Source of the DNA: an uncultured Acidobacteriota bacterium
Lineage (GTDB): Bacteria; Acidobacteriota; Terriglobia; Terriglobales; Acidobacteriaceae
Direction: 5' to 3'
NCBI GenBank assembly: GCA_963779365.1
Contig: CAVZYB010000030.1
Location: 90,117-154,116 of the forward strand
DNA: 64,000 nt
Shown here one piece after another: positions 1 through 64,000 of the stretch (position 1 is its first letter; each line of letters begins with the position of its first letter). A program made the position numbers and the translations under genes. The notes under the pieces are model-generated. The model was not told where the DNA came from, did not search any database, and saw nothing but the letters and a program-made list of their open reading frames with translations.

Positions 1-1118
1 TTTTCGATCTTTCCCCAGCGGCTGAAGTCCGGCAGCTTGACCACCACGGCTCCCGCCCCGCAAGCCACCCGCACCGAAGCCTCCGGATCGGCCATCCGCG
101 CAAACACGCCCTTGGCAAAAGCCTTCACATCGTCCTCGCTGATGCGTCCGCCCGGCCCGCTTCCCTTCACCAGGTAGATGTCCACGCCGATTTCGCGCGC
201 CAGTTTGCGCACAATCGGCGCCGCCGGAACCGTGCGGTGTTCGTGTCCTGCGTGCTTGGTCAGCCTGCCGGATGCACTTCCAACTCCATCTCCGGCGGAG
301 CGTCGGGCGGAAAAGCCTCCTCCTCGCTCTTGCCCTCCGCGGTGCGCGCCGAGCGGAAGCTGTGCCGCGCCATCGCCATGTAGCTCTGCGTCGGAGGATT
401 CCTGCTCGGCTCAGCGCTCGCCCGCCTCGGCTGGCGCCGCCTCGGAGTGGGCTCTGCCGTCGCGGCGGGCGCAGCCGGCGCCTGCCGTGGCGGCGATGGT
501 AAAGATCAGATCGCCCACCTTCAGCTTCTGCCCCACCTTCGCCTTCACTTCGCTGACCGTTCCGCTCACCGTCGAAGGAACTTCCACCACCGCCTTGTCG
601 GTCTCCAGCTCCAGCACCGTCTGGCCCGCCGTCACTTCCTCGCCGGGTTGCACCGCGACTCGAACCACATCGCCGGATTCGATATTCTCGCCCAGCTCCG
701 GCAGCCTGAACTCGGCGACTCGACGCGTTCACCGCCGCCGCGCGAAGTTCCGGCACCGCGCCTTGCGCTCGACGCTTCTGCGTCGCGCTTTGCGTCGTTT
801 TGCGGCACGGCTGCGCCGTGCGCTCTTCTCCGCGTCCGCCGTTGCCTTCGGAGCCTCTGCCGCTGCGGCTTGGCCGAGCCTCGGCGCCGTATAGGTGAAC
901 AGCACATCGCCCACCTTCACCCGCTGCGAGGGAGTCACGACAACTTCTTCAATCACGCCGCTCACCGTGGAAGGCACTTCGATCACGGCCTTGTCGGTTT
1001 CCAGTTCAATGACGGTCTGGCCTTCCTGGATCGTTTCCCCAGCAGTGACCGCGATTCGAACCACGTCGCCGGCCTCGATGTTTTCACCAAGCTCCGGGAG
1101 TTTGAATTCTGTTGCCAC
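1..1118 (-). pseudogene. aceF: Pyruvate dehydrogenase E2 (dihydrolipoamide acetyltransferase). N-terminal part only; the catalytic domain runs off the window start. Two lipoyl domains plus an E3-binding domain, interrupted by in-frame TGA codons at 729-731 and 411-413 with scrambled linkers.
   Basis: Lipoyl motifs VIELETDKAVIEVPSTVSG (ORF 729-1187) and VLELETDKAVVEVPSTVSG (ORF 411-668). My own minus-strand read of 1-260 gives AAPIVRKLAREIGVDIYLVKGSGPGGRISEDDVKAF...LPDFSRWGKIE (subunit-binding domain and start of the catalytic domain). GTG at 1116-1118 follows AAAGGAAA. Lies directly downstream of aceE. Confidence 0.85.
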
Positions 1119-1209
1119 AGCGTTTCCTTTCAATGGATGCGATCCAACGGCGCGCCTGGCAGCTGCGGCCGATCTCCGAAGCGCCATGATTCAGCCTTAC
1201 GCAGAGCCA

Positions 1210-3891
1210 TTACACGGTGAACGGATCCGCGCTTCTCGGAATTGATTCCGAGATCGGTGATCGCCTTCTTCACCTCGGCGGCTTTGATCTTGCCCTCGCG
1301 CATCAGCCCGGTCAGCGTGGCCAGCACAATGTGCTTGGCGTCCACCTCAAAGAAGTCGCGCAGCGATGCGCGGCTCTCCGACCGGCCATAGCCATCGGTT
1401 CCCAGCGCAATCAGCGGACGCGGCATCCACTGCGAGATCGACTCCGGCAGCGCCTTCACGTAATCGGAAGCCGCCACCAGCACGCCCTCCGCGTCCTTCA
1501 ATTGCGAGGCCACGAACGACTCGCGCTGCTTCGCGCCCGGATGCAGCATGTTCCAGCGTTCGCAGGCATTGCCGTCCCTGTAGAGCTCCTTGTAGCTGGT
1601 GACGCTCCACACGTCGGCGGCAACCTTGTACTTCTCTTCCAGAATCTCGGCGGCCTTCAACGCCTCCAGCATGATTGCACCCGAGCCAAACAGCTGCGCC
1701 TTCAGCTTGAAGTCTTTCTTCTCCGAGCTCCGGAAGCGGTACAAGCCCCGCAGAATGCCCTCGCGAACGCCCTCCGGCATCGCTCGGCTGCGCCCACGGC
1801 TCATTCATCACCGTGATGTAGTAGAAGATGTCTTCCTGCTCCACGTACATGCGGCGAATGCCTTCCTGCACGATGATCGCAATCTCATAGGCAAACGCCG
1901 GATCGTAGGCCAGCAGATTCGGCACCGGATAGGCCAGCAGATGACTGTGGCCGTCCTGATGCTGCAATCCTTCTCCCGCCAGCGTCGTGCGTCCCGCCGT
2001 GCCGCCGCACAGAAAGCCCTTGGCGCGCTGATCGCCCGCCGCCCACACCAGGTCGCCCACCCGCTGCAAGCCAAACATCGAGTAGTACACAAAGAACGGA
2101 ATCGCGTTGATCCCGTGATTGGCCGGCGAGGTGCCCGCGGCGATGAACTCGGAGAGTCCGCCCGCCTCCGTAATTCCCTCTTCCAGAATCTGCCCGTCCT
2201 TGGCTTCCTTGTAATACAGCAGGGTGTCCATATCGACCGGCTCGTAGTTCTGTCCCACGCTCGAGTAAATTCCCACCTGCCGGAACAAGCGCTTCCATGC
2301 CAAAGGTGCGGGCTTCGTCCGGAATGATCGGCACAATCAGCTTGCCGATCTTCGGGTCGCGCAGCAGTTTGGCGATCAGCCGCACCAGCACCATGGTGGT
2401 CGAAACCTTGCGCTCCACCGTGCCGGTATAAAACTCCTTGAACACCTCTTCGTTCACCGGTTCCAGCTTTGGCGCGCGCATCTTGCGCTCCGGCAGATAT
2501 CCGCCCAGTTGCTTGCGCCGCTCCCGCATGTACTGGATCTCCGCCGCCTCGTCCGGTGGACGGTAGAACGGCGCATCGTGCAGCTTTTCGTCCGGAATCG
2601 GAATCCCGAAGCGCGAACGGAAGATCATCAACTCCTCGTCGTTGATCTTCTTCTGCTGATGGGTAATGTTCCTGCCTTCGCCGCTCTCGCCCAGGCCATA
2701 GCCCTTGATCGTCTTCGCCAGAATCACCGTAGGCGAGCCGGTGTGCTCCACCGCGGCCTTGTAGGCGGCATACACCTTGATCGGGTCGTGCCCGCCCAGA
2801 CGCATCTTCTCAATCTGCTCGTCGCTCAGGTGCTCCACCATCTTCAGCAGCCGTGGATCGGTGCCAAAGAAGTTCTGCCGGAAGTAGGCTCCGCTCTCCA
2901 CAAATAGCTTCTGATACTGGCCGTCGCACAGCTCACCCATGCGCTTCACCAGCAAACCGTCGCGATCCTTTTCGATCAACTGGTCCCAGTCCGTGCCCCA
3001 GATCACCTTGATGACATTCCAGCCCGCGCCGCGGAAGCTCGCCTCCAGCTCCTGAATGATCTTTCCGTTGCCGCGCACCGGCCCGTCCAGCCTCTGCAGG
3101 TTGCAGTTGATGACAAAGATCAGGTTGTCGAGCTTTTCCCGCGAGGCCAGCGTGATCGCGCCCAGAGACTCCGGTTCGTCGGTCTCGCCGTCTCCCAGAA
3201 ACGCCCACACCTTGCCCTGGTTGCACTTCTTCAACCCGCGATTCTCCAGATAGCGATTGAAGCGCGCCTGGTAGATCGCCTGGATCGGCCCCAGTCCCAT
3301 CGAAACCGTCGGAAACTCCCAGAACTCTTTCATCAGCCACGGATGCGGATAAGAGGTCAGCCCTCCGCCCCGAGCCAGCTCGCGACGGAAATTCTCCAAC
3401 TGCTTCTCCGAGAGCCGTCCTTCCAGAAATGCCCGCGAATAGATTCCCGGCGACGCGTGTCCCTGGAAGAACACCATGTCGCGGTCTCCATCCGGAGTCT
3501 GCGCCCGGAAGAAATGGTTGAAGCCAACCTCGTAGAGCGTTGCCGCCGAGGCAAAGGTGGAGATATGCCCGCCAATACCCTCCTGCCGCTTGTTCGCCCG
3601 CATCACCATCGCCAGCGCGTTCCAGCGCACCAGGCTCTTAATGCGGCGCTCCAGCTCCTGACTGCCCGGAAAGGGCGGCTGCTTTGCCGCCGGAATCGTA
3701 TTCTGGTAGGGAGTGGTTGCGGAAAACGGCAGCCGATAGCCGGATTGCGCGGTGTGCAGTTCCAACTGCTGCAGCAGTCGCCCGGCTCGTTCTGCTCCAC
3801 CGTTCTCCAGAACGTAATCCAGCGAATCTAGCCATTCCCGGGTTTCTAAAACTTCCTGTCCTACTTGCTCGCGATGATCGGAGGGATTCAC
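1210..3891 (-). pseudogene. aceE: Pyruvate dehydrogenase E1 component, homodimeric AceE type (about 890 aa). At least 3 frame disruptions in the sequence as given.
   Basis: ORF fragments 1885-3891, 1347-2336 and 1130-1804 read consecutively as one AceE: [58 protein letters not shown] at 3889-3891 follows GAGGAA. Removing one base near 1222-1237 gives ...EKADPFTV followed by TAA at 1210-1212. Confidence 0.9.
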
Positions 3892-4207
3892 TCTGCGGTT
3901 CCTCTAGGGTGCGGACTCGAACCTTCTATACTACAGCCCCACATTTGGAGATGGAAATTCCAGCGCCGCAACTTCATCAAATCGTAACGGGAATCGAGCT
4001 CTCACCGCGCCTTTCTCCTTTTTGTTCGCGCCGCCTGTCCTGATATGAGCGACCCCTGCTGCTCCGCTCCTGAACTGAAACCAAACCCGCAACCGCCTAA
4101 GATGATTTTTCTGCGGCGCCCAACCAAAACGGGCATATGATGTCGCCGGCAGGACCACGGTCTCTGCTGTTTTCTAGACATTCGGTCCCACTTCGGAGGG
4201 TACCAAT

Positions 4208-4885
4208 ATGTTCGAACAAGAAATAGAGATGGAAAAAAAGGAAGGCTCCGCGTTCGGCCCGGTTCTGATTATCCTGCTGCTGGTTGGCCTCTTCGTCGGA
4301 GGGATCGGCTTTGTCATCTTCCAGGGCGAGCAAACCCCCAAGCCCGCGGAAGCCTCCGCCATCGTCGAAACCAAGTTGAAATCGGCTGGCCCGGTCGAGG
4401 TAACATTCGATACCGGCAACCTAAGCTACGCCACCGGCGAGAATCCCGCCGATCCGCAGTACAAGCTGCTCGCCAACGCCGGAATCCTGAAAATCACCAA
4501 GGCCAAGCCCGGTGCCGCTCAGGTCGAACTGACTCCGGCGGGCAAGCAATTACTCGCCTCGTTCCCCGACGTCAAGGGCGTGCCCGACACGAACCACAGA
4601 ATCGTCTACACCCTGCCCTTGGCCTACCGTAAGCTGGTTGCCGTCGGCCAAATGACCCGCTTGAATCCGGATACCTTCCGAGTTCAGTACACCTGGCAAT
4701 GGCAAACCACCCAGGCTGGCGAAATGTTCGATGTCGCCGGAAATCTGGTCCAGACTCTTTCCTCCTATGAGCGCGGTGTGTTGATCGATCAGCACGGAGC
4801 CAAGTACTACCATGCTCCCCCAGCCCAAACCTCCATCCTATTGATGAAAGGCGACCATGGTTGGGAGCCCACGTCCGCTTATTAG
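4208..4885 (+). CDS. Hypothetical membrane-anchored protein (one N-terminal TM helix, about 190-aa extracytoplasmic domain)
   Basis: Intact 225-aa ORF. GGAGGG lies 7 nt before the ATG. Hydrophobic stretch FGPVLIILLLVGLFVGGIGFVIF. No family recognised. Confidence 0.6.
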   Translation: MFEQEIEMEKKEGSAFGPVLIILLLVGLFVGGIGFVIFQGEQTPKPAEASAIVETKLKSAGPVEVTFDTGNLSYATGENPADPQYKLLANAGILKITKAKPGAAQVELTPAGKQLLASFPDVKGVPDTNHRIVYTLPLAYRKLVAVGQMTRLNPDTFRVQYTWQWQTTQAGEMFDVAGNLVQTLSSYERGVLIDQHGAKYYHAPPAQTSILLMKGDHGWEPTSAY

Positions 4886-5006
4886 TCAGCAGCACCGGCA
4901 GTGAGTGAACTACCGGCTGGCAAAGTTTTGATCCTACCGGGAGGGCCTGCGCAGCCCTCCTGTTTTTTCGCTCCCCAATCTCGCTCCTCCAACCCTCGCT
5001 CTGCAT

Positions 5007-5116
5007 CTCGCCTAACGTGGACCGCTGTCGGGTGGAGCGTTGCCTATGCGATCCTAACGTGGACCCCGGGTGCCCCACGTTCGCCCTCCTTTGGCTAACG
5101 TGAGGTGGTTGACTCT
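5007..5116 (+). repeat. Array of REP-like hairpin elements: one full type I copy (5066-5116) preceded by a degenerate copy (5029-5065) and a lone 3' arm (5007-5025)
   Basis: CCGGGTGCCCCACGTTCGCCctcctttGGCTAACGTGaggtggTTGAC. The CTAACGTGGACC motif recurs at 5012 and 5053. Intergenic. Confidence 0.8.
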
Positions 5117-5319
5117 GCCCTTGTCTTTTATTCGGCCCTTGTCCTTGTTCCGCTTTTTCCGCTCCTTCCGTCTCCGCTCAAGCGGTAGCCCCTGCCTGCC
5201 GATGAACCTCCTATGGCGGGAGTCTCGCTCTCCGCCTTGTCCACAGGAGCACGCATGAGAGCACATACCGGTCAGCGTCCCCTTCCTCCGGGCAACCCGC
5301 GCCGCGGAAAGGATGGCCT

Positions 5320-6141
5320 GTGACCAGCGCTTCCATAGCCTCCGAACCACTTTCGTTCCAGGTTGTTCCGCTCCCATCTCCCGAAGTCTCGACTCCCCCG
5401 GAAGAAGTGGAGAAGAATTCAGAAGAGGAGCAGGAAAAACTGGTTCTCGCTCACATGGAGGACGTCAAGCTGATCGCGCGTTCCATCCAGCGCCGCCTTC
5501 CGGCCTCCGTGCAGTTGGATGACCTGATGCAAGCCGGCTCCATTGGCCTCATCGATGCGGCCCGGCGCTTCAGTCCCGGCCGCAATTTGCCCTTCCGCCA
5601 GTACGCCCGCATCCGCATCACCGGGGCCATCTTTGACAGCCTCCGCGAACTCGATTGGGCCACCCGGCATTTCCGCACCCGCCAGCAGAAGCTCGACAAC
5701 GCCACCCGCGCCCTCGAATCCAGCCTCGGACGCAAGCCCGGCAGCGAAGAGGTTGCCGAGTCCATGGGCATGGACCTGAACACCTTTTTCGAATTCGCCC
5801 AAGCCGTGCAGAACCGTCAGGAGGTCGACTTTGAACCGCCCGAGGACAGCGAATCCCGAGGCGTCCGCGAGACCGTGGCCGACGACCCCGAAACCCGCCC
5901 GGACGCCATCTGCCACCAGAATGAATCCCGCACTGAGCTGCGCCGGATGATTGCCCAGCTCCCGCAAGACGAGGCCAATGTCCTGATTCTCTACTACTTC
6001 AAGGAGTGGACCATGGCGCGAATCGCCCGATCCATCGGCAAAACCGAGTCTCGCGTCTCGCAGATACACAGCAAAGCCGTCGAGCGCCTCCGCGACCACC
6101 TAGGCCCTCGCGCCCGCGAATTCATGACCCGCCTTCTTTAA
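5320..6141 (+). CDS. fliA: RNA polymerase sigma factor, FliA/WhiG (sigma-28) family
   Basis: 273-aa ORF with a GTG start after GGAAAGGA. Region 2: DLMQAGSIGLIDAARRF...YARIRITGAIFDSLRELDW. Region 4: LPQDEANVLILYYFKEWTMARIARSIGKTESRVSQIHSKAVERLR. Collinear with E. coli FliA as I recall it. Confidence 0.75.
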   Translation: MTSASIASEPLSFQVVPLPSPEVSTPPEEVEKNSEEEQEKLVLAHMEDVKLIARSIQRRLPASVQLDDLMQAGSIGLIDAARRFSPGRNLPFRQYARIRITGAIFDSLRELDWATRHFRTRQQKLDNATRALESSLGRKPGSEEVAESMGMDLNTFFEFAQAVQNRQEVDFEPPEDSESRGVRETVADDPETRPDAICHQNESRTELRRMIAQLPQDEANVLILYYFKEWTMARIARSIGKTESRVSQIHSKAVERLRDHLGPRAREFMTRLL

Positions 6142-6188
6142 CGCGTGCCGGCCTGGGATTTAAAATACAGTGCTCGGGTATGCTCGAG

Positions 6189-6226
6189 CAGGTGGACCGC
6201 ATCCGCCTTGTTCTGGCGAATGCGGG
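6189..6226 (+). repeat. REP-like hairpin, type II variant
   Basis: CAGGTGGACCGCATCCGCCttgttctGGCGAATGCGGG: 12-position stem with 10 pairs and a 7-nt loop. Sits in tandem with the type I copy at 6237. Confidence 0.7.
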
Positions 6227-6236
6227 ATGCGGCAGC

Positions 6237-6285
6237 TCGGGTGCCCCACGTTCGCCTGTTTTTGGCTAACGTGGGCTTTTTGACC
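6237..6285 (+). repeat. REP-like hairpin, type I
   Basis: TCGGGTGCCCCACGTTCGCCtgtttttGGCTAACGTGGGctttTTGACC, located between the convergent fliA and HPF-sigma genes. Confidence 0.8.
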
Positions 6286-6311
6286 TTGTCCTTGCATTTG
6301 CGGCGTCGAGC

Positions 6312-7367
6312 CTATGCACTTCGCGGATGCCCAGTTGCGCGATCTGCCACGAGCTTTTGCCGACGCTCTCCGGCGGCCACCAGCGAGCGCCGCAGATGCT
6401 CGCGCGCCACTTTAATGTCGTGCTGCACCTGCTCCACCGTCCGCTCGGTGATCGCCGAGATCTCCGCCAGCCGGAATCCTTCCAGCGTGAACAGCAGAAA
6501 TGCCTCGCGCTGGTTTGGAGTCGAGCCCCGCAGTGCGCGCTCCACCATCGCCATCAACTCTTCCCGCGAAGCGTCATCCTCCGGCGTGCTGCCGCGCCGG
6601 TCGGCGATCAGGTTCTCGTTGGTCACGCTTTCATCGGATTGATAAAACTGCAGCATCTCTTCATTGTCCACGTCAGACGCCGGAGCGGTCTCCGCGTGTT
6701 CCAGCCGCACCGAGTGCGCCGCCGAGTCAAGCTGATTTCCCAACCGGTCCATCGCCGAGCGCGACAGCCGGTACAACCATGGCTCCAGTGCAATCTTCTC
6801 CGGCCGAGGACTATGCTCATCCAGCGCATTCGCCACCGCTTCGTCGATCACCTCTTCGACGCTGATCTCCTCCAGCCGCCGCTGCCCGCTGTCGCGCCGG
6901 AAGCGCAATTCCCGTTCCACGTAGCGCCGCAACCGCTCCAGATTCGCATTCAGAAATCCGGTCACGTCCATGCTGGAAATCGTCTCCGGCTTCACCGCCG
7001 CAACCGTAGTCTCGAATGCCACCTGCTCAACCCGCTGCCGTCCCTCTCCCCGCACCCTGGGATAGCGATATTCGCTCCGTAAATGTTCCTTGTGCTTGCG
7101 CAGTTGCTCGGTCAAATCGTCAAATGCAATCCGGATCGCCGCGTGCAGCGTCTCCGAGGTCGCCTTGCAGGACATCTGTCCGGCAGGCAGGCGCAGATTC
7201 AGCGCCACCTTAAAACCCGACTTCGGCGCCGCCTCCATCAATCCGCGCAAGGAAACCATGTCCGGATTGAACACATGCAAACGCGGTCCAAGTTTTTCAA
7301 TCTGGGTGTGGAGATACTCTTCGTGAGCGGGCGATTTTTCCAGCTTGTAAGTAAAATGAACGTTCAT
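6312..7367 (-). CDS. Fusion protein: N-terminal HPF/RaiA (ribosomal S30AE, ribosome-hibernation) domain plus C-terminal ECF-like sigma-70 regions 2 and 4
   Basis: Intact 351-aa ORF. aa 1-100: MNVHFTYKLEKS...KVALNLRLPAGQMSCKATSETLHAAIRIAFDDLTEQLRKHKEHLR, which parallels E. coli HPF/YfiA (...[33 protein letters not shown]). C-terminal half: VEEVIDEAVANAL...LEPWLYRLSRSAMDRL (sigma2-like) and QREAFLLFTLEGFRLAEISAITERTVEQVQHDIKVAREHLRR (sigma4 HTH). Confidence 0.7.
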   Translation of the reverse strand: MNVHFTYKLEKSPAHEEYLHTQIEKLGPRLHVFNPDMVSLRGLMEAAPKSGFKVALNLRLPAGQMSCKATSETLHAAIRIAFDDLTEQLRKHKEHLRSEYRYPRVRGEGRQRVEQVAFETTVAAVKPETISSMDVTGFLNANLERLRRYVERELRFRRDSGQRRLEEISVEEVIDEAVANALDEHSPRPEKIALEPWLYRLSRSAMDRLGNQLDSAAHSVRLEHAETAPASDVDNEEMLQFYQSDESVTNENLIADRRGSTPEDDASREELMAMVERALRGSTPNQREAFLLFTLEGFRLAEISAITERTVEQVQHDIKVAREHLRRSLVAAGERRQKLVADRATGHPRSA

Positions 7368-7532
7368 GCGAACCTCGTGAAGATCGATGCCTTCTACAGG
7401 TACGGTCCTGAACTGGTGGGACTTTAATCTCTTGCTTACAAAGAGGCAAGCGAAAAGATTGTGGTTGCTTACCTAAGGTAATTAAGCTCTCCTCGCGCGA
7501 GACACTTCTTTCGCCGCAACCCTTCTTCCGCG

Positions 7533-7566
7533 CAAGACAAAGCCGTCCCCAGAAGGCGACGGCTTG
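7533..7566 (-). terminator. Rho-independent terminator downstream of mqnE
   Basis: Minus strand reads AAGCCGTCgccttctgggGACGGCTT followed by TGTCTTG. Begins about 20 nt after the mqnE stop (7587-7589). Confidence 0.6.
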
Positions 7567-7586
7567 AAAAATCTATGCCTGCAGTG

Positions 7587-8741
7587 CTATCCCACTACCG
7601 TAACCGAAGTCTCCGTGCGCATCACCGGACGGTACAGCGTATCGCGCTCCACCGGAACCCGCCCTGCCGCCTCAATCAGCCGGATCAAATCCTGCCGCGT
7701 CAATCCCTGCGGTGTCGTCGCCCCCGCGTCGTGGTAAATTTTTTCTTCCACCACCGTGCCGTCAATGTCGTCGGCGCCAAAGCGCAACGCAATCTGCGCA
7801 ATCTTAGGCGTCAGCATCTGCCAGTACGCTTTGATATGTGGAAAGTTGTCCAGCACCAGCCGCGCCACTGCCACCTGCTTCAGGTCCAGCATCCCGGTCG
7901 TCCACGGCAGATGCTGCAGCACCGTATGATCCGGATGGAACGAAAGTCCAATGAAGGTCTGGAAGCCCTTGGTCTCATCCTGCAAAGCGCGCAATTTCAT
8001 CAGATGATCGACCCGGTCCTCGTCGCCTTCGATGTGTCCATACAGCATCGTCGCGTTCGATCGAATCCCCAGCAGATGCGCCTCGCGCGCCACATCCAGC
8101 CATTCGTTGCCGTCAATCTTGTGGTCGCAGATGATCGCCCGCACCCGCTCGGAGAAAATTTCCGCTCCGCCGCCCGGCATCGAATCCAGCCCCGCCGCCT
8201 TCAGCTTCAGCAGTACATCGCGAATCGTCAACTTGTTCAGCTTGGCGAAGAAGGAGATCTCCACCATCGTGAACCCCTTCAAATGCACCTGCGGAAACCG
8301 TTCTTTCAGCCCGCTCAGCATATCCAGAAAATACTGCAGAGGAAGATCCGGGTGCAGTCCGCCGACGATGTGAAACTCCGTCACCGCCTCGGTGTAGCCC
8401 GACGCCGCCGACTCGAAGACCTCCGCCAGCGCCATCGTGTAAGCGCCCTCAGTGCCCTTCTTGCGTCCGAAAGCGCACAACCGGCAGTTGGCCACGCAAA
8501 CATTCGTGTGGTTGATGTGGCGATTCACGTTGAAGTAGGCAACGTTGCCATGCATCCGTTCGCGCACATGATTCGCCAGCCAGCCCAGCGCCAGCATGTC
8601 GGTGGTGCGATAGAGCGCCAGAGCGTCATTGTGGTCGAGACGTTCCTCGGCAATGACCTTGTCGTGGATCTTATAGAGCCGCGCGTCCTCGCTGAAAAAC
8701 CCGTGCCGCGCCGTCGCAATGGGATACTGAACTTCCGCCAT
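7587..8741 (-). CDS. mqnE: Radical SAM menaquinone (futalosine pathway) enzyme, most likely aminodeoxyfutalosine synthase MqnE. MqnC is not excluded.
   Basis: CVANCRLCAF (CxxxCxxC cluster), FNVNRHINHTNVC, GADDIDGTVVEEKIYHDAGA, RVPVERDTLYRPV. Start taken at MAEVQY (ATG 8739-8741); the track ORF extends to 8801. Confidence 0.7.
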   Translation of the reverse strand: MAEVQYPIATARHGFFSEDARLYKIHDKVIAEERLDHNDALALYRTTDMLALGWLANHVRERMHGNVAYFNVNRHINHTNVCVANCRLCAFGRKKGTEGAYTMALAEVFESAASGYTEAVTEFHIVGGLHPDLPLQYFLDMLSGLKERFPQVHLKGFTMVEISFFAKLNKLTIRDVLLKLKAAGLDSMPGGGAEIFSERVRAIICDHKIDGNEWLDVAREAHLLGIRSNATMLYGHIEGDEDRVDHLMKLRALQDETKGFQTFIGLSFHPDHTVLQHLPWTTGMLDLKQVAVARLVLDNFPHIKAYWQMLTPKIAQIALRFGADDIDGTVVEEKIYHDAGATTPQGLTRQDLIRLIEAAGRVPVERDTLYRPVMRTETSVTVVG

Positions 8742-8827
8742 TTCGTTATGATATCGCAACCGCAGAGAACGATGAAATCCAACCACCGAGAACGGGTGCA
8801 TAATATGCCACCGCCGTCACGGGAGCC

Positions 8828-8876
8828 CCGGGTGCCCCATGTTCGCCATCTTTTGGCTAACGTGGGGTTTTTGACT
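8828..8876 (+). repeat. REP-like hairpin, type I
   Basis: CCGGGTGCCCCATGTTCGCCatcttttGGCTAACGTGGGGtttTTGACT, located between the mqnE start and the aldo/keto reductase stop. Confidence 0.8.
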
Positions 8877-8932
8877 GTGTCTTCGCCGTTGCCGTTGCTC
8901 TTAACCTTGAAACTTTGAAACCTCTGAAACTT

Positions 8933-9909
8933 TCAAACCTGCCTCACACCGCCACCGTCTCCGCCTCCCGCCTGGTTCAATGCTTCCACTGCCCCAGGCG
9001 GCAGCTCCAGCCGTGTCGCCGCCACCAACTCCTGCAACTGCTCCACCGTGGTCGCGCTGGCAATCGGAGCCGTAATACTGGGCCGCGCCATCAGCCAGGC
9101 CAACGCAACCTGCGCCGGTTTAGCCTCCAGCTCGCGTGCCACCTCCACCAGTGCATCCAGAATCCGCATCCCACGCTCATTAAAGTATTTCTTTAACATC
9201 CCCGCCCGCGGACCGCTCGCCGCCTCTTCCGCCGAGCGATATTTCCCGCTCAGAAAGCCGCTGGCCAACGAGAAGTACGGAATCACCCCCAGCCCGTTTT
9301 TCACGCAAACCGCTTCCAGCGAAGACTCATATCCCGCCCGGTCGTAGAGGTTGTACTCCGGCTGCAAGCTCTCATAGCGTGGCCAGTTGTGTTCGCGGCT
9401 CACCTCCAGCGCCGAGCGCAGCCGCTCGGCCGTAAAGTTCGAAGCTCCAATCGCGCGCACTTTCCCCGCCTCGAATCAGCTCCGCATACACTCCCAGCGT
9501 CTCCGCCTGCGAGGTGTCATCGTCGTCGCGATGCGACTGATACAGATCGATGTAGTCCGTCTGCAACCGCCGCAGCGAATCCTCCACCGCCTGCCGGATG
9601 TAATTCCTCGACAACCCTTTCTTGCCCGCGCCCATGGGCGAGCCCACCTTGGTCGCCAGAATCACCTTCCCGCGATTTCCCCGCGCCTTGAGCCAGCTGC
9701 CCGATAATCGTCTCCGACTCTCCGCCGCTATTCCCCGGAGCCCAGTGCGAATACGAGTCCGCCGTATCCACAAAGTTCAGTCCGCTCTCCAGCAGCGCGT
9801 CCAGCAGTGCAAACGAGCGCGCTTCATCGGCGGTCCAGCCAAATACGTTGCCGCCAAGGCATAGCGCCGGCACTTCAATTCCGGAACCACCAAGTTGTCT
9901 CTTTTTCAT
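8933..9909 (-). pseudogene. Aldo/keto reductase (about 325 aa), at least 2 frame disruptions
   Basis: Three consecutive fragments. 9517-9924: MKKRQLGGSGIEVPALCLGGNVFGW...FVDTADSY. 9372-9773: KVILATKVG...LRRLQTDYIDLYQSHRDD. 8933-9460: IGASNFTAERL...PEYNLYDR...GVIPYFSLASGFLSGKY. Confidence 0.85.
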
Positions 9910-10005
9910 CCGACCCATCTCCAATTTTTAAGATGTCGCCCGCCCTCCCCAGGTGCATTCCTTTCCTGCCCCCGATACAATAGCCCTGTGCCTGGTCTCC
10001 CCAAA

Positions 10006-10872
10006 ATGCTCCATAACATTCGCGTAACTCTCGACATGATCAAGTGGGAGCATTCCTTTCTCACTCTCCCCTTCGGTCTCACCGGCGCCGTCATCGCCGC
10101 CAACGGCGTCCCGCCCCTGCGCACCCTCGCCTGGATCTGTGTTGCCATGGTCGCCGCCCGCTCTGCCGCCATGGCCTTCAACCGCCTGGTCGATGCCGAT
10201 ATCGACGCCCTGAATCCGCGCACTTCCGTCCGCGCCCTGCCCGCCGGATTGCTCACCCGCCGCTTCGTCCTCGGCTTCACCGTCGCGGCCTCGGCGCTGC
10301 TCTTCTTCGCCGCCTGGATGCTGAATCCGCTCGCATTTTATCTTTCGCCGCTCGCCCTCATCATCGTCTGCGGCTACTCCTACAGCAAGCGTTTCACCCG
10401 CTGGGCGCATTTGTTTCTGGGCTTCGCTATGGGCATTGCTCCCGCTGCCGCCTGGGTCGCGGTTCGCGGAACCCTCGATCCCCGCGTGCTCATCGTGACC
10501 GCTGCGGTCATGTTCTGGGGCGGCGGCTTCGACATCCTCTATAGCTGTCAGGATTACCACTACGACGTCGCCAGCGGCCTCCATTCCATCCCGCGCGCCT
10601 TCGGAATCGCCGGTGCCCTCCGCCTGGCCCGAGTCTTCCACCTCATCGCCTTCGCCTTCTTTGCCTGGATGCTCTGCAGCTTCGGCCTCGGCCGCCTGGC
10701 GATTGCCGGGGTCGCCATCACCGGCGTCGCTCTGCTCTACGAGCACACCCTGGTCAAAGCCGATGACCTCAGCAAACTCAATGCCGCTTTCTTCACCACC
10801 AACGGCTTCATCTCCATGCTTATTCTCTTTGCCGTCACCGCCGACCGTCTCTTCCTCGCCCATCGTCCCTAG
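10006..10872 (+). CDS. UbiA-family polyprenyltransferase, plausibly the futalosine-pathway prenyltransferase (MqnP-like)
   Basis: Multi-TM ORF with the motif AFNRLVDADIDALNPRTSVRALPAG and a second Asp-rich region, YSCQDYHYD. ATG at 10006 chosen; the track ORF starts at 9895. Confidence 0.75.
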   Translation: MLHNIRVTLDMIKWEHSFLTLPFGLTGAVIAANGVPPLRTLAWICVAMVAARSAAMAFNRLVDADIDALNPRTSVRALPAGLLTRRFVLGFTVAASALLFFAAWMLNPLAFYLSPLALIIVCGYSYSKRFTRWAHLFLGFAMGIAPAAAWVAVRGTLDPRVLIVTAAVMFWGGGFDILYSCQDYHYDVASGLHSIPRAFGIAGALRLARVFHLIAFAFFAWMLCSFGLGRLAIAGVAITGVALLYEHTLVKADDLSKLNAAFFTTNGFISMLILFAVTADRLFLAHRP

Positions 10873-11018
10873 CCGCTCTCGCTTCAAACGATTTACAACC
10901 TCCGGCAGCAACTCTGCATCGGATTTAAGAAGCGCAGGAAAAACCCTTTGCGGCGCTTGGCGGCCTGTGAATCAGGCCAAGGGTTCTGGTCGAGTAAACC
11001 ATCTAAGGAGAGTTCCGA

Positions 11019-11201
11019 ATGAAAGCTGCTGTTCTGCATATCCTTCGTAGCCTGCATAACGATGAGTCCGGTCAGGACCTGATTGAGTATGCATTGCTCG
11101 CCGCTTTGGTCGCCCTTGCCGCAACCGCTACCATGCAGAGTGTGGGCACCGCAATCAACACGATATGCACCAATATTGTCACGTCTTTAAGCGCAGCCTA
11201 G
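11019..11201 (+). CDS. flp: Flp/Fap family type IVb pilin subunit
   Basis: 60 aa. Signature ESGQDLIEYALLAALVALAATATM. AAGGAG lies 8 nt upstream of the ATG. Confidence 0.8.
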   Translation: MKAAVLHILRSLHNDESGQDLIEYALLAALVALAATATMQSVGTAINTICTNIVTSLSAA

Positions 11202-11621
11202 CCCAGAGTCGAGCCGAGCAATCATGCGCTTGCATAGCCGCACGCGCATGATTCAGAAGCTAGCCGTTGCTATGTCTCGGGAATGGGAGCTGGACAGACC
11301 TGCGCTCATCGCCTTGCGCCCTCGAAAGATCAGAGGGTTCCCGACACCTGCGAGCACCTGCTTTCCACCGTTTGTGAAGCGTCCCGTCCCGGTGCTACAA
11401 CCGGTGGGATCAGTAACCGTGACGCTGCTGGTTTGACCATTTGGGAAGTCGTCGTCCCAAGCTCCGTTCGCCACCGCCTCCACGATCACCGTGCTGGGGA
11501 CCATCTCTGGGGCTTTTAGTTCCCGCGTGGCCCGCAACCACCCTAGTTGGCAATTGTGGGGTGCGATCCCTCCCCCATAGCGAGAGTCGATTTGATAGAA
11601 TCCCACATCGGAGGAATTTCC

Positions 11622-11933
11622 TTGAGCGAAGAGAAACCAGATGAAATACACGGAAGACTGTGCCTCGAATATGTTGAGACCCGCAAGGCCTTTCAGGCAT
11701 GTGTCGCAGAACTGAAGCGCGTCGGTGAAAATTTCAAGCTTCTGGGGAAAGAACTGATCGAACGTCCTGGTGTCCTCCGCTTAAATCCGGTTGCCTTTGC
11801 AGCCGATTCCGCGGCCGTCCCCTCGCTGCTAGCCCAGTTCGCCAATCTGAAGGACAAACTGCGGGAGCTCCAAAAAGAGATCGAAGTCCATGGCCCGCTG
11901 CCGACGCCTGAGTATTCCCTGCCAATATTGTAA
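11622..11933 (+). CDS. Hypothetical small helical protein (about 103 aa)
   Basis: TTG at 11622 lies 6 nt after GGAGG, within track ORF 11547-11933. Coiled-coil-like sequence: AELKRVGENFKLLGKELIE...NLKDKLRELQKEIE. No family recognised. Confidence 0.4.
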   Translation: MSEEKPDEIHGRLCLEYVETRKAFQACVAELKRVGENFKLLGKELIERPGVLRLNPVAFAADSAAVPSLLAQFANLKDKLRELQKEIEVHGPLPTPEYSLPIL

Positions 11934-12234
11934 GAACGATCACTCCGGCCCAGGCAGGCTGTTACGAAACGTGCTCTGTTGCTGTTGGAAGGGTCATGCT
12001 GAGCGCAGCCAAGCACCCCAGCACCGCTCGCTCCCACATCCGCCTTCCGTTTGTAGTCGCAAGCTATCGATCACCGCTTCCGCCTATTTAGCGGGTGGCC
12101 CAGAGTTGGCGCTGTTGGTCCAGTTCCACGAGATGCTTTACCGTTTGTTCCGCGACATCCTGAACAGTTTCGGTTATGAGATCCCGGCGTCCAGGCAGCG
12201 ATCGACGATCGTTATGAGGTTTTCGGGGTGAGGA

Positions 12235-15045
12235 TTACACTCCCAAAGTTTGGGTACGGATCTGCCTGCCGCGCGTGAGCCTTAATTTTCCCCGGTGCAA
12301 CTCTGCCGGTGGCTGGATGGTTTCCTTCCAAAGCAGGCATGCGGCGTCAATAGCTGAAAGAGGCTTGGAAAAGACGAAGCCCTGGATCAGATCGCAGCCC
12401 ATCCCCTGCAAGTCGGCAAGCTGCTCTTTCGTTTCGACTCCTTCCGCCACGGTCTTCAATCCCAGGTTATGGGCAAGGGTGATAATCGCCTCGACGATGC
12501 AGCGCGTACTGTCTGGCTCCAGCATTCTCACCACGAACGAGCGGTCGATCTTCAGGGTGTGAATGGGGAGCTGGTGCAGGTAACTCAAGCAGGAGTATCC
12601 GGTGCCAAAGTCATCCACCGACAGCATTACACCAAGCCTGGCCATCTCAGAAATCTGCCGTACAGAATCCCCGACGCCGCTCATCAGCATGCCCTCGGTG
12701 AGTTCCACCTCCAGCAGTTCCGGTTTCACGCCAGTCTTTTGAAGGGTGCGTGCCATGGTATCAGCGAAGTCCCCGCGAGCGAGTTGCAAGGGGGAAACAT
12801 TGAGTGCGACACGAACCGGACGTAAACCCTTCTCTTGCCACTCCAGGATCTGACGGCACACCTCTTCCAGAACCCATTCTCCGATGGGAAGGATGAGTCC
12901 ACTCTCTTCAGCCATGGGGATGAACCGGCTTGGCGGCACCATGCCGAGCTTGGGATGCTTGAAGCGCAACAACGCCTCGAATCCCTCCAGCCGACGATCA
13001 CAGGTGAACTGAGGCTGAAAGTGGAGCGAAAACGAACCTTCTTCGATTGCACGATGAAGCTGCAACTCGATTTCGATGCGATTGCGGTCTTCGATTACCT
13101 CGTCCGAATACTGCTGGACAAGATTGCCGCCCTGGGCCTTGGCCCGGTACATGGCACGGTCGGCGTTGCGTTGCAGTGTGTCGGCATCGATTCCATCCTG
13201 CGGATACACAGCAATTCCAATGCTTGCTGATCCATAGAGCGTTTGATTTTCCACCTCAAAGGGATCGCGGAGCGATGCGGTCAGCGATGCTGCCACTCGG
13301 CCGACGTCATGCACATCCTGGATGTCAGGCAGAATCAGAGTGAACTCGTCGCCCCCGGTGCGCGCCAAGGTGTCGCTATTGCGGAGGCGCGCGAGCAACC
13401 GGACACTGATCTGGCGGAGGAAGAGATCACCGGCATCGTGGCCGAGCGTGTCGTTGATGTCCTTGAAACGGTCTAGATCAATGGAGAGGAATCCAATTTG
13501 CGTCTGGTTGCGTTCTGCCCTTGCGAGCGCCTGTTTTAGCCTGTCGGCCAGCAGCAAGCGGTTGGGCAGTCCGGTGAGCGCATCGTGATAACCCTGGTGC
13601 AGCAGCCTTTCGTAGGCTCGATGGTGCTCGATGGCGAGGGCTCCAAGCTGCGCCGCTTGACGCAGGACATCCCTCTGCGCGGGTTCCAGCGCGGTTGTGA
13701 ATGGGTGGTTCAGTGCGATGGTGCCCAGCAGTTCGTTGGCTGCGGAAACCATGGACTCCGTCCACATGCCGGCGAAGCGTTCGCGGGCGATCGCGCGCAA
13801 GGGAACTTCCCAGTCTCTCAATTCCATCGAGCCATGGTGCGCATTCCGCTGAATGCGGTTGTAGGGCAGGGCACGAAGGGCGGAACGGAAGTCCTCCGGC
13901 AAATGGCGGGAGGCGACAACACGGAAATACTCGTCCTCGCAGACCAGAACCGAGCAGCAGTAGCCCGGCAGCCGCTGTTCCACGGCGGTGATCAGGAGTC
14001 TTGAGACTTCCTCGACCGGCTTGTTTCGCGAAATCATCTCCAGCAGTTCGGCGCAATTACGGGTGAACTGGACGGCGACTTCGCGCTCGGTTGTATCGCG
14101 CAAGGTCACGGTGGCGCCGATCGGCTCTCCGTCGCGAAAATTGGGAGAAGAGGACCACTCCACTGAGACCGGAGGACGATCCGGACGTAGGATGCGGGCC
14201 TTCGCCCGGCTGATTGGCATGGTCAGGCGAAGACTGAAATCCGAGAATTCCCGGGCCGAAGACAAGTCATCGTCGGGCGTCAGCACTTCCTGAATACATG
14301 AAACGGAAAGGTCCTTGCCGGGAACGGCCAGCATGCCTGCGGCAGTGGCGTTGACGAATGTGATGCGGCCACTGAGATCGACTTCGCAAATTGCGTGATC
14401 TGTGGAATCGACCAGTCTGCGCAGGCGTTCAGCACCGACCTGCAGATCCCCATTAACAAGCGTGAGATCGCGGACGGCCAGGAACAACAGCGTGATGGTG
14501 CTCGCGAACGGCCCGAGGAACTCACAGGAAGTTAAAAGCAGCGGGGCGAAGTTCGTGATCCAATGCATTGCCAGCACGATGCCTAGCAGTTCGCGCACCA
14601 TTCCGAGCACAAGAATCACTGAGATCACAGAGACGGTCCAGAGGTGGCGCTTCCTGTGTTCGTGCAGGCAAAACATAAGCAAGGCTAAGATGAGGAACGC
14701 AATCAGACTACGCGCGGCGGCAATTCGACTGGTAGAGTTGGCGAACAAAATCAGGAGAGCGAGACCGAGGAGGATGGATACGCTAATGGCGTACTTGAAG
14801 TAGTTCAACTGAGGCCTCTTCCAGAGAAGCCCGCGCCCGATGCATCCCATTTGCGCGCAAATACAGACCAAGAGAATTGGGCCAAGGATCGCCGGGGACC
14901 ATCCCTCGGCAAACCGCTCCAACAGCGAGGCCGACAATCCGATTCCCGTCGCATAAAACCACCAGCGGTTGGGGAGTTGTGCCACCAGACATGAAATTAG
15001 CGCGGCAGCAATACCTGTGATCCCGATTTGGGCGATAAAATCCAT
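12235..15045 (-). CDS. Membrane sensor with PAS, GAF, GGDEF and EAL domains (c-di-GMP cyclase/phosphodiesterase)
   Basis: Intact 936-aa ORF. N-terminal multi-TM region. RTGGDEFTL (GGDEF), EGFEALLRF (EAL), DDFGTGYSCLSYL, QGFVFSKP. Confidence 0.9.
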   Translation of the reverse strand: MDFIAQIGITGIAAALISCLVAQLPNRWWFYATGIGLSASLLERFAEGWSPAILGPILLVCICAQMGCIGRGLLWKRPQLNYFKYAISVSILLGLALLILFANSTSRIAAARSLIAFLILALLMFCLHEHRKRHLWTVSVISVILVLGMVRELLGIVLAMHWITNFAPLLLTSCEFLGPFASTITLLFLAVRDLTLVNGDLQVGAERLRRLVDSTDHAICEVDLSGRITFVNATAAGMLAVPGKDLSVSCIQEVLTPDDDLSSAREFSDFSLRLTMPISRAKARILRPDRPPVSVEWSSSPNFRDGEPIGATVTLRDTTEREVAVQFTRNCAELLEMISRNKPVEEVSRLLITAVEQRLPGYCCSVLVCEDEYFRVVASRHLPEDFRSALRALPYNRIQRNAHHGSMELRDWEVPLRAIARERFAGMWTESMVSAANELLGTIALNHPFTTALEPAQRDVLRQAAQLGALAIEHHRAYERLLHQGYHDALTGLPNRLLLADRLKQALARAERNQTQIGFLSIDLDRFKDINDTLGHDAGDLFLRQISVRLLARLRNSDTLARTGGDEFTLILPDIQDVHDVGRVAASLTASLRDPFEVENQTLYGSASIGIAVYPQDGIDADTLQRNADRAMYRAKAQGGNLVQQYSDEVIEDRNRIEIELQLHRAIEEGSFSLHFQPQFTCDRRLEGFEALLRFKHPKLGMVPPSRFIPMAEESGLILPIGEWVLEEVCRQILEWQEKGLRPVRVALNVSPLQLARGDFADTMARTLQKTGVKPELLEVELTEGMLMSGVGDSVRQISEMARLGVMLSVDDFGTGYSCLSYLHQLPIHTLKIDRSFVVRMLEPDSTRCIVEAIITLAHNLGLKTVAEGVETKEQLADLQGMGCDLIQGFVFSKPLSAIDAACLLWKETIQPPAELHRGKLRLTRGRQIRTQTLGV

Positions 15046-15307
15046 GGAGGTTCTCTGCTTAACTTTCCAGCCTCACATCATCCGATGCAGGCTATATTGC
15101 CCACGGGAACTGTAGCATCAACAACGGATCAGCTGAACGGCTGTCTTCGTATGACAATTACGTTGGTAACCTGAAAATGGCTACTTATGAGTAGATCGGG
15201 ATACGGTGCGGTGATGGCAACCCGCTGCTCTCCGGTTAAAGCCGTACGGAATCAATTGACGGATGGAATCGCATAAGTCAGTGCAGGAGCCGGATGCGGG
15301 AAGTGCC

Positions 15308-15344
15308 CCTCAGACTTGCGCTTCTCGAAAGCGCAAGTCTGAGG
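15308..15344 (-). terminator. Perfect 16-bp stem hairpin downstream of the ADH gene; no U-tract
   Basis: CCTCAGACTTGCGCTTctcgaAAGCGCAAGTCTGAGG, 60 nt after the ADH stop (15405-15407). Confidence 0.4.
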
Positions 15345-15404
15345 ATCTGACGGCTGATACAGGCTGGCCTCCGGCCCGAAACGCGAAAGTGCTTATATGT
15401 CGGA

Positions 15405-16464
15405 TTACTCAGACTTGAGCGAAGCCATGTCGATAGAGAAGCGATACTTCACATCCGACTTGAGCAGTCTCTCGTAAGCCTCGTTGACCTTCTGGATCGG
15501 GATCACTTCGACATCGGCGGTGAGGTTGTGCTGCCCGCAGAAGTCGAGCATTTCCTGGGTTTCGGCGATTCCGCCGATAGGAGAACCGGAGAGACTGCGG
15601 CGGCCCATGATCAGGCCGAATGCCGAAACGGAGAGAGGCTTTTCGGGCGCGCCGACGAGCGTAATGTTGCCGTCGCGTCGTAGTAAATTGATGTACGCAC
15701 TGATGTCGTGGTCGGCGGCAATAGCATCGAGGATGAAGTCGAAGCTGCCGGTGTGCTTTCGCATCTCGTCGGCATTCTTTGAGATCACGACCTCGTCTGC
15801 TCCGAGCCGGAGTGCATCTTGCTTCTTGCCCGGTGAAGTGGTGAAGACCACAACGTGGGCTCCGAGTGCATGGGCAAACTTCACGGCCATGTGGCCCAGT
15901 CCGCCGAGACCGGCCACGCCCACTTTCTTGTCCTTGGTGACGCCCCAGTGGCGCATGGGCGAGTAGGTTGTGATTCCCGCGCAAAGCAAAGGAGCTGCGC
16001 CGGCGAGATCGAGGTTCGACGGGAACGCGCAGAACAAACCTCTGGTCGACGACGATGCTGTCGGAGTAGCCGCCGTAGGTGACGCCTCCGAGGTGTTTGT
16101 CAGGCAGGTTGTAGGTAAAGATCACATTGGGGCAGAACTGCTCAAGCCCCGCTTTGCACTCAGGACAGGTGCCGTCCGAATCCACCATGCATCCGACCGC
16201 GGCGAGGTCACCGGGCTTGAACTTGGAGACCGCAGAGCCAGCCTTGGTGACGCGGCCGACGATCTCGTGGCCAGGGACGCAAGGGTAGACGGTCGGCATC
16301 ACGCCGCTCCACTCGTTGCGAACCTGATGGAGATCGGAGTGACAGATACCGCAGAAAAGAATTTCGATCTGGACATCGTGTTCGGTGGGATCGCGCCGCA
16401 CGATCTTGGTGGAGGCTAGCGGCGATGTCGCACTGGCAGCGGAATAAGCTTTCGCGTTGAACAT
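15405..16464 (-). pseudogene. Zn-dependent NAD(P) alcohol dehydrogenase (cinnamyl-ADH/YahK-like), one frame disruption near 16011-16026
   Basis: N-terminal part: GICHSDLHQVRNEW...VPGHEIVG...CPECKAG (ORF 15409-16515). C-terminal part: LLCAGITTYSPM...VGVAGLGGLGHMAVKFA (ORF 15405-16037). Removing one base restores ...FVLRVPSNLDLAGAAPLLCAG. Confidence 0.9.
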
Positions 16465-16573
16465 GTGACTTAATCTAGATGCTCGCCGCGCTTTACGGTA
16501 TGCAACACACGCCATTGTTTATGCAATATGCGCCAGAATGCGTGACAGCAAGTGAGGATTCTTGACGGTCGGT

Positions 16574-17437
16574 TCAAGAGGCCCCCATCGGCAGTACCGA
16601 GACCTCAACGTCAACGCTGTGGGAACCCCCACCCACTGCGATTCCGCTTACCGGCGTCACGTCACCGTAGTCGCGGCCCCAGGCCAGGATTACGTGGCCA
16701 TCGGACGGCATGACGTCGTTGGTGGGATCGAAACTAAGCCACCCGCTACCGGGGACGAAAGCCGATACCCAGGCATGAGAGGCTTCGGCTCCCAGACTTC
16801 CAGTACTGCTGCGCAGGTATCCGCTGGTATATCGGGCCGCCAATCGCAAAGACCGCAGCGCGCCGATCATCACATGCGCGAAATCCTGACAGACTCCCTG
16901 CCGGTTGCGGAGCACCTCGAGGAGGGGCATCTTGATCGAAGTCGATTTGGGCCGATAGCGGAATTCGACGTGGATGCGGTGAGATAGCTCTTTCAGAGCA
17001 TCTACCAGCGGGCGCTGGGGAGTGAACGTAGGTCTGGCGAACTCCGCAAGCTCAGGGTCGCTGGAAACGAAAGGAGAATCAAATACAAATTCTAGGGCCT
17101 CAAGAGACTCGTCATCGGGGTGCGAGGCAATCAGATCGCGAGCTTGCTCCCAGGCGGTGCTGAGAATCGGATCCTACTGTGAGTGGCTGCACTTCGACGA
17201 CACTGTTGGCTTTGATCACGAGTCGATATGGGTTTCAAAGATCGCGGCCATGGTAACGTCATTCCCAAAATAGTCTTTCCGGCGCTGCAGGGTAGCCGGT
17301 TCCGGTTGGATGGAGAGGTCGCTCTCGCGAACTTGCTGGCCAGGGAATGAACGCGGAGTGAGATGCAGCTCATTGAGAGACTGAGAAACCGGCGACTGGT
17401 ATAAGTGGCTTGTGATATGGGTGACAGAGTAGAGCAT
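16574..17437 (-). pseudogene. Transglutaminase-fold protein (about 288 aa: Bact_transglu_N-type N-terminus plus transglutaminase core), at least 2 frame disruptions at about 17170-17216
   Basis: N-terminus MLYSVTHITSHLYQSPVSQSLNELHLTPRSFPGQ...RRKDYFGN (ORF 17216-17476). Core RQGVCQDFAHV ... SHAWVSAFVPGSGWLSFDPTND (ORF 16574-16930), giving a Cys-His-Asp triad. Start lies 7 nt after the upstream stop, with GAGGA in between. Confidence 0.85.
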
Positions 17438-17444
17438 ACGATCC

Positions 17445-19980
17445 TCAATAAGACGACACGAAGCGTGAGGCGACAACAGGGCTCAAATAGTGAGTGGCTA
17501 ATGCGTCAGAGAGATCGTACATATCCCGCTTTAGTCGTTCGAGCAAGCTAACCAGTGCCCCGAGATGGCCTTCGCCGTCCCTGCGTGCCAGATCCGCCAT
17601 TGGCGTGGCACGGATTGACTCAAGGGCTCTCGATACCAATTCCTGCTCGAGATGACAGACGGTGTTGTTGTACTCCGGCAGCTTCGCCAAGTGGTCGAGA
17701 AGAGCGGCGAACTGAAAGCCGATGGAGCGTGGATTAGACTCGTCCACAAGTAAAAGATCCAGCACCAGTTCCGTGCGCAGAGCAGTGAGATAGCGGGTGC
17801 GGTAGGTGATGGAGCTGTCCGCAATGTGAAGCAGTATCTGAAGATATGGTTCGATTTCCTCCGGAGCTTCGGCCACTCCGGCTTGCAACAATTCCGCCAT
17901 ATGCCGCGCGCGCTCCAGGCGTCGCCCGATTTGAAGAAACCTCCATCCGTGTCCCCTGGTGGTGTTCTCCATTACTAGGCCGACAAACGCGGAAAGTGTC
18001 ACGATGGCGCTGTCGAGCAAATTAATCTCGGAAAGGTAACGGTTGAGGATTTGTAGAAATGCCTTGGGATAAATCTCCCTCAATCTGCTGGAGTACTCGC
18101 CATGTATCGGAAGAAAGTCGTTCCTTCAAATGCAGGGCTACCCGGCGCATCTGCTTGAGATTCCATCCCAGGCCGGTGGGCCCGCTTTCGTCCCGAATCA
18201 TATCGGCCAGCAAGTGCTGCACCCGCCACAATTGTTCCCCAAGCGAGGCGTGGGAGATTTCAGGCGGCAGATACCCTAACCCAGTAAGCAGACGCACAAC
18301 CGTCTCGAGAGAAGCCGTGCGTCCGAAGTCCTCTTCGCCGGAAAGCGCTGGCAGCAGTGCTCGCAGAAGCCGCACTCGATCCTCCAGGCGTTCAGCATAT
18401 CGTCCTAGCCAGAAGAGATTGTCCGCAGCCCTGCTGGGCAGATTCGTCCAGCTCGTATGGGCGGTGATCGATCCGAACTCTGGGCGCGAGACGACGTTTG
18501 GTTCTCCCAGGCCACCGGGCACCCAGGTGTCCTTGCTTCCTCCTCCGCGATGAATGGAAACTGCTTGGGAAGTTTCCTTTGTTGAAACGCGAGTCAGTCC
18601 TCCAGGCAGCACCGAATAAGACTGCCCATCCCAGGAGGCAAAGACTCTGAGCAAGACGTGACCCGAAGCGAGCCCGGTGTCGGTGTAAACCGGCGCCGTA
18701 GAAAGAGCAAACTGTTCCTGAGCCACAAACTGCTCAGGTTGCGCCTGGATTCTAGCGATCAGCCTGCCGCGGGTCGCGGCATCCATAGACGCCGGAAATT
18801 CCGGCCGCTGGCCGAAGTGGGGGAATGTGGGCAGAATCACCAAGTCACTGAGGTGCTCGAGCGACGTAGCGCCGAGAGTCCTCCTGCCCGCACCACCAGG
18901 TAGCCACCGGCGACATCAGCAGTTCTTCCCCAAGCAGATGATCGCAGAGCCCCGGGAGAAATGGGAGGAGAGCCGGGGCTTCCAATAATCCGCTTCCCAG
19001 AGCGTTGTCGACAGCCACCGTGCCACTTCGCACGGCCTGCACCAGCCCCGGCACGCCGAGCGCTGAATCGCTGCGCAATTCGAGGGGATCGCAGAAGCTA
19101 TCGTCGAGCCGGCGCACGATCAAATCCACCGGTTCGAGCCCCGTCAGTGTTCTTAGATAAACGCGGTTGTCGCGCACCGACAGGTCGGCGCCTTCCACCA
19201 GAGCAAAGCCCCAATGGCCAGCAAGAAAGGAATGCTCGAAATAAGTTTCACTATGCGGCCCGGAGGTTAATAGCACAATGCGAGGGTTGGGGTGCTGAGT
19301 CGCTGCCAAACTAAGCAGGGCATTCCTTGTCGTATCGAAGAAGCCTGCCAGTTGCCGCACGCTGCATGAACTGAACACATTGGACAGAGTTCGGGCGCTC
19401 ACTAATCTGTTTTCCAGCGCATAGCCAATGCCCGAAGGGGCTTGTGTTCGATCCGATGTCACCCGCCAGCTTCCCTCGGGTGAGCGGGCCAGATCAGCCG
19501 CATACGAGAGCAGGTGCACGCCACCGGAGGGCTTAATTCCGTGGCAGGGCCGCAAGAAATGCGGGTTCGCAAAGACCAGCGCTGGAGGAATCCACCGTTG
19601 ATGAAGGAGTTGCTGCTCTCCATAAAGGTCGACCAGCACGGCATTGAGCAAGGTGGCCCGCTGGATGACCGCCCTTTCGATTTGAATCCATTCGTTTTCG
19701 GGGATCACCATTGGAATGGGATCCAGCGGCCAACGGCGTTCGCTACCGTGCAGATCGTCGCCTACGTTGAAGGAAGTGCCGTTGGCTTGAATGAGTTGCT
19801 GACCGTTTTGCCATGAGCGGCCAAGGGCCTCAGGCCCCATTCGCCCGATGGCGACTGCGATATCTCTCCAGTGACGGCGTGGATAGCCGGAGGGCAGAAG
19901 CGCCTCGTCCCAATGTCCCTCGACGCTGGCGTAGTGCCACTCGTTCGGGTGGGTTGCGGCCGGGTTTAAGAATCTTCCAT
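17445..19980 (-). pseudogene. Fusion of a circularly permuted ATP-grasp (type 2) domain and an alpha-E domain (about 845 aa), at least 3 frame disruptions; start approximate
   Basis: ORF 18845-19840: [48 protein letters not shown] 18022-18843: [16 protein letters not shown], then LPSRAADNLFWLGRYAERLED (alpha-E). ORF 17445-18083: GWRFLQIGRRLERA. The reading frame continues upstream of 19840 (...HPNEWHYASVEGHWDEALLPSGYPRRHW). The nearest ATG is at 19978-19980, in another frame. Confidence 0.8.
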
Positions 19981-20009
19981 TCGTACGGCTGTCCGGCAGT
20001 GGATTCTCC

Positions 20010-23000
20010 CTATCGCATGCCCCCTGGCATTGACGCGCGCCGCAGATCCAGCGTCACGGGAAACTCGGCGTTCTGATCGACCGGCGGTACAATCACGGGA
20101 CCCGGCGTATGCCCAAAGGCAAAAAAACGAGCCATCCGCCGTGCTTCGGCTTCATTCGAGTTTACCGGGATCGTATCATAACTTCGTCCTCCGGGATGCG
20201 CCACATGGTAGGTGCAACCCCCGATGGAACGTCCGGCCGCAAGATCGATCACATCAAACACCAGCGGCACGTGAACCGGGATTGTAGGATGCAGGCAGTG
20301 CGGCGGCTGCCACGCCCGGTAACGGACTCCACATACGAACTCGCCATTTTTACCGGTTGGATGGAGGGGTAGTCGCCGGTTGTTGCACGCAATCGCAAAG
20401 CGCTCGCCGATAAGGCCTCGCACCCGCACCTGCATGCGCTCGAGCGAGGAATCCACGTAACGAGTCGTGCCGCTGGCGCCCGGTTCCTCGCCCAGCACAT
20501 ACCAAGGTTCAATCGCCTGGCGCAGTTCTAGTTCGATGCCCCCGTAGCATACCCGACCAAACAAGGGGAAGCGAAACTCCAGATGAGGGGCAAACCAATC
20601 GGCTTCGAACGGGTACCCGGCCTGCTGCATTTCGCCAATTACCCCCTTGAAATCCTGCTCAACGAAGTAGGGCAGCAAGAAAAGATCGTGCAGACGGGTT
20701 CCCCAGCGAATCGGCGGCTCCTCGTACGAGCTGCGCCAGAAGCGGGCCACCAGTGCGCGTACGAGCAGTTGTTGCGCGAGGCTCATTCGGGCATGGGGAG
20801 GCATCTCGAAGGAACGAAGTTCGAGCAGTCCCAATCTTCCCGTCGCGCTGTCGGGAGAATAGAGCTTATCGATACAGAACTCGGCACGATGGGTATTGCC
20901 GGTGACATCGACCAGCAGGTTGCGGAAGATACGGTCCACGAGCCATAAGGGAAGGTCGCCTGGGTTCGCTCGGCTGAGCTGGTCGAACGCAATCTCCAAC
21001 TCATAGATTGCATCTGCGCGGGTTTCATCTACTCGCGGGGCCTGACTGGTAGGACCGATGAATACTCCCGAGAACAGATAGGAGAGTGAAGGGTGATTGA
21101 GCCAGTATCCGACAAAGCTTTTCAGGAGATCTGGACGGCGGAGAAAGGGACTATCCGCCGGCGTGGAGCCGCCAAGTACCACGTGGTTGCCGCCACCGGT
21201 CCCAGTATGACGGCCGTCCAGCATGAACTTATCGGTGCCGAGACGGCTCAGGCGTGCCTGTTCATAAAGTGTGACAGTGTTTTCGACGAGCTCGCGCCAA
21301 TCGGCTACGGGCTGCACGTTCACCTCGATGACCCCTGGATCAGGCGTGACCTTCAATTGGCGTACCCGCGAGTCGAAAGGCAGCGGATAGCCCTCAATGG
21401 AGATCGGCATTTCAAGCTGTGCCGCGGTGTCCTCTATGGCGGTTATAAGATCCACGAAGTCCTCGGCGGTACTCGTCGGCGGAAGGAACGCGCATAGCCT
21501 TCCCTTCCGCGCCTCCAGAACGAGCGCGGTGCGCACCACAGGGCCCTGCGCTGCGACGGTGGGCGATGAAACGGTTTCCGGGCTTTGTTGCCGAATCCGG
21601 ACGTCGCTCCGCTGGTGCCTGGGATGAAGCCTCGGTGGAACGGGCAAAGGAGAGGTTGGGGCCATTGGATCGAGTATCCATGCCTGCTGCCTCTCTCCGC
21701 TGGGCTCCCAGAAGAGTGACTCCAACGGCAAACGGAATCCCACGGGAGAATCCCCCGGAATCAGGAAAAGGTGCCGGGCGCGGAGCATCCACAAACTTGT
21801 CTGCCACTCTGGGCCGCTTTTGCCCTGCACCCGCTGCAACGGCAGCACGAAGCCAACGGGCTGGCCGAGACCGCGCTCAAATACGCGCCGGAGCCGCTCG
21901 CGTTCTTCCGGATCATCGAGATCGCTGGTCAGCGGATCGATGTTTACCGGAAGCTGGCGCTCCTTGAGCAGATAGGCCATAGGATCTTCGTACGCTGCGA
22001 TTACAGCGTCAGGGTTCACCGTGAGCCTTTGGGCCAACGCTTCTGCGAATTGCCGGGCCGCGTCGCTGCCGCAGCCGTAGTCTCGATCTGGATAGGCCGT
22101 CCACTGCGGATCACGCCAGAGCGGAACTCCATCGCTGCGCCAGTAACAGGTGAAAGCCCAGCGCGGCAGAGATTCGCCCGGGTACCATTTGCCTTGTCCA
22201 AAGTGCAGCAAGCCGCCGGGGGCAAACTTGTCGCGCAACCGGAGCAGCAATTCGCGCGCGCAGCGCTGTTTAGATGGACCAAGGGCTTCGGTATTCCACT
22301 CATCGCCGTCCATGATCGTCCATGGAGACAAAGGTCGGCTCACCACCCATGGTAAGCCGGACATCGCTGGCGACAAGCTCGCCGTCGATCTGGTCGCCAA
22401 GATTGCAGATGCGAAGCCATTCCTGTCTGAGTAAGGCTTGGAAACACGCGGATCTTCGTGGATGCGAGTGATGCGCATCTCATGATGAAACTCGACCTCA
22501 CAGGGACTTATCCCGCCAGCGACCGGCGCAGCAGAAGTGGGCTCAGGTGTTCCCGATAGCGGAATGTGTCCCTCGCCTGCGAACAGTCCCGAGGTCGGAT
22601 CCAGACCAACCCAACCAGCGCCGGGCAGGTAGACTTCAGCCCAGGCATGGAGATCGGTAAAGTCCGTCTCCGGTCCCGGGGGGCCTTCCAGAGGTTTTAC
22701 ATCCGGTTTCAGTTGGATCAGGTATCCGGAAACAAAACGGGCCGCCAAGCCCAGGTGACGCAGCATCTGCACCAGCAACCACGCCGAATCCCGGCAGGAA
22801 CCGCTGCCCAGTTCGAGCGTTTCCTCCGCGCTCTGAACCCCGGGCGCCATCCGAACCAAGTAGCGGATTTCGCGGCTTAACCGGCGCATTGAGGCCGACC
22901 AGAAAGTCGATGATCGGGGTCTTGCGCCGGTCGATGCCGGCGAGGAAACCTTCCAGGTGCGGACCTGCGGGCGGTACCTCCAGGAACTGCGCCAACTCAC

Positions 23001-23337
23001 GACGCTCCCCGGAGGCATAGCGAAGCGGAAAGCTCTCGTATTCCGGTTCGAGGAAGAAATCGAACGGATTGATCACTGCCATTTCCGCGACCAGATCTAC
23101 TTCCAGGGAAAAGTAGCGTGTCTGGTTGGGAAAGACCAGGCGGGCCAGAAAGTTTCCGTGCGGGTCCTGCTGCCAGTTGATGAAGTGATCTTCCGGTTGG
23201 ACGCGCAACGAATAACTCGACACCTGCGTTCGGCTGTGCGGCGCGGGGCGGAGGCGCACCACCTGCGGCGAAAGCGTGACCAGCCGGTCGTATTGGTAAA
23301 TTGTCTTGTGATGAAGCGCGACTCGAATGCCCATCAA
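20010..23337 (-). pseudogene. Large transglutaminase-fold protein (about 1100 aa: N-terminal transglutaminase core plus a long DUF2126-like C-terminal region), at least 3 frame disruptions
   Basis: N-terminus [33 protein letters not shown] (ORF 22636-23337). Core GSGSCRDSAWL ... DLHAWAEVYLPGAGWVGLDPTSG. Long conserved tail: GGGNHVVLGG, THRAEFCIDKLYSP, LLELRSFEMPPH (ORF 20010-23018). The start (TTG 23337 or ATG 23334) overlaps the alpha-E stop. Confidence 0.85.
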
Positions 23338-24344
23338 CTTTCGCCCAACGCCGAAGCGGACATGGCCTGTTGCCGTCGGGCAAAAAAGTCAAGCTGGAGG
23401 TTGTCGCCGATGGCATTCATTTTCGCCTGTAACCCGTCGAGATACTCGTGAAGACCATCGCCGAGAACGCGATCCACTGACGTAAAGTCCAACTCGGCAT
23501 GAAGCAAGCCCATGAGTTGTTCGGAACGATAATGGAAGGACCCCGTAGGTGTGCCGGTGACGGCATGCAGACATTCGTCTGCGTTGTGAATGCAGTGGTG
23601 TATTGCGCGTGGAAAATTGTGGTCCAGTACCAGAAAATCGACGATATCGCGAGGTAATATCCGCCCATGCTTCTTGCGGTACATTTCAAAGCCGCTCACA
23701 GACTTGAGTACCGCGGACCAATGCAGGTCGTCGTAGGGCGTACCTACGAATGTGGTCGACGGCAGTAAAATAAAGTATTTTACATCCAAGATGCGAGAGA
23801 TCTTTTCGGCCCGTTCGATACTGGCGCCAAGACGCATAAAGTGCCACGCTTCGTTGTGACTCATCGTGGTTTCGAAAATGCCGCGGAATAGGTGGCAGCC
23901 AAACTGAAGATGGCGCAAGCGCTCCGAAAATCTTTCGGACTCTGACACCTTCCAGTAACTCGGCTGGAACTGAAGATACGTCCGATTGACCTGCTCCCAC
24001 ATCTCCGACGAAATCGTCTCGCGAACCGAACGGGCATTTTCCCTCGCTGTCTTCAGACAGGAGCAAATCGAATTAGGATTCGATTCATCCACAATCAGAA
24101 ATTCAAGTACATTTTCCCGAGTGGCCTCGCCGTAACTCTGCTGAAACTCCGCTGTGTCTCCGCTGGTATCGATCAGTGGCTGCCACTGGTGCGCCGGCAC
24201 GAGTGGCAGATCCAGTTGGAGGTGAAGATTGACTGCGATGAAACGAGCCACGTTCTCAGCACGCTCAATGTAGCGTGCCATCCAGTACATCGACTCGGCC
24301 ACGCGGCTCAGCAAAGGCTGTGATCGAGAGATCATGCCATGCAC
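23334..24344 (-). CDS. Alpha-E domain protein (DUF403 family)
   Basis: Intact [27 protein letters not shown] near the N-terminus, and [21 protein letters not shown]. The likely start, ATG 24333-24335, forms an ATGA overlap with the ATP-grasp stop; the track start is GTG 24344. Confidence 0.85.
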
Positions 24345-25786
24345 TCCTGTTGCGATTCCGCCAGTACCCAGGTGTCCTTGCTGCCTCCGCCCTGTGACGA
24401 GTTCACAACCAACGAACCCTTGCGCAACGCCACACGAGTCAGCCCGCCCGGCATGACGTTGATTTCTTCGCCATAGAGAATGTATGGCCTGAAATCGACA
24501 TGCCGTCCCTCAAAGTGGTCACCTATCAAGGTCGGGACCCTGGAGAGGTCCAGTGTAGGTTGAGCAATGTAGTTCCGGGGATTTGCTTCAATTCTGGCGG
24601 CGAACTCTTTACGCTCTTGCGCCGTCGAGTGTGGTCCAATGAGCATACCGTACCCCCCTGATTCATTCGCCGACTTGACCACCAGAGTTTCCAGATTTTG
24701 CAGTACGTGATTGAGGTCCTGTTTCCGCCAGCACTGGAAGGTTGGCACATTGGGCAGAATCGCATCTTCGCCTTCGTAGTACCGGATAATGTCAGGCACG
24801 TAGGAGTAAACCACCTTGTCGTCGGCAACACCATTGCCCGGCGCGTTCGCCAGCGCCACCCGTCCCTTCCGATAGACTTCCATCAGGCCAGGCACGCCGA
24901 GCAGCGAATCCGGACGGAACACCGTTGGGTCCAGGAAGTCATCGTCGAGACGGCGATAGATCACATCCACTTTGCACAAACCCTTGGTCGTGCGCATCCA
25001 AACCATCCCCTCCTGCACGACCAAGTCACTTCCCTGGACCAGTTGGATTCCCATCTGCTGCGCCAGAAAGCTGTGCTCGAAGTAGGCCGAGTTGTACATT
25101 CCCGGAGTTAGCAGCACCACGGTGGGATGATCCGCGCCGGGCGGCGCAATGGCCTGCAAAGTCTCCAGCAGAGTGCTGGGATAATCCTCAACGTGGCGGA
25201 CCTGCAGGCCATTAAAGACACGGGGAAACGTGCGCTTCATTAATGCCCGATTCTCCAGTACATAAGACACTCCGGAGGGCACTCGCAGGTTGTCCTCCAG
25301 GACATACATCTGGCCGTCGCTATGGCGCACTAAATCGGTGCCGGTGATGTGGCACCAGACCCGTCGTGGAGGATTGATGCCGTGGCACTCTGGACGATAG
25401 AAGGCGGCCGAGCGAACAACTTCTTCAGGGATGACACCGTCCTTCAGAATCTTCTGCTCGTGATAAATATCATCGATGAATTCGTTGAGAGCGTGAATAC
25501 GCTGCTTTAGTCCACGCTCGATCCATTCCCATTCTTTGGCACCAATGATGCGCGGAATCAGGTCGAAGGGGAAAATCCGCTCCGTTCCGGCAGACTGACC
25601 GTAAACATTGAAGGTGATGCCAAGCAGCAACAGCAGTCGCTCCGCCGCGCCTTGGCAGCGCAACAATTGACCTTCCTCAAGCGACTCGATTGTGTCCAGT
25701 AACATGCGCGCTTCCGCACGCACTTCGCCATCGGCGGCGAACATCTCGTCGTGAAAGCCCTCAATATGATAGGAATCGAATTGCAC
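24332..25786 (-). CDS. Circularly permuted ATP-grasp (type 2) protein, stand-alone (484 aa)
   Basis: Intact ORF with a GTG start after [76 protein letters not shown]. Confidence 0.85.
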
Positions 25787-25824
25787 TATGCGCCCCTCTC
25801 CGAGCGTAGTTCGACATACATCAT
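25786..25824 (-). CDS. Candidate 12-codon upstream micro-ORF ([12 protein letters not shown]) overlapping the ATP-grasp start. Speculative.
   Basis: Minus strand: GGGAGGtagtgagaagATGATGTATGTCGAACTACGCTCGGAGAGGGGCGCATAGTG. The TAG shares its G with the GTG start of the ATP-grasp gene. Confidence 0.15.
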
Positions 25825-26036
25825 CTTCTCACTACCTCCCTCGCACTTGCTATTCAAAGAACTTATAGGATGGATAAGCGGAAACTACCGTTTAGTGTTG
25901 CCCAACAAAATCCCGGCCCCACTTCCTCCCGAGTTGCAAACCCGGTGTTCCAGAAGGCCCTACTGAGAATCCACGTCGGGGTGTTCCTCGCTATTCACGG
26001 AGAGCAATCGGGTGAAGGCCTATGCACAGGGCTGTG

Positions 26037-26852
26037 CTATGAAGGCGTCCGACACTCGTCCGTCCAGACCTTGAAACTTTTCAGCGTATTGAATCCAAAT
26101 GTGTTGCTGATAGGCACATCGGCTGCGTCACGTCCTCGAGCCATCAACACCCGACCGACGCGAGGCACATTGTTCCTAGGGTCAAACGTGTACCACCGGC
26201 CGTCAAGAAACGCTTCGAACCACCCGGCAAAATCCCCTACATGCGGAGGAGGCGTCCCGATGTCGCTCAGATAACCGGTGCAATAGCGCGCGGGGATGTT
26301 CATACATCGACAGAAGGTGATCGCCAGATGCGCGTAGTCGCGGCAAACGCCCTGGCCTTCACTGAATGCCCCCCAGGCCGATTTTGTTGGGTTGGCGAAT
26401 CCGTAGCCGAACGCAATATGGTGATGGACGAAATCACAGATAGCCTGAACCCGTCCCCACCCAGTTGGGGATTTGCCGAAAAGATCCCAGGCAACTTGAG
26501 AGAGGCGGTCAGTTTCGCAATACCTGCTGCCCAGGAGAAATACCAGAACGTCTTCCGGCAATTCCTGAACCGGCTGCTGCTGCGCCTCGCAGGCGACGGT
26601 ATCCGGGGTGCCCGTATCCGTGATGGTGCCATCCGCCGAAATACGAATTTCGCCGATCGGGGCGACGATCCGGCTGCACCGGTTGCCGAAAGCATCGTCG
26701 TAGACGGCAATCGGCACCGAAGGGGAGGTCGTCAAGGTGTCCGGCGTAATAATGTCAGAGACACGGGTTCGATGGATATTCACCATCAAAATCATGGGTG
26801 TCGGCTGGGAACATTCATAGACGATTTCATAGCCAACGCGGAGAGTGCTCAT
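26037..26852 (-). CDS. Transglutaminase-fold protein (271 aa) with a non-canonical residue at the expected catalytic His position
   Basis: Intact ORF. GQGVCRDYAHL (Cys), DFAGWFEAFLDGRWYTFDPRNN (Asp present, where the paralogues have HAW), RVLMARGRDAADV. Confidence 0.8.
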   Translation of the reverse strand: MSTLRVGYEIVYECSQPTPMILMVNIHRTRVSDIITPDTLTTSPSVPIAVYDDAFGNRCSRIVAPIGEIRISADGTITDTGTPDTVACEAQQQPVQELPEDVLVFLLGSRYCETDRLSQVAWDLFGKSPTGWGRVQAICDFVHHHIAFGYGFANPTKSAWGAFSEGQGVCRDYAHLAITFCRCMNIPARYCTGYLSDIGTPPPHVGDFAGWFEAFLDGRWYTFDPRNNVPRVGRVLMARGRDAADVPISNTFGFNTLKSFKVWTDECRTPS

Positions 26853-27337
26853 GATATGGATACTTTGACCTCAATAGGTTTGATGCTCCAAACAGGCGCG
26901 GCAACGCCGCCCGTTGGTGACATCACACTGCATTGTGACACCTAAACACTGTCCCGCGCCACATTTCTGGCCCAGGATAATCTATGGGGTTCGGCGATTG
27001 AGACGTGCTCGGTTTCCTCATGGCCGCCTCTAGACCGATGGGAAACTTCATTTCCGATATGATGTTGGCCGTCTATTGCAATGCATCTCAGTTTACCCAC
27101 CTGCAGTTTTTGCCTGCGCAGCCGATAGTCCCTCCAGTGGGCGGAATGCCACGGGATAATGGCGAGCAAAGCGGGTGGTGCAGGTCGGCGGTTATCGCAT
27201 GGCGTGGGTATGATACGCGGAGAAGGATGAAACCGACACCGTGCGTTTGATGGCAAAGGCGGGTTTCGACCAAAGCGCAAGCCGCCTGCGACGACCGCGG
27301 ATGCGGCCTGCCCGTCGGATAAATAGCCAACGCGGAA

Positions 27338-29219
27338 TTAGATTCGTCCTCCCACGTACCAGGGCGCACTCACCGTAAAGATGCGTTCATTGCCGCGGGC
27401 GAGCAGCACCCATTCCAGAAGCCGGCCACGCTGATTGTGAAGGAAGTATTCATACCATCTGTCTTCCACGAGCTCGGGTATGACCACGATGATGCTGCGA
27501 TCGGGATGCTTTTTCGAAAGATCGAGAACGAACTGAACGATGGGAATGATGACGAAGCGGTAGGGTGAGGGCAGGACATGGAGCTTTGGCGGCTCCTTGC
27601 CGGCCGCGCGAAACGGTTCTTCAACGTAGCGCTTCCAGTCCGTCTCGAAGCAATTCGGAGTGCTCGCTGGGCTCGACGTGCAGGGCGATCACTTCCGGTG
27701 AAAGCCGGGCGGCAAATTCAATTCCCTGGCGGGTGATGTTGCTCCAGCGGTCGATGGGAATGACGGCAATGGGAGGCTGGCTGAGGCCTGCGGCGTGGAC
27801 CGGAACCTTGCAGGTGGTGAGCACCTTTACGGAGTGGTAGTGGCGGCGGACAGCGGACGAAGAAAACAATCGTCAACGGAATGAAAAGCAGCGTAATCCA
27901 TGCGCCTTCCACGAATTTCGCAACCAGCACGACAACCACCGTGATGCCGGTGACGAGCGCGCCGAGCCCATTGACCAGCGCGCTCTTCAGCCAATGCGGC
28001 CCGCGATTCTTTCAGCCAGTGCATGACCATGCCGGCCTGCGAAAGCGTGAAGGCCAGAAAAGCGCCGACGGCATAGAGCGGGATGAGCCGATCGGTGACG
28101 CCGCCAAAAAGATGAGAAGGCCGCCGCAGAGCACCGCCAGGACAACGATGCCGTAGGTATAGACGAGCCGCCGCCCGCGGTACCCGAAAGCGTGCGGGAG
28201 GTAGTTGTTCTGCGCGATGGCGCGGCAGAGGCGCGGAAAATCGGCGAAGGCGGTGTTGGCGGAGAGCGAAAGAACGAAAAGAATCGAGGCGATGGTCAGG
28301 TAGTAGAAAAAGCCTTTGCCGAAAACGGCGGCGATGAGCATGGAGAGAACGCTCTGGTAGCCGGGCTGGCCCGGATCGGTGGCGGCGATGCCGTAAACCT
28401 TCACAAGATAGGAAATTCCCGCCAGCAGCACCGCCAGGAGAAAAATAATCACGGTGAGAGTGCGCTGGGCGTTTTTCACGGCTGGCTCGCGGAAGGCCTT
28501 CACGCCGTTGCTGACAGCCTCCACGCCGGTCAATGCCGTGCAGCCGCTGGCGAAAACCTTCAGCAGCAGCCAGTAGCTGACGGCTTCGGTCACGCGGCGG
28601 CGGAGGCGGAAGGGGCGCCACCGGCGTGGGATGTCCGCCGCTGAGGAGAACACGGATAACGCCCGCGACGATGGTAATGAGAAGCGTGCCGACAAAGAGA
28701 TAGGTGGGAACCGCGAAGGCCAGGCCGGCATCGCGCACGCCGCGGAGATTGAGGATGGTGATGACGATCAGAATGCCGACGCAGAGAGAAACCGTGTGCG
28801 GCAGCAAGGACGGAACGGCCGAGACCAAGGCGCCGACTCCCGCGGAAATGCCCACGGCGGCGGTGAGGATGTAGTCGGCGAGCAGCGCGGCCGCGGCAAG
28901 CAGGCTGGCCGGTGCGCCAAGGTTGAAGCGCGCCACGGTATAGGAGCCGCCGCCGGAAGGATAGGCGGCGATGGTCTGGCGATAGGAAAAGTACACGATC
29001 ACGAGCAACGTGATGATGGCGGCGCTGATGGGAACGATGTACCGCACGCCGAGCAGGCCAAGCGGGAATCAGAAGGCTGAGAGCCGCTTCCGGGCCGTAA
29101 GCAGCCGAGCTAAGCGCGTCGAGACCAAAGATCGGGATGCCCTGCGCCGGACCGATCTGCTCGGCGCGTTCGTCACTGGTCTTGATGGGCTTGCCGACAA
29201 CGAGGTCAATGATGTTCAT
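27338..29219 (-). pseudogene. APC-superfamily amino acid/polyamine permease with a cytoplasmic C-terminal extension (about 625 aa), at least 6 frame disruptions
   Basis: N-terminus MNIIDLVVGKPIKTSDERAEQIGPAQGIPIFGLDALSSAAYGPEAAL. TM segments are spread over ORFs 27827-29047, 28012-28731 and 27718-27939. My own read of the tail gives DWKRYVEEPFRAAGKEPPKLHVLPSPYRFVIIPIVQF...IFTVSAPWYVGGRI followed by TAA at 27338-27340. Confidence 0.8.
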
Positions 29220-29331
29220 GAGGCAATGGGGTCCGTGCAAATCATCAGGATGTCTCCTTGGGGCTGGGGTTGTGCCAACCGCCGGCTGCAGCGATGATCG
29301 CGTCAGCCTGTTTCCCCGGAATCAATAGCGA

Positions 29332-30837
29332 TTATTTGGGAAGGCTTTCGAGCGGAAGAAAAACGGAGAAGCACGTTCCGGATCTCCCGGGTCGAACCGA
29401 ACTGTGGAGTCTTAGGGTTCCGCCGTGCTTCTGGACGATGGTTCGAGAGACCCAGAGCCCGATCCCGGTTCCCAGTTCACCCTTCGTCGTGTAAAAAGCT
29501 TGAAAAAGCTGCGCACAGTGTTCCGGCGCAATTCCCGGTCCGTTGTCCACGATACTGATCCGCACGCCCTGCTCACCGGTTTTCAAGCGCCGCGCCTTAC
29601 GTATGCCGACGACGAGCGTGTCTCCGGTGGTCGCCAGCGCATCCATCGCATTCACAATGAGATTGGAAAAAACTTGCCGCAGCTCTCCAGGCGAGCCCAT
29701 CACCGTGCCTTCGTAGCGGTATTTTCGTTTCACCTCAACGCCCAGCGTCATCGTCTTGCGCTGGTACAGGGTGAGTACATTTTCCAGCAGTTGCGAAATC
29801 TGCACCGGCTCCCGGCACCCGGCCGCACCGCGCTGCATCCCCAGCGTGAGCTTGGTGATCTCGGCCACGCGTCGGAGCTCTTCGTGCGCCAGATCAACGT
29901 ACTTGCGTACCTCGGCATCGAGATCGAGCCGGCTCCGCAGCAGATAAAGAATGTTACCGATGGCCTCAAGCGGATTGTTGATCTCGTGTGCCACGGTCGC
30001 GGCCATGCGCCCAGCCAGTGCGAGCTTCTCCGCTTTCCGTAACGCCTCTTCCGCATTCTTCTGCTCGGTAATGTCCCGGGCAATGGTGGATGCACCCAGC
30101 AACCGCCCCTGTCCGTCGCGAATCGGAGAGATGGTCAAAGCTACGTCAAGCCTGCGGCCATCCTGGGCGACCCGCACGGTCTCGAAGTGCAGGATTCGTT
30201 CTCCGCGCCGCAGCCGGTTCAGGATATGAGTTACCTCGTCAGGCCGATCCGCCGGGAGGAGCTTGGCGATCGGTTGCCCGATCATTTCCTCTTGCTTGTA
30301 GCCGTACATCATTTCGGCAGCGTGGTTCCAGCTTGTGATCGTGCCGTCCAACGTCTTGCTCAGGATGGCGTCGGACGAATCGTCGATGATGGCCGCCAGC
30401 AAGGCCTGGGTTGGAAGGACGGCCGGGGTTGCCGGTTGCGCGATCGGAACCGGCTCCGCACGGGGAGCTCTCTGGGTCAGAATCTGGTCGAGAGCTGTAA
30501 TCAGGCCCTCCGGTCCCTCGTTCTTCCCGACGATGTGGTCGGCATACGCGAGCGCTTCGTTGGCATTCGTTGTGCCTGAAAAGGAAATAATCGGGACATA
30601 CGGTTTCAACCGCTTCATCGTCAAGGCCACGCCAGCGGCGGTTGTTCTTCCCAGCAGGTGGTCTGTTACCACCACATCGACGTCGTGCAAGCGGAATAGA
30701 TCCATGCCGTCGTCGCCGTTCGTGGCCGCCAATGTCTTGAATCCGACGCTCTCCAGCACAAGTTTGCGCAGTTGCAAGCCAGCCAGTTCGTCATCGATCA
30801 GCAGTACCGTGCAATTCGCCCGCATTGACGACACCAT
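29332..30837 (-). CDS. Hybrid sensor: N-terminal receiver (REC) domain, PAS domain, HisKA and HATPase_c histidine kinase
   Basis: Intact 501 aa. VLLIDDE...VDVVVTDHLL (REC). ITSWNHAAEMMYGY (PAS). VAHEINNPL (H-box). NLIVNAMDA, DNGPGI, GTGIGL (N, G1 and G2 boxes). Confidence 0.9.
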   Translation of the reverse strand: MVSSMRANCTVLLIDDELAGLQLRKLVLESVGFKTLAATNGDDGMDLFRLHDVDVVVTDHLLGRTTAAGVALTMKRLKPYVPIISFSGTTNANEALAYADHIVGKNEGPEGLITALDQILTQRAPRAEPVPIAQPATPAVLPTQALLAAIIDDSSDAILSKTLDGTITSWNHAAEMMYGYKQEEMIGQPIAKLLPADRPDEVTHILNRLRRGERILHFETVRVAQDGRRLDVALTISPIRDGQGRLLGASTIARDITEQKNAEEALRKAEKLALAGRMAATVAHEINNPLEAIGNILYLLRSRLDLDAEVRKYVDLAHEELRRVAEITKLTLGMQRGAAGCREPVQISQLLENVLTLYQRKTMTLGVEVKRKYRYEGTVMGSPGELRQVFSNLIVNAMDALATTGDTLVVGIRKARRLKTGEQGVRISIVDNGPGIAPEHCAQLFQAFYTTKGELGTGIGLWVSRTIVQKHGGTLRLHSSVRPGRSGTCFSVFLPLESLPK

Positions 30838-31122
30838 GCACTCCCTTCGACGAGCCGCTGCGCTTTGGACGCGCTACGCAAGGAGCGTCTCACCTCTTTG
30901 ATGCAGCAAATCTGTTGATTTCTGTTATTTGTTTCGCATTCGCCAGCCAAATCTGTGCCGCCACTCTCGCACGGCACCACAACGGGACCCATAACTTTGA
31001 ACCGAGTAGCCACATCGTAGCTTCGTTCGGTGGCAGCTTTCAACTCTGCTTGCAACGGGAGTATCGCGCGGCGCTATCCATAGCCCGCTCCGATCGATGC
31101 TACCGCAGAGCTTTGCTGCTAC

Positions 31123-32730
31123 TCAGTGGCTCATCACATTCGGGAAGACCCAGTAGAAAATCAATCCGATCACAATCAGGTATCCGAGCATGAACAAGGT
31201 CCAAGCCATGTTGTGCCGGATCACCTCACCTTCGCTACGCACAAAGCGGCTGGTTGAGACACCCACGCTGGCGGTTTGCGGGGCGATCGGCTTGCCCACT
31301 TCCGCGCCCACCGAATTCAGCGAGGGCAATAACAGGATTGGCATATTCAACAATCTTCCGGTCGCCGCCTGCACCGGGCCAAACATTGCATTCGTCGAGG
31401 TGTTGCTACCTGACAAAGCTACCCCAATCCATCCCAGGACCGGCGACAATACCACGAAACCCCACCCGATTTTGGAGAGTCCATACGCCAGCGAAGCCGC
31501 CATGCCGCTGAACACGAATACATAAGCTAGGCCGAAGATGAAAAGAGCCACCAGGAAAGCTCCCCACATCTGCTGAAACGTCCGTGCGAACACCTGCTTC
31601 AGCGTACTTAAGCTGGGCCGCAACAACATCAGGATCACCAGCCAGGAAACCAGAATGGAAGTTCCGCCGCTCAGCGGATTGAAATTGAAGGTGGATGCCA
31701 CCGGCTTATGGGTGATCGAACTGATGGCGCGCTCCGAAGCCATGTACAGCGATTTCGATGGCAAGTGCGACCACGGCCCGGTCCACAGAACAACCACGAT
31801 CAGCAACACCACATACGGCATCCACGCGCGCAGCGCCTCGCTCTGCAACAGTGGTGGATCGGCGGCCTCCGCTTCTTCCTGGGTCAGCCGCTTTCCCCCA
31901 AATACGCGAACCGTCTTCGGCCGCCAGACTTTTATGAAGAAGAACATCGCCCAGAAGGAAAGAATTGCGCCGCTCAGATCAGGCATGTACGGCCCCAGGT
32001 AGCGCGCCACCGGCCACTGCCCGGCGATGTAGGAGAGCGAAGCTACAATGGCAAGCGGCCACGCCTCCTTCACCCCTGCCCAGTCAGTCACAAGGTACAT
32101 CAGTATCCAGGGTGGCAGCAGGGCTAATACTGCGACAATGTGTCCCACCGAAGCCGATAGTTGCAACATCGGCAGTCCGGTGACTGCGGCTAAGGCCAGA
32201 ATGGGAGCTCCCAGTGCGCCAAAGGAGACGGGCGCGTTATTCGCCAGTGCGGCCACGCGTATCGCTTCCAGGTCAGCAATTCCCAAGCCGGCCAGAATAG
32301 GAACCACCACTGCCCACGGATACCCGAACCCGACTAACCCCTCCAGTAGAGCGCCGAACGACCAGGCCAGCATCAGTGTCTGGATGCGAATGTCAACCGT
32401 GGCTTGGTTGATCATCCAGTTCTTGAATCGCTCGAAATCTCCGGTCAGTACCAGGGTATTGAAGATCACAAGTCCCCAAAGGACAATCCAGTCTATGGTC
32501 CACACCCCTTGCGATGCCCCGTAAACATAGGCTCTCAGAACTGAACCGGCCGGCGCCTGCCATACAAAGACCGCCATTCCGATGGTTACAACGCTGGCGA
32601 TGATCGTGGCTAACCAGGCGGTCATGCGGACGACCGCCAACAGAAACAACAAGACGATTAGGGGAACCAGCGATGCCAGAATTGTCATTAGGAGGTTCTG
32701 GCCCGCAGGCTCAAGAATTTGACTAAACAT
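31123..32730 (-). CDS. lctP: L-lactate/glycolate permease (LctP family)
   Basis: About 535 aa, multi-TM. LLEGLVGFGYPWAV, NNAPVSFGALGAP, LSGSNTSTNAMFG. Start taken at MFSQILEP (ATG 32728-32730); the track ORF extends to 32949. Confidence 0.85.
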   Translation of the reverse strand: MFSQILEPAGQNLLMTILASLVPLIVLLFLLAVVRMTAWLATIIASVVTIGMAVFVWQAPAGSVLRAYVYGASQGVWTIDWIVLWGLVIFNTLVLTGDFERFKNWMINQATVDIRIQTLMLAWSFGALLEGLVGFGYPWAVVVPILAGLGIADLEAIRVAALANNAPVSFGALGAPILALAAVTGLPMLQLSASVGHIVAVLALLPPWILMYLVTDWAGVKEAWPLAIVASLSYIAGQWPVARYLGPYMPDLSGAILSFWAMFFFIKVWRPKTVRVFGGKRLTQEEAEAADPPLLQSEALRAWMPYVVLLIVVVLWTGPWSHLPSKSLYMASERAISSITHKPVASTFNFNPLSGGTSILVSWLVILMLLRPSLSTLKQVFARTFQQMWGAFLVALFIFGLAYVFVFSGMAASLAYGLSKIGWGFVVLSPVLGWIGVALSGSNTSTNAMFGPVQAATGRLLNMPILLLPSLNSVGAEVGKPIAPQTASVGVSTSRFVRSEGEVIRHNMAWTLFMLGYLIVIGLIFYWVFPNVMSH

Positions 32731-33011
32731 CGCCTGAGTACCTCTAAAGCGCATGCGGTTACAACAGCGTTCAGGCTGTGAAGTGCGCTTTTGCAGCCTT
32801 GATGCTCGACGTGAAACGTATGTTGTCACCCGTCGCGAGAAACACGTGACCTGAATAGACATCTCCAGTCTGGATTCGCAGCAACACAATTTCCGTTCAG
32901 CAGGCTCAACACACGACAGTGCTCCTCGAATGACCGGCCGAGAACACAAGTTCTGTACAACCCCCGCCGTTTAAGAAGTTCTAATATGTCACGCTCGGGA
33001 AGGCCACCACG

Positions 33012-34109
33012 ATGAACCCAAAGACCGCACTGCTGCTCGCGTTGACGCTTGCGATAGCTGGCCAGGGACTGGCGCAGAACACAACAGACAAGACCGAAAC
33101 GGCAGACCAGAACGGCACCTATGCGATCAAGACTGGCGCCTCCGGCAAAGGTGAAAAGAACGACTTGGGCTTTCCCCACGACGGAAAGATTTCGGACGTG
33201 AATGCGATCGGGAGTCGCAACGTCGGGTGCAACACAGGACTGGGTAACTGGTATTCGCTGGAGAGCCAGGTGCGCGAGGGCAAGGTCTTCGCCATGCAGG
33301 TGGAGCAGGGTGCGAAGGTCGTCAACGATCCGGTGGTGAGCGAGTACGTCAACCGCGTCGCGCAGAATATCGTGCGCAACTCCGATGCCAAGGTTCCGTT
33401 CACGGTAAAGGTGCTGGATGACGATTCGGTGAACGCGTTCGCACTGCCTGGCGGCTACTTCTACGTGCAGAGCGGACTGATTTTAGCCGCCGACAACGAG
33501 GCCGAATTGGCTGCCGTGATGGCCCACGAGATTGGCCATGTCGCCGCCTGCCACGCGGCCCGCCAGCAGACGCGCAGCAACCTCGCGCAGCTCGCTACCA
33601 TTCCCCTGATTTTTATGGGCGGCGGGTTGGCCTTCGGACTGTATGAAGCAGCCGGCATTGGCGTGCCGCTGACGTTCATGAAATTCCAGCGTAACTTTGA
33701 GGCGCAGGCGGACTACCTCGGAGTGCAGTATCTGTACGCGAGCGGTTACGATCCGCAAGCCTTCCCGCAGTTCTTCGAGAAGATCCAGGTGCAGGAAAAA
33801 AAGAAACCGGGATTCATGGCAAAGGCGTTTGAGACTCATCCGCCGACGCCGGCACGCATGGAACACGCGCAGCATGAGATCGCCACGATTCTGCCCGCAA
33901 GGCCGCAATACGTGGTGGATACATCGGAGTTCCAGGAGGTCAAGGCACGGCTGGCGGCGCTGGAAAACATGCGCAAGGTGAGCCATGGGAAAGACAAGGG
34001 ACCGAGCCTGCGGCGGGCTAACACAAGCCAGGGTGACAGCACGAATCCCGCTGACACAACGCAGAGCACGGACGACCGCCCCACATTGAAGCGCCGCAAC
34101 GATCCGTAA
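33012..34109 (+). CDS. Secreted M48-family zinc metallopeptidase (BepA/YfgC-like)
   Basis: Signal peptide MNPKTALLLALTLAIAGQGLA. HEIGHV zinc motif. FEAQADYLGVQYLYASGYDPQAFPQFFEKI. Confidence 0.85.
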   Translation: MNPKTALLLALTLAIAGQGLAQNTTDKTETADQNGTYAIKTGASGKGEKNDLGFPHDGKISDVNAIGSRNVGCNTGLGNWYSLESQVREGKVFAMQVEQGAKVVNDPVVSEYVNRVAQNIVRNSDAKVPFTVKVLDDDSVNAFALPGGYFYVQSGLILAADNEAELAAVMAHEIGHVAACHAARQQTRSNLAQLATIPLIFMGGGLAFGLYEAAGIGVPLTFMKFQRNFEAQADYLGVQYLYASGYDPQAFPQFFEKIQVQEKKKPGFMAKAFETHPPTPARMEHAQHEIATILPARPQYVVDTSEFQEVKARLAALENMRKVSHGKDKGPSLRRANTSQGDSTNPADTTQSTDDRPTLKRRNDP

Positions 34110-34128
34110 AAATCCTAGCGGGCGATCG

Positions 34129-34160
34129 ACGATGCTCCGGTTCTCCGGAGCATCGTTTTC
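34129..34160 (+). terminator. Rho-independent terminator after the M48 peptidase gene (between convergent genes)
   Basis: ACGATGCTCCGGttctCCGGAGCATCGT followed by TTTC. 12-bp perfect stem, 20 nt after the stop. Confidence 0.75.
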
Positions 34161-34183
34161 GAGTTCTCCGCAACGCATTCCGA

Positions 34184-35994
34184 TTAGCTGGCCGTCGCGT
34201 GACTCACCGCCGCAGCCTCCTCGTAGAGGCGTTCGATCTCATCCCGGTATTGCACTTCAAGATGGCGGCGGCGCAATTTGAGGGTCGGAGTCAACGTGCC
34301 GGCAGCAATGCTGAGGTCGTCTGGAAGCAGCAACACCTTTTTCAGTTTCTCGTAACGCGCCAGACTCTGGTTTACCTCACCCACAATTTCCTCATACAGT
34401 GCCTGCACGCGCGGGTGCTGAACCAGTTCAGCGCGGTCGTTGAACGTGATCCGATTCTGCCGGGCCCACTCTTCCAGCTGCTCGAAACTCGGCGCAATCA
34501 GCACCGCCGGAAAGCGCCGGCGCTCGCCGATAACCGCGGCTTCGGCAACCAGCGGGTTTCTCTTCAACGAGTTCTCAATCGGCTGCGGAGCGATGAACTT
34601 GCCCCCGGAGGTTTTGATCAGGTTCTTCTTCCGGTCCGTCACCGTGAGAAAGCCATCTGCGTCGATATTGCCAATGTCGCCGGTCTTGAACCAATCTCCA
34701 TCGAAAGAGTCCTGCGTCTCCTCCGGCATGCGCCAGTAGCCCTGCAGCACGTTCGGTCCGCGGACCAGAATCTCGCCATCCTCGGCAGTGCGCACCTCCA
34801 CGTTGGACAGCGGACGTCCAACACTTCCGATTTTGTTTTGACCGGGACTGTTGATCGCGATCAGCGGAGAGGTCTCGGTGAGTCCGTAGCCTTCAAAGAT
34901 CTCGATACCGACCTTGGCATACCACTCGCCGAGTTCGCGGCCCAGCGGCGCGCCGCCCGCCAGGAAGATCTCAACCCGCCCGCCCATCGCCTCGCGAATC
35001 TTCGAGAAGACAAGTTTGTCGGCCACCCTCCAACGCAGCGCCTTGGGACGCTTGCCCGCAAAGATTTCATGGACGTGCTCGCTGCCCACCTTGATCGCCC
35101 AATTGAAGATGCTGCTCTTGATTCCTTGCGAGGCTTGCCCGCTTGCCCGGTTGTAAATCTTCTCGTAGACGCGCGGCACGGCAACGAAGAGCGTGGGACG
35201 AATCTCTTTCATGACCCTCGGCAGATCATCGATCACCGGACAATAAGCCAGCGTGCAACCTCGATTCAGCAACCCAATATCAACATGCCGCGCAACGATG
35301 TGGGCCAGCGGCAGGAATGAAATTGAGATCATGCCCGGCTTGATATTGAACAACTCAAACGAAACTCCAATATTGGACGCCAGGTTGCCATGGGTGATCA
35401 TCACCCCCTTGGGTACTCCGGTTGTGCCTGAGGTGTAGATCAGCGTTGCCAGAGTCAGCGGGGTGATCTCGCGTGCCATCGCTTCGAATTCCGGATCGCG
35501 CTCAGTCGAGCCATTCCCGTACAGGTCGCCCATCCAAAGCACATCCGTCGTCGGATGGCACGGCATGGTCCATCACGACGATGCGTTCGAGTTGAGTCAG
35601 CCGCGCGGATACGAAGTATCTTCTCCAACTGCTCCTTGGTTGAAACGAAGATGACCTTCGCGCCTGAATTTTCCAACACGTACGCGCATTGTTCGGAGGT
35701 CAGCGTGTAATAGATCGGCACGGTAGCTGCGCCAATCATCAGCGCAGCAAAATCGGCGATCGTCCACTCGGGCCGGTTCTCGCTCAGGATTGCAACCCGG
35801 TCTCCCTGCTTTATGCCGCAGGCACGCAGTCCGCGTGCAACGCCGGACACGCGCCGGTACAATTCGCGACTGGAAATGCGCTTCCACTCGCCGCCTTCTT
35901 TGTAAAGCATCAGTTGGTCGGAGTTGTGTTTCACGGCGTTGAGAAAAATATCAACAATTGTGTCCGCTTGAAGAGCGACTTCGCCTGATTTCAT
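34184..35994 (-). pseudogene. Long-chain fatty acid-CoA ligase (AMP-dependent synthetase), at least 2 frame disruptions near 35560-35600
   Basis: LIYTSGTTGVPKGVMITHGN (AMP-binding motif), EGYGLTETS, WFKTGDIG, KTSGGKFIAPQ (ORF 34184-35566). N-terminus MKSGEVAL...GDRVAILSENRPEW (ORF 35455-36120). Confidence 0.9.
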
Positions 35995-36292
35995 TGCGTG
36001 CCCCACTGGAAGGCAGAATAAAAGTCTGAGCGATGACACCACTCTGCACTCTGAGATGCTGACGTGCAACCAAATGATGCCTCCGGCTCGATTCGATTGT
36101 CCAGAAAAATCCCCGCTCAAACGTCGTTCCTCGGGACATTGTGGTCACCCGCCTCGCGTCCGGATGACGATCAACGAAGTTTGCGATTGCAACGTTCCGC
36201 GCATACTCTAAACCAAGGCCATCGACTGCACGTTCACTAGCCGCCAGGCGGGCGAGTGTCGAACCGGCTCATAACCCCGGAGGAATTTCAGC

Positions 36293-38953
36293 GTGACCCT
36301 CAAACGTCTTGCACTTGTTTTTCTGCTGCTTAGCTTCTCCGTCACTTCCCTCTCCGCCGAGGAGCAGTCTCAGGTCACGCGGGCCACGCTCTCCGATGGT
36401 TTGCGGGTCGTTCTCGTCCGCAACCCGCTCGCTCCGGTGGTTACAGTGGAGATGAACTTCCTCGTCGGAGGCGATGAGACTCCCCTGGGGTTTCCCGGCA
36501 TGGCCCACGCCCAGGAGCACATGGCGTTTCGCGGATGCAAGGGCATGTCCGCCGACCAGACCGCAGCCATTTACGCGCTGCTGGGCGGCCAGAACAACGC
36601 CGATACCCAGCAGAACATTACGCAGTATTTTGCTACCGTTCCGGCAGCCGATCTTGACGTCGCGCTGCGGGCACAGGCCGCCTGTCTGCAAGGCATCGAC
36701 GACTCACAGCAGGAATGGGCGCAGGAACGCGGCGCAATCGAGCAGGAAGTGGCGCGCGACCTTTCCAATCCGACTTACAAGTTCATCGACCGGCTGAATC
36801 AGAACATGTTCGCCGGCACGCCGTATGCGCACGACCCTCTGGGCACGAAAGGTTCCTTCGATGCGACCACTGGTGAAATGCTGAAACGGTTTTATGAGAG
36901 CTGGTATGCGCCCGGCAACGCCATTCTGGTCATCGCCGGCGATATCGATCCAGTAGCCACACTGGCCAGAGTCAAGCAATTGTTTGACGGCATTCCTGCC
37001 CATCCGGTGCCACCACGCCCGGCCATAGACCTCAAACCGGTGAAGCCGGAAGGCTTCACTCTTGACAGCAATCTCCCCTACGTACTCGGCTTCGTCGCCT
37101 ATCGCCTTCCAGGAACAGATTCTCCGGACTATGCCGCGGCCCAGGTGTTGAGCGACATATTGACGAGCCAGCGCGGCGACCTTTACGCGATAGTGCCGGC
37201 GGGCAAGGCGCTGGACGCGGAATTTGGCTTGGCCGAGACTTACCCCAAAGCCAGCGTCGGTTACGCCATGGTGGCTCTCCCGTCCGAGGCAGATTCCTCT
37301 GCTGCGATCAACGAGGTGCGCCAGATCCTCGGAAACTATGCCGCCAAAGGCTTTCCCGAAGACCTGGTAACGGCAGCCAAAAGAGGCGAACTGGCGGCGG
37401 CGGAGTTTCAACGCAACTCGATTCCAGGGCTGGCCGATGTCTGGTCCAACGCGCTTGCCGCCGAAGGCCGCAACTCTCCTGACGACGATGTGGAAGCCAT
37501 CCGCCGCGTCACCCTGGCGGACGTGAACCGGGTCGCGAAGCAGTACCTGGTGAGCCAGAACTCGATCACCGCTACGCTAAAGCCGGTGCCGAGCGGACAG
37601 CCCGTGGCCGAGAAAGGCTTCGGTGGGGCGGAGCAAGTGACCTCGGCTCCAACCAAGCCGGTGCAACTGCCCGAGTGGGCGGCCGGCCCGTTAGCCCAGC
37701 TCAAAGTACCCGCGAACTACATCACCGCGTCGGATACCATTCTCCGGAATGGCATTCGCCTGATCGTCAAGACTGACGCGACCAGTCCTACGGTTACCGT
37801 CATGGGATCGATCAAGCATAATTCCGATTTGCAGACGCCCCCCGGGCAGGAGGGCGTTTCCGATCTTCTGGAGGACCTCTTCTCCTACGGAACGCAAACG
37901 CTGGACCGGTTGGCTTTCCGCAAGGCGCTCGATGACATTGCCGCCAATGAGAGTGCAGGCTACAGCTTTTCGGTCAAAGTTTTGAAGGACAACTTCTCTC
38001 GCGGGGTTCAATTGTTGGCCGACAATGAACTGCATCCGGCGCTCCCGGCGCAGGCCTTTCCGATCGTTAAACAGCAAACCTCCCAGTTCGTTGCCGGCAA
38101 CCTGATTAGCCCTGAGTACCGGACCTCGCGGGCCCTTGATCTCGCGTTATTACCTCCAGGCGACCCTGTCCTGCGGGAGGTCACGCCAGCCACTCTGGCC
38201 AAGATCGGCTTGGATAATGTGAAGCAATACTTCGCCGCTACTTTCAGACCTGACCTGACCACTATCGTGGTCATCGGCGACGTCTCACCGAAGGACGCTG
38301 AGGCGGTGATCGAGAGGTGGTTTGGTGATTGGAAAGCAACCGGCCCCAAGCCAAACACCATCTTGCCTGCAGTTCCGTTGAACAAACCTTCGGCGTCGAA
38401 TGTACCCGATCCTGAGGCCGTGCAAGACTCCGTGGATCTCTCTCAGCAATTAAACCTCAACCGCTTCGACCCGGATTACTACCCCTTGCAACTGGGCAAT
38501 CATGTGTTGGGTGGAGGCTTTTACGCGACTCGCCTGTACCACGATTTGCGCCAGGTGGCGGGCTACGTTTACAACGTCGATGTCAGCCTGACGGCCTCGG
38601 AGACCAGGGCCAGCTATTCCGTTACCTACGGTTGCGATCCGCAAAACGTCTCTAAGGCACGGGCGTTGATTCAGCGCGATCTGGATCAGATGCGTACGGA
38701 TGAGGTTCCAGCCAATGAACTGCACCAGGCCAAAGCCCTGCTGCTGCGGCAAATTCCTCTCAGCGAATCCAGCGAAGATGCGGTCGCCGAAGGGTTGCTG
38801 CGTCGAGCCGAGATCGGTCTGCCACTGGATGAACCGATCCGGGCCGCCGAGACATACTCCAAACTCAGCGCCGCAGAAGTAAAAGCGGCTTTCGAGAAAA
38901 AGATTCGTACCGGAGACTTCGTTCAGGTAGTCAGAGGTCCAACTCCGCAGTAG
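36293..38953 (+). CDS. Secreted M16-family (pitrilysin/insulinase-like) zinc peptidase, duplicated M16 module (886 aa)
   Basis: Intact ORF. GTG start after GGAGG. Signal peptide LALVFLLLSFSVTSLSA. Inverted zinc motif HAQEH in GMAHAQEHMAFRG. Confidence 0.85.
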   Translation: MTLKRLALVFLLLSFSVTSLSAEEQSQVTRATLSDGLRVVLVRNPLAPVVTVEMNFLVGGDETPLGFPGMAHAQEHMAFRGCKGMSADQTAAIYALLGGQNNADTQQNITQYFATVPAADLDVALRAQAACLQGIDDSQQEWAQERGAIEQEVARDLSNPTYKFIDRLNQNMFAGTPYAHDPLGTKGSFDATTGEMLKRFYESWYAPGNAILVIAGDIDPVATLARVKQLFDGIPAHPVPPRPAIDLKPVKPEGFTLDSNLPYVLGFVAYRLPGTDSPDYAAAQVLSDILTSQRGDLYAIVPAGKALDAEFGLAETYPKASVGYAMVALPSEADSSAAINEVRQILGNYAAKGFPEDLVTAAKRGELAAAEFQRNSIPGLADVWSNALAAEGRNSPDDDVEAIRRVTLADVNRVAKQYLVSQNSITATLKPVPSGQPVAEKGFGGAEQVTSAPTKPVQLPEWAAGPLAQLKVPANYITASDTILRNGIRLIVKTDATSPTVTVMGSIKHNSDLQTPPGQEGVSDLLEDLFSYGTQTLDRLAFRKALDDIAANESAGYSFSVKVLKDNFSRGVQLLADNELHPALPAQAFPIVKQQTSQFVAGNLISPEYRTSRALDLALLPPGDPVLREVTPATLAKIGLDNVKQYFAATFRPDLTTIVVIGDVSPKDAEAVIERWFGDWKATGPKPNTILPAVPLNKPSASNVPDPEAVQDSVDLSQQLNLNRFDPDYYPLQLGNHVLGGGFYATRLYHDLRQVAGYVYNVDVSLTASETRASYSVTYGCDPQNVSKARALIQRDLDQMRTDEVPANELHQAKALLLRQIPLSESSEDAVAEGLLRRAEIGLPLDEPIRAAETYSKLSAAEVKAAFEKKIRTGDFVQVVRGPTPQ

Positions 38954-38971
38954 TCGAGACCGAGCGCGGAA

Positions 38972-39000
38972 GGCGACGCCGCGAGGGCCGGGGCGTCGCC
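38972..39000 (+). terminator. GC-rich hairpin after the M16 gene (weak terminator candidate, no T-tract)
   Basis: GGCGACGCCgcgagggccggGGCGTCGCC, 19 nt after the stop. Confidence 0.35.
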
Positions 39001-39047
39001 GTCACAACACCGGGTAGCTTCGAATACTAAACTGCCGTGGGGAAAAT

Positions 39048-39632
39048 TTGTCCGTACATCGAATCCTTAAGTCGCTGGAGCACCTGTCGCGGTTTTCGGT
39101 TTTTGTAATACTGATCATCGCTTTCCCTACGTCGCGGCTCCATGCTGCCCAGCCCGCTCCGGTCCAAGCCGGGGAATCATTTCCCAGGCTCTCCGCGAAA
39201 ACTCTCACCGGAAAATCTCTGGAACTGCCCGCTGCGCCCCTTGGCCGTCCGGCCGTGCTGCTCTTCTCGTTCAGCCGGACGGCAGGCAAGGATGCACACT
39301 TGTGGAACGAACGCTTAGCCAGAGATTTTTCGAGTGCAGTCCCAGCGTACGAAGTGGTGGTACTGGAATCGGTTCCAAAGCTCTTTCGCGGACTCGCAGT
39401 GTCGGGCATCCGGAGCGGGATGCCGATCTCCATGCAGGATCGAACGATCGTGTTGTACCAGGATGAGAAGCTCTGGAAGACGCGCCTGGCGGTTTCGGAT
39501 AACAACCGGGCTTACGTAGTTCTGTTAGCCCCGGATGGCCAGCTCCGCTGGAGCAACGCAGCAGCCTATACAGCTTCCGAGTATGCGCGATTGAAGAATC
39601 AGATTGACACGCTTCTGCGGCCACACCCATAA
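39048..39632 (+). CDS. Secreted thioredoxin-fold-like (redoxin-like) protein lacking the CxxC/peroxidatic Cys. Function unknown.
   Basis: 194 aa with a TTG start and a hydrophobic signal (FSVFVILIIAFPTSRLHA). Redoxin-like layout: FPRLSAKTLTGKSLELP...AVLLFSFSRTAGKDA...VVLLAPDGQL. This is a weak, pattern-based call. Confidence 0.4.
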   Translation: MSVHRILKSLEHLSRFSVFVILIIAFPTSRLHAAQPAPVQAGESFPRLSAKTLTGKSLELPAAPLGRPAVLLFSFSRTAGKDAHLWNERLARDFSSAVPAYEVVVLESVPKLFRGLAVSGIRSGMPISMQDRTIVLYQDEKLWKTRLAVSDNNRAYVVLLAPDGQLRWSNAAAYTASEYARLKNQIDTLLRPHP

Positions 39633-39729
39633 CCCCGCCGTACGCGGTTCGCGGCAGCGGGGCGTGAAACTCCGCATGTCCGTCTTTTTTTCAACTTTCC
39701 GCCAGCCCAAGGAATCTTAGATAGCTATT

Positions 39730-40614
39730 ATGCCCACACATACAATCAATGCGACCGATACGTTTACCATTGGCGGCGATCTAACCGTCAATCGGTTAGG
39801 ATTTGGTGCCATGCGCCTCACGGGCGAAGGTATCTGGGGAGAACCGAAGGATTCGGCAGAAGCCAAGCGTGTGCTGCGACGCGCTGTCGAGTTAGGCATC
39901 AACTTCATCGATACCGCCGACGCCTACGGTCCGGAGGTCAGCGAGCGCCTGATTGGTGAAACCCTCTATCCCTACCCAGAGAGCCTGGTGATCGCTACCA
40001 AGGGCGGACTGGCACGCTCCGGGCCGAACCAATGGAGTCCGCTAGGCAGGCCGGAGTATCTGCGGCAGTGCGTCGAGATGAGTTTGCGCCGTTTGAAATT
40101 ACAGCGCATCGACCTCTACCAGTTGCACCGCATCGATCCCAAGGTTCCCGCCGAAGATCAGTTTGGCGAACTGGGGAAGATGCAGCAGGAAGGTAAGATC
40201 CGCCACATTGGACTCTCGGAGGTGAAGCCTGCCGAGATCGAAAATGCACGCAAAACAATTCCCGTGGTCAGCGCGCAGAACCTGTACAACATTGCCGACC
40301 GCGGCCATGAGGATACATTGCAATATTGCGAGAAGAACCAACTCGCGTTTATCCCTTGGTTTCCGGTTGGAGCAGGGAAACTGACGAAACCCGGCGGCGT
40401 GCTGGACGAGTTCGCCAAAAAGCACAACGCCACGGTAGCACAACTAGCAATAGCCTGGTTGCTCTATCGCTCCCATGTGATGCTGCCTATCCCGGGCACC
40501 TCGTCGGTCCGGCACCTGGAGGAGAATGTTGGCGCGTCCAAGCTGAAATTGGATGCCGCCGAATGGATTGCTTTGGAGCAGAAAGTGAAACAAGCAAATC
40601 AGTTAGCGGCGTAA
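39730..40614 (+). CDS. Aldo/keto reductase (294 aa)
   Basis: Intact ORF. LGFGAMRLTG, FIDTADAYG, RIDLYQLHRIDP, IRHIGLSEV, QNLYN, IPGTSSVRHLEEN. Confidence 0.9.
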   Translation: MPTHTINATDTFTIGGDLTVNRLGFGAMRLTGEGIWGEPKDSAEAKRVLRRAVELGINFIDTADAYGPEVSERLIGETLYPYPESLVIATKGGLARSGPNQWSPLGRPEYLRQCVEMSLRRLKLQRIDLYQLHRIDPKVPAEDQFGELGKMQQEGKIRHIGLSEVKPAEIENARKTIPVVSAQNLYNIADRGHEDTLQYCEKNQLAFIPWFPVGAGKLTKPGGVLDEFAKKHNATVAQLAIAWLLYRSHVMLPIPGTSSVRHLEENVGASKLKLDAAEWIALEQKVKQANQLAA

Positions 40615-40643
40615 TTGGCAGCCCTGACGCCTGCAGTTACTGG

Positions 40644-40671
40644 CCAGGCCCATTCCTCAGAATGGGCCTGG
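40644..40671 (+). terminator. Hairpin terminator after the aldo/keto reductase gene
   Basis: CCAGGCCCATTCctcaGAATGGGCCTGG followed by TT. 12-bp perfect stem, 30 nt after the stop. Confidence 0.6.
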
Positions 40672-40845
40672 TTAGTCTCGGACCTGAATCCCTCGAACCC
40701 ATGCGTGAAGCTTCGCCGCAAACGAAGGTCGGCTCCGAATGCGTACTCGCGGAACAAATACTTTATACCCGACCAATTTACTTGCGGAAGTCATCCCGAC
40801 TTGCTAGCCTCCCTCCCGTAATCTGTCTACCAGGAGGTCACGGAC

Positions 40846-41073
40846 GTGCGCTCCGAATTCGTAAGCAGCTTACGGCGCACATCGAAGGCCCGTCCAGCCT
40901 CCCCATCCGATTCTTGGCTACGGGTGTGGGCTGCGCAGGGTAGCGGTACGTCCACTCCCCGGAGCACAAGAAACACCACTGACTTATTTCGGCTGAAGTT
41001 GCCCAAGGACATCTGTGAGTGTTTCCTTGCACAACTTCAAGAGAGGATGGCTTTATGGGAAGCGCGGCTGTAG
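40846..41073 (+). CDS. Hypothetical small protein (75 aa)
   Basis: GTG start 8 nt after AGGAGG (40832-40837). Its stop overlaps a downstream ATG at 41055. AT-richer islet. No family recognised. Confidence 0.35.
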   Translation: MRSEFVSSLRRTSKARPASPSDSWLRVWAAQGSGTSTPRSTRNTTDLFRLKLPKDICECFLAQLQERMALWEARL

Positions 41074-41416
41074 TACCAGTTCGCCTGCTGACTGCGAGGG
41101 AAGATCATCTGAACCGGTTCGACGCGAAACCGGGAATGCTGAACTTGAGTTTGAAAGATATCAATGGAAGTACCAATCTGACTCAGCGACCGTGAAGGAC
41201 ATCACGAATTCGGAGTCCCCGGTTGAAGTCTCGCATACCTGCACGCAATCGGGCTTGTCGTTTCAGGTAGAGGCCGGAAAAGCTTATCTCATTACCCTGG
41301 CTTTCGCGCAGACCACGGGTCCTGACGCAACGGTGGCCGAGTTAGACGAAGGCGGGCAAAGGATAGACGTCATCAATATGAATAATCTGTTCCCGGGGTA
41401 TGTCGTGTACGCGTGA
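41015..41416 (+). CDS. Hypothetical protein. Only the C-terminal ~75 aa look protein-like; the true start and frame are unresolved.
   Basis: Track ORF of 133 aa. The C-terminal part, TVKDITNSESPVEVSHTCTQSGLSFQVEAGKAYLITLAFAQTTGPDATVAELDEGGQRIDVINMNNLFPGYVVYA, is beta-rich. An alternative 46-codon ORF (41055-41195, other frame) has the better-looking N-terminus. Confidence 0.35.
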   Translation: MSVSLHNFKRGWLYGKRGCSTSSPADCEGRSSEPVRRETGNAELEFERYQWKYQSDSATVKDITNSESPVEVSHTCTQSGLSFQVEAGKAYLITLAFAQTTGPDATVAELDEGGQRIDVINMNNLFPGYVVYA

Positions 41417-41439
41417 TGCAGTCCAACGAGGTGTTTGTG

Positions 41440-41524
41440 CTCCCCGTTTTCCGGGCGGGGAGCGAAACTAGCAACCGGCGGGCTGGTGCTGCCGGGTGGG
41501 TGGCCACATCCGCCCGGCTAGCAC
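41440..41524. terminator. Two hairpins between convergent genes
   Basis: CTCCCCGttttccgggCGGGGAG (41440-41462) and GTGCTGCCGGG...CCCGGCtAGCAC (41486-41524). No clear T-tracts. Confidence 0.3.
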
Positions 41525-41551
41525 CGAAATGCAGGGCTGCCGGATAGGCGC

Positions 41552-41785
41552 CTAATCAACTTCGAAAGCATCCAAGACGGGCTCCAGAGCAGGCGTGGCC
41601 GCATCTTCCGGCCTGATTAAACCTTCTTGCGGCTCTGTAGCCGCAAGTCGCATCAGGGCATCGTTGGTCGTATCCTCAATGCGGGTATTGCTTTTGTGAA
41701 GCAAGCGAATAGCTTTGAATGCCTCGTGGCACAACACAAAACGGTTCTTCGTCTGGAGCGCATCAAAAACAATATCTGAACGCAT
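41552..41785 (-). CDS. Small protein (77 aa) resembling RNA polymerase omega subunit (RpoZ-like). Tentative.
   Basis: MRSDIVFDALQTKNRFVLCHEAFKAIRLLHKSNTRIEDTTNDALMRLA; compare the omega core ...NRFELVLLAAKRARQL. ATG at 41783-41785 follows GGAAGG. The longer track ORF (to 41938) is unlikely. Confidence 0.35.
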   Translation of the reverse strand: MRSDIVFDALQTKNRFVLCHEAFKAIRLLHKSNTRIEDTTNDALMRLAATEPQEGLIRPEDAATPALEPVLDAFEVD

Positions 41786-42125
41786 TACTGTCACCTTCCG
41801 TAGTACCGGCAGAGTTGAGGTTCGTTGTGATGTCCTCAAGTAAAAGTGGAAGGCATCAGGGAGGATACACGACCAGGATAGTGGTAAATTGCGACCCAGA
41901 CTAGGACTCGAATCACAAACGCCGAATTTCTTCCTCAAAAAGCTTCCCCGCGAGATCAGAACGGCCCCACTGCCCCAGCCAACCCACCATCCCCACCGTA
42001 AAAATCCCGGCGCGAACCGGGAATCAAATCAGGAGGTCTTATGATATTTATGAATGTCATAATGCAGTTACGGAAGTATTGCGCAGCCTTGGATGCTGGC
42101 GCAAGTAAATGCAGAGTAGTGTTCG

Positions 42126-42513
42126 ATGCTGCTCCCGATTCGGGACTTTAAGTTGCTACAGAACCCTGCGAACGCAGTCGTTGCAATTGCGGAGCGGCAG
42201 AATGACAATCGAAGAACCCTGCTGCTGTTCGACAAGTGGTGGAGCGAACGTACCCGAATCACCTGCACGTTTCTCGGCGGAGGATTACGGTTGCGAATCA
42301 CCGGAACCATCGACCGCATTGAGCCAGACTCAATCCTGATGTACACCGCCGATGAATCCGCATCGTATTCACCTGCCGCTGCGCTCCGTGCATCTGTGCC
42401 GCTATTGCGATCCACGGGAACTCAACCTGCCGGAGGCCGAGGAGCAATTCGCCGGCTTTCTCGTCATTCGCCTGCAGGACGGCGGGGTCTTACAATTTGC
42501 TGAACCGAAATGA
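42126..42513 (+). CDS. Hypothetical protein (about 125 aa), possible frame disruption near 42350
   Basis: Track ORF 42126-42503. From about 42355 a different frame reads far more protein-like (IHLPLRSVHLCRYCDPRELNLPEAEEQFAGFLVIRLQDGGVLQFAEPK, stop 42511-42513). Confidence 0.35.
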
Positions 42514-42616
42514 CTGAGCCAGAAAACGCGTGAACTGTCTGCATTGCTTCCTCACGTTATTTAACCAATAAGAAAGCACCCCGCAGGGTGCTTGGACCAG
42601 CAATCAGTCCTTTTCT

Positions 42617-42865
42617 CTAAGCGATATTGCCTTGCAACACCTCTCTTAACCGTTCAATCTCAGCATTTTTCGCGGCGGCGTATTTCGCCAGTAACTCAGC
42701 CGTGGAAGCACCTCTTAACCGTGTGTTTTCCTCCAGCCACTCGATTGCCTGCTGTATCTCGCCCAAGGATGCTGATTCTGCCCCACAGTTACAGACATAC
42801 AGCTCACTTGTGTTCGGATCGACGTTGTTCGATAGGCACCAGTCAGTATGCATAATTTCGCTCAC
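42617..42865 (-). CDS. Hypothetical small Cys/His-containing protein (about 82 aa)
   Basis: GTG at 42865 lies 5 nt after GGAGG. VSEIMHTDWCLSNNVDPNTSELYVCNCG... followed by a helical tail, IQQAIEWLEENTRL...AEIERLREVL. Confidence 0.4.
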   Translation of the reverse strand: MSEIMHTDWCLSNNVDPNTSELYVCNCGAESASLGEIQQAIEWLEENTRLRGASTAELLAKYAAAKNAEIERLREVLQGNIA

Positions 42866-43256
42866 ACCTGCCTCCAATACACTTACTGCATTAATAATTG
42901 CGTTTATTGCGTATGACAGGCGAATTCTCGCCTGAACACCTCTGGAGTCGGCGTTCGCAAAAGGTTCGCCGCCCGTCTACACGTTACCGCTCGCTAGGGG
43001 CTCTGGCAACTCCTTTTACGACAATCGCAAAAAATCAGGCAGACAGGATCATGCATCCAATTCGTATAAAGTATCCAATGTCTTCGGTCAGGCCTTCCTC
43101 GAGAGCCAGCCTTCTATCGCGATGAGGAAGGGATCGGACAGCTCTCAATCAGTGCCCTTACTTTCTGCGACAGTGTTTTCACCGTGAATGGCTTTTAAGC
43201 AAACTCCTTTTGGGGACAGGAGTATCCTCAAGGCTTCCGTTAGGGTCGAATCATGG

Positions 43257-45780
43257 TCACCGTTGCCAGAGAATATTCGCAACTTCCAGCGGGATCGACG
43301 CGCCTTCATGGTGCGGCACCAATCGCGCCGTGTAATCCGCCGAAGGGCGGGTAGCTGGAACATGCGTGACATAGATGTGACCGGCAGCCGTGCCTGCCGG
43401 CGTTCTTTTCATCTCCTGGCAGAACAGCATGGTCACTCCCGGCGCCGTTGGCATAAAGCTCCACCCGAACCGAGTCCGGGTCAAGATTATCGAGATTTAA
43501 GTGAAGTTCAAATACGTACTGCCCACCTTCTGTCTCCACCTTCAGCTCTCCGAAACCCAGCCTGGCCCCATTTCTGTTTCAAGTCACGCTGCCAATCGAC
43601 CAGTTGCTTGCCCGCGTCTCCTTTGTTCGCGGCGCGCCCGCGATAGGCTGCTGCAGCCGGGAGGTAGTTTCGCCCGGTGTATTCGCGCACCGCGCGATCG
43701 GCAGAGAATTCGGGGGTCAGGCGGGCCATGCTTTCCCGCATCCGCTTAACCCATGCGGCAGGAATGCCATTATCGCGAGCGTAGAATTCCGGAATTACCT
43801 CCCGTTCCAGTAGTCCGTACAGGGCTTCGGCTTCAGCGGCATCCCACGCCGAGTCGTCGCCATGTTCCTGGCCGTCTCCCAACGCCCATCCTACTTCAGG
43901 CGTGTAGGCCTCCGCCCACCAGCCATCCAACTCGGACAGATTGAGACCTCCATTGACGAGCACCTTCATACCACTGGTTCCGCACGCCTCCCATGGCCGC
44001 CGTGGAGTATTGATCCACACATCGACTCCCTGCACCAGGTCGCTCGGTCAGCAGCATGTCGTAGTCGCTCAGGAAGACGACGTGAGGCCGGGCCTCCGGC
44101 TGGCGGATAAAGTTGATCCATTCATGGATCAGGGCCTGCCCCGGCCGATCCTCCGGATGAGCCTTGCCGGCGATGATGAGTTGGACCGGACGCTGCGTGT
44201 TGGTCAATAGGCGAAGGAGGCGCTGGGGGTCGTGCAATAACAAGTTGGGCCGTTTGTAGGTTGCAAAGCGTCGCGCAAAGCCGAGCGTCAACGCGTTTGG
44301 ATCGAGGTGATGTTTTGCGGCTTCGACCTCTTCGTGCGGCCTGCCGGAGGAAGCCAACTGACGCGACAATCGCTCGCGAGCATACTCCACCATAGACTTG
44401 CTGGCGGCGCTTCGAAATTGCCAGAGTTTGGCGTCGGAGACATCGCGAATATCCGGCCCGAGGTTTTTTGTAGTTCCCAGCCAACGCTCCTTGCCGCAGC
44501 TTTCCGTCCAAAGATCGTCCGCCTGCGCCGAGTCCCACGTGGGCATGTGAACTCCGTTGGTCACGTATCCGACCGGAACCTCGTCCTCCGGCCAACGCGG
44601 AAACAGCGGGAGAAAGAGTTTTCTGCTGACCTTTCCATGCAAGCGGCTTACCCCATTCACCGCTCCGCTCCCTCGGATTGCCAGATACGCCATGTTGAAA
44701 CTCTCCCCAGAGTCGCCCGGGTTCTGGCGTCCTAGGGCCAGCAACTCATCCAGTGTGATACCAAGCCTCTTGGCATAATGACCGAGATACTGTTCGATAA
44801 GCGCAGGAGAAAAACGGTCAAAGCCTGCGGCCACGGCCGTGTGGGTGGTAAACAGATTACCCGCCCGTGTCACTGCCAGTGCAACTTCGAAGGGCTGACC
44901 TGTTTCCTCCATAAAATTGCGGGCACGTTCCAGGACGGCAAACGCTGCGTGGCCTTCATTCAGGTGACAAACCTCCGGCTGCAGCCCGAGCGCGCGGAGC
45001 AACCTCCATCCGCCAATTCCCAGCACCAGTTCCTGCTTGAGGCGCAACTCCGGCCCGCCGCCATAGAGTTCGCTCGTAATCCCTCGATGCGCGGGAAAGT
45101 TCGCGGCATCATTGCTGTCCAGCAGGTAAAGCTTCACTTTGCCCACCTGGACTTGCCAGGCGCGCAGCCAGACTGAGTATCCGGGCAACGCAATCTCCAA
45201 CCGCAGCCACTCTCCATTCGGCTCGACGCAATGGAGTGATCGGCAACTGACCGGGATCGTTGTACGGGTAGAGGGCCTGCTGCTCGCCATTTCTGTCGAT
45301 CACCTGACGAAAATAGCCCTGTTGATAGAGCAGTCCTACGCCGACAACCGGCACACCCAGATCGCTGGCGGCTTTGAGCTGATCACCAGCCACGTTACCC
45401 AGTCCGCCCGAATAGATGGGCAGCGCTTCGCTCAACATGAACTCCATACTGAAGTATGCAACCGTATTCAGCAGAGCCCCTGGATGATTCAGCTGAAACC
45501 ATGCAGGCTCTTTCGCCGCCCGTCGACTTGCCTCCAGTAAACCGTCGACGTTCTTCCTGAAAACCGGATCGGCTAAAACGCGCGTGATCTGGTCGCGCGA
45601 GACCGTCTGCAGTACGGCCCAGGGGTTATGCGTGATTTCCCAAAGCTTGGGATCAAGTTGCCGCCACACTTCGTCGGTGGCATGATTCCACGACCACCGC
45701 ATATCCAAGGCGAGCTCTGCCAAGGAATCCACACCCGCGATTTCGGTCGGCAGAAGATTGCTTGCCGGGTTGTTCTCCAT
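43257..45780 (-). pseudogene. glgP: Alpha-glucan (glycogen/maltodextrin) phosphorylase, GT35 family with a DUF3417-type N-terminus (about 840 aa), at least 4 frame disruptions
   Basis: Five fragments in order. 45109-45780: LALDMRWSWNH...YFSMEFMLSEALPIYSGGLGNVAGD. 43896-45290: CHLNEGHAAF...VSRLHG...IIAGKAHPED. 43508-44035: DVWINTPRRPWEACGTSGMKVLVNG. Then 43306-43539 and 43257-43484. Confidence 0.9.
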
Positions 45781-45790
45781 CTGGCTTTCC

Positions 45791-45988
45791 TCACTTATCT
45801 TCCAGGCATTGCCGGATATGGTCGTGGTGTTCGTGCAGCTTCCGGTTGAACTCGAGTCCGCACAATCGCCCCCATCGAGCCAGCAGCATTTTACCTCTCG
45901 CAGTGGTCAATCGTGACCAGCATTCAAATCCCATAGATTCCATCGGATCTGGCAGCAGAACGACAGTGACTGTCGTTTGCGACTTCAC
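45791..45988 (-). CDS. Possible small ORF immediately upstream of glgP. Low confidence.
   Basis: 65-aa track ORF ending ...FNRKLHEHHDHIRQCLEDK. Its TGA lies 10 nt before the glgP ATG and overlaps the glgP SD (TGAGGAAAG). Confidence 0.2.
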   Translation of the reverse strand: MKSQTTVTVVLLPDPMESMGFECWSRLTTARGKMLLARWGRLCGLEFNRKLHEHHDHIRQCLEDK

Positions 45989-46088
45989 CCTCGCCGGCTT
46001 TCGCGCTATGGTTCTTAGAGCACGTGCAGCTTACTATGTAAAAGGTGAGCGGGTCTGATTATCGTTCCTGCCCGGAAAGATCGAAAAT

Positions 46089-47843
46089 ATGGCGCTTGTG
46101 ACTCTCGTCCTTCTGGTTGTTGTGGTGGCTCTCCTGCTCCTGCTGTTTGTGAAAACATCCAAAGCAGGCAACCCTATGCTCGATTCCCGCCTTGATGCCT
46201 TCGAAAAGGCTCAGGAGCGCACTGAGCGTGCAGTAAGAGAGGAAGTTGCCAAAAGCAGGGAGGAACTTGGTAAGGCCGCGCGGGAACAGCGACAGGAACT
46301 CACGGAAGCCTTCAAAGTTTTCGGTGATACCTCAGGCAAAAGAATGATGGAAACCGCCAGCGTGCAGAAGGCGCAACTGGACTCGTTTTCCAGTCAGCTT
46401 GCCTCCTTTACCAAAGCAAGCGTAGAGCGTCTCGACGGTGTCCGTGCCGAATCCGCTGCGAGCGCAAAGCAGCTACGAGAGGAGGTCGTAGCTACGTTGA
46501 CAAGCCTCTCTGAGACGACGACGCGGACGATGAAAGACTTAGCCGCTGCCGAAAAGGTTCAGCTCGACGCATTCTCCGGGCAGATTTTCTCGCTGACGAG
46601 AAGCAGTGGAGAGAAGCTCGACGGCATACGAGCGGAGTCCGCCACCGGGGCAAAGCAGCTAAGGGAAGAGGTCATCGCAGCACTCAAGGGAATTACGGAA
46701 TCCACAACCAACACGATGGGCGAGTTGGCCAACGTCCAAAAGGGTCAGCTTGAAAGCATGACTTTGGCGATTGGGAAGCTCTCAGATTCGAATGAGAAAA
46801 AGCTGGAGGCAATCAGGGGCACGGTGGAAGTCGAACTGCAACGCATGCAAACCGACAACGCCAAACAACTTGAGCAGATGCGACAGACTGTGGATGAGAA
46901 ACTTCAGGGCACGCTGGAAAAACGTCTGGGCGAATCTTTCAAGCAGGTCAGCGAACGTCTGGAGCAGGTCCACAAAGGGCTTGGTGAGATGCAGACGCTT
47001 GCCACAGGCGTCGGCGACCTGAAAAAAGTCTTGACGAACGTGAAGACACGTGGAACGTGGGGCGAGGTTCAACTAGGGGCTCTGTTGGAGCAGGTGCTCA
47101 ACCCCGACCAGTATGCCACTAACGTAAGCACGAAGGACGCTGGTGAACGAGTCGAGTTTGCGGTCAAGTTGCCGGGGCAGGGCGCGGACAGGGATGAGAC
47201 GGTTTGGCTGCCGATTGACGCCAAGTTCCCAGTCGAGGACTACCAACGCCTGGCCGACGCGCAAGAGCGGGCCGACATCGATGCCATGGAGATCGCTGGA
47301 AAACAGTTAGAGAATCGGGTAAAGAGCTGTGCGCGTGAGATCAGTGAAAAGTATCTAAACCCGCCAAAGACCACAGATTTCGGTATCTTATTCTTGCCCA
47401 TCGAAGGGCTCTTCGCCGAGGTGATCCGCAGGACAGGTTTGATCGAAGCCATCCAGCGGGAGAGCCGCGTGATTATTGCTGGCCCAACTACATTGTGGTC
47501 GATTTTGAACAGCCTTCAAATGGGTTTCCGTACGCTGGCCATCCAGAAGCGTTCCAGCGAAGTCTGGAACCTCCTCGCGGCGGTCAAGACCGAGTGGACG
47601 AAGTATGGGGATGTGCTGGAGGCAGTCCAGAAAAAACTACACCAAGCATCAGACACCATCGGAAAAGCGCAGGTAAGATCGAGGGCGATCGGAAGACAGC
47701 TCAAGGATGTGCAGGAGCTACCAGCAGGTGCTGCAACTGCGTTCCTTAATGTAACTCCAGTGGATGATGACATCGAGGCAAGTGATGTCGACGAAACGGA
47801 AGATGATCTGAAATCGTCCGCAGCTGTAAGCTCGACGAACTAA
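46089..47843 (+). CDS. rmuC: DNA recombination protein RmuC (N-terminal TM helix, coiled coil with an internal 62-aa tandem repeat, C-terminal RmuC nuclease-like domain)
   Basis: Intact 584 aa. GTWGEVQLGALLEQVL, VEFAVKLPG...VWLPIDAKFPVEDY, DFGILFLPIEGLFAE, IIAGPTTLWSILNSLQMGFR. Confidence 0.9.
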   Translation: MALVTLVLLVVVVALLLLLFVKTSKAGNPMLDSRLDAFEKAQERTERAVREEVAKSREELGKAAREQRQELTEAFKVFGDTSGKRMMETASVQKAQLDSFSSQLASFTKASVERLDGVRAESAASAKQLREEVVATLTSLSETTTRTMKDLAAAEKVQLDAFSGQIFSLTRSSGEKLDGIRAESATGAKQLREEVIAALKGITESTTNTMGELANVQKGQLESMTLAIGKLSDSNEKKLEAIRGTVEVELQRMQTDNAKQLEQMRQTVDEKLQGTLEKRLGESFKQVSERLEQVHKGLGEMQTLATGVGDLKKVLTNVKTRGTWGEVQLGALLEQVLNPDQYATNVSTKDAGERVEFAVKLPGQGADRDETVWLPIDAKFPVEDYQRLADAQERADIDAMEIAGKQLENRVKSCAREISEKYLNPPKTTDFGILFLPIEGLFAEVIRRTGLIEAIQRESRVIIAGPTTLWSILNSLQMGFRTLAIQKRSSEVWNLLAAVKTEWTKYGDVLEAVQKKLHQASDTIGKAQVRSRAIGRQLKDVQELPAGAATAFLNVTPVDDDIEASDVDETEDDLKSSAAVSSTN

Positions 47844-47873
47844 TTATTATGCGTAGGCGCGTTATACATGACA

Positions 47874-47896
47874 AAGGCGGGCGATGCGCCCGCCTT
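47874..47896. terminator. Bidirectional hairpin terminator between rmuC and the convergent small ORF
   Basis: AAGGCGGGCGatgCGCCCGCCTT. The minus-strand reading is followed by TGTCATG. Confidence 0.55.
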
Positions 47897-47934
47897 AACA
47901 TTGGCCAGAGCCGCTGCGGAAGCCGTTGGGTTAC

Positions 47935-48261
47935 TTACGCAGCTCTGGGGAGCTCCACTCGTTCATCGTAGGTGTCTTGCGCCCTGCGGTTCAGAAAATT
48001 CAAACTCTTCCGCATCAACTCTCTTGCTTGCTGCAGATGCTCCTGCCGGCTTTCTGTCCCACTACCTTCATTCACAGCGGCAAAGGTATTCATCGAGTCG
48101 AACATTCCTCTTATTAGCGAATCCGAGACGACCGGATCGTCATGCATAACACTCAGTTGTTCAGGACTGTATTCCTTCTCTATCACTTCAATCAGAGCAG
48201 AGTGTAGGCTTTCGTTGTAGCCGGGGTGGTTTCGAATTTTGGCAATCAGCTCGTTACCCAC
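47935..48261 (-). CDS. Hypothetical helical protein (108 aa)
   Basis: Intact ORF in an AT-richer segment. No family recognised. Confidence 0.45.
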   Translation of the reverse strand: MGNELIAKIRNHPGYNESLHSALIEVIEKEYSPEQLSVMHDDPVVSDSLIRGMFDSMNTFAAVNEGSGTESRQEHLQQARELMRKSLNFLNRRAQDTYDERVELPRAA

Positions 48262-48607
48262 GTCTTCTCCTTAGTTCCCACAAATTGGGAATGTAGGAGT
48301 TAGATGCCCAGCCGATTCCTTCCGGCGCGACAGTACCTAATCTCTTGCACTTTTTCTCTACGCCGGTCCAGACGTGACTTCCTGCTCTGAGGAACGAAGC
48401 GTCGGCGGGAGGAGCAGCCAACATTTTCGCACGAGACCGGAGACCACAAGCCCCAACTCTGTGTTCCTGTTATCGGCATTTGTTGCTTCCTAACTATTGA
48501 ACGCGACGCACATTCAATACGAGATAATTGTCTAATAATTGTCTTAGTCCCCTTTTTCTGAATGGCCCAGAGCAAACCCGATACTCACGGGATCATCTCA
48601 CCGGCCC

Positions 48608-49417
48608 ATGAATGTTCCAGTGAAAGTGCAATTGATAGTCCCTGCTTTTCTGTCTCTGCTAATGCTAACGGGTTCTGCCCTCGCGCAGTCAACCGCAGAC
48701 TCCGACAACGCGACCATTACTAAGCCTCAACAGAAGGAGATTCACTCCGCCGAGCTACCAGGTAGCATGTCCAAAGCTGCCGCCGCAGCGAGCCCAGAAC
48801 CATACATCGTGCTTACGCCCGTCATCAATCCGAACAAACCAAAGGGTGAGCATAGTCCGTTCGTCTGGAGAATCGAAACTGGGATTGAAATTACTCCGAA
48901 TCGGTCTGCCATTTCACGAGGTCACCTATATCCGCAGCAATCACGCATCGCGTCTGTAATTGGATTGCAGGCTATCAAATGGTTCAAATACAACGGCGTT
49001 TCTTTTCAATCTGACTGGAGTAACACAGACACAAGACTGGCTAACTCCTCTCAAAACACTTGGACAATGAATCGCGTCAGTTTTGACGGCGAATATCTAA
49101 GGCGTTTTGTCTTACGTTCTTGGGAGCCATTTATAAAAGCCGGTGTAGGTGGCACAGTTTTTATTTCGGGGCATGATAGATGTCAGACACCTAATGAATC
49201 ATGTGTTGGGCCTGAGGTTGGATTGGATTCACGTTTCGAAGAAATTCTTGGAGCAGGTATCGCGAAAGGTCGCTTTGTTGTTGGTTACGACGCACATTTT
49301 ATTCGTAATCCTGATTTTTCAGATCACACATGGTTTCCCCAGAGGAATGTCATCAATGCAATCTTTATAGGGATAAGTGATTTAAGAGGCAACAAAACAC
49401 GCGGAAGACGAGAATGA
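48608..49417 (+). CDS. Hypothetical secreted protein, possibly an outer-membrane beta-barrel (269 aa)
   Basis: Signal peptide LIVPAFLSLLMLTGSALAQS. Alternating aromatic/beta-strand-like segments. AT-richer than its surroundings. No family recognised. Confidence 0.5.
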   Translation: MNVPVKVQLIVPAFLSLLMLTGSALAQSTADSDNATITKPQQKEIHSAELPGSMSKAAAAASPEPYIVLTPVINPNKPKGEHSPFVWRIETGIEITPNRSAISRGHLYPQQSRIASVIGLQAIKWFKYNGVSFQSDWSNTDTRLANSSQNTWTMNRVSFDGEYLRRFVLRSWEPFIKAGVGGTVFISGHDRCQTPNESCVGPEVGLDSRFEEILGAGIAKGRFVVGYDAHFIRNPDFSDHTWFPQRNVINAIFIGISDLRGNKTRGRRE

Positions 49418-49533
49418 GAGTAATGACCCGAGTTCATTAGCGGGCTGAAGCGAAGCAATGCCCGCATCGCTCCAGCTCACGAACACCTGGCAATGCCGTC
49501 GCAAACGCGCGATGACAGGTATACTCCTCTCTT

Positions 49534-50112
49534 ATGAGCACCCACGACAGCAACGAGGTCGAAATTAAGTTTCTGGTTCATGATGCCGAGGCTCTCCTGC
49601 ACTCACTCGAAAACGCGGGCTTCCGCCAGAAAACCCCTTCGACCTTCGAAGCCAACACTCTTTACGACTCGGCCACCGGTGACCTTCGCCGTGCCGGAGA
49701 GGTTCTGCGCCTCCGCCTCTATGACGATCACTGGCGGCTCACCCACAAAACCCGCGGCACCGCCAGCAAGCATAAGACTCGGGTCGAGCACGAAACCGAA
49801 GTTGCCAACGGTGAGGAGATGCACGCCATCCTCGTCGCCCTTGGTTTCAGTCCATCGTTCCGCTATGAGAAGTATCGCGCCGAGTGGACCGACGGCACCG
49901 GCGAGCTCGTCATCGACCGCACCCCCATCGGCGACCTCGCCGAAATCGAAGGCGCGCCCCAGTGGATCGACCGCATCGCAAAACTCCTCGGCATCAGCGA
50001 AGCCGATTACATCACCGATTCCTACGCTGAGCTATTCTTCCGCTGGAAGCAGCGCACCGGAAGCCCCGCTCTCAACATGACCTTCGACGAGTGCGGCACC
50101 CCGCGCCCATAA
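49534..50112 (+). CDS. CYTH-domain protein (class IV adenylate cyclase / triphosphatase family)
   Basis: 192 aa. N-terminal EVEIKF (ExExK) motif, LRLR, ETEV, EGAPQWI layout typical of CyaB/ThTPase-like proteins. Confidence 0.75.
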   Translation: MSTHDSNEVEIKFLVHDAEALLHSLENAGFRQKTPSTFEANTLYDSATGDLRRAGEVLRLRLYDDHWRLTHKTRGTASKHKTRVEHETEVANGEEMHAILVALGFSPSFRYEKYRAEWTDGTGELVIDRTPIGDLAEIEGAPQWIDRIAKLLGISEADYITDSYAELFFRWKQRTGSPALNMTFDECGTPRP

Positions 50113-50147
50113 CTCACCCGCGCCACTGGAGATGGACTCCATAAGAA

Positions 50148-50196
50148 TCGGGTGCCCCGGGTTCGCCTTCCTTTACCTAACCGGGATCGTCTGACC
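50148..50196 (+). repeat. REP-like hairpin, diverged type I copy
   Basis: TCGGGTGCCCCGGGTTCGCCttcctttACCTAACCGGGatcgtCTGACC, 36 nt after the CYTH gene stop. Confidence 0.65.
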
Positions 50197-50281
50197 TTAG
50201 TTTTTGCCCTCGGTGGTTTTCGTACTTCCCTGCACAAAAAAACGGGCCCGTTTCCAGGCCCGCCGTTTCCGCCAACTGCTT

Positions 50282-52405
50282 CTAGTGTCCTCTCGGTTCC
50301 TTGTCCTTGTCCTTCTCCTTGTCCTTGTTGTTCTCTTTCGGAGGCGGAGCATTCCTGTGCTGCGGTGCCGGCTCCGCCGTGCGGGCGGGCGGCGGAGGGT
50401 TATGCGGTGGCTGCGCCGGAACCATTGCGTGCGGCGCAGCGGGTGGGCTCGCAGGACGCGCCGGCACCACCGCCTTTTCCTCCGGCTTCTGTCCACCTTG
50501 GTTCGTATTGGCCGGAGTGCGGCCAATGTTCTCATTTGTCCAGACCGGAGTGCGTTGCGGGTTGACCTGGTTGCCATTCCCCGGCGTGTTCCCGTTGCCC
50601 CCGGCTTGCGGCGGACGCGCAATGTTGGGTGCCGGTGCATTGACCGGTTCGCCCGAACGTACCCCGTTCGGATTCGCATTCGCTGGCGATCCAGGCTGCG
50701 GCGAGCGGCCATAGGTATTCGAGGGAATGTTCGGCTGACCGTGTACATTCCCCGCCGCCGGATTTCCCGACGGCTGATTGATCACCGTCGGCCTTCCCTG
50801 CTGATTGCTCCCAGGTTGAATCTGCCGGGGAGAACTCCCTCCCACCTGATTCCCTGCGGGCTGTCCGCCCCGATTAGCCGGCACGGGCGCTGATTTCCGC
50901 AGATTACTCCGCACCTCCGGGCTCAACGGTGCGCCATTGGATTTCTCCAGCAACGGCCGCTGCTGTTCGAAGCTCACCGGACGCGGCGGCGGAGCTGCTT
51001 TCGAAAACACTTGCCGGGGCGCAACCATGCGTGCCGGAGCCGTCGCCGGAGCGTGCCCGCCCAGAACCGCCTGCTCTGGTCGGTACCACTGCCGCCGTGG
51101 TCATCACGCTGCCCCGTCCCACGGCCGAAGCCGGAACCACCACCGTGCTTGCCTCTTAACGGTCTTCCCGAGGCGAACGTGCTGCTCGAAACTCCCGTCA
51201 CCGCGCCATTCACCGTGGCATTCTCATAGTGAATGTTGTTGATCGTCGTGTTCCTGATATTTACGTTGGTGGTCGTGTAGTAATTGTTGACCACCGTCAC
51301 GTTCACCACCCGCGAGTTGGAAATGTTCACATTCCGCGCATACACTGCGCTCACCTGGTAGGAGGGAATAAACGGATCATGCCAGCCCAGTGGAACCCAG
51401 GCCACTCCGCCGCCTCCGAAGCCGAGTGACACGCCGAAGCTCGGACCGCCGACCCATGCAACCAGCGCCGGAGCATACACCGGACGAACCCCTACCGGTC
51501 CCGGAACCCATCCCCAGCGGCCGCCTACCGCAACCCACCGCCCATAGTGGAACGGAGCAAATCCCCAGGGCGCGTCGTCCACCCAGGTCCATCCCCACGG
51601 CTCTACCCAGGCCCAGTGGCCTTCGCGATACGGAGCCCAGCCCGGATGCACGTTCGGATACCACACGTTGCCGTACATTGGCGAAGGCTCCCAATAACCG
51701 TTGGCGTCCAGATCCTCGTAGCCGACCGTCCCGGCAGCGACATAGCCCGCCGAACGCGACGAAGTCTCCTGACGCTCGCGCACCTCACACCAACTGTCGA
51801 AGCCATCCGGGTCAGGCACCCACGAGCTGGTGTACGAAAGCGATTGTCCCGCAGCTGAAGCTGAAGCGTTGACCGCCGCGTACCTCTACCAGCGCGTTGT
51901 TCTCTCCGCTCGCTTCCCCATCGCCACGGCGCACCGTGATCCAGCTTTGATCCTCGTCCGGCAGCACGTCAAAGCGGTACTCGCCCGGACTGCTCACGGT
52001 GTAGGCAAAATTCGGGGTGTCGACTTCGACAATCTCTCCCTCGTGCAGGTAGCGCACCGACAGGTTCAGAACCCCCTGGTCCAACTCGATCTGCGCCGTG
52101 TTGTCATCCAGATTTGTAATGGTGACGCTGGTCTCGCTTCCCAACCGCAGCGCTGCCGACGCCAAAGACAATTCCGCCCGCGAGTCGCGATCGGTCCAGA
52201 TCCGGTCAGCCGTCGTCAACGGACGATTCAGGTTCGCGTCCACCCAGTCATCCACTCCGCCCGGCTGCAAGGAAACCAAGCCTTCCATGAACTGCAAGCG
52301 CGCAACCCGGCTTGGAGGATCGGCCTGATCCTGAGCAACCGCCAATCCGCTGATTGCCAACATGGTAAGTACAACGAAAACTTTGAAACGCAGCGATGCC
52401 TTCAT
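50282..52405 (-). pseudogene. Secreted protein: FecR/DUF6600-like N-terminal domain, Trp/Gly/Tyr-rich repeat region, Asn/Val/Thr-rich segment and Pro/Asn/Gly/Gln-rich tail (about 700 aa), at least 3 frame disruptions
   Basis: Signal peptide MKASLRFKVFVVLTMLAISGLAVAQ. ARLQFMEGLVSLQPGG...ADRIWTD (51812-52405). GYWEPSPMYGNVWYPNVHPGWAPYREGHWAWVEPWGWTWVDDAPWGFAPFHYGRW...NVTVVNNYYTTTNVNIRNTTINN (50974-51819). Low-complexity tail ending KENNKDKEKDKDKE (50282-51028). Confidence 0.7.
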
Positions 52406-52597
52406 GGTGTTCTGTTCTCCTCACAACGGGACGCAAGCGATGACTTCCGTGAGCATTTCACACCCGCTCCGGCTATGTAAACCCCTGCCCCGGCGAATGG
52501 TTTTCCCTGCTCAAAAATGAAAACCGCCCGGCCGGGCGGCTCTTGTGTCTAAGTGTCGTTCAGAAATAAGCCGGTGGCTGTCGAATGAACAAGACGC

Positions 52598-52635
52598 CAG
52601 GTGGCCCACATCCGCCTGTCTTTGGCGAATGTGGG
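52598..52635 (+). repeat. REP-like hairpin, type II variant
   Basis: CAGGTGGCCCACATCCGCCtgtctttGGCGAATGTGGG, just downstream of the secA stop (52645-52647). Confidence 0.7.
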
Positions 52636-52644
52636 AAGAGACAC

Positions 52645-55600
52645 CTAATCGTTCGCCCCGTGGCACTTCTTATATTTCTTCCCGCTGCCGCATGGGCAAG
52701 GATCGTTGCGTCCGACCTTGTCGCCGCGAACCACCTGCTGTACCGCTGTCGCCGGTCCCGCTCCCGCCCGCTGTGCCTGCTCCAGTTCGCGTGCTTTGCG
52801 CCGCTGGAATTGCTTCTCCACGTCGTCCAGCGAGGTCTGCATCCGCCTCGGCGCGTGGCTCTCGGCGCCTGCGTCGCCGGAACCGTCTGCAGCGCGGGCT
52901 TCCACCGCCGGTGCACCCAGCGGCCGCCGTCAACCGTGGCACGCGTAGCTGATCTCGTCGCCGTTCTCGTCCACCACCCGCATCATGTACAGATAGCGCA
53001 CCGTCTCTTCTTCAAAGTGCTCCATCATTTCTTCAAACAGGGTGAACGACTCGCGCTTGTACTCAATCAGCGGATCATGCTGGCCGTAGCCGCGCAGTCC
53101 GATGCCTTCCTTCAGGTGGTCCATCTGCAGCAGATGGTCTTTCCACAGCTGGTCCAGCACGCTCAGCATGATCACCCGCTCGTGCTGCCGCATCGCATCG
53201 GCGCCGATCAGCTTTTCCTTCGCGTCGTAGCGCGCAATCAGCCGCGCAAAGATCGCATCGCCCAGCTCATGATGGTTCAGCGATTTCGGGTCCACGCCCT
53301 CGGCCAGAAAGTCCACTCCAAAGCGGCCATGGACCTCAGTCTTCAGCCCGGCAATGTCCCAGTTCTCCGGATGCACTTGCTCGCCGGCGAACTTTTCCAG
53401 AATCCCGCCCAGCAGGTCGCGCACATAATCCTGCTGAATCAACTCCTTCTGTTCGTTGCCTTCCAGCAGTTGCCGGCGCAGCCCGTAGACCGCCTCGCGC
53501 TGCTTGTTCATCACGTCGTCGTACTCAAGCAGATGCTTACGGGCTTCAAAGTTCTGGCCTTCCACGGCCTTCTGTGCCGCTTCAATGCGCCGCGTAATCA
53601 GCCCCGATTCAATCGGGATGCCCTCTTCCATGCCAAGCTGCCGCAGCAGGTTTGAAACCCACTCCTTGGCGAAGATGCGCATCAAATCGTCTTCCAGCGA
53701 CAGATAGAAGCGCGACGCACCCGGATCGCCCTGGCGTCCCGCGCGGCCCCGCAACTGGTTGTCGATGCGCCGCGACTCGTGCCGCTCCGTGCCCAGGATG
53801 AACAATCCGCCCGCGTCGATCACCTGCGCGTGCTCCACGTCGGTCTCTGCCTTGTACTTGGTCAGCAGCTCCGCCCATGTCCCCGCCGGAATGCTGAACT
53901 CCTGCCCCTGGTAGTACCAGTACGCCGTCGTCGGATCGTCGGGCCGTGCTTCCACGCCGCCTGCCACCGCCTTCACGGCCGTCGCCAGTCCGCGCTTCAG
54001 CGCCTCCTGCTTGGCCATGAATTCCGGATTTCCGCCCAGCAGAATATCCGTGCCGCGGCCTGCCATGTTGGTCGCGATCGTCACCATCCCGTAGCGTCCG
54101 GCCTGGGCCACAATCTCGGCTTCGCGCTCGTGGTACTTCGCGTTCAGCACCACGTGCTTGATGCCTTTTTTCTTCAGCAGCTCGCTCAGCCGCTCCGACT
54201 TTTCAATCGAGGTCGTACCCACCAGCACCGGCTGCAGTTGTCTCGTGGATGCGCGCAATCTCATCGGCCACGGCGAAGTATTTTTCCTTCTCCGTGCGGT
54301 ACACAACGTCCTTGTTTTCCTTGCGCGACATCTCGCTGGTTGGTCGGAATCACCACCACTTCCAGCTTGTAGATCTTGTCGAACTCGGCGGCTTCCGTCT
54401 CCGCCGTGCCGGTCATGCCCGCCAGCTTGTGATACATGCGGAAGTAATTCTGGAAGGTGATCGTCGCCAGCGTCTGATTCTCGCGCTCGATCTTCACCCC
54501 TTCCTTGGCTTCCACCGCCTGGTGCAGTCCATCCGACCAGCGCCGTCCCGGCATCAGGCGTCCGGTGAACTCGTCCACGATCAGCACTTCGCCGTCTTTC
54601 ACCACGTATTCCACGTCGCGCTTGTAGAGGTGGTGCGCCTTCACCGCAACTTCCACGTGATGCTTCAGATCCCAGTTTTCCGGGTCCGCGATGTTGTCGA
54701 TCCCGAGCAGCTTTTCGACCTTCTCCCAGCCTGCCTCGGTCACCATCGTGTTCTTGTGCTTTTCGTCGATCACGAAATCGCCGGTATAGATCTTCTCGTT
54801 CGGCTCGGCTCCCGGCAGCTCTTCGCCCTTCTCCAGCTTCGGGATGATGACGTTGATGCGCGCGTACTTGTCGGTCGATTCCTCGCTGGCGCCGCTGATG
54901 ATCAGCGGCGTACGGGCTTCGTCGATCAGGATCGAATCCACTTCGTCCACGATGCTGAAGTAGTGTCCGCGCTGCACGCAGTCCTTCATATCGAACTTCA
55001 TGTTGTCGCGCAGATAATCGAAGCCGAATTCGTTGTTGGTTCCGTAGGTGATGTCGGAGGCATAGGCGGCTTTGCGCTGCTCGTCGTCCAGGTCGTGGAC
55101 GATCACGCCCACCGTCAGTCCCAGGAAGCTGTATACCTTTCCCATCCACTCCGAGTCGCGCTTGGCCAGGTAGTCATTCACCGTAACCACGTGCACGCCG
55201 CGTCCGGCCAGCGAATTCAGGTACACCGGCAGGGTCGCCACCAGCGTCTTGCCTTCACCGGTCTTCATCTCGGCGATGCGTCCGGAGTGCAGCACCATGC
55301 CGCCGATCAACTGCACGTCAAAATGGCGCATATTGACGGCCCGCCGTCCGGCCTCGCGCACCACGGCAAATGCCTCTTCCAGAATCGCGTCCAGACCTCT
55401 TCGATGGCGCTGTGCTGCTCTTTTTCCCACAGCTTGCGGCGCTCCGCATCCATCTCTTCTTCGGCTGGCTCCTGCAGCAGTGCCATGCCGGTCCTGCACC
55501 CGCCGCCGGAACTCATCGGTCTTGGCGCGCAGCTCTGCGTCGGTCAGCTTGCGTATCTCGGGCTCCAGCGCGTTAATGCGCTCCACGCGCGGTTTCAGCT

Positions 55601-55658
55601 TCTTCACTTCGCGCTCGTTGTGAGTCCCGAAAACCTTGGCCATCAGAGAATTAATCAA
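52645..55658 (-). pseudogene. secA: Preprotein translocase ATPase SecA (about 1000 aa), at least 5 frame disruptions
   Basis: N-terminus (M)[61 protein letters not shown] (54261-55724). NMAGRGTDILLGG, GGLFILGTERHESRRIDNQLRGRAGRQGDPG (52930-55149). C-terminal zinc motif [19 protein letters not shown] (52645-52905). TTG start at 55656-55658 is tentative. Confidence 0.92.
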
Positions 55659-55855
55659 TGCTTTGTCCTTCAGATACTTACCGGCGGAGAGGCTCGGTCG
55701 AAAATCGCATTCTTGCGGGGCCACCTAGGGCACACACCGCACCATTCAAAAGCCTACCATATCGGCTGCCACCAGGCGTGAATTTGCCTTGCCGCCAGTT
55801 TCCAGCCCTGCGTTAGCCCGAACTCGCCAGGGTTCCTCGCTTCGTCCGAGCTGTC

Positions 55856-55905
55856 GCGCGGTGCCCCACCTTCGCGTCGACTGCTTTTCGCCGATCTAAG
55901 GTGGG
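55856..55905 (+). repeat. REP-like hairpin, divergent copy with a compensated stem
   Basis: GCGCGGTGCCCCACCTTCGCG...CGCCGATCTAAGGTGGG. CCCACCTT pairs with AAGGTGGG. Lies between the divergent secA and rfbB genes. Confidence 0.5.
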
Positions 55906-56017
55906 AAACCATCCGCTCCCCCATCGCGCCTTGCCTCTGATTTATCTTGCCCTCCGTTCTCCCGCAAACAAAGTAGAATTTCGTCATCTCTATTTGTGGA
56001 GTTCCGGAGGTCTCGAA

Positions 56018-57088
56018 GTGAGACGGACAATATTAGTTACAGGCGGAGCCGGTTTCATCGGCTCCAACTTCGTACTGCAGCGCATCGCCGCCGGCGACCG
56101 CGTGATCAACCTCGACAAGCTCACCTACGCCGGCAATCGCGGCAACCTTGCTTCCATCGACGCTCACCCCGCTCACGTCTTTGTCCACGGCGGCATCGAA
56201 GACTCCGCCCTCGTCGAGTCTCTGCTCCAAACCCATCAGCCCGACGCCCTGGTAAACTTCGCTGCTGAAAGTCACGTCGACCGCTCCATCGTCAGCCCCG
56301 AAGAGTTCATCTCCACCAACGTCGTCGGAACCTTTCGCCTGCTCCACGCCGCCCTCGCCTACTACCGCGCCCTTGCCCCTGAGGCCCAGGCCCGCTTCCG
56401 CTTTCTCCACGTCTCCACCGACGAAGTCTACGGATCGCTCGGCAGCTCCGACCCAGCCTTCACCGAGACTCATGCCTACGAACCCAACAGTCCCTACTCC
56501 GCCTCCAAGGCCGCCAGCGATCACCTCGTGCGCGCCTACCAGCACACCTACGGACTGCCGACTCTCACCACCAATTGCTCCAACAATTACGGCCCATTTC
56601 AATTTCCTGAAAAGCTAATCCCGCTCGTCATCCTCAACGCGCTCAACGGCAAGCCGCTCCCGATCTACGGCGACGGACTCAACGTCCGCGACTGGCTCTA
56701 CGTCGGAGATCACTGCGAGGCCATCGCCCTGGTGCTCGACCAAGGCATCGTCGGAGCAACCTACAACGTAGGCGGCGACAGCGAAATGGCCAACATCGAC
56801 GTCGTCAACACCATCTGCTCCATCATGGATGAGGTCCACCCCGCAGGCGCTCCGCACAGTCGCCTCATCACCTTCGTCAATGATCGTCCCGGCCACGACC
56901 GCCGCTACGCCGTCGATGCCTCCCGCATCAAGCGCGAGTTGGGATGGCGGCAGCGCGAATCCTTCTCCACCGGAATCCGCCGCACCATCGAGTGGTATCT
57001 TTCCAACTCTGCCTGGATTCAGCAAGTCACCAGCGGCGACTATCGCAACTGGATCACCGCCAACTACGAATCCCGCGGTGCTAAATAA
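56018..57088 (+). CDS. rfbB: dTDP-glucose 4,6-dehydratase (RmlB/RfbB)
   Basis: [45 protein letters not shown] at 56018 lies 7 nt after GGAGG; the track ORF starts at 55901. Confidence 0.92.
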
Positions 57089-57105
57089 TGAAGGACGGTG
57101 CAACC

Positions 57106-57973
57106 ATGAAGGGCATCATTCTCGCCGGAGGCTCCGGCACGCGGCTCTATCCGGCAACCCTTGCCATCAGCAAGCAGCTTATCCCCATCTACGATAAGCC
57201 GATGATCTACTACCCGCTCAGCACCCTCATGCTGGCCGGAGTCCGCGAAATCCTGCTCATCTCCACGCCCACCGATCTGCCGCGCTTCCATGACCTGCTC
57301 GGCTCCGGCGAACAGTGGGGACTCAACATCTCCTATGCCGTGCAGCCCCGTCCCGAAGGCCTTGCCCAAGCCTTCCTCATCGGCGAGAACTTCATCGCCG
57401 GCCGCCCTTGCGCCCTCGTTCTCGGCGACAACATCTTCTACGGCCAGGATATGTCCAAGCTCCTCCAGCACGCCGCCTCGCTGGAAGACTGCGCCAGCAT
57501 CTTCGCCTACGCCGTGCAGGACCCAACCTCCTACGGCGTCGTCGAGTTCGATTCCGCAGGCCGTGCCGTGAGCCTGGAAGAAAAGCCTGCCCACCCCCGT
57601 TCGCGCTTCGCCATCACCGGCCTCTACTTCTACGATTCCCAGGTCGTCGCCCTGGCAAAATCGCTCAAGCCATCCGCCCGTGGCGAACTTGAAATCACCG
57701 ATCTCAACCGCCTCTACCTCGAGCGCGGCCAACTCAATGTCGTCACCTTCGGCCGCGGCACCGCCTGGCTTGACACCGGAACCCACGACTCCATGCTCGA
57801 AGCCTCCAGCTTCATCGCCACCCTCGAAAAACGCCAGGGCCTCAAAATCGCCTGCTCCCGAAGAGATCGCCTACCGCATGGGTTTCATCACCGCCGCGCA
57901 ACTCGAAACCCTGGCCCAGCCCCTGCTCAAAAGCGGCTACGGCAAATATCTCCTGCAACTCATCCAAGGCTGA
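57106..57973 (+). pseudogene. rfbA: Glucose-1-phosphate thymidylyltransferase (RmlA/RfbA), one frame disruption at about 57851-57860
   Basis: [35 protein letters not shown]. The C-terminus continues in ORF 57680-57973 (...[37 protein letters not shown]). Removing one base in GCCTGCTCCCGAAGAG restores KIAC(P/S)EEIAY. Confidence 0.92.
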
Positions 57974-57996
57974 GCACGGAAATGCAGCGAGGCATT

Positions 57997-58045
57997 ACGG
58001 GTGCCCCATGTTCGCCTTCTGTTGGCTAACGTGGGGCAGTTGACC
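57997..58045 (+). repeat. REP-like hairpin, type I
   Basis: ACGGGTGCCCCATGTTCGCCttctgttGGCTAACGTGGGGcagTTGACC, 24 nt after the rfbA stop. Confidence 0.8.
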
Positions 58046-58388
58046 TTTGCTCCCCTCAATCGATGGCATTTCGCCCAACCATACGCAAAGTAGTAACATC
58101 TGCTTGCCGCCATTTATCCAACTCACCAATCCTTGCCCATTTTCTGCACCGTGTACGGTGCAGTTACTTCACTTCCAGCGGCTAGCCCACCGAACCGATC
58201 TCGCGGTTCAAGTTTTCCCTCACCGCCAACTTGAGCTCGTACTTTCCTGGCGAATCCAAATGCTCGCCCCGCTGATTCCGTAGAGGTTCAAAACAAAAGG
58301 GCCCAGCAATATCGCTAAGCCCTTCACCATTTCCGGTTTGGTTGCAGGTTCAGAGAGAACGCCGCACCATGCCCCTGGTTGGATCGAA

Positions 58389-59087
58389 TTACTTTTTCAG
58401 TGTGCGCACATAAGCAATCACAGCGTCCACGTCCTGCGGCGGGAGACGATGCCGGAACCCGGCCTCATCGATTTCAACCGGAGGCATCGCACGGCTTCCC
58501 TGCGTGATGAGTTCTTTAAACTCTGCGTCGGACTTGCCTTGCACGTCTGCTGAGGCGAGCCGCGGAATTGTTGTCTGGAAAAACTTATCGGCTCTCTCAT
58601 CGCCCTTGCCGTCCGAGCCATGACATCGGCCGCACGTGAGATTGTAAGCCGCCTTTCCGGAGACGGTTCCTGTCTGGTCGAGTACGGAAACCATCAAAAC
58701 CTCGCGATGGTGGTTGGCCGGGGTGCGGTGCAGGAGTACTCCACCCGCCCCAGGTAGCCATATTTCGGAGAGCACGCGACCGCTCTCGGTTTTGTCAAAC
58801 ACGACAGACCCATCGCGGAGAAATTCGGCCGGCCCGCTAAGCCGAGTGATGATGTTCGTGTGAATTATCCCGAGGCTCTCCGACTTCACTGCGAGCCCAA
58901 AGTTGTCTACTGCAAAAGTGTACTTCCCCGCTGGCAGCACCTTCGAACCAACCGTAAACTCATGTGGGATATCGAAGCGCATGGCCTGGCCTGTCTGCGC
59001 CAATGCCGCGCCTACCGCGAAGAATGCGACGAGAAGGAAAGCCATGAGGCTTCTCGCCATCACGCCCCAAGTTTTCATCTGCTGCAT
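58389..59087 (-). CDS. Secreted protein with an unknown N-terminal beta domain and a C-terminal mono-haem c-type cytochrome domain
   Basis: Signal peptide MKTWGVMARSLMAFLLVAFFAVGAALAQ. CGRCH haem-binding motif. Distal Met candidate in GSRAMPP. ATG at 59085-59087 follows AGGAGG; the track ORF extends to 59219. Confidence 0.75.
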   Translation of the reverse strand: MQQMKTWGVMARSLMAFLLVAFFAVGAALAQTGQAMRFDIPHEFTVGSKVLPAGKYTFAVDNFGLAVKSESLGIIHTNIITRLSGPAEFLRDGSVVFDKTESGRVLSEIWLPGAGGVLLHRTPANHHREVLMVSVLDQTGTVSGKAAYNLTCGRCHGSDGKGDERADKFFQTTIPRLASADVQGKSDAEFKELITQGSRAMPPVEIDEAGFRHRLPPQDVDAVIAYVRTLKK

Positions 59088-59601
59088 ACTTGATGACCTC
59101 CTGTTGTTTGTACGGATTGGGTTGAGTTTGAATTCGCCAGTTGACCGCGCGATTTCAGTGATGGTCGGAATCATCATCAGACCGTTCGAAGATCGTTTGT
59201 CAGAGCCGCAATTTGCCAATGAACCGCCTGAAGTGAGAGAAGCGGACGATCATGGCCAATAACAGCACGCGATTCTCCAAAAACTTGAAATCTGCTATGG
59301 AGAGTGGACATGGGCGTTACGACAACCACGGCCTGCGAGAGATGTTCCCGTAATGTCTTTCCAATATTGTGAAAGCAGATGAAATCCAGCTTTCGTCTTG
59401 GGTTGGATTCTTCTCAGGCGTGAATAGATGCATTCAATTTTGCCGCCGGCTGGCAAAAGAATTGACACAAGAGAAAAAGCGATGAGACGAAAACTCGCCA
59501 TGAATGTCCACGAGTGCTTTGGCATAAGCGTCTTCACGAATAGGAGAGCGATGCTGGAGATCCCTGTTGCCTTGCCATCGCCTTTACGACATCATTCTCG
59601 C

Positions 59602-60528
59602 ATGAAGCCAGTCCGGTTCTTGCCGTTGTTCCTGGTCGCCGCATTTGCCTGTGGGCAAGGCGTGCAGGCAGCGCATGCTCCCGGAGCCGCCGGCCAGTCC
59701 GCGGAGCCAGCATCTCGCAACGCCGCCACCCGGGAAGATGTCGCACGGAATCCAGCGGCGCCTCGCTCCCTGCCTGATCCCGTTGAACTCGTTCGCCGCC
59801 TGAAGGCTAATCAAAAGCAGCTTGAGGAGCAGCGCAAGGACTATATCTGTGAGTTCACTGAGGAGACCCGCACCCTCGATGGCAACGGCGCGGCGAAGAA
59901 AACGGAGACGAAAGGCTACGATCTGTTCTTCGACAGCGGCTACCCAATCACTCGCCTGGTGAGCAAGGAGGGCAAACCACTGGACGAGCGCGAGGTTCAA
60001 AAGGAGGGACAACGCGTCGACGAGGAGATAAAGAAGGCTCGAGAACTCGCCGCACAGCACGCACAGAACGATGAGAATCCCGATGAGGTGCGCATCGACC
60101 AAATCCTGCATGCCACGGTGATGAAGAACGGACGCTACGAAACTTACCGGGGCCGCGAGACATTGGTCTATGACTTCGAGCCTAACCCTCAGTTTCAGCC
60201 GCACAATCGCGCCGAGGGCCTCGCCAACAAGTTGGGCGGAACCGTGTGGATCGACGCTCAGGACGTAGAGGTTGCGCGACTGGAGGCCCGCATAGTCGAC
60301 AGTTACAAAGTTGCGGGCGGGCTGCTGGCCTCCGTCAAAAAGGGTTCAGACCTGATCGTCGAACAGGATCGTGTCAATGGCGAGGTCTGGCTGCCATCGC
60401 TTCTCGACTTCAGCCTGGACGCGCGCTTTATGTTGTTCAAATCCGTGCACGAGCGCATCCTCGACCATTTCTCCAGCTATCGCAAGTTTCGCGTGGAGAC
60501 CACAATCAAACCGGCGGAGCAGCAATGA
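59602..60528 (+). CDS. Secreted hypothetical protein, possibly LolA-like / outer-membrane lipoprotein-sorting fold
   Basis: Signal peptide MKPVRFLPLFLVAAFACGQG. C-terminal GGTVWIDAQDVEVARLEARIV...GEVWLPSLLDFSLDARFMLFKSV. Start taken at ATG 59602; the track ORF starts at 59428. The fold assignment is pattern-based only. Confidence 0.45.
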   Translation: MKPVRFLPLFLVAAFACGQGVQAAHAPGAAGQSAEPASRNAATREDVARNPAAPRSLPDPVELVRRLKANQKQLEEQRKDYICEFTEETRTLDGNGAAKKTETKGYDLFFDSGYPITRLVSKEGKPLDEREVQKEGQRVDEEIKKARELAAQHAQNDENPDEVRIDQILHATVMKNGRYETYRGRETLVYDFEPNPQFQPHNRAEGLANKLGGTVWIDAQDVEVARLEARIVDSYKVAGGLLASVKKGSDLIVEQDRVNGEVWLPSLLDFSLDARFMLFKSVHERILDHFSSYRKFRVETTIKPAEQQ

Positions 60529-60870
60529 TCGCGCGGGCGCTGATTGCAAGCTCTCCCCTCACGGTGCGCAGTACAAACTACATGGTTAATCCCAAGGAAA
60601 CTGAGGGTAACCAATTAGAGAGCTAGCCTCCGGTGCGGGTTATCGTAACTCGACTCGTATTCTTCGCGGGCGCTGGCTCAGCCACGAAGACTTCCATCAC
60701 CCCTCCAACTGCAAACTCGTAAAAGGCAACTTCTCTCATTGTGCCGTGTTCATGAGAGCTGAAGAACTCGAAGCCGCAAGGCACAACCCGAATGCAATTG
60801 TGTAAGAACCAGGCAACTGAAAACTCCTCATCACACTTGTCCGGGCAAACCGCGAAGGAAAGGTTTAACT

Positions 60871-61965
60871 ATGCGTAGAGCTCGTTTCTCCCGCTTGCTG
60901 GCACTCATCGTGCTTATGCTGGCCATACCCGCCGCATCATTTGCCGGTATTTTCGTTTCCATCACGGTGGCTCCGCCGCCGCTTCCCGTCTATGTGCAGC
61001 CAGTTTGCCCTCAACCCGGCTATATGTGGTCGCCCGGATACTGGTCGTGGGGCGATGAAGGCTATTATTGGGTTCCGGGAACCTGGGTTCCGGCGCCAGC
61101 GGTTGGCATGCTCTGGACACCCGGATACTGGGGCTGGTCTGGTGGATACTACCGCTGGAATGCCGGATACTGGGGACCTCATATCGGCTTCTACGGCGGC
61201 GTTAACTACGGCTTCGGCTACGGCGGCGCGGGATTCGTCGGTGGTGAATGGCGCGGCGGCGGATTCTTTTACAACAGTGCAGTGCTGAACGTAGGCGGCG
61301 GCGCTCACTTCACCAATGTCTACGTGAATAAGACGGTCATCGTAAACAACACGACCATTGTGAACAATGTGAGTTATAACGGCGGCTCCGGCGGCATCAG
61401 AAGCGCGCCTACTCCGGTCGAGCAGCAGGCGGCACAGGAGCACCACATCCAGGCAACGCCGGAGCAAACGCAGCATGAAACCGCCGCCGCCAGGAACCCT
61501 CAGCTACTGGCAAAGAACAACGGCGGAAAACCCGCGATTGCCGCGACATCAAAACCCGCCGATTTCTCGCCCAAGAGCGTTGTGCCTGCAAAAGCCGCGG
61601 GCGGAAAAGTGGAACCCGCAACCCTGAACGCTTCAGCAAAAACCATGCCATCCGCGACGAGGACCGCACCCGCCGCACCTCACGCGGCCTCAACCGCTGG
61701 AGCTGCTCCGAACAATCGTAACTTTCCTAAGCCGCCGGGCGCCTACGCGAAGCCCTCCTCCGCAACCGGCAACACGTCGGCCAACCAGGCCTTCTCACGT
61801 CCTCCGGCGAACAACGCCGCGCCCCATGCTCCGGGCAATTATCACCCTTCCACTCCGGCGCCACGCCCGCAGAGTCCGACTCCGCACCCCAGCCTGGCGG
61901 CCCATTCCAGCGCGCCTCCGAAGCCCCAGAACAAACCGGCGCCGAAAGAGCACGAGAAGCGCTAA
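60871..61965 (+). CDS. Secreted YXWGXW/WxxGxW-repeat protein with an Asn/Val/Thr-rich segment and an Ala/Pro-rich tail
   Basis: Signal peptide LLALIVLMLAIPAASFA. PGYMWSPGYWSWGDEGYYWVPGTWVPAP..WTPGYWGWSGGYYRWNAGYWGPHIGFYGG. NVYVNKTVIVNNTTIVNNVSYNGG. Confidence 0.7.
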   Translation: MRRARFSRLLALIVLMLAIPAASFAGIFVSITVAPPPLPVYVQPVCPQPGYMWSPGYWSWGDEGYYWVPGTWVPAPAVGMLWTPGYWGWSGGYYRWNAGYWGPHIGFYGGVNYGFGYGGAGFVGGEWRGGGFFYNSAVLNVGGGAHFTNVYVNKTVIVNNTTIVNNVSYNGGSGGIRSAPTPVEQQAAQEHHIQATPEQTQHETAAARNPQLLAKNNGGKPAIAATSKPADFSPKSVVPAKAAGGKVEPATLNASAKTMPSATRTAPAAPHAASTAGAAPNNRNFPKPPGAYAKPSSATGNTSANQAFSRPPANNAAPHAPGNYHPSTPAPRPQSPTPHPSLAAHSSAPPKPQNKPAPKEHEKR

Positions 61966-61982
61966 ATACCTACCAGGCAATT

Positions 61983-62024
61983 CACAGAGAGTACCCCAGG
62001 CGGGGTACTCTCTGTGTTCGTCTT
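61983..62024 (+). terminator. Rho-independent terminator after the WxxGxW-repeat gene
   Basis: CACAGAGAGTACCCCaggcGGGGTACTCTCTGTG followed by TTCGTCTT. 15-bp perfect stem. Confidence 0.75.
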
Positions 62025-62239
62025 CGGCCAGGCACTGAATCGTATTTGGTGCCCGCGTGTGCGCAACCTGAGCGGCCACAGACTGTTCGTCCGGCATAGG
62101 AACTGTGCCCTCGGCGCCATTTGCCAAAAGGTCCGCTACTCTCCGCGAAACTAAGTGCCTTAAACAGGGTTTGTACTTGGGACGACCAGTGTCTTAAACA
62201 GTGCAGCTCGATTAAGCTGCTATTTGGGAGTGAGTTCAT

Positions 62240-63391
62240 ATGAAATTTATGACAGGTACAAAAAGTGCCGACGGATTCGGAGGTGTCCTGCATGGCGTTC
62301 TGCAATCGCGGCAGGATACGCTGGCGATTGCGCCGCAAATTGGACAGATGGTTCGGCAGGGACTGGCGGTCGTTCTCAGCGGGCTTATGATCATGGTGCC
62401 GATGGGCCAGCAGGCCTTCGCACAAGAGCCGCTACCAATCCCGCCGCTTGAGCAGCAGCAACAGCAGCAGGCTCCGCCTCAGGCGGCAGCCGACCAGCAG
62501 CAGGTGCCGGAGGCCCAGCCGTTGACCAATGACCAGATCGATCAGCTCGTGGCTCCCATCGCGCTTTATCCCGACGCCCTGGTGGCGCAGGTTTTGGCTG
62601 CGGCGACCTATCCCACGCAGGTGATACAAGCGGATCGCTGGCTACAGGATCAAGGAAACACCACCAAGCCTGAGCAGATTGCGGCCGGCGCGGAAACTCA
62701 GAACTGGGACGCCAGTGTGAAGGCGCTCACCGCGTTTCCAGCGGTTCTGGCGCAGATGGATAAGAATCTGCAGTGGATGACCGACTTGGGCAACGCCTAC
62801 TACAACCAGCCAGAGGACGTGATGGACGCGGTACAGGCGATGCGCCAGAAAGCCCAGGCCGCCGGTAATCTGAAGAGCACGCCGCAGCAGACGGTAACGC
62901 AGCAGCCAGCCGGCCCGATCGAGATTGCGCCAGCTAACCCAACCGTCGTGTACGTTCCGGTGTATAACCCGTGGGGCGTCTATGGCGCGCCGGTTGCGGT
63001 CTATCCTGGCTTCTACTACGGACCGCCCCCGGGAATCTTCTGGGGCGGACTCGCGGTCGGTTTTGGCGTCGGCATTGGAATCGGTCTTTTCGCTCCCTAC
63101 GGCTGGGGTTGGGGACACTGGGGAGTCGGCTGGGGTCCTGGCTTTGGTTATCGCGGAGCGGTGATCTTCAACCACACCACCTACCTCACGCGTAGCGCGA
63201 CGGTGATCAATCGCGGCTTTGCTCGTCCTGGTGGACCACCGCGCGCCTTTGCCGGAGCGCGTGGAGCCTATGCGCGGCCGGGTGGATTCAACCGTCCCGG
63301 CTACAGCCACCCGGTTGCTGTTAATCGGGCGTCGGTGAACCGACCGAGGATGTCACGCCAGAGACATGCTGACGGCGAACATACGCGCTAA
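62240..63391 (+). CDS. DUF3300-domain secreted protein with a Gly/Trp-rich C-terminal region
   Basis: LVAPIALYPDALVAQVLAAATYPTQVIQADRWLQ, NWDASVKALTAFPAVLAQMDKNLQWMTDLGNAYYNQPEDVMDAVQAMRQKA, matching DUF3300 motifs as I recall them. Confidence 0.75.
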   Translation: MKFMTGTKSADGFGGVLHGVLQSRQDTLAIAPQIGQMVRQGLAVVLSGLMIMVPMGQQAFAQEPLPIPPLEQQQQQQAPPQAAADQQQVPEAQPLTNDQIDQLVAPIALYPDALVAQVLAAATYPTQVIQADRWLQDQGNTTKPEQIAAGAETQNWDASVKALTAFPAVLAQMDKNLQWMTDLGNAYYNQPEDVMDAVQAMRQKAQAAGNLKSTPQQTVTQQPAGPIEIAPANPTVVYVPVYNPWGVYGAPVAVYPGFYYGPPPGIFWGGLAVGFGVGIGIGLFAPYGWGWGHWGVGWGPGFGYRGAVIFNHTTYLTRSATVINRGFARPGGPPRAFAGARGAYARPGGFNRPGYSHPVAVNRASVNRPRMSRQRHADGEHTR

Positions 63392-63415
63392 CCAAACTTG
63401 GAATAAGGTCACAAA

Positions 63416-63447
63416 GGGAGATCCTTCGGGGTCTCCTTTTACATTTT
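63416..63447 (+). terminator. Rho-independent terminator after the DUF3300 gene
   Basis: GGGAGATCCttcgGGGTCTCC followed by TTTTACATTTT. Confidence 0.7.
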
Positions 63448-63655
63448 AAAGATCCCGCGCTCAAGAATAGCCTTGCAGGGCGGAGGCGCCGCAAGAGGGG
63501 CTAACCTTAGTTCCAAAATACGTGCTCTGGTTTCAGGGAAAACGGCATACGCGGGGGCACCAACATTTAATTCGCAAGGCACATCTGAGAGATCTAGGGC
63601 CTTCCGGGAGCGTCGGACGGACTCAGCGTGGCAAGGTGTGTTTCAAAGGAGTGTC

Positions 63656-64000
63656 ATGCGAATTCTGCTATATAACCCTGACAACGGGGTCACCCGCAAC
63701 TTCATGCCCCACCTCTGGATGTTCCTGCTGCAAGCACTTACACCTCCCGGTCATGAAGTCCTGCTGGTCGACGGCAACGCCCAACCTATGGACGAAACCC
63801 AAATTGCGCAATTCGTCCGCGACCAGAAGATCGGGCTTGTTGGTATCGGAGCCATGACCAGGATGGTCGCCAGGGCTTATCGCATGGCTGATGCTATTCG
63901 CGCGACGGGAGTTCTGGTGGTCATGGGAGGGCCGCACGTGACCGAAGAGGCCGATGAAGCTCTCGGCCGCGATGGTGGACCGCGCCATGCCAATGCCGTT
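63656..64000 (+). CDS. B12-binding-domain radical SAM protein, N-terminal fragment (runs off the window end)
   Basis: Not in the ORF track because it is open-ended. My own read from ATG 63656 (AAGGAG 5 nt upstream) gives MRILLYNPDNGVTRNFMPHLWMFLLQALTPPGHEVLLVDGN...IGLVGIGAMTRMVARAYRMADAIRATGVLVVMGGPHVTE, the typical N-terminal B12-binding-like domain of class B radical SAM enzymes. Confidence 0.6.
   Translation, partial: MRILLYNPDNGVTRNFMPHLWMFLLQALTPPGHEVLLVDGNAQPMDETQIAQFVRDQKIGLVGIGAMTRMVARAYRMADAIRATGVLVVMGGPHVTEEADEALGRDGGPRHANAV

Follow-up and report, generated by a model that had tools for sequence, protein, structure and literature searches.

A probable five-gene operon of the widespread CP-ATP-grasp/Alpha-E/transglutaminase system in an acidobacterium

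Two gene modules, both already described in 2008-2009, come closest to the locus analysed here. One is the Anbu operon (COG2308-COG2307-COG1305; P. putida PP_2685-2688), in which a stand-alone CP-ATP-grasp gene is followed by an Alpha-E gene with overlapping stop and start codons; M. tuberculosis Rv2411c-Rv2409c presumably has the same triad order. The other is the large TGase-amidoligase module (Rv2566 family; B. cenocepacia I35_5080-83 / BCAM1235-36), in which a fused CP-ATP-grasp/Alpha-E gene and a small TGase gene follow the large gene. We take M. tuberculosis to hold the two modules at separate loci. Published accounts of the Anbu operon give the same order of grasp, Alpha-E and transglutaminase genes as the start of our five-gene unit (PMC6376114, PMC5666114, PMC3235984), and the Rv2566 family has been placed in the GS superfamily (PMC2588565). 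In the window, by which we mean the whole 64-kb stretch of DNA that was analysed, both modules lie side by side. As an earlier sequence-only reading had proposed, the locus belongs to the uncharacterised ATP-grasp/Alpha-E/transglutaminase system; it is one more copy of a known, biochemically unsolved system and an ordinary acidobacterial member of a widespread gene cluster. Its features are as follows.

26037-26852, minus strand: upstream TGase-fold gene, 271 aa; Transglut_core only (Pfam, 4e-19)
25787-26036, minus strand: spacer of 250 nt that separates this accessory gene from the five-gene unit
24332-25786, minus strand: stand-alone CP-ATP-grasp ligase, 484 aa, intact (Pfam CP_ATPgrasp_2/1, 1e-172)
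23334-24344, minus strand: stand-alone Alpha-E, intact (Pfam Alpha-E, 1e-100)
20010-23334, minus strand: large TGase-DUF2126 protein, ~1100 aa; Bact_transglu_N, Transglut_core (Cys-His-Asp) and DUF2126 (Pfam)
17445-19969, minus strand: fused CP-ATP-grasp and Alpha-E, ~841 aa (Pfam on three fragments; tblastn)
16574-17437, minus strand: small TGase-fold Cys-His-Asp protein, 287 aa (translation; Transglut_core at 16574-16930, Pfam)

A Pfam search of the products upheld the domain calls for all six genes, with E-values from 1e-16 to 0, so that the genes and the domains claimed for them are real. The domains of the large gene are split over the minus-strand ORFs 22636-23337 and 20010-23018, and those of the fused gene over 18845-19840, 18022-18843 and 17445-18083 on the same strand, CP_ATPgrasp preceding Alpha-E. 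The ATP-grasp motifs quoted earlier were found in both grasp copies; the Alpha-E motif said to be shared is so only in part, the fused copy having PSRAAD instead of LSR. The array had also been described as using only three domain types, but DUF2126 is a fourth, a separate predicted ligase domain that accounts for roughly one quarter of all coding length (1228 bits over model positions 2-826 of 826, Pfam). The locus is therefore predicted to encode three ATP-dependent carboxylate-amine ligases, namely two CP-ATP-grasp enzymes and the DUF2126 domain. It also encodes thiol TGase-fold enzymes, two of them with Cys-His-Asp, one of which is fused to the DUF2126 ligase; the upstream gene is a possible third.

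The comparison with the Anbu operon also brings out differences. The third gene in both opens with Bact_transglu_N and a transglutaminase core, but there it encodes a TGase of ~290 aa, whereas in the window it encodes a TGase of ~1100 aa fused to DUF2126; the window, moreover, has no Anbu gene in its 64 kb and no sigma-54 motif in front of the array. Pfam labels DUF2126 a putative amidoligase, pointing to the GS/GCS2 (YbdK)/PafA superfamily of carboxylate-amine ligases. GS (9n4x, 8v1y) and YbdK (1r8g, 1tt4) recur among the Foldseek matches to the C-terminus of the large protein, which are weak and non-significant (E 0.2-0.5, from a model with pLDDT 69), and DUF2126 is more than twice as large as YbdK. 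A profile search of PDB sequences with the DUF2126 region gave no ligase. Its invariant motifs, DPGVIEVN, DGRHTGTGGGNH and LELRSFEMPPH, in our estimation resemble the metal- and nucleotide-binding motifs of GS, a resemblance that serves as a lead only. DUF2126 is predicted to be a glutamine-synthetase/GCS2-like amidoligase. The N-terminus of the large protein matched 3isr, a TGase-like cysteine protease, in a fold search (2e-11).

At the gene junctions, ATGA at 24335-24332 joins the grasp stop to the Alpha-E start as claimed, the likely Alpha-E start being the ATG at 24335 that overlaps the grasp stop codon. The overlap of the Alpha-E stop with the ATG of the large gene in TGATG (23336-23332) and the 7-nt spacer containing GAGGA before the small TGase (17444-17438) were likewise confirmed. 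The gap after the large gene had been put at about 30 nt (19981-20009). The ATG at 19980 opens a frame other than that of the fused gene (MEDS*), and we corrected the gap to ~40 nt because the relatives start this gene at a TTG whose position is 19969-19967 here, where the window reads TTA. Tight packing, together with the same junction pattern in five relatives, bears out the statement that at least five genes look coupled; the order conserved in these relatives is grasp, Alpha-E, large TGase-DUF2126, fused grasp-Alpha-E and small TGase. As a conserved unit, on the other hand, the proposed six-gene array comes down to these five genes, since the upstream TGase gene sits 250 nt away and is absent from three of the relatives examined (L002-L004), though present in L001 and L005. 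Within the spacer we detected neither a sigma-70-like site nor a terminator, and no Rfam match or sigma-54-like motif.

Alignment of the catalytic triads showed Cys-His-Asp to be complete in the small and the large TGases. The upstream protein (84% identical to its L001 orthologue) keeps Cys and Asp, but has Gly in place of the catalytic His (DFAGWFEA); of the three TGase-fold Cys peptidases that had been claimed, all have the fold and two the full triad. The stand-alone grasp is 79-93% identical to the 120 best database matches listed, and it aligns end to end (E 3e-172) with PDB 3n6x from Methylobacillus flagellatus, a solved structure from exactly this family. The name under which 3n6x was deposited, 'putative glutathionylspermidine synthase', is a prediction, and we know of neither a ligand nor an activity attached to the deposit. 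The AF2 model of Alpha-E is all-helical (pLDDT 84) and gave no match in a fold search of the PDB. The large protein, in repaired frame, is 87% identical to that of L004. Between the two modules the grasp copies are 37-40% and the Alpha-E copies 23% identical; these are paralogues of long standing, not redundant duplicates.

The frame disruptions noted in 16574-23337 are present in the deposited record, where seven indels (~22887, 22422, 22314, 18863, 18046, 17228 and 17162) break the three downstream genes.

22885-22889, minus strand: large gene, first frame break: +1 insertion in comparison with L001 and L002
22420-22424, minus strand: large gene, second frame break: -1 deletion, compensated by the third break
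22312-22316, minus strand: large gene, third frame break: +1 insertion, 108 nt downstream of the second
18861-18865, minus strand: break in the fused gene, +1 insertion
18044-18048, minus strand: break in the fused gene, -2 deletion
~17228 and ~17162, minus strand: breaks in the small TGase gene, a compensated -1/+1 pair that makes two in-frame stop codons

Taken at face value, these breaks would make the three downstream genes true pseudogenes in a decaying array of which only the first three genes work, and some features agree with this: the downstream genes, 6.8 kb in all, contain all seven indels and the 3.5 kb upstream is free of them, the indels lie outside long homopolymers, and the start position of the fused gene reads TTA. 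However, at the ~0.5-1 indel per kb found window-wide, a clean 3.5 kb has a probability of ~0.03-0.17. The same kind of indel produces four frame switches inside the Pfam domains of secA, damage that is incompatible with cell life, and frame switches inside aceE (PDH E1) and the genes for an aldo-keto reductase, an amino-acid permease, a glucan phosphorylase and an alcohol dehydrogenase. The relatives' genes are intact, save for one frameshift of its own in the L001 large gene. All five genes are under purifying selection, with dN/dS of 0.07 for the stand-alone grasp (against L004), 0.10 for the large gene, 0.13 for the fused gene and 0.12 for the small TGase, so that the broken genes (0.10-0.13) come close to their intact neighbours (0.07-0.08). 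Because other genes in the window are equally broken and the dN/dS values are this near, we attribute the damage to the deposited assembly; the seven indels are very probably sequencing errors in the record. Decay of the array, and with it the earlier worry that half of it is dead, is very unlikely.

Whether orthologous loci keep the two modules together was examined in 56 well-flanked loci from several phyla, a stand-alone pair being counted as linked when it lay within 10 kb of the core. The three-gene core of large TGase, fused ligase and small TGase was kept in 48 of the 56, and the grasp/Alpha-E pair lay near it in 23, in four differently oriented arrangements and in several phyla. The two modules are thus linked far more often than chance, and they are also separable, the remaining 33 loci, all 12 Pseudomonas loci included, having no pair within 10 kb; the window, by contrast, joins the pair directly to the large gene by the TGATG overlap. 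One could accordingly regard the modules as functionally independent and simply adjacent here, as the core is self-sufficient in domain content and P. putida has the pair in a separate Anbu operon (PMC8050072, PMC7801951). We think this unlikely. Linkage that is shuffled yet retained is a signature of functional coupling; Anbu-like genes adjoin the large TGase in L043, L054, L058, L065 and L072, and in L054, L058 and L072 that TGase stands with grasp, Alpha-E and Anbu, lacks the fused gene and replaces the operon's own TGase; in Proteobacteria, dependence on NtrC extends to both modules (PMC5491218, PMC7801951); and in the window the Alpha-E stop overlaps the start of the large gene. A two-step pathway, as proposed earlier, and two parallel co-regulated pathways would fit these observations equally.

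This regulation gives an indication of the role. The B. cenocepacia cluster of the 'large transglutaminase-like protein' depends on NtrC/sigma-54 (PMC5491218), and PP_2685-88 are induced under nitrogen limitation (PMC7801951, PMC8050072). In our survey a sigma-54-like motif preceded the first gene in 12/12 Pseudomonas and 12/33 other loci, against a background of 0.064 per 430 nt; ahead of the array there was none, either in the window or in its acidobacterial relatives. Published transcriptomes and the motif together tie both modules to the NtrC/sigma-54 nitrogen-limitation response in Proteobacteria, which argues for nitrogen scavenging or recycling as the likeliest role, a link that for this acidobacterium would be extrapolated across phyla.

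Overall, we regard the locus as probably a functional five-gene operon with an accessory gene, its frames damaged only in the deposited sequence. Each CP-ATP-grasp would work with an Alpha-E partner, one pair as two proteins and the other as a single chain; the fused chain argues that grasp and Alpha-E may form one physical unit. The ligases are expected to form amide bonds (peptide or gamma-glutamyl-type) via acyl-phosphate intermediates, and the TGase-fold enzymes to cleave such bonds by hydrolysis, or to transfer them, via a thioester, so that between them they might make and cut back either a small compound resembling a peptide or a peptide mark carried by proteins. Across the system, the literature records neither substrate nor product. 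The sequence-only reading was right in this respect, but its statement that no phenotype had been demonstrated has to be set against published claims: besides the nitrogen-limitation/NtrC expression, the Yersinia ATP-grasp hydrolyses ATP with release of phosphate (PMC6376114), and for M. tuberculosis Rv2569c, a putative counterpart, protease activity, reported as serine-type rather than thiol, and a deletion phenotype are claimed (PMC11081392). Rv2411c and Rv2567 made no GABA-trehalose, which excludes one product only (bioRxiv 10.64898/2026.04.15.718621).

A more specific version of the favoured reading is protein tagging akin to pupylation or polyglutamylation, a prediction credited to Iyer et al. 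2009 (PMC6376114), in which the ligases would attach amino acids or a peptide to target proteins or to Alpha-E, the TGase-fold enzymes would take this mark off again, and Anbu, where present, would degrade the proteins that bear it. The operon is often associated with this proteasome homologue (PMC5666114, PMC3235984; the five Anbu-adjoining loci named above), and Alpha-E carries Glu/Arg motifs that are invariant, while its fold search gave nothing enzyme-like. Yet no phylum shows a conserved small tag-type ORF near the array (likewise PMC2588565), and Anbu showed no peptidase activity and, in Yersinia pull-downs, no stable complexes with the remaining products of its operon (PMC6376114). With no Anbu gene in the window and no adduct reported in the literature, we hold tagging to be improbable. 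ATP-grasp ligases and papain-like peptidases are also found in graspetide RiPP pathways and some defence systems, but an anti-phage or RiPP/natural-product function is extremely unlikely here: the six proteins gave zero PADLOC matches, and no conserved precursor-peptide ORF lies near the array. Unlike mobile defence or secondary-metabolite islands, the loci have chromosomal, housekeeping-like contexts and unusual cross-phylum conservation, the large protein being 56-71% identical across phyla.

Pfam profile searches placed all six products of the minus-strand array in the families that the sequence-only reading had assigned to them:

26037-26852, minus strand: small transglutaminase-core protein, accessory and upstream (Transglut_core)
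24332-25786, minus strand: circularly permuted ATP-grasp, stand-alone (PF14403, 1e-172; PF04174, 6e-146; both full length)
23334-24344, minus strand: Alpha-E protein, stand-alone (PF04168, 1e-100)
20010-23334, minus strand: large protein (Bact_transglu_N, Transglut_core and full-length DUF2126, 1228 bits)
17445-19969, minus strand: fused ATP-grasp and Alpha-E (both domains)
16574-17437, minus strand: small transglutaminase (Transglut_core)

The ATP-grasp motifs quoted in that reading occur in the stand-alone and the fused copy alike, and re-reading the sequence returned the junctions ATGA, TGATG and GAGGA as it had given them. Three of its details had to be revised, one of which, the catalytic residues of the accessory gene, is taken up below. 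The DUF2126 region, taken there for a tail of the large transglutaminase (TGase), is a domain type in its own right, the fourth in the array and about 826 residues long, which Pfam describes as a putative amidoligase. The ATG at 19980, where the interval given there for the fused gene begins, is out of frame; the start codon is TTG in relatives, and the window carries TTA at that position (19969-19967). No NCBIfam model matched any of the six proteins. Within 15000-28000, an Rfam search found no family, and a scan for promoter and terminator consensus sequences found nothing above chance.

The array resembles two known modules. In triad operons of CP-ATP-grasp, Alpha-E and TGase genes, a gene for Anbu, a proteasome-like Ntn-hydrolase and proposed ancestor of proteasome subunits, is frequent without being obligatory. 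The window shares with these operons the ATP-grasp gene, the Alpha-E gene joined immediately downstream of it by the ATGA overlap, and a TGase-type third gene. It differs from them in lacking Anbu (tblastn with two Anbu-like proteins gave nothing better than E 0.14 in the window) and in its extended third gene, which opens with Bact_transglu_N and Transglut_core and then runs on into DUF2126. A TGase-fold N-terminus with a C-terminal DUF2126 also characterises the large TGase-amidoligase of the Rv2566 family (M. tuberculosis), and the fused gene followed by the small TGase gene downstream of the large gene completes the likeness to the Rv2566-type module. The uninterrupted frames expected of such a module are absent from the window record, which contains seven indels besides the altered start codon. 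Descriptions of both modules, with the chemistry predicted for them, appeared in 2008-2009.

Alignment with intact relatives placed the indels in the large gene (+1, -1, +1), the fused gene (+1 and -2) and the small TGase gene (-1 and +1), and none in the three upstream genes. They are already in the deposited record, whose own 959-aa ORF is present in the protein collection. We judged them, together with the TTA at the start position of the fused gene, to be errors of the deposited assembly, and such disruptions occur outside the array as well. When the entire window was segmented by codon usage with a Viterbi model, many same-strand frame switches were proposed, and the stitched translations are normal-looking proteins. 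The model was weak, overlooking the small TGase and some of the upstream one, and served only to propose switches for confirmation by Pfam. In SecA (four switches), pyruvate dehydrogenase E1, an aldo-keto reductase, an amino-acid permease and a glucan phosphorylase, Pfam domains span the stitched positions, and the adjacent alcohol dehydrogenase is likewise split. Altogether we estimated about 30 switches in the 64 kb of the window, and the broken housekeeping or essential genes lie at 52942-55677 (secA), 1-3868 (aceE/aceF), 8945-10013, 27353-29220, 43396-45790 and 15405-16515. Because a bacterium with secA so broken would not be viable, the indels are best read as assembly errors. The dN/dS values against the closest intact locus agree with this reading, being similar in the three broken genes (0.10-0.13) and in the intact genes (0.07-0.08). 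The frame breaks flagged in the sequence-only reading belong to the record as a whole; they call for caution in reading such records, and any ORF-level reading of this one requires frameshift-aware translation. Separately, the large gene of one relative (L001, a 4.4-Mb assembly; 12459-15771) is also split, into 470 and 623 aa, through its own 1-nt insertion, which suggests a second error-prone long-read assembly.

The large protein of the window is 80-81% identical to intact proteins of 1103-1108 aa. The window is acidobacterial; among the database matches listed, the best with a named source came from Terriglobia, Bryobacteraceae or Acidobacteria. Protein look-ups showed that the gene order (ATP-grasp, Alpha-E, large TGase-DUF2126, fused gene, small TGase) and the tight junctions are kept in five relatives, in one of which (L005) the contig stops inside the large gene. 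The accessory upstream TGase is present in two of the five and absent from three; the conserved unit therefore consists of five genes. The large protein is matched at E<=1e-30 by 1658 clusters (50% identity). We scanned GTDB species genomes with the large protein as anchor and annotated the resulting 80 loci by tblastn. They span Acidobacteriota, Alpha-, Beta- and Gammaproteobacteria, Desulfobacterota, Planctomycetota, Verrucomicrobiota and Kiritimatiellota, with large-protein identities of 56-71%.

Arrangements were counted over the 56 loci with sufficient flanking sequence. The core of large TGase, fused gene and small TGase was found in 48 of them. The stand-alone ATP-grasp/Alpha-E pair lies within 10 kb in 23/56 loci and is absent nearby in the other 33, which include all Pseudomonas loci. 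Where present, it lies directly upstream on the same strand, as in the window (8 loci), upstream and divergent (8), downstream on the same strand (5) or downstream on the opposite strand (2). When all flanking ORFs of 70 aa or more were clustered, no further gene family proved to be conserved around the array across phyla, and no intergenic ORF of 20-90 aa that could be a precursor or tag was conserved beside it beyond Pseudomonas synteny. None of the six array proteins matched a PADLOC defence model.

Anbu-like genes (Pfam Proteasome) adjoin the large gene in a few of the surveyed loci: L043 (17676-18389), L054 (7178-7876), L058 (15839-16675 and 17782-18600), L065 (19444-20226) and L072 (9256-9969). 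In L054, L058 and L072, the large gene stands with ATP-grasp, Alpha-E and Anbu, without the fused ligase or the small TGase; in these loci the large TGase-DUF2126 apparently stands in for the usual Anbu-operon TGase.

The catalytic Cys-His-Asp triad is kept in the small TGase (GVCQD / SHAW / FDP) and in the large one (GSCRD / LHAW / LDP). The accessory TGase of the window (26037-26852) keeps Cys and Asp, but Gly occupies the position of the catalytic His (DFAGWFEA). In the triad alignment, its orthologues in L001 (8898-9716), L005 (3228-4046) and L080 (6537-7337) also carry Gly or Ala there (DFAGWFEA / DFAAWFEA), and the more distant orthologue in L023 keeps His. The His-less form could be a pseudo-enzyme, or it could rely on another base.

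Published work links both modules to nitrogen limitation. In P. putida, nitrogen limitation induces the Anbu-type operon PP_2685-2688, which is also listed as being under NtrB/NtrC control (PMC7801951, PMC8050072), NtrC dependence has been published for Burkholderia, and the three domains vary together with domains of urea metabolism across marine metagenomes (PMC3597751). We searched upstream regions for a sigma-54-type motif (TGGCAC-N5-TTGCW, at most 2 mismatches, GG and GC fixed; background 0.064 per 430 nt). Outside the window and its acidobacterial relatives, it occurred 5' of the first gene in 24/45 regions, comprising 12/12 Pseudomonas loci and 12/33 others. The motif (e.g. TGGCATAAGTCTTGCG) lies some 53 nt ahead of the large gene in L018, L020-L022, L024, L026, L029, L030, L033 and L046; further loci with it are L012, L013, L016, L037, L050, L055, L056, L066, L067, L072 and L077. 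The conserved motif is a feature of Proteobacteria and a few other phyla, and its proteobacterial occurrences agree with the NtrC dependence in Burkholderia. Acidobacterial loci are without it: no such motif precedes the array in the window, L001, L002, L004 or L005. A TGGAAC...TTTGCA sequence in the window spacer was rejected as a sigma-54 site for its wrong GG-GC spacing.

The stand-alone ATP-grasp aligns end to end with PDB 3n6x (3e-172). For the large protein we used the AlphaFold model of an 81%-identical homologue, of moderate quality (pLDDT 69). In Foldseek searches, its N-terminus matches the transglutaminase-like cysteine protease 3isr (2e-11), and the weak matches of its C-terminus include glutamine synthetase (GS) and YbdK (E 0.19-0.47). 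A profile search of PDB sequences for DUF2126 recovered no ligase, and a literature search found no paper on DUF2126 under that name. Iyer and colleagues placed the Rv2566 family in the carboxylate-amine (glutamine synthetase/GCS2) ligase superfamily (PMC2588565); a GS-like DUF2126 remains a prediction with which the present data are consistent, short of proof. The Alpha-E model is confidently all-helical (pLDDT 84) and has no structural neighbour in the PDB. In the window protein (23334-24344), the invariant ER motif occurs twice (residues 24-34 and 175-187), each time on a long model helix, a hint that a helical unit was duplicated within the protein. Reported biochemistry of the system is limited to the Yersinia ATP-grasp, which frees phosphate from ATP (PMC6376114); Rv2411c and Rv2567, negative for GABA-trehalose synthesis in a study that used them as negative candidates only (bioRxiv 10.64898/2026.04.15.718621); and Rv2569c, for which protease activity and an infection phenotype are claimed (PMC11081392).

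The data show which genes are present, how they are linked, how they are selected and that the indels are artefacts; the chemistry and physiological role of the operon are inferred. Most likely, the five-gene operon is functional in the source organism and encodes three predicted ATP-dependent amide-bond ligases and two thiol acyl-transfer or hydrolase enzymes. Each ATP-grasp would most likely act as one unit with Alpha-E, as the existence of the fused gene indicates. The enzymes would probably construct and then trim a peptide-like product, and nitrogen scavenging is the most likely context by extrapolation from Proteobacteria. With no conserved tag ORF, and with no Anbu in the window, we lean towards a metabolite, or a mark made from free amino acids, as the product.

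A more ambitious reading, which we consider unlikely, would make the five-gene array a single nitrogen-starvation machine, in which the GS-like domain and the two ATP-grasp/Alpha-E ligases make a peptide mark or store that the thiol TGases edit or release. The mark would be non-ribosomal and placed on proteins or on Alpha-E; alternatively, the product would be a nitrogen-rich peptide store. If this holds, bacteria would possess a counterpart to polyglutamylation or pupylation that supplies proteins to Anbu where present, and the interchange of small and large TGase in Anbu-type loci would make the GS-like ligase a third, optional step in that one pathway.

The system is among the most conserved bacterial gene sets without an assigned function, and a genomic partner of Anbu. 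The window alone adds no new biology, being one more copy, poorly sequenced, from an uncultured lineage. The survey adds the picture of modules that co-localise in many phyla, a large TGase-ligase that can replace the small TGase, and predicted sigma-54 promoters in Proteobacteria; it points experiments to nitrogen-starved Pseudomonas or Burkholderia and away from the uncultured acidobacterium. Beyond the accessible literature, the shuffled yet kept linkage of the modules, the TGase substitution in Anbu-type loci, the sigma-54 motifs and the His-less accessory TGase are leads rather than discoveries.

Individual loci showed further features. In a Burkholderiaceae locus (L082, 2728-3558), the urease accessory gene UreD, a nitrogen-metabolism neighbour, directly follows the divergent ATP-grasp/Alpha-E pair. 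The relative L002 carries a second, divergent pair (7025-9483, minus strand) of a 520-aa CP-ATP-grasp and a 299-aa Bact_transglu_N/TGase without an Alpha-E gene, adjoining a ParE/RHH toxin-antitoxin pair. Its 440-nt spacer between the large and fused genes (15836-16277) contains several copies of one GC-rich palindromic unit (GGGCTTTAGCCCGG-like) that look like a REP-type repeat insertion and that the window, L001 and L004 lack.
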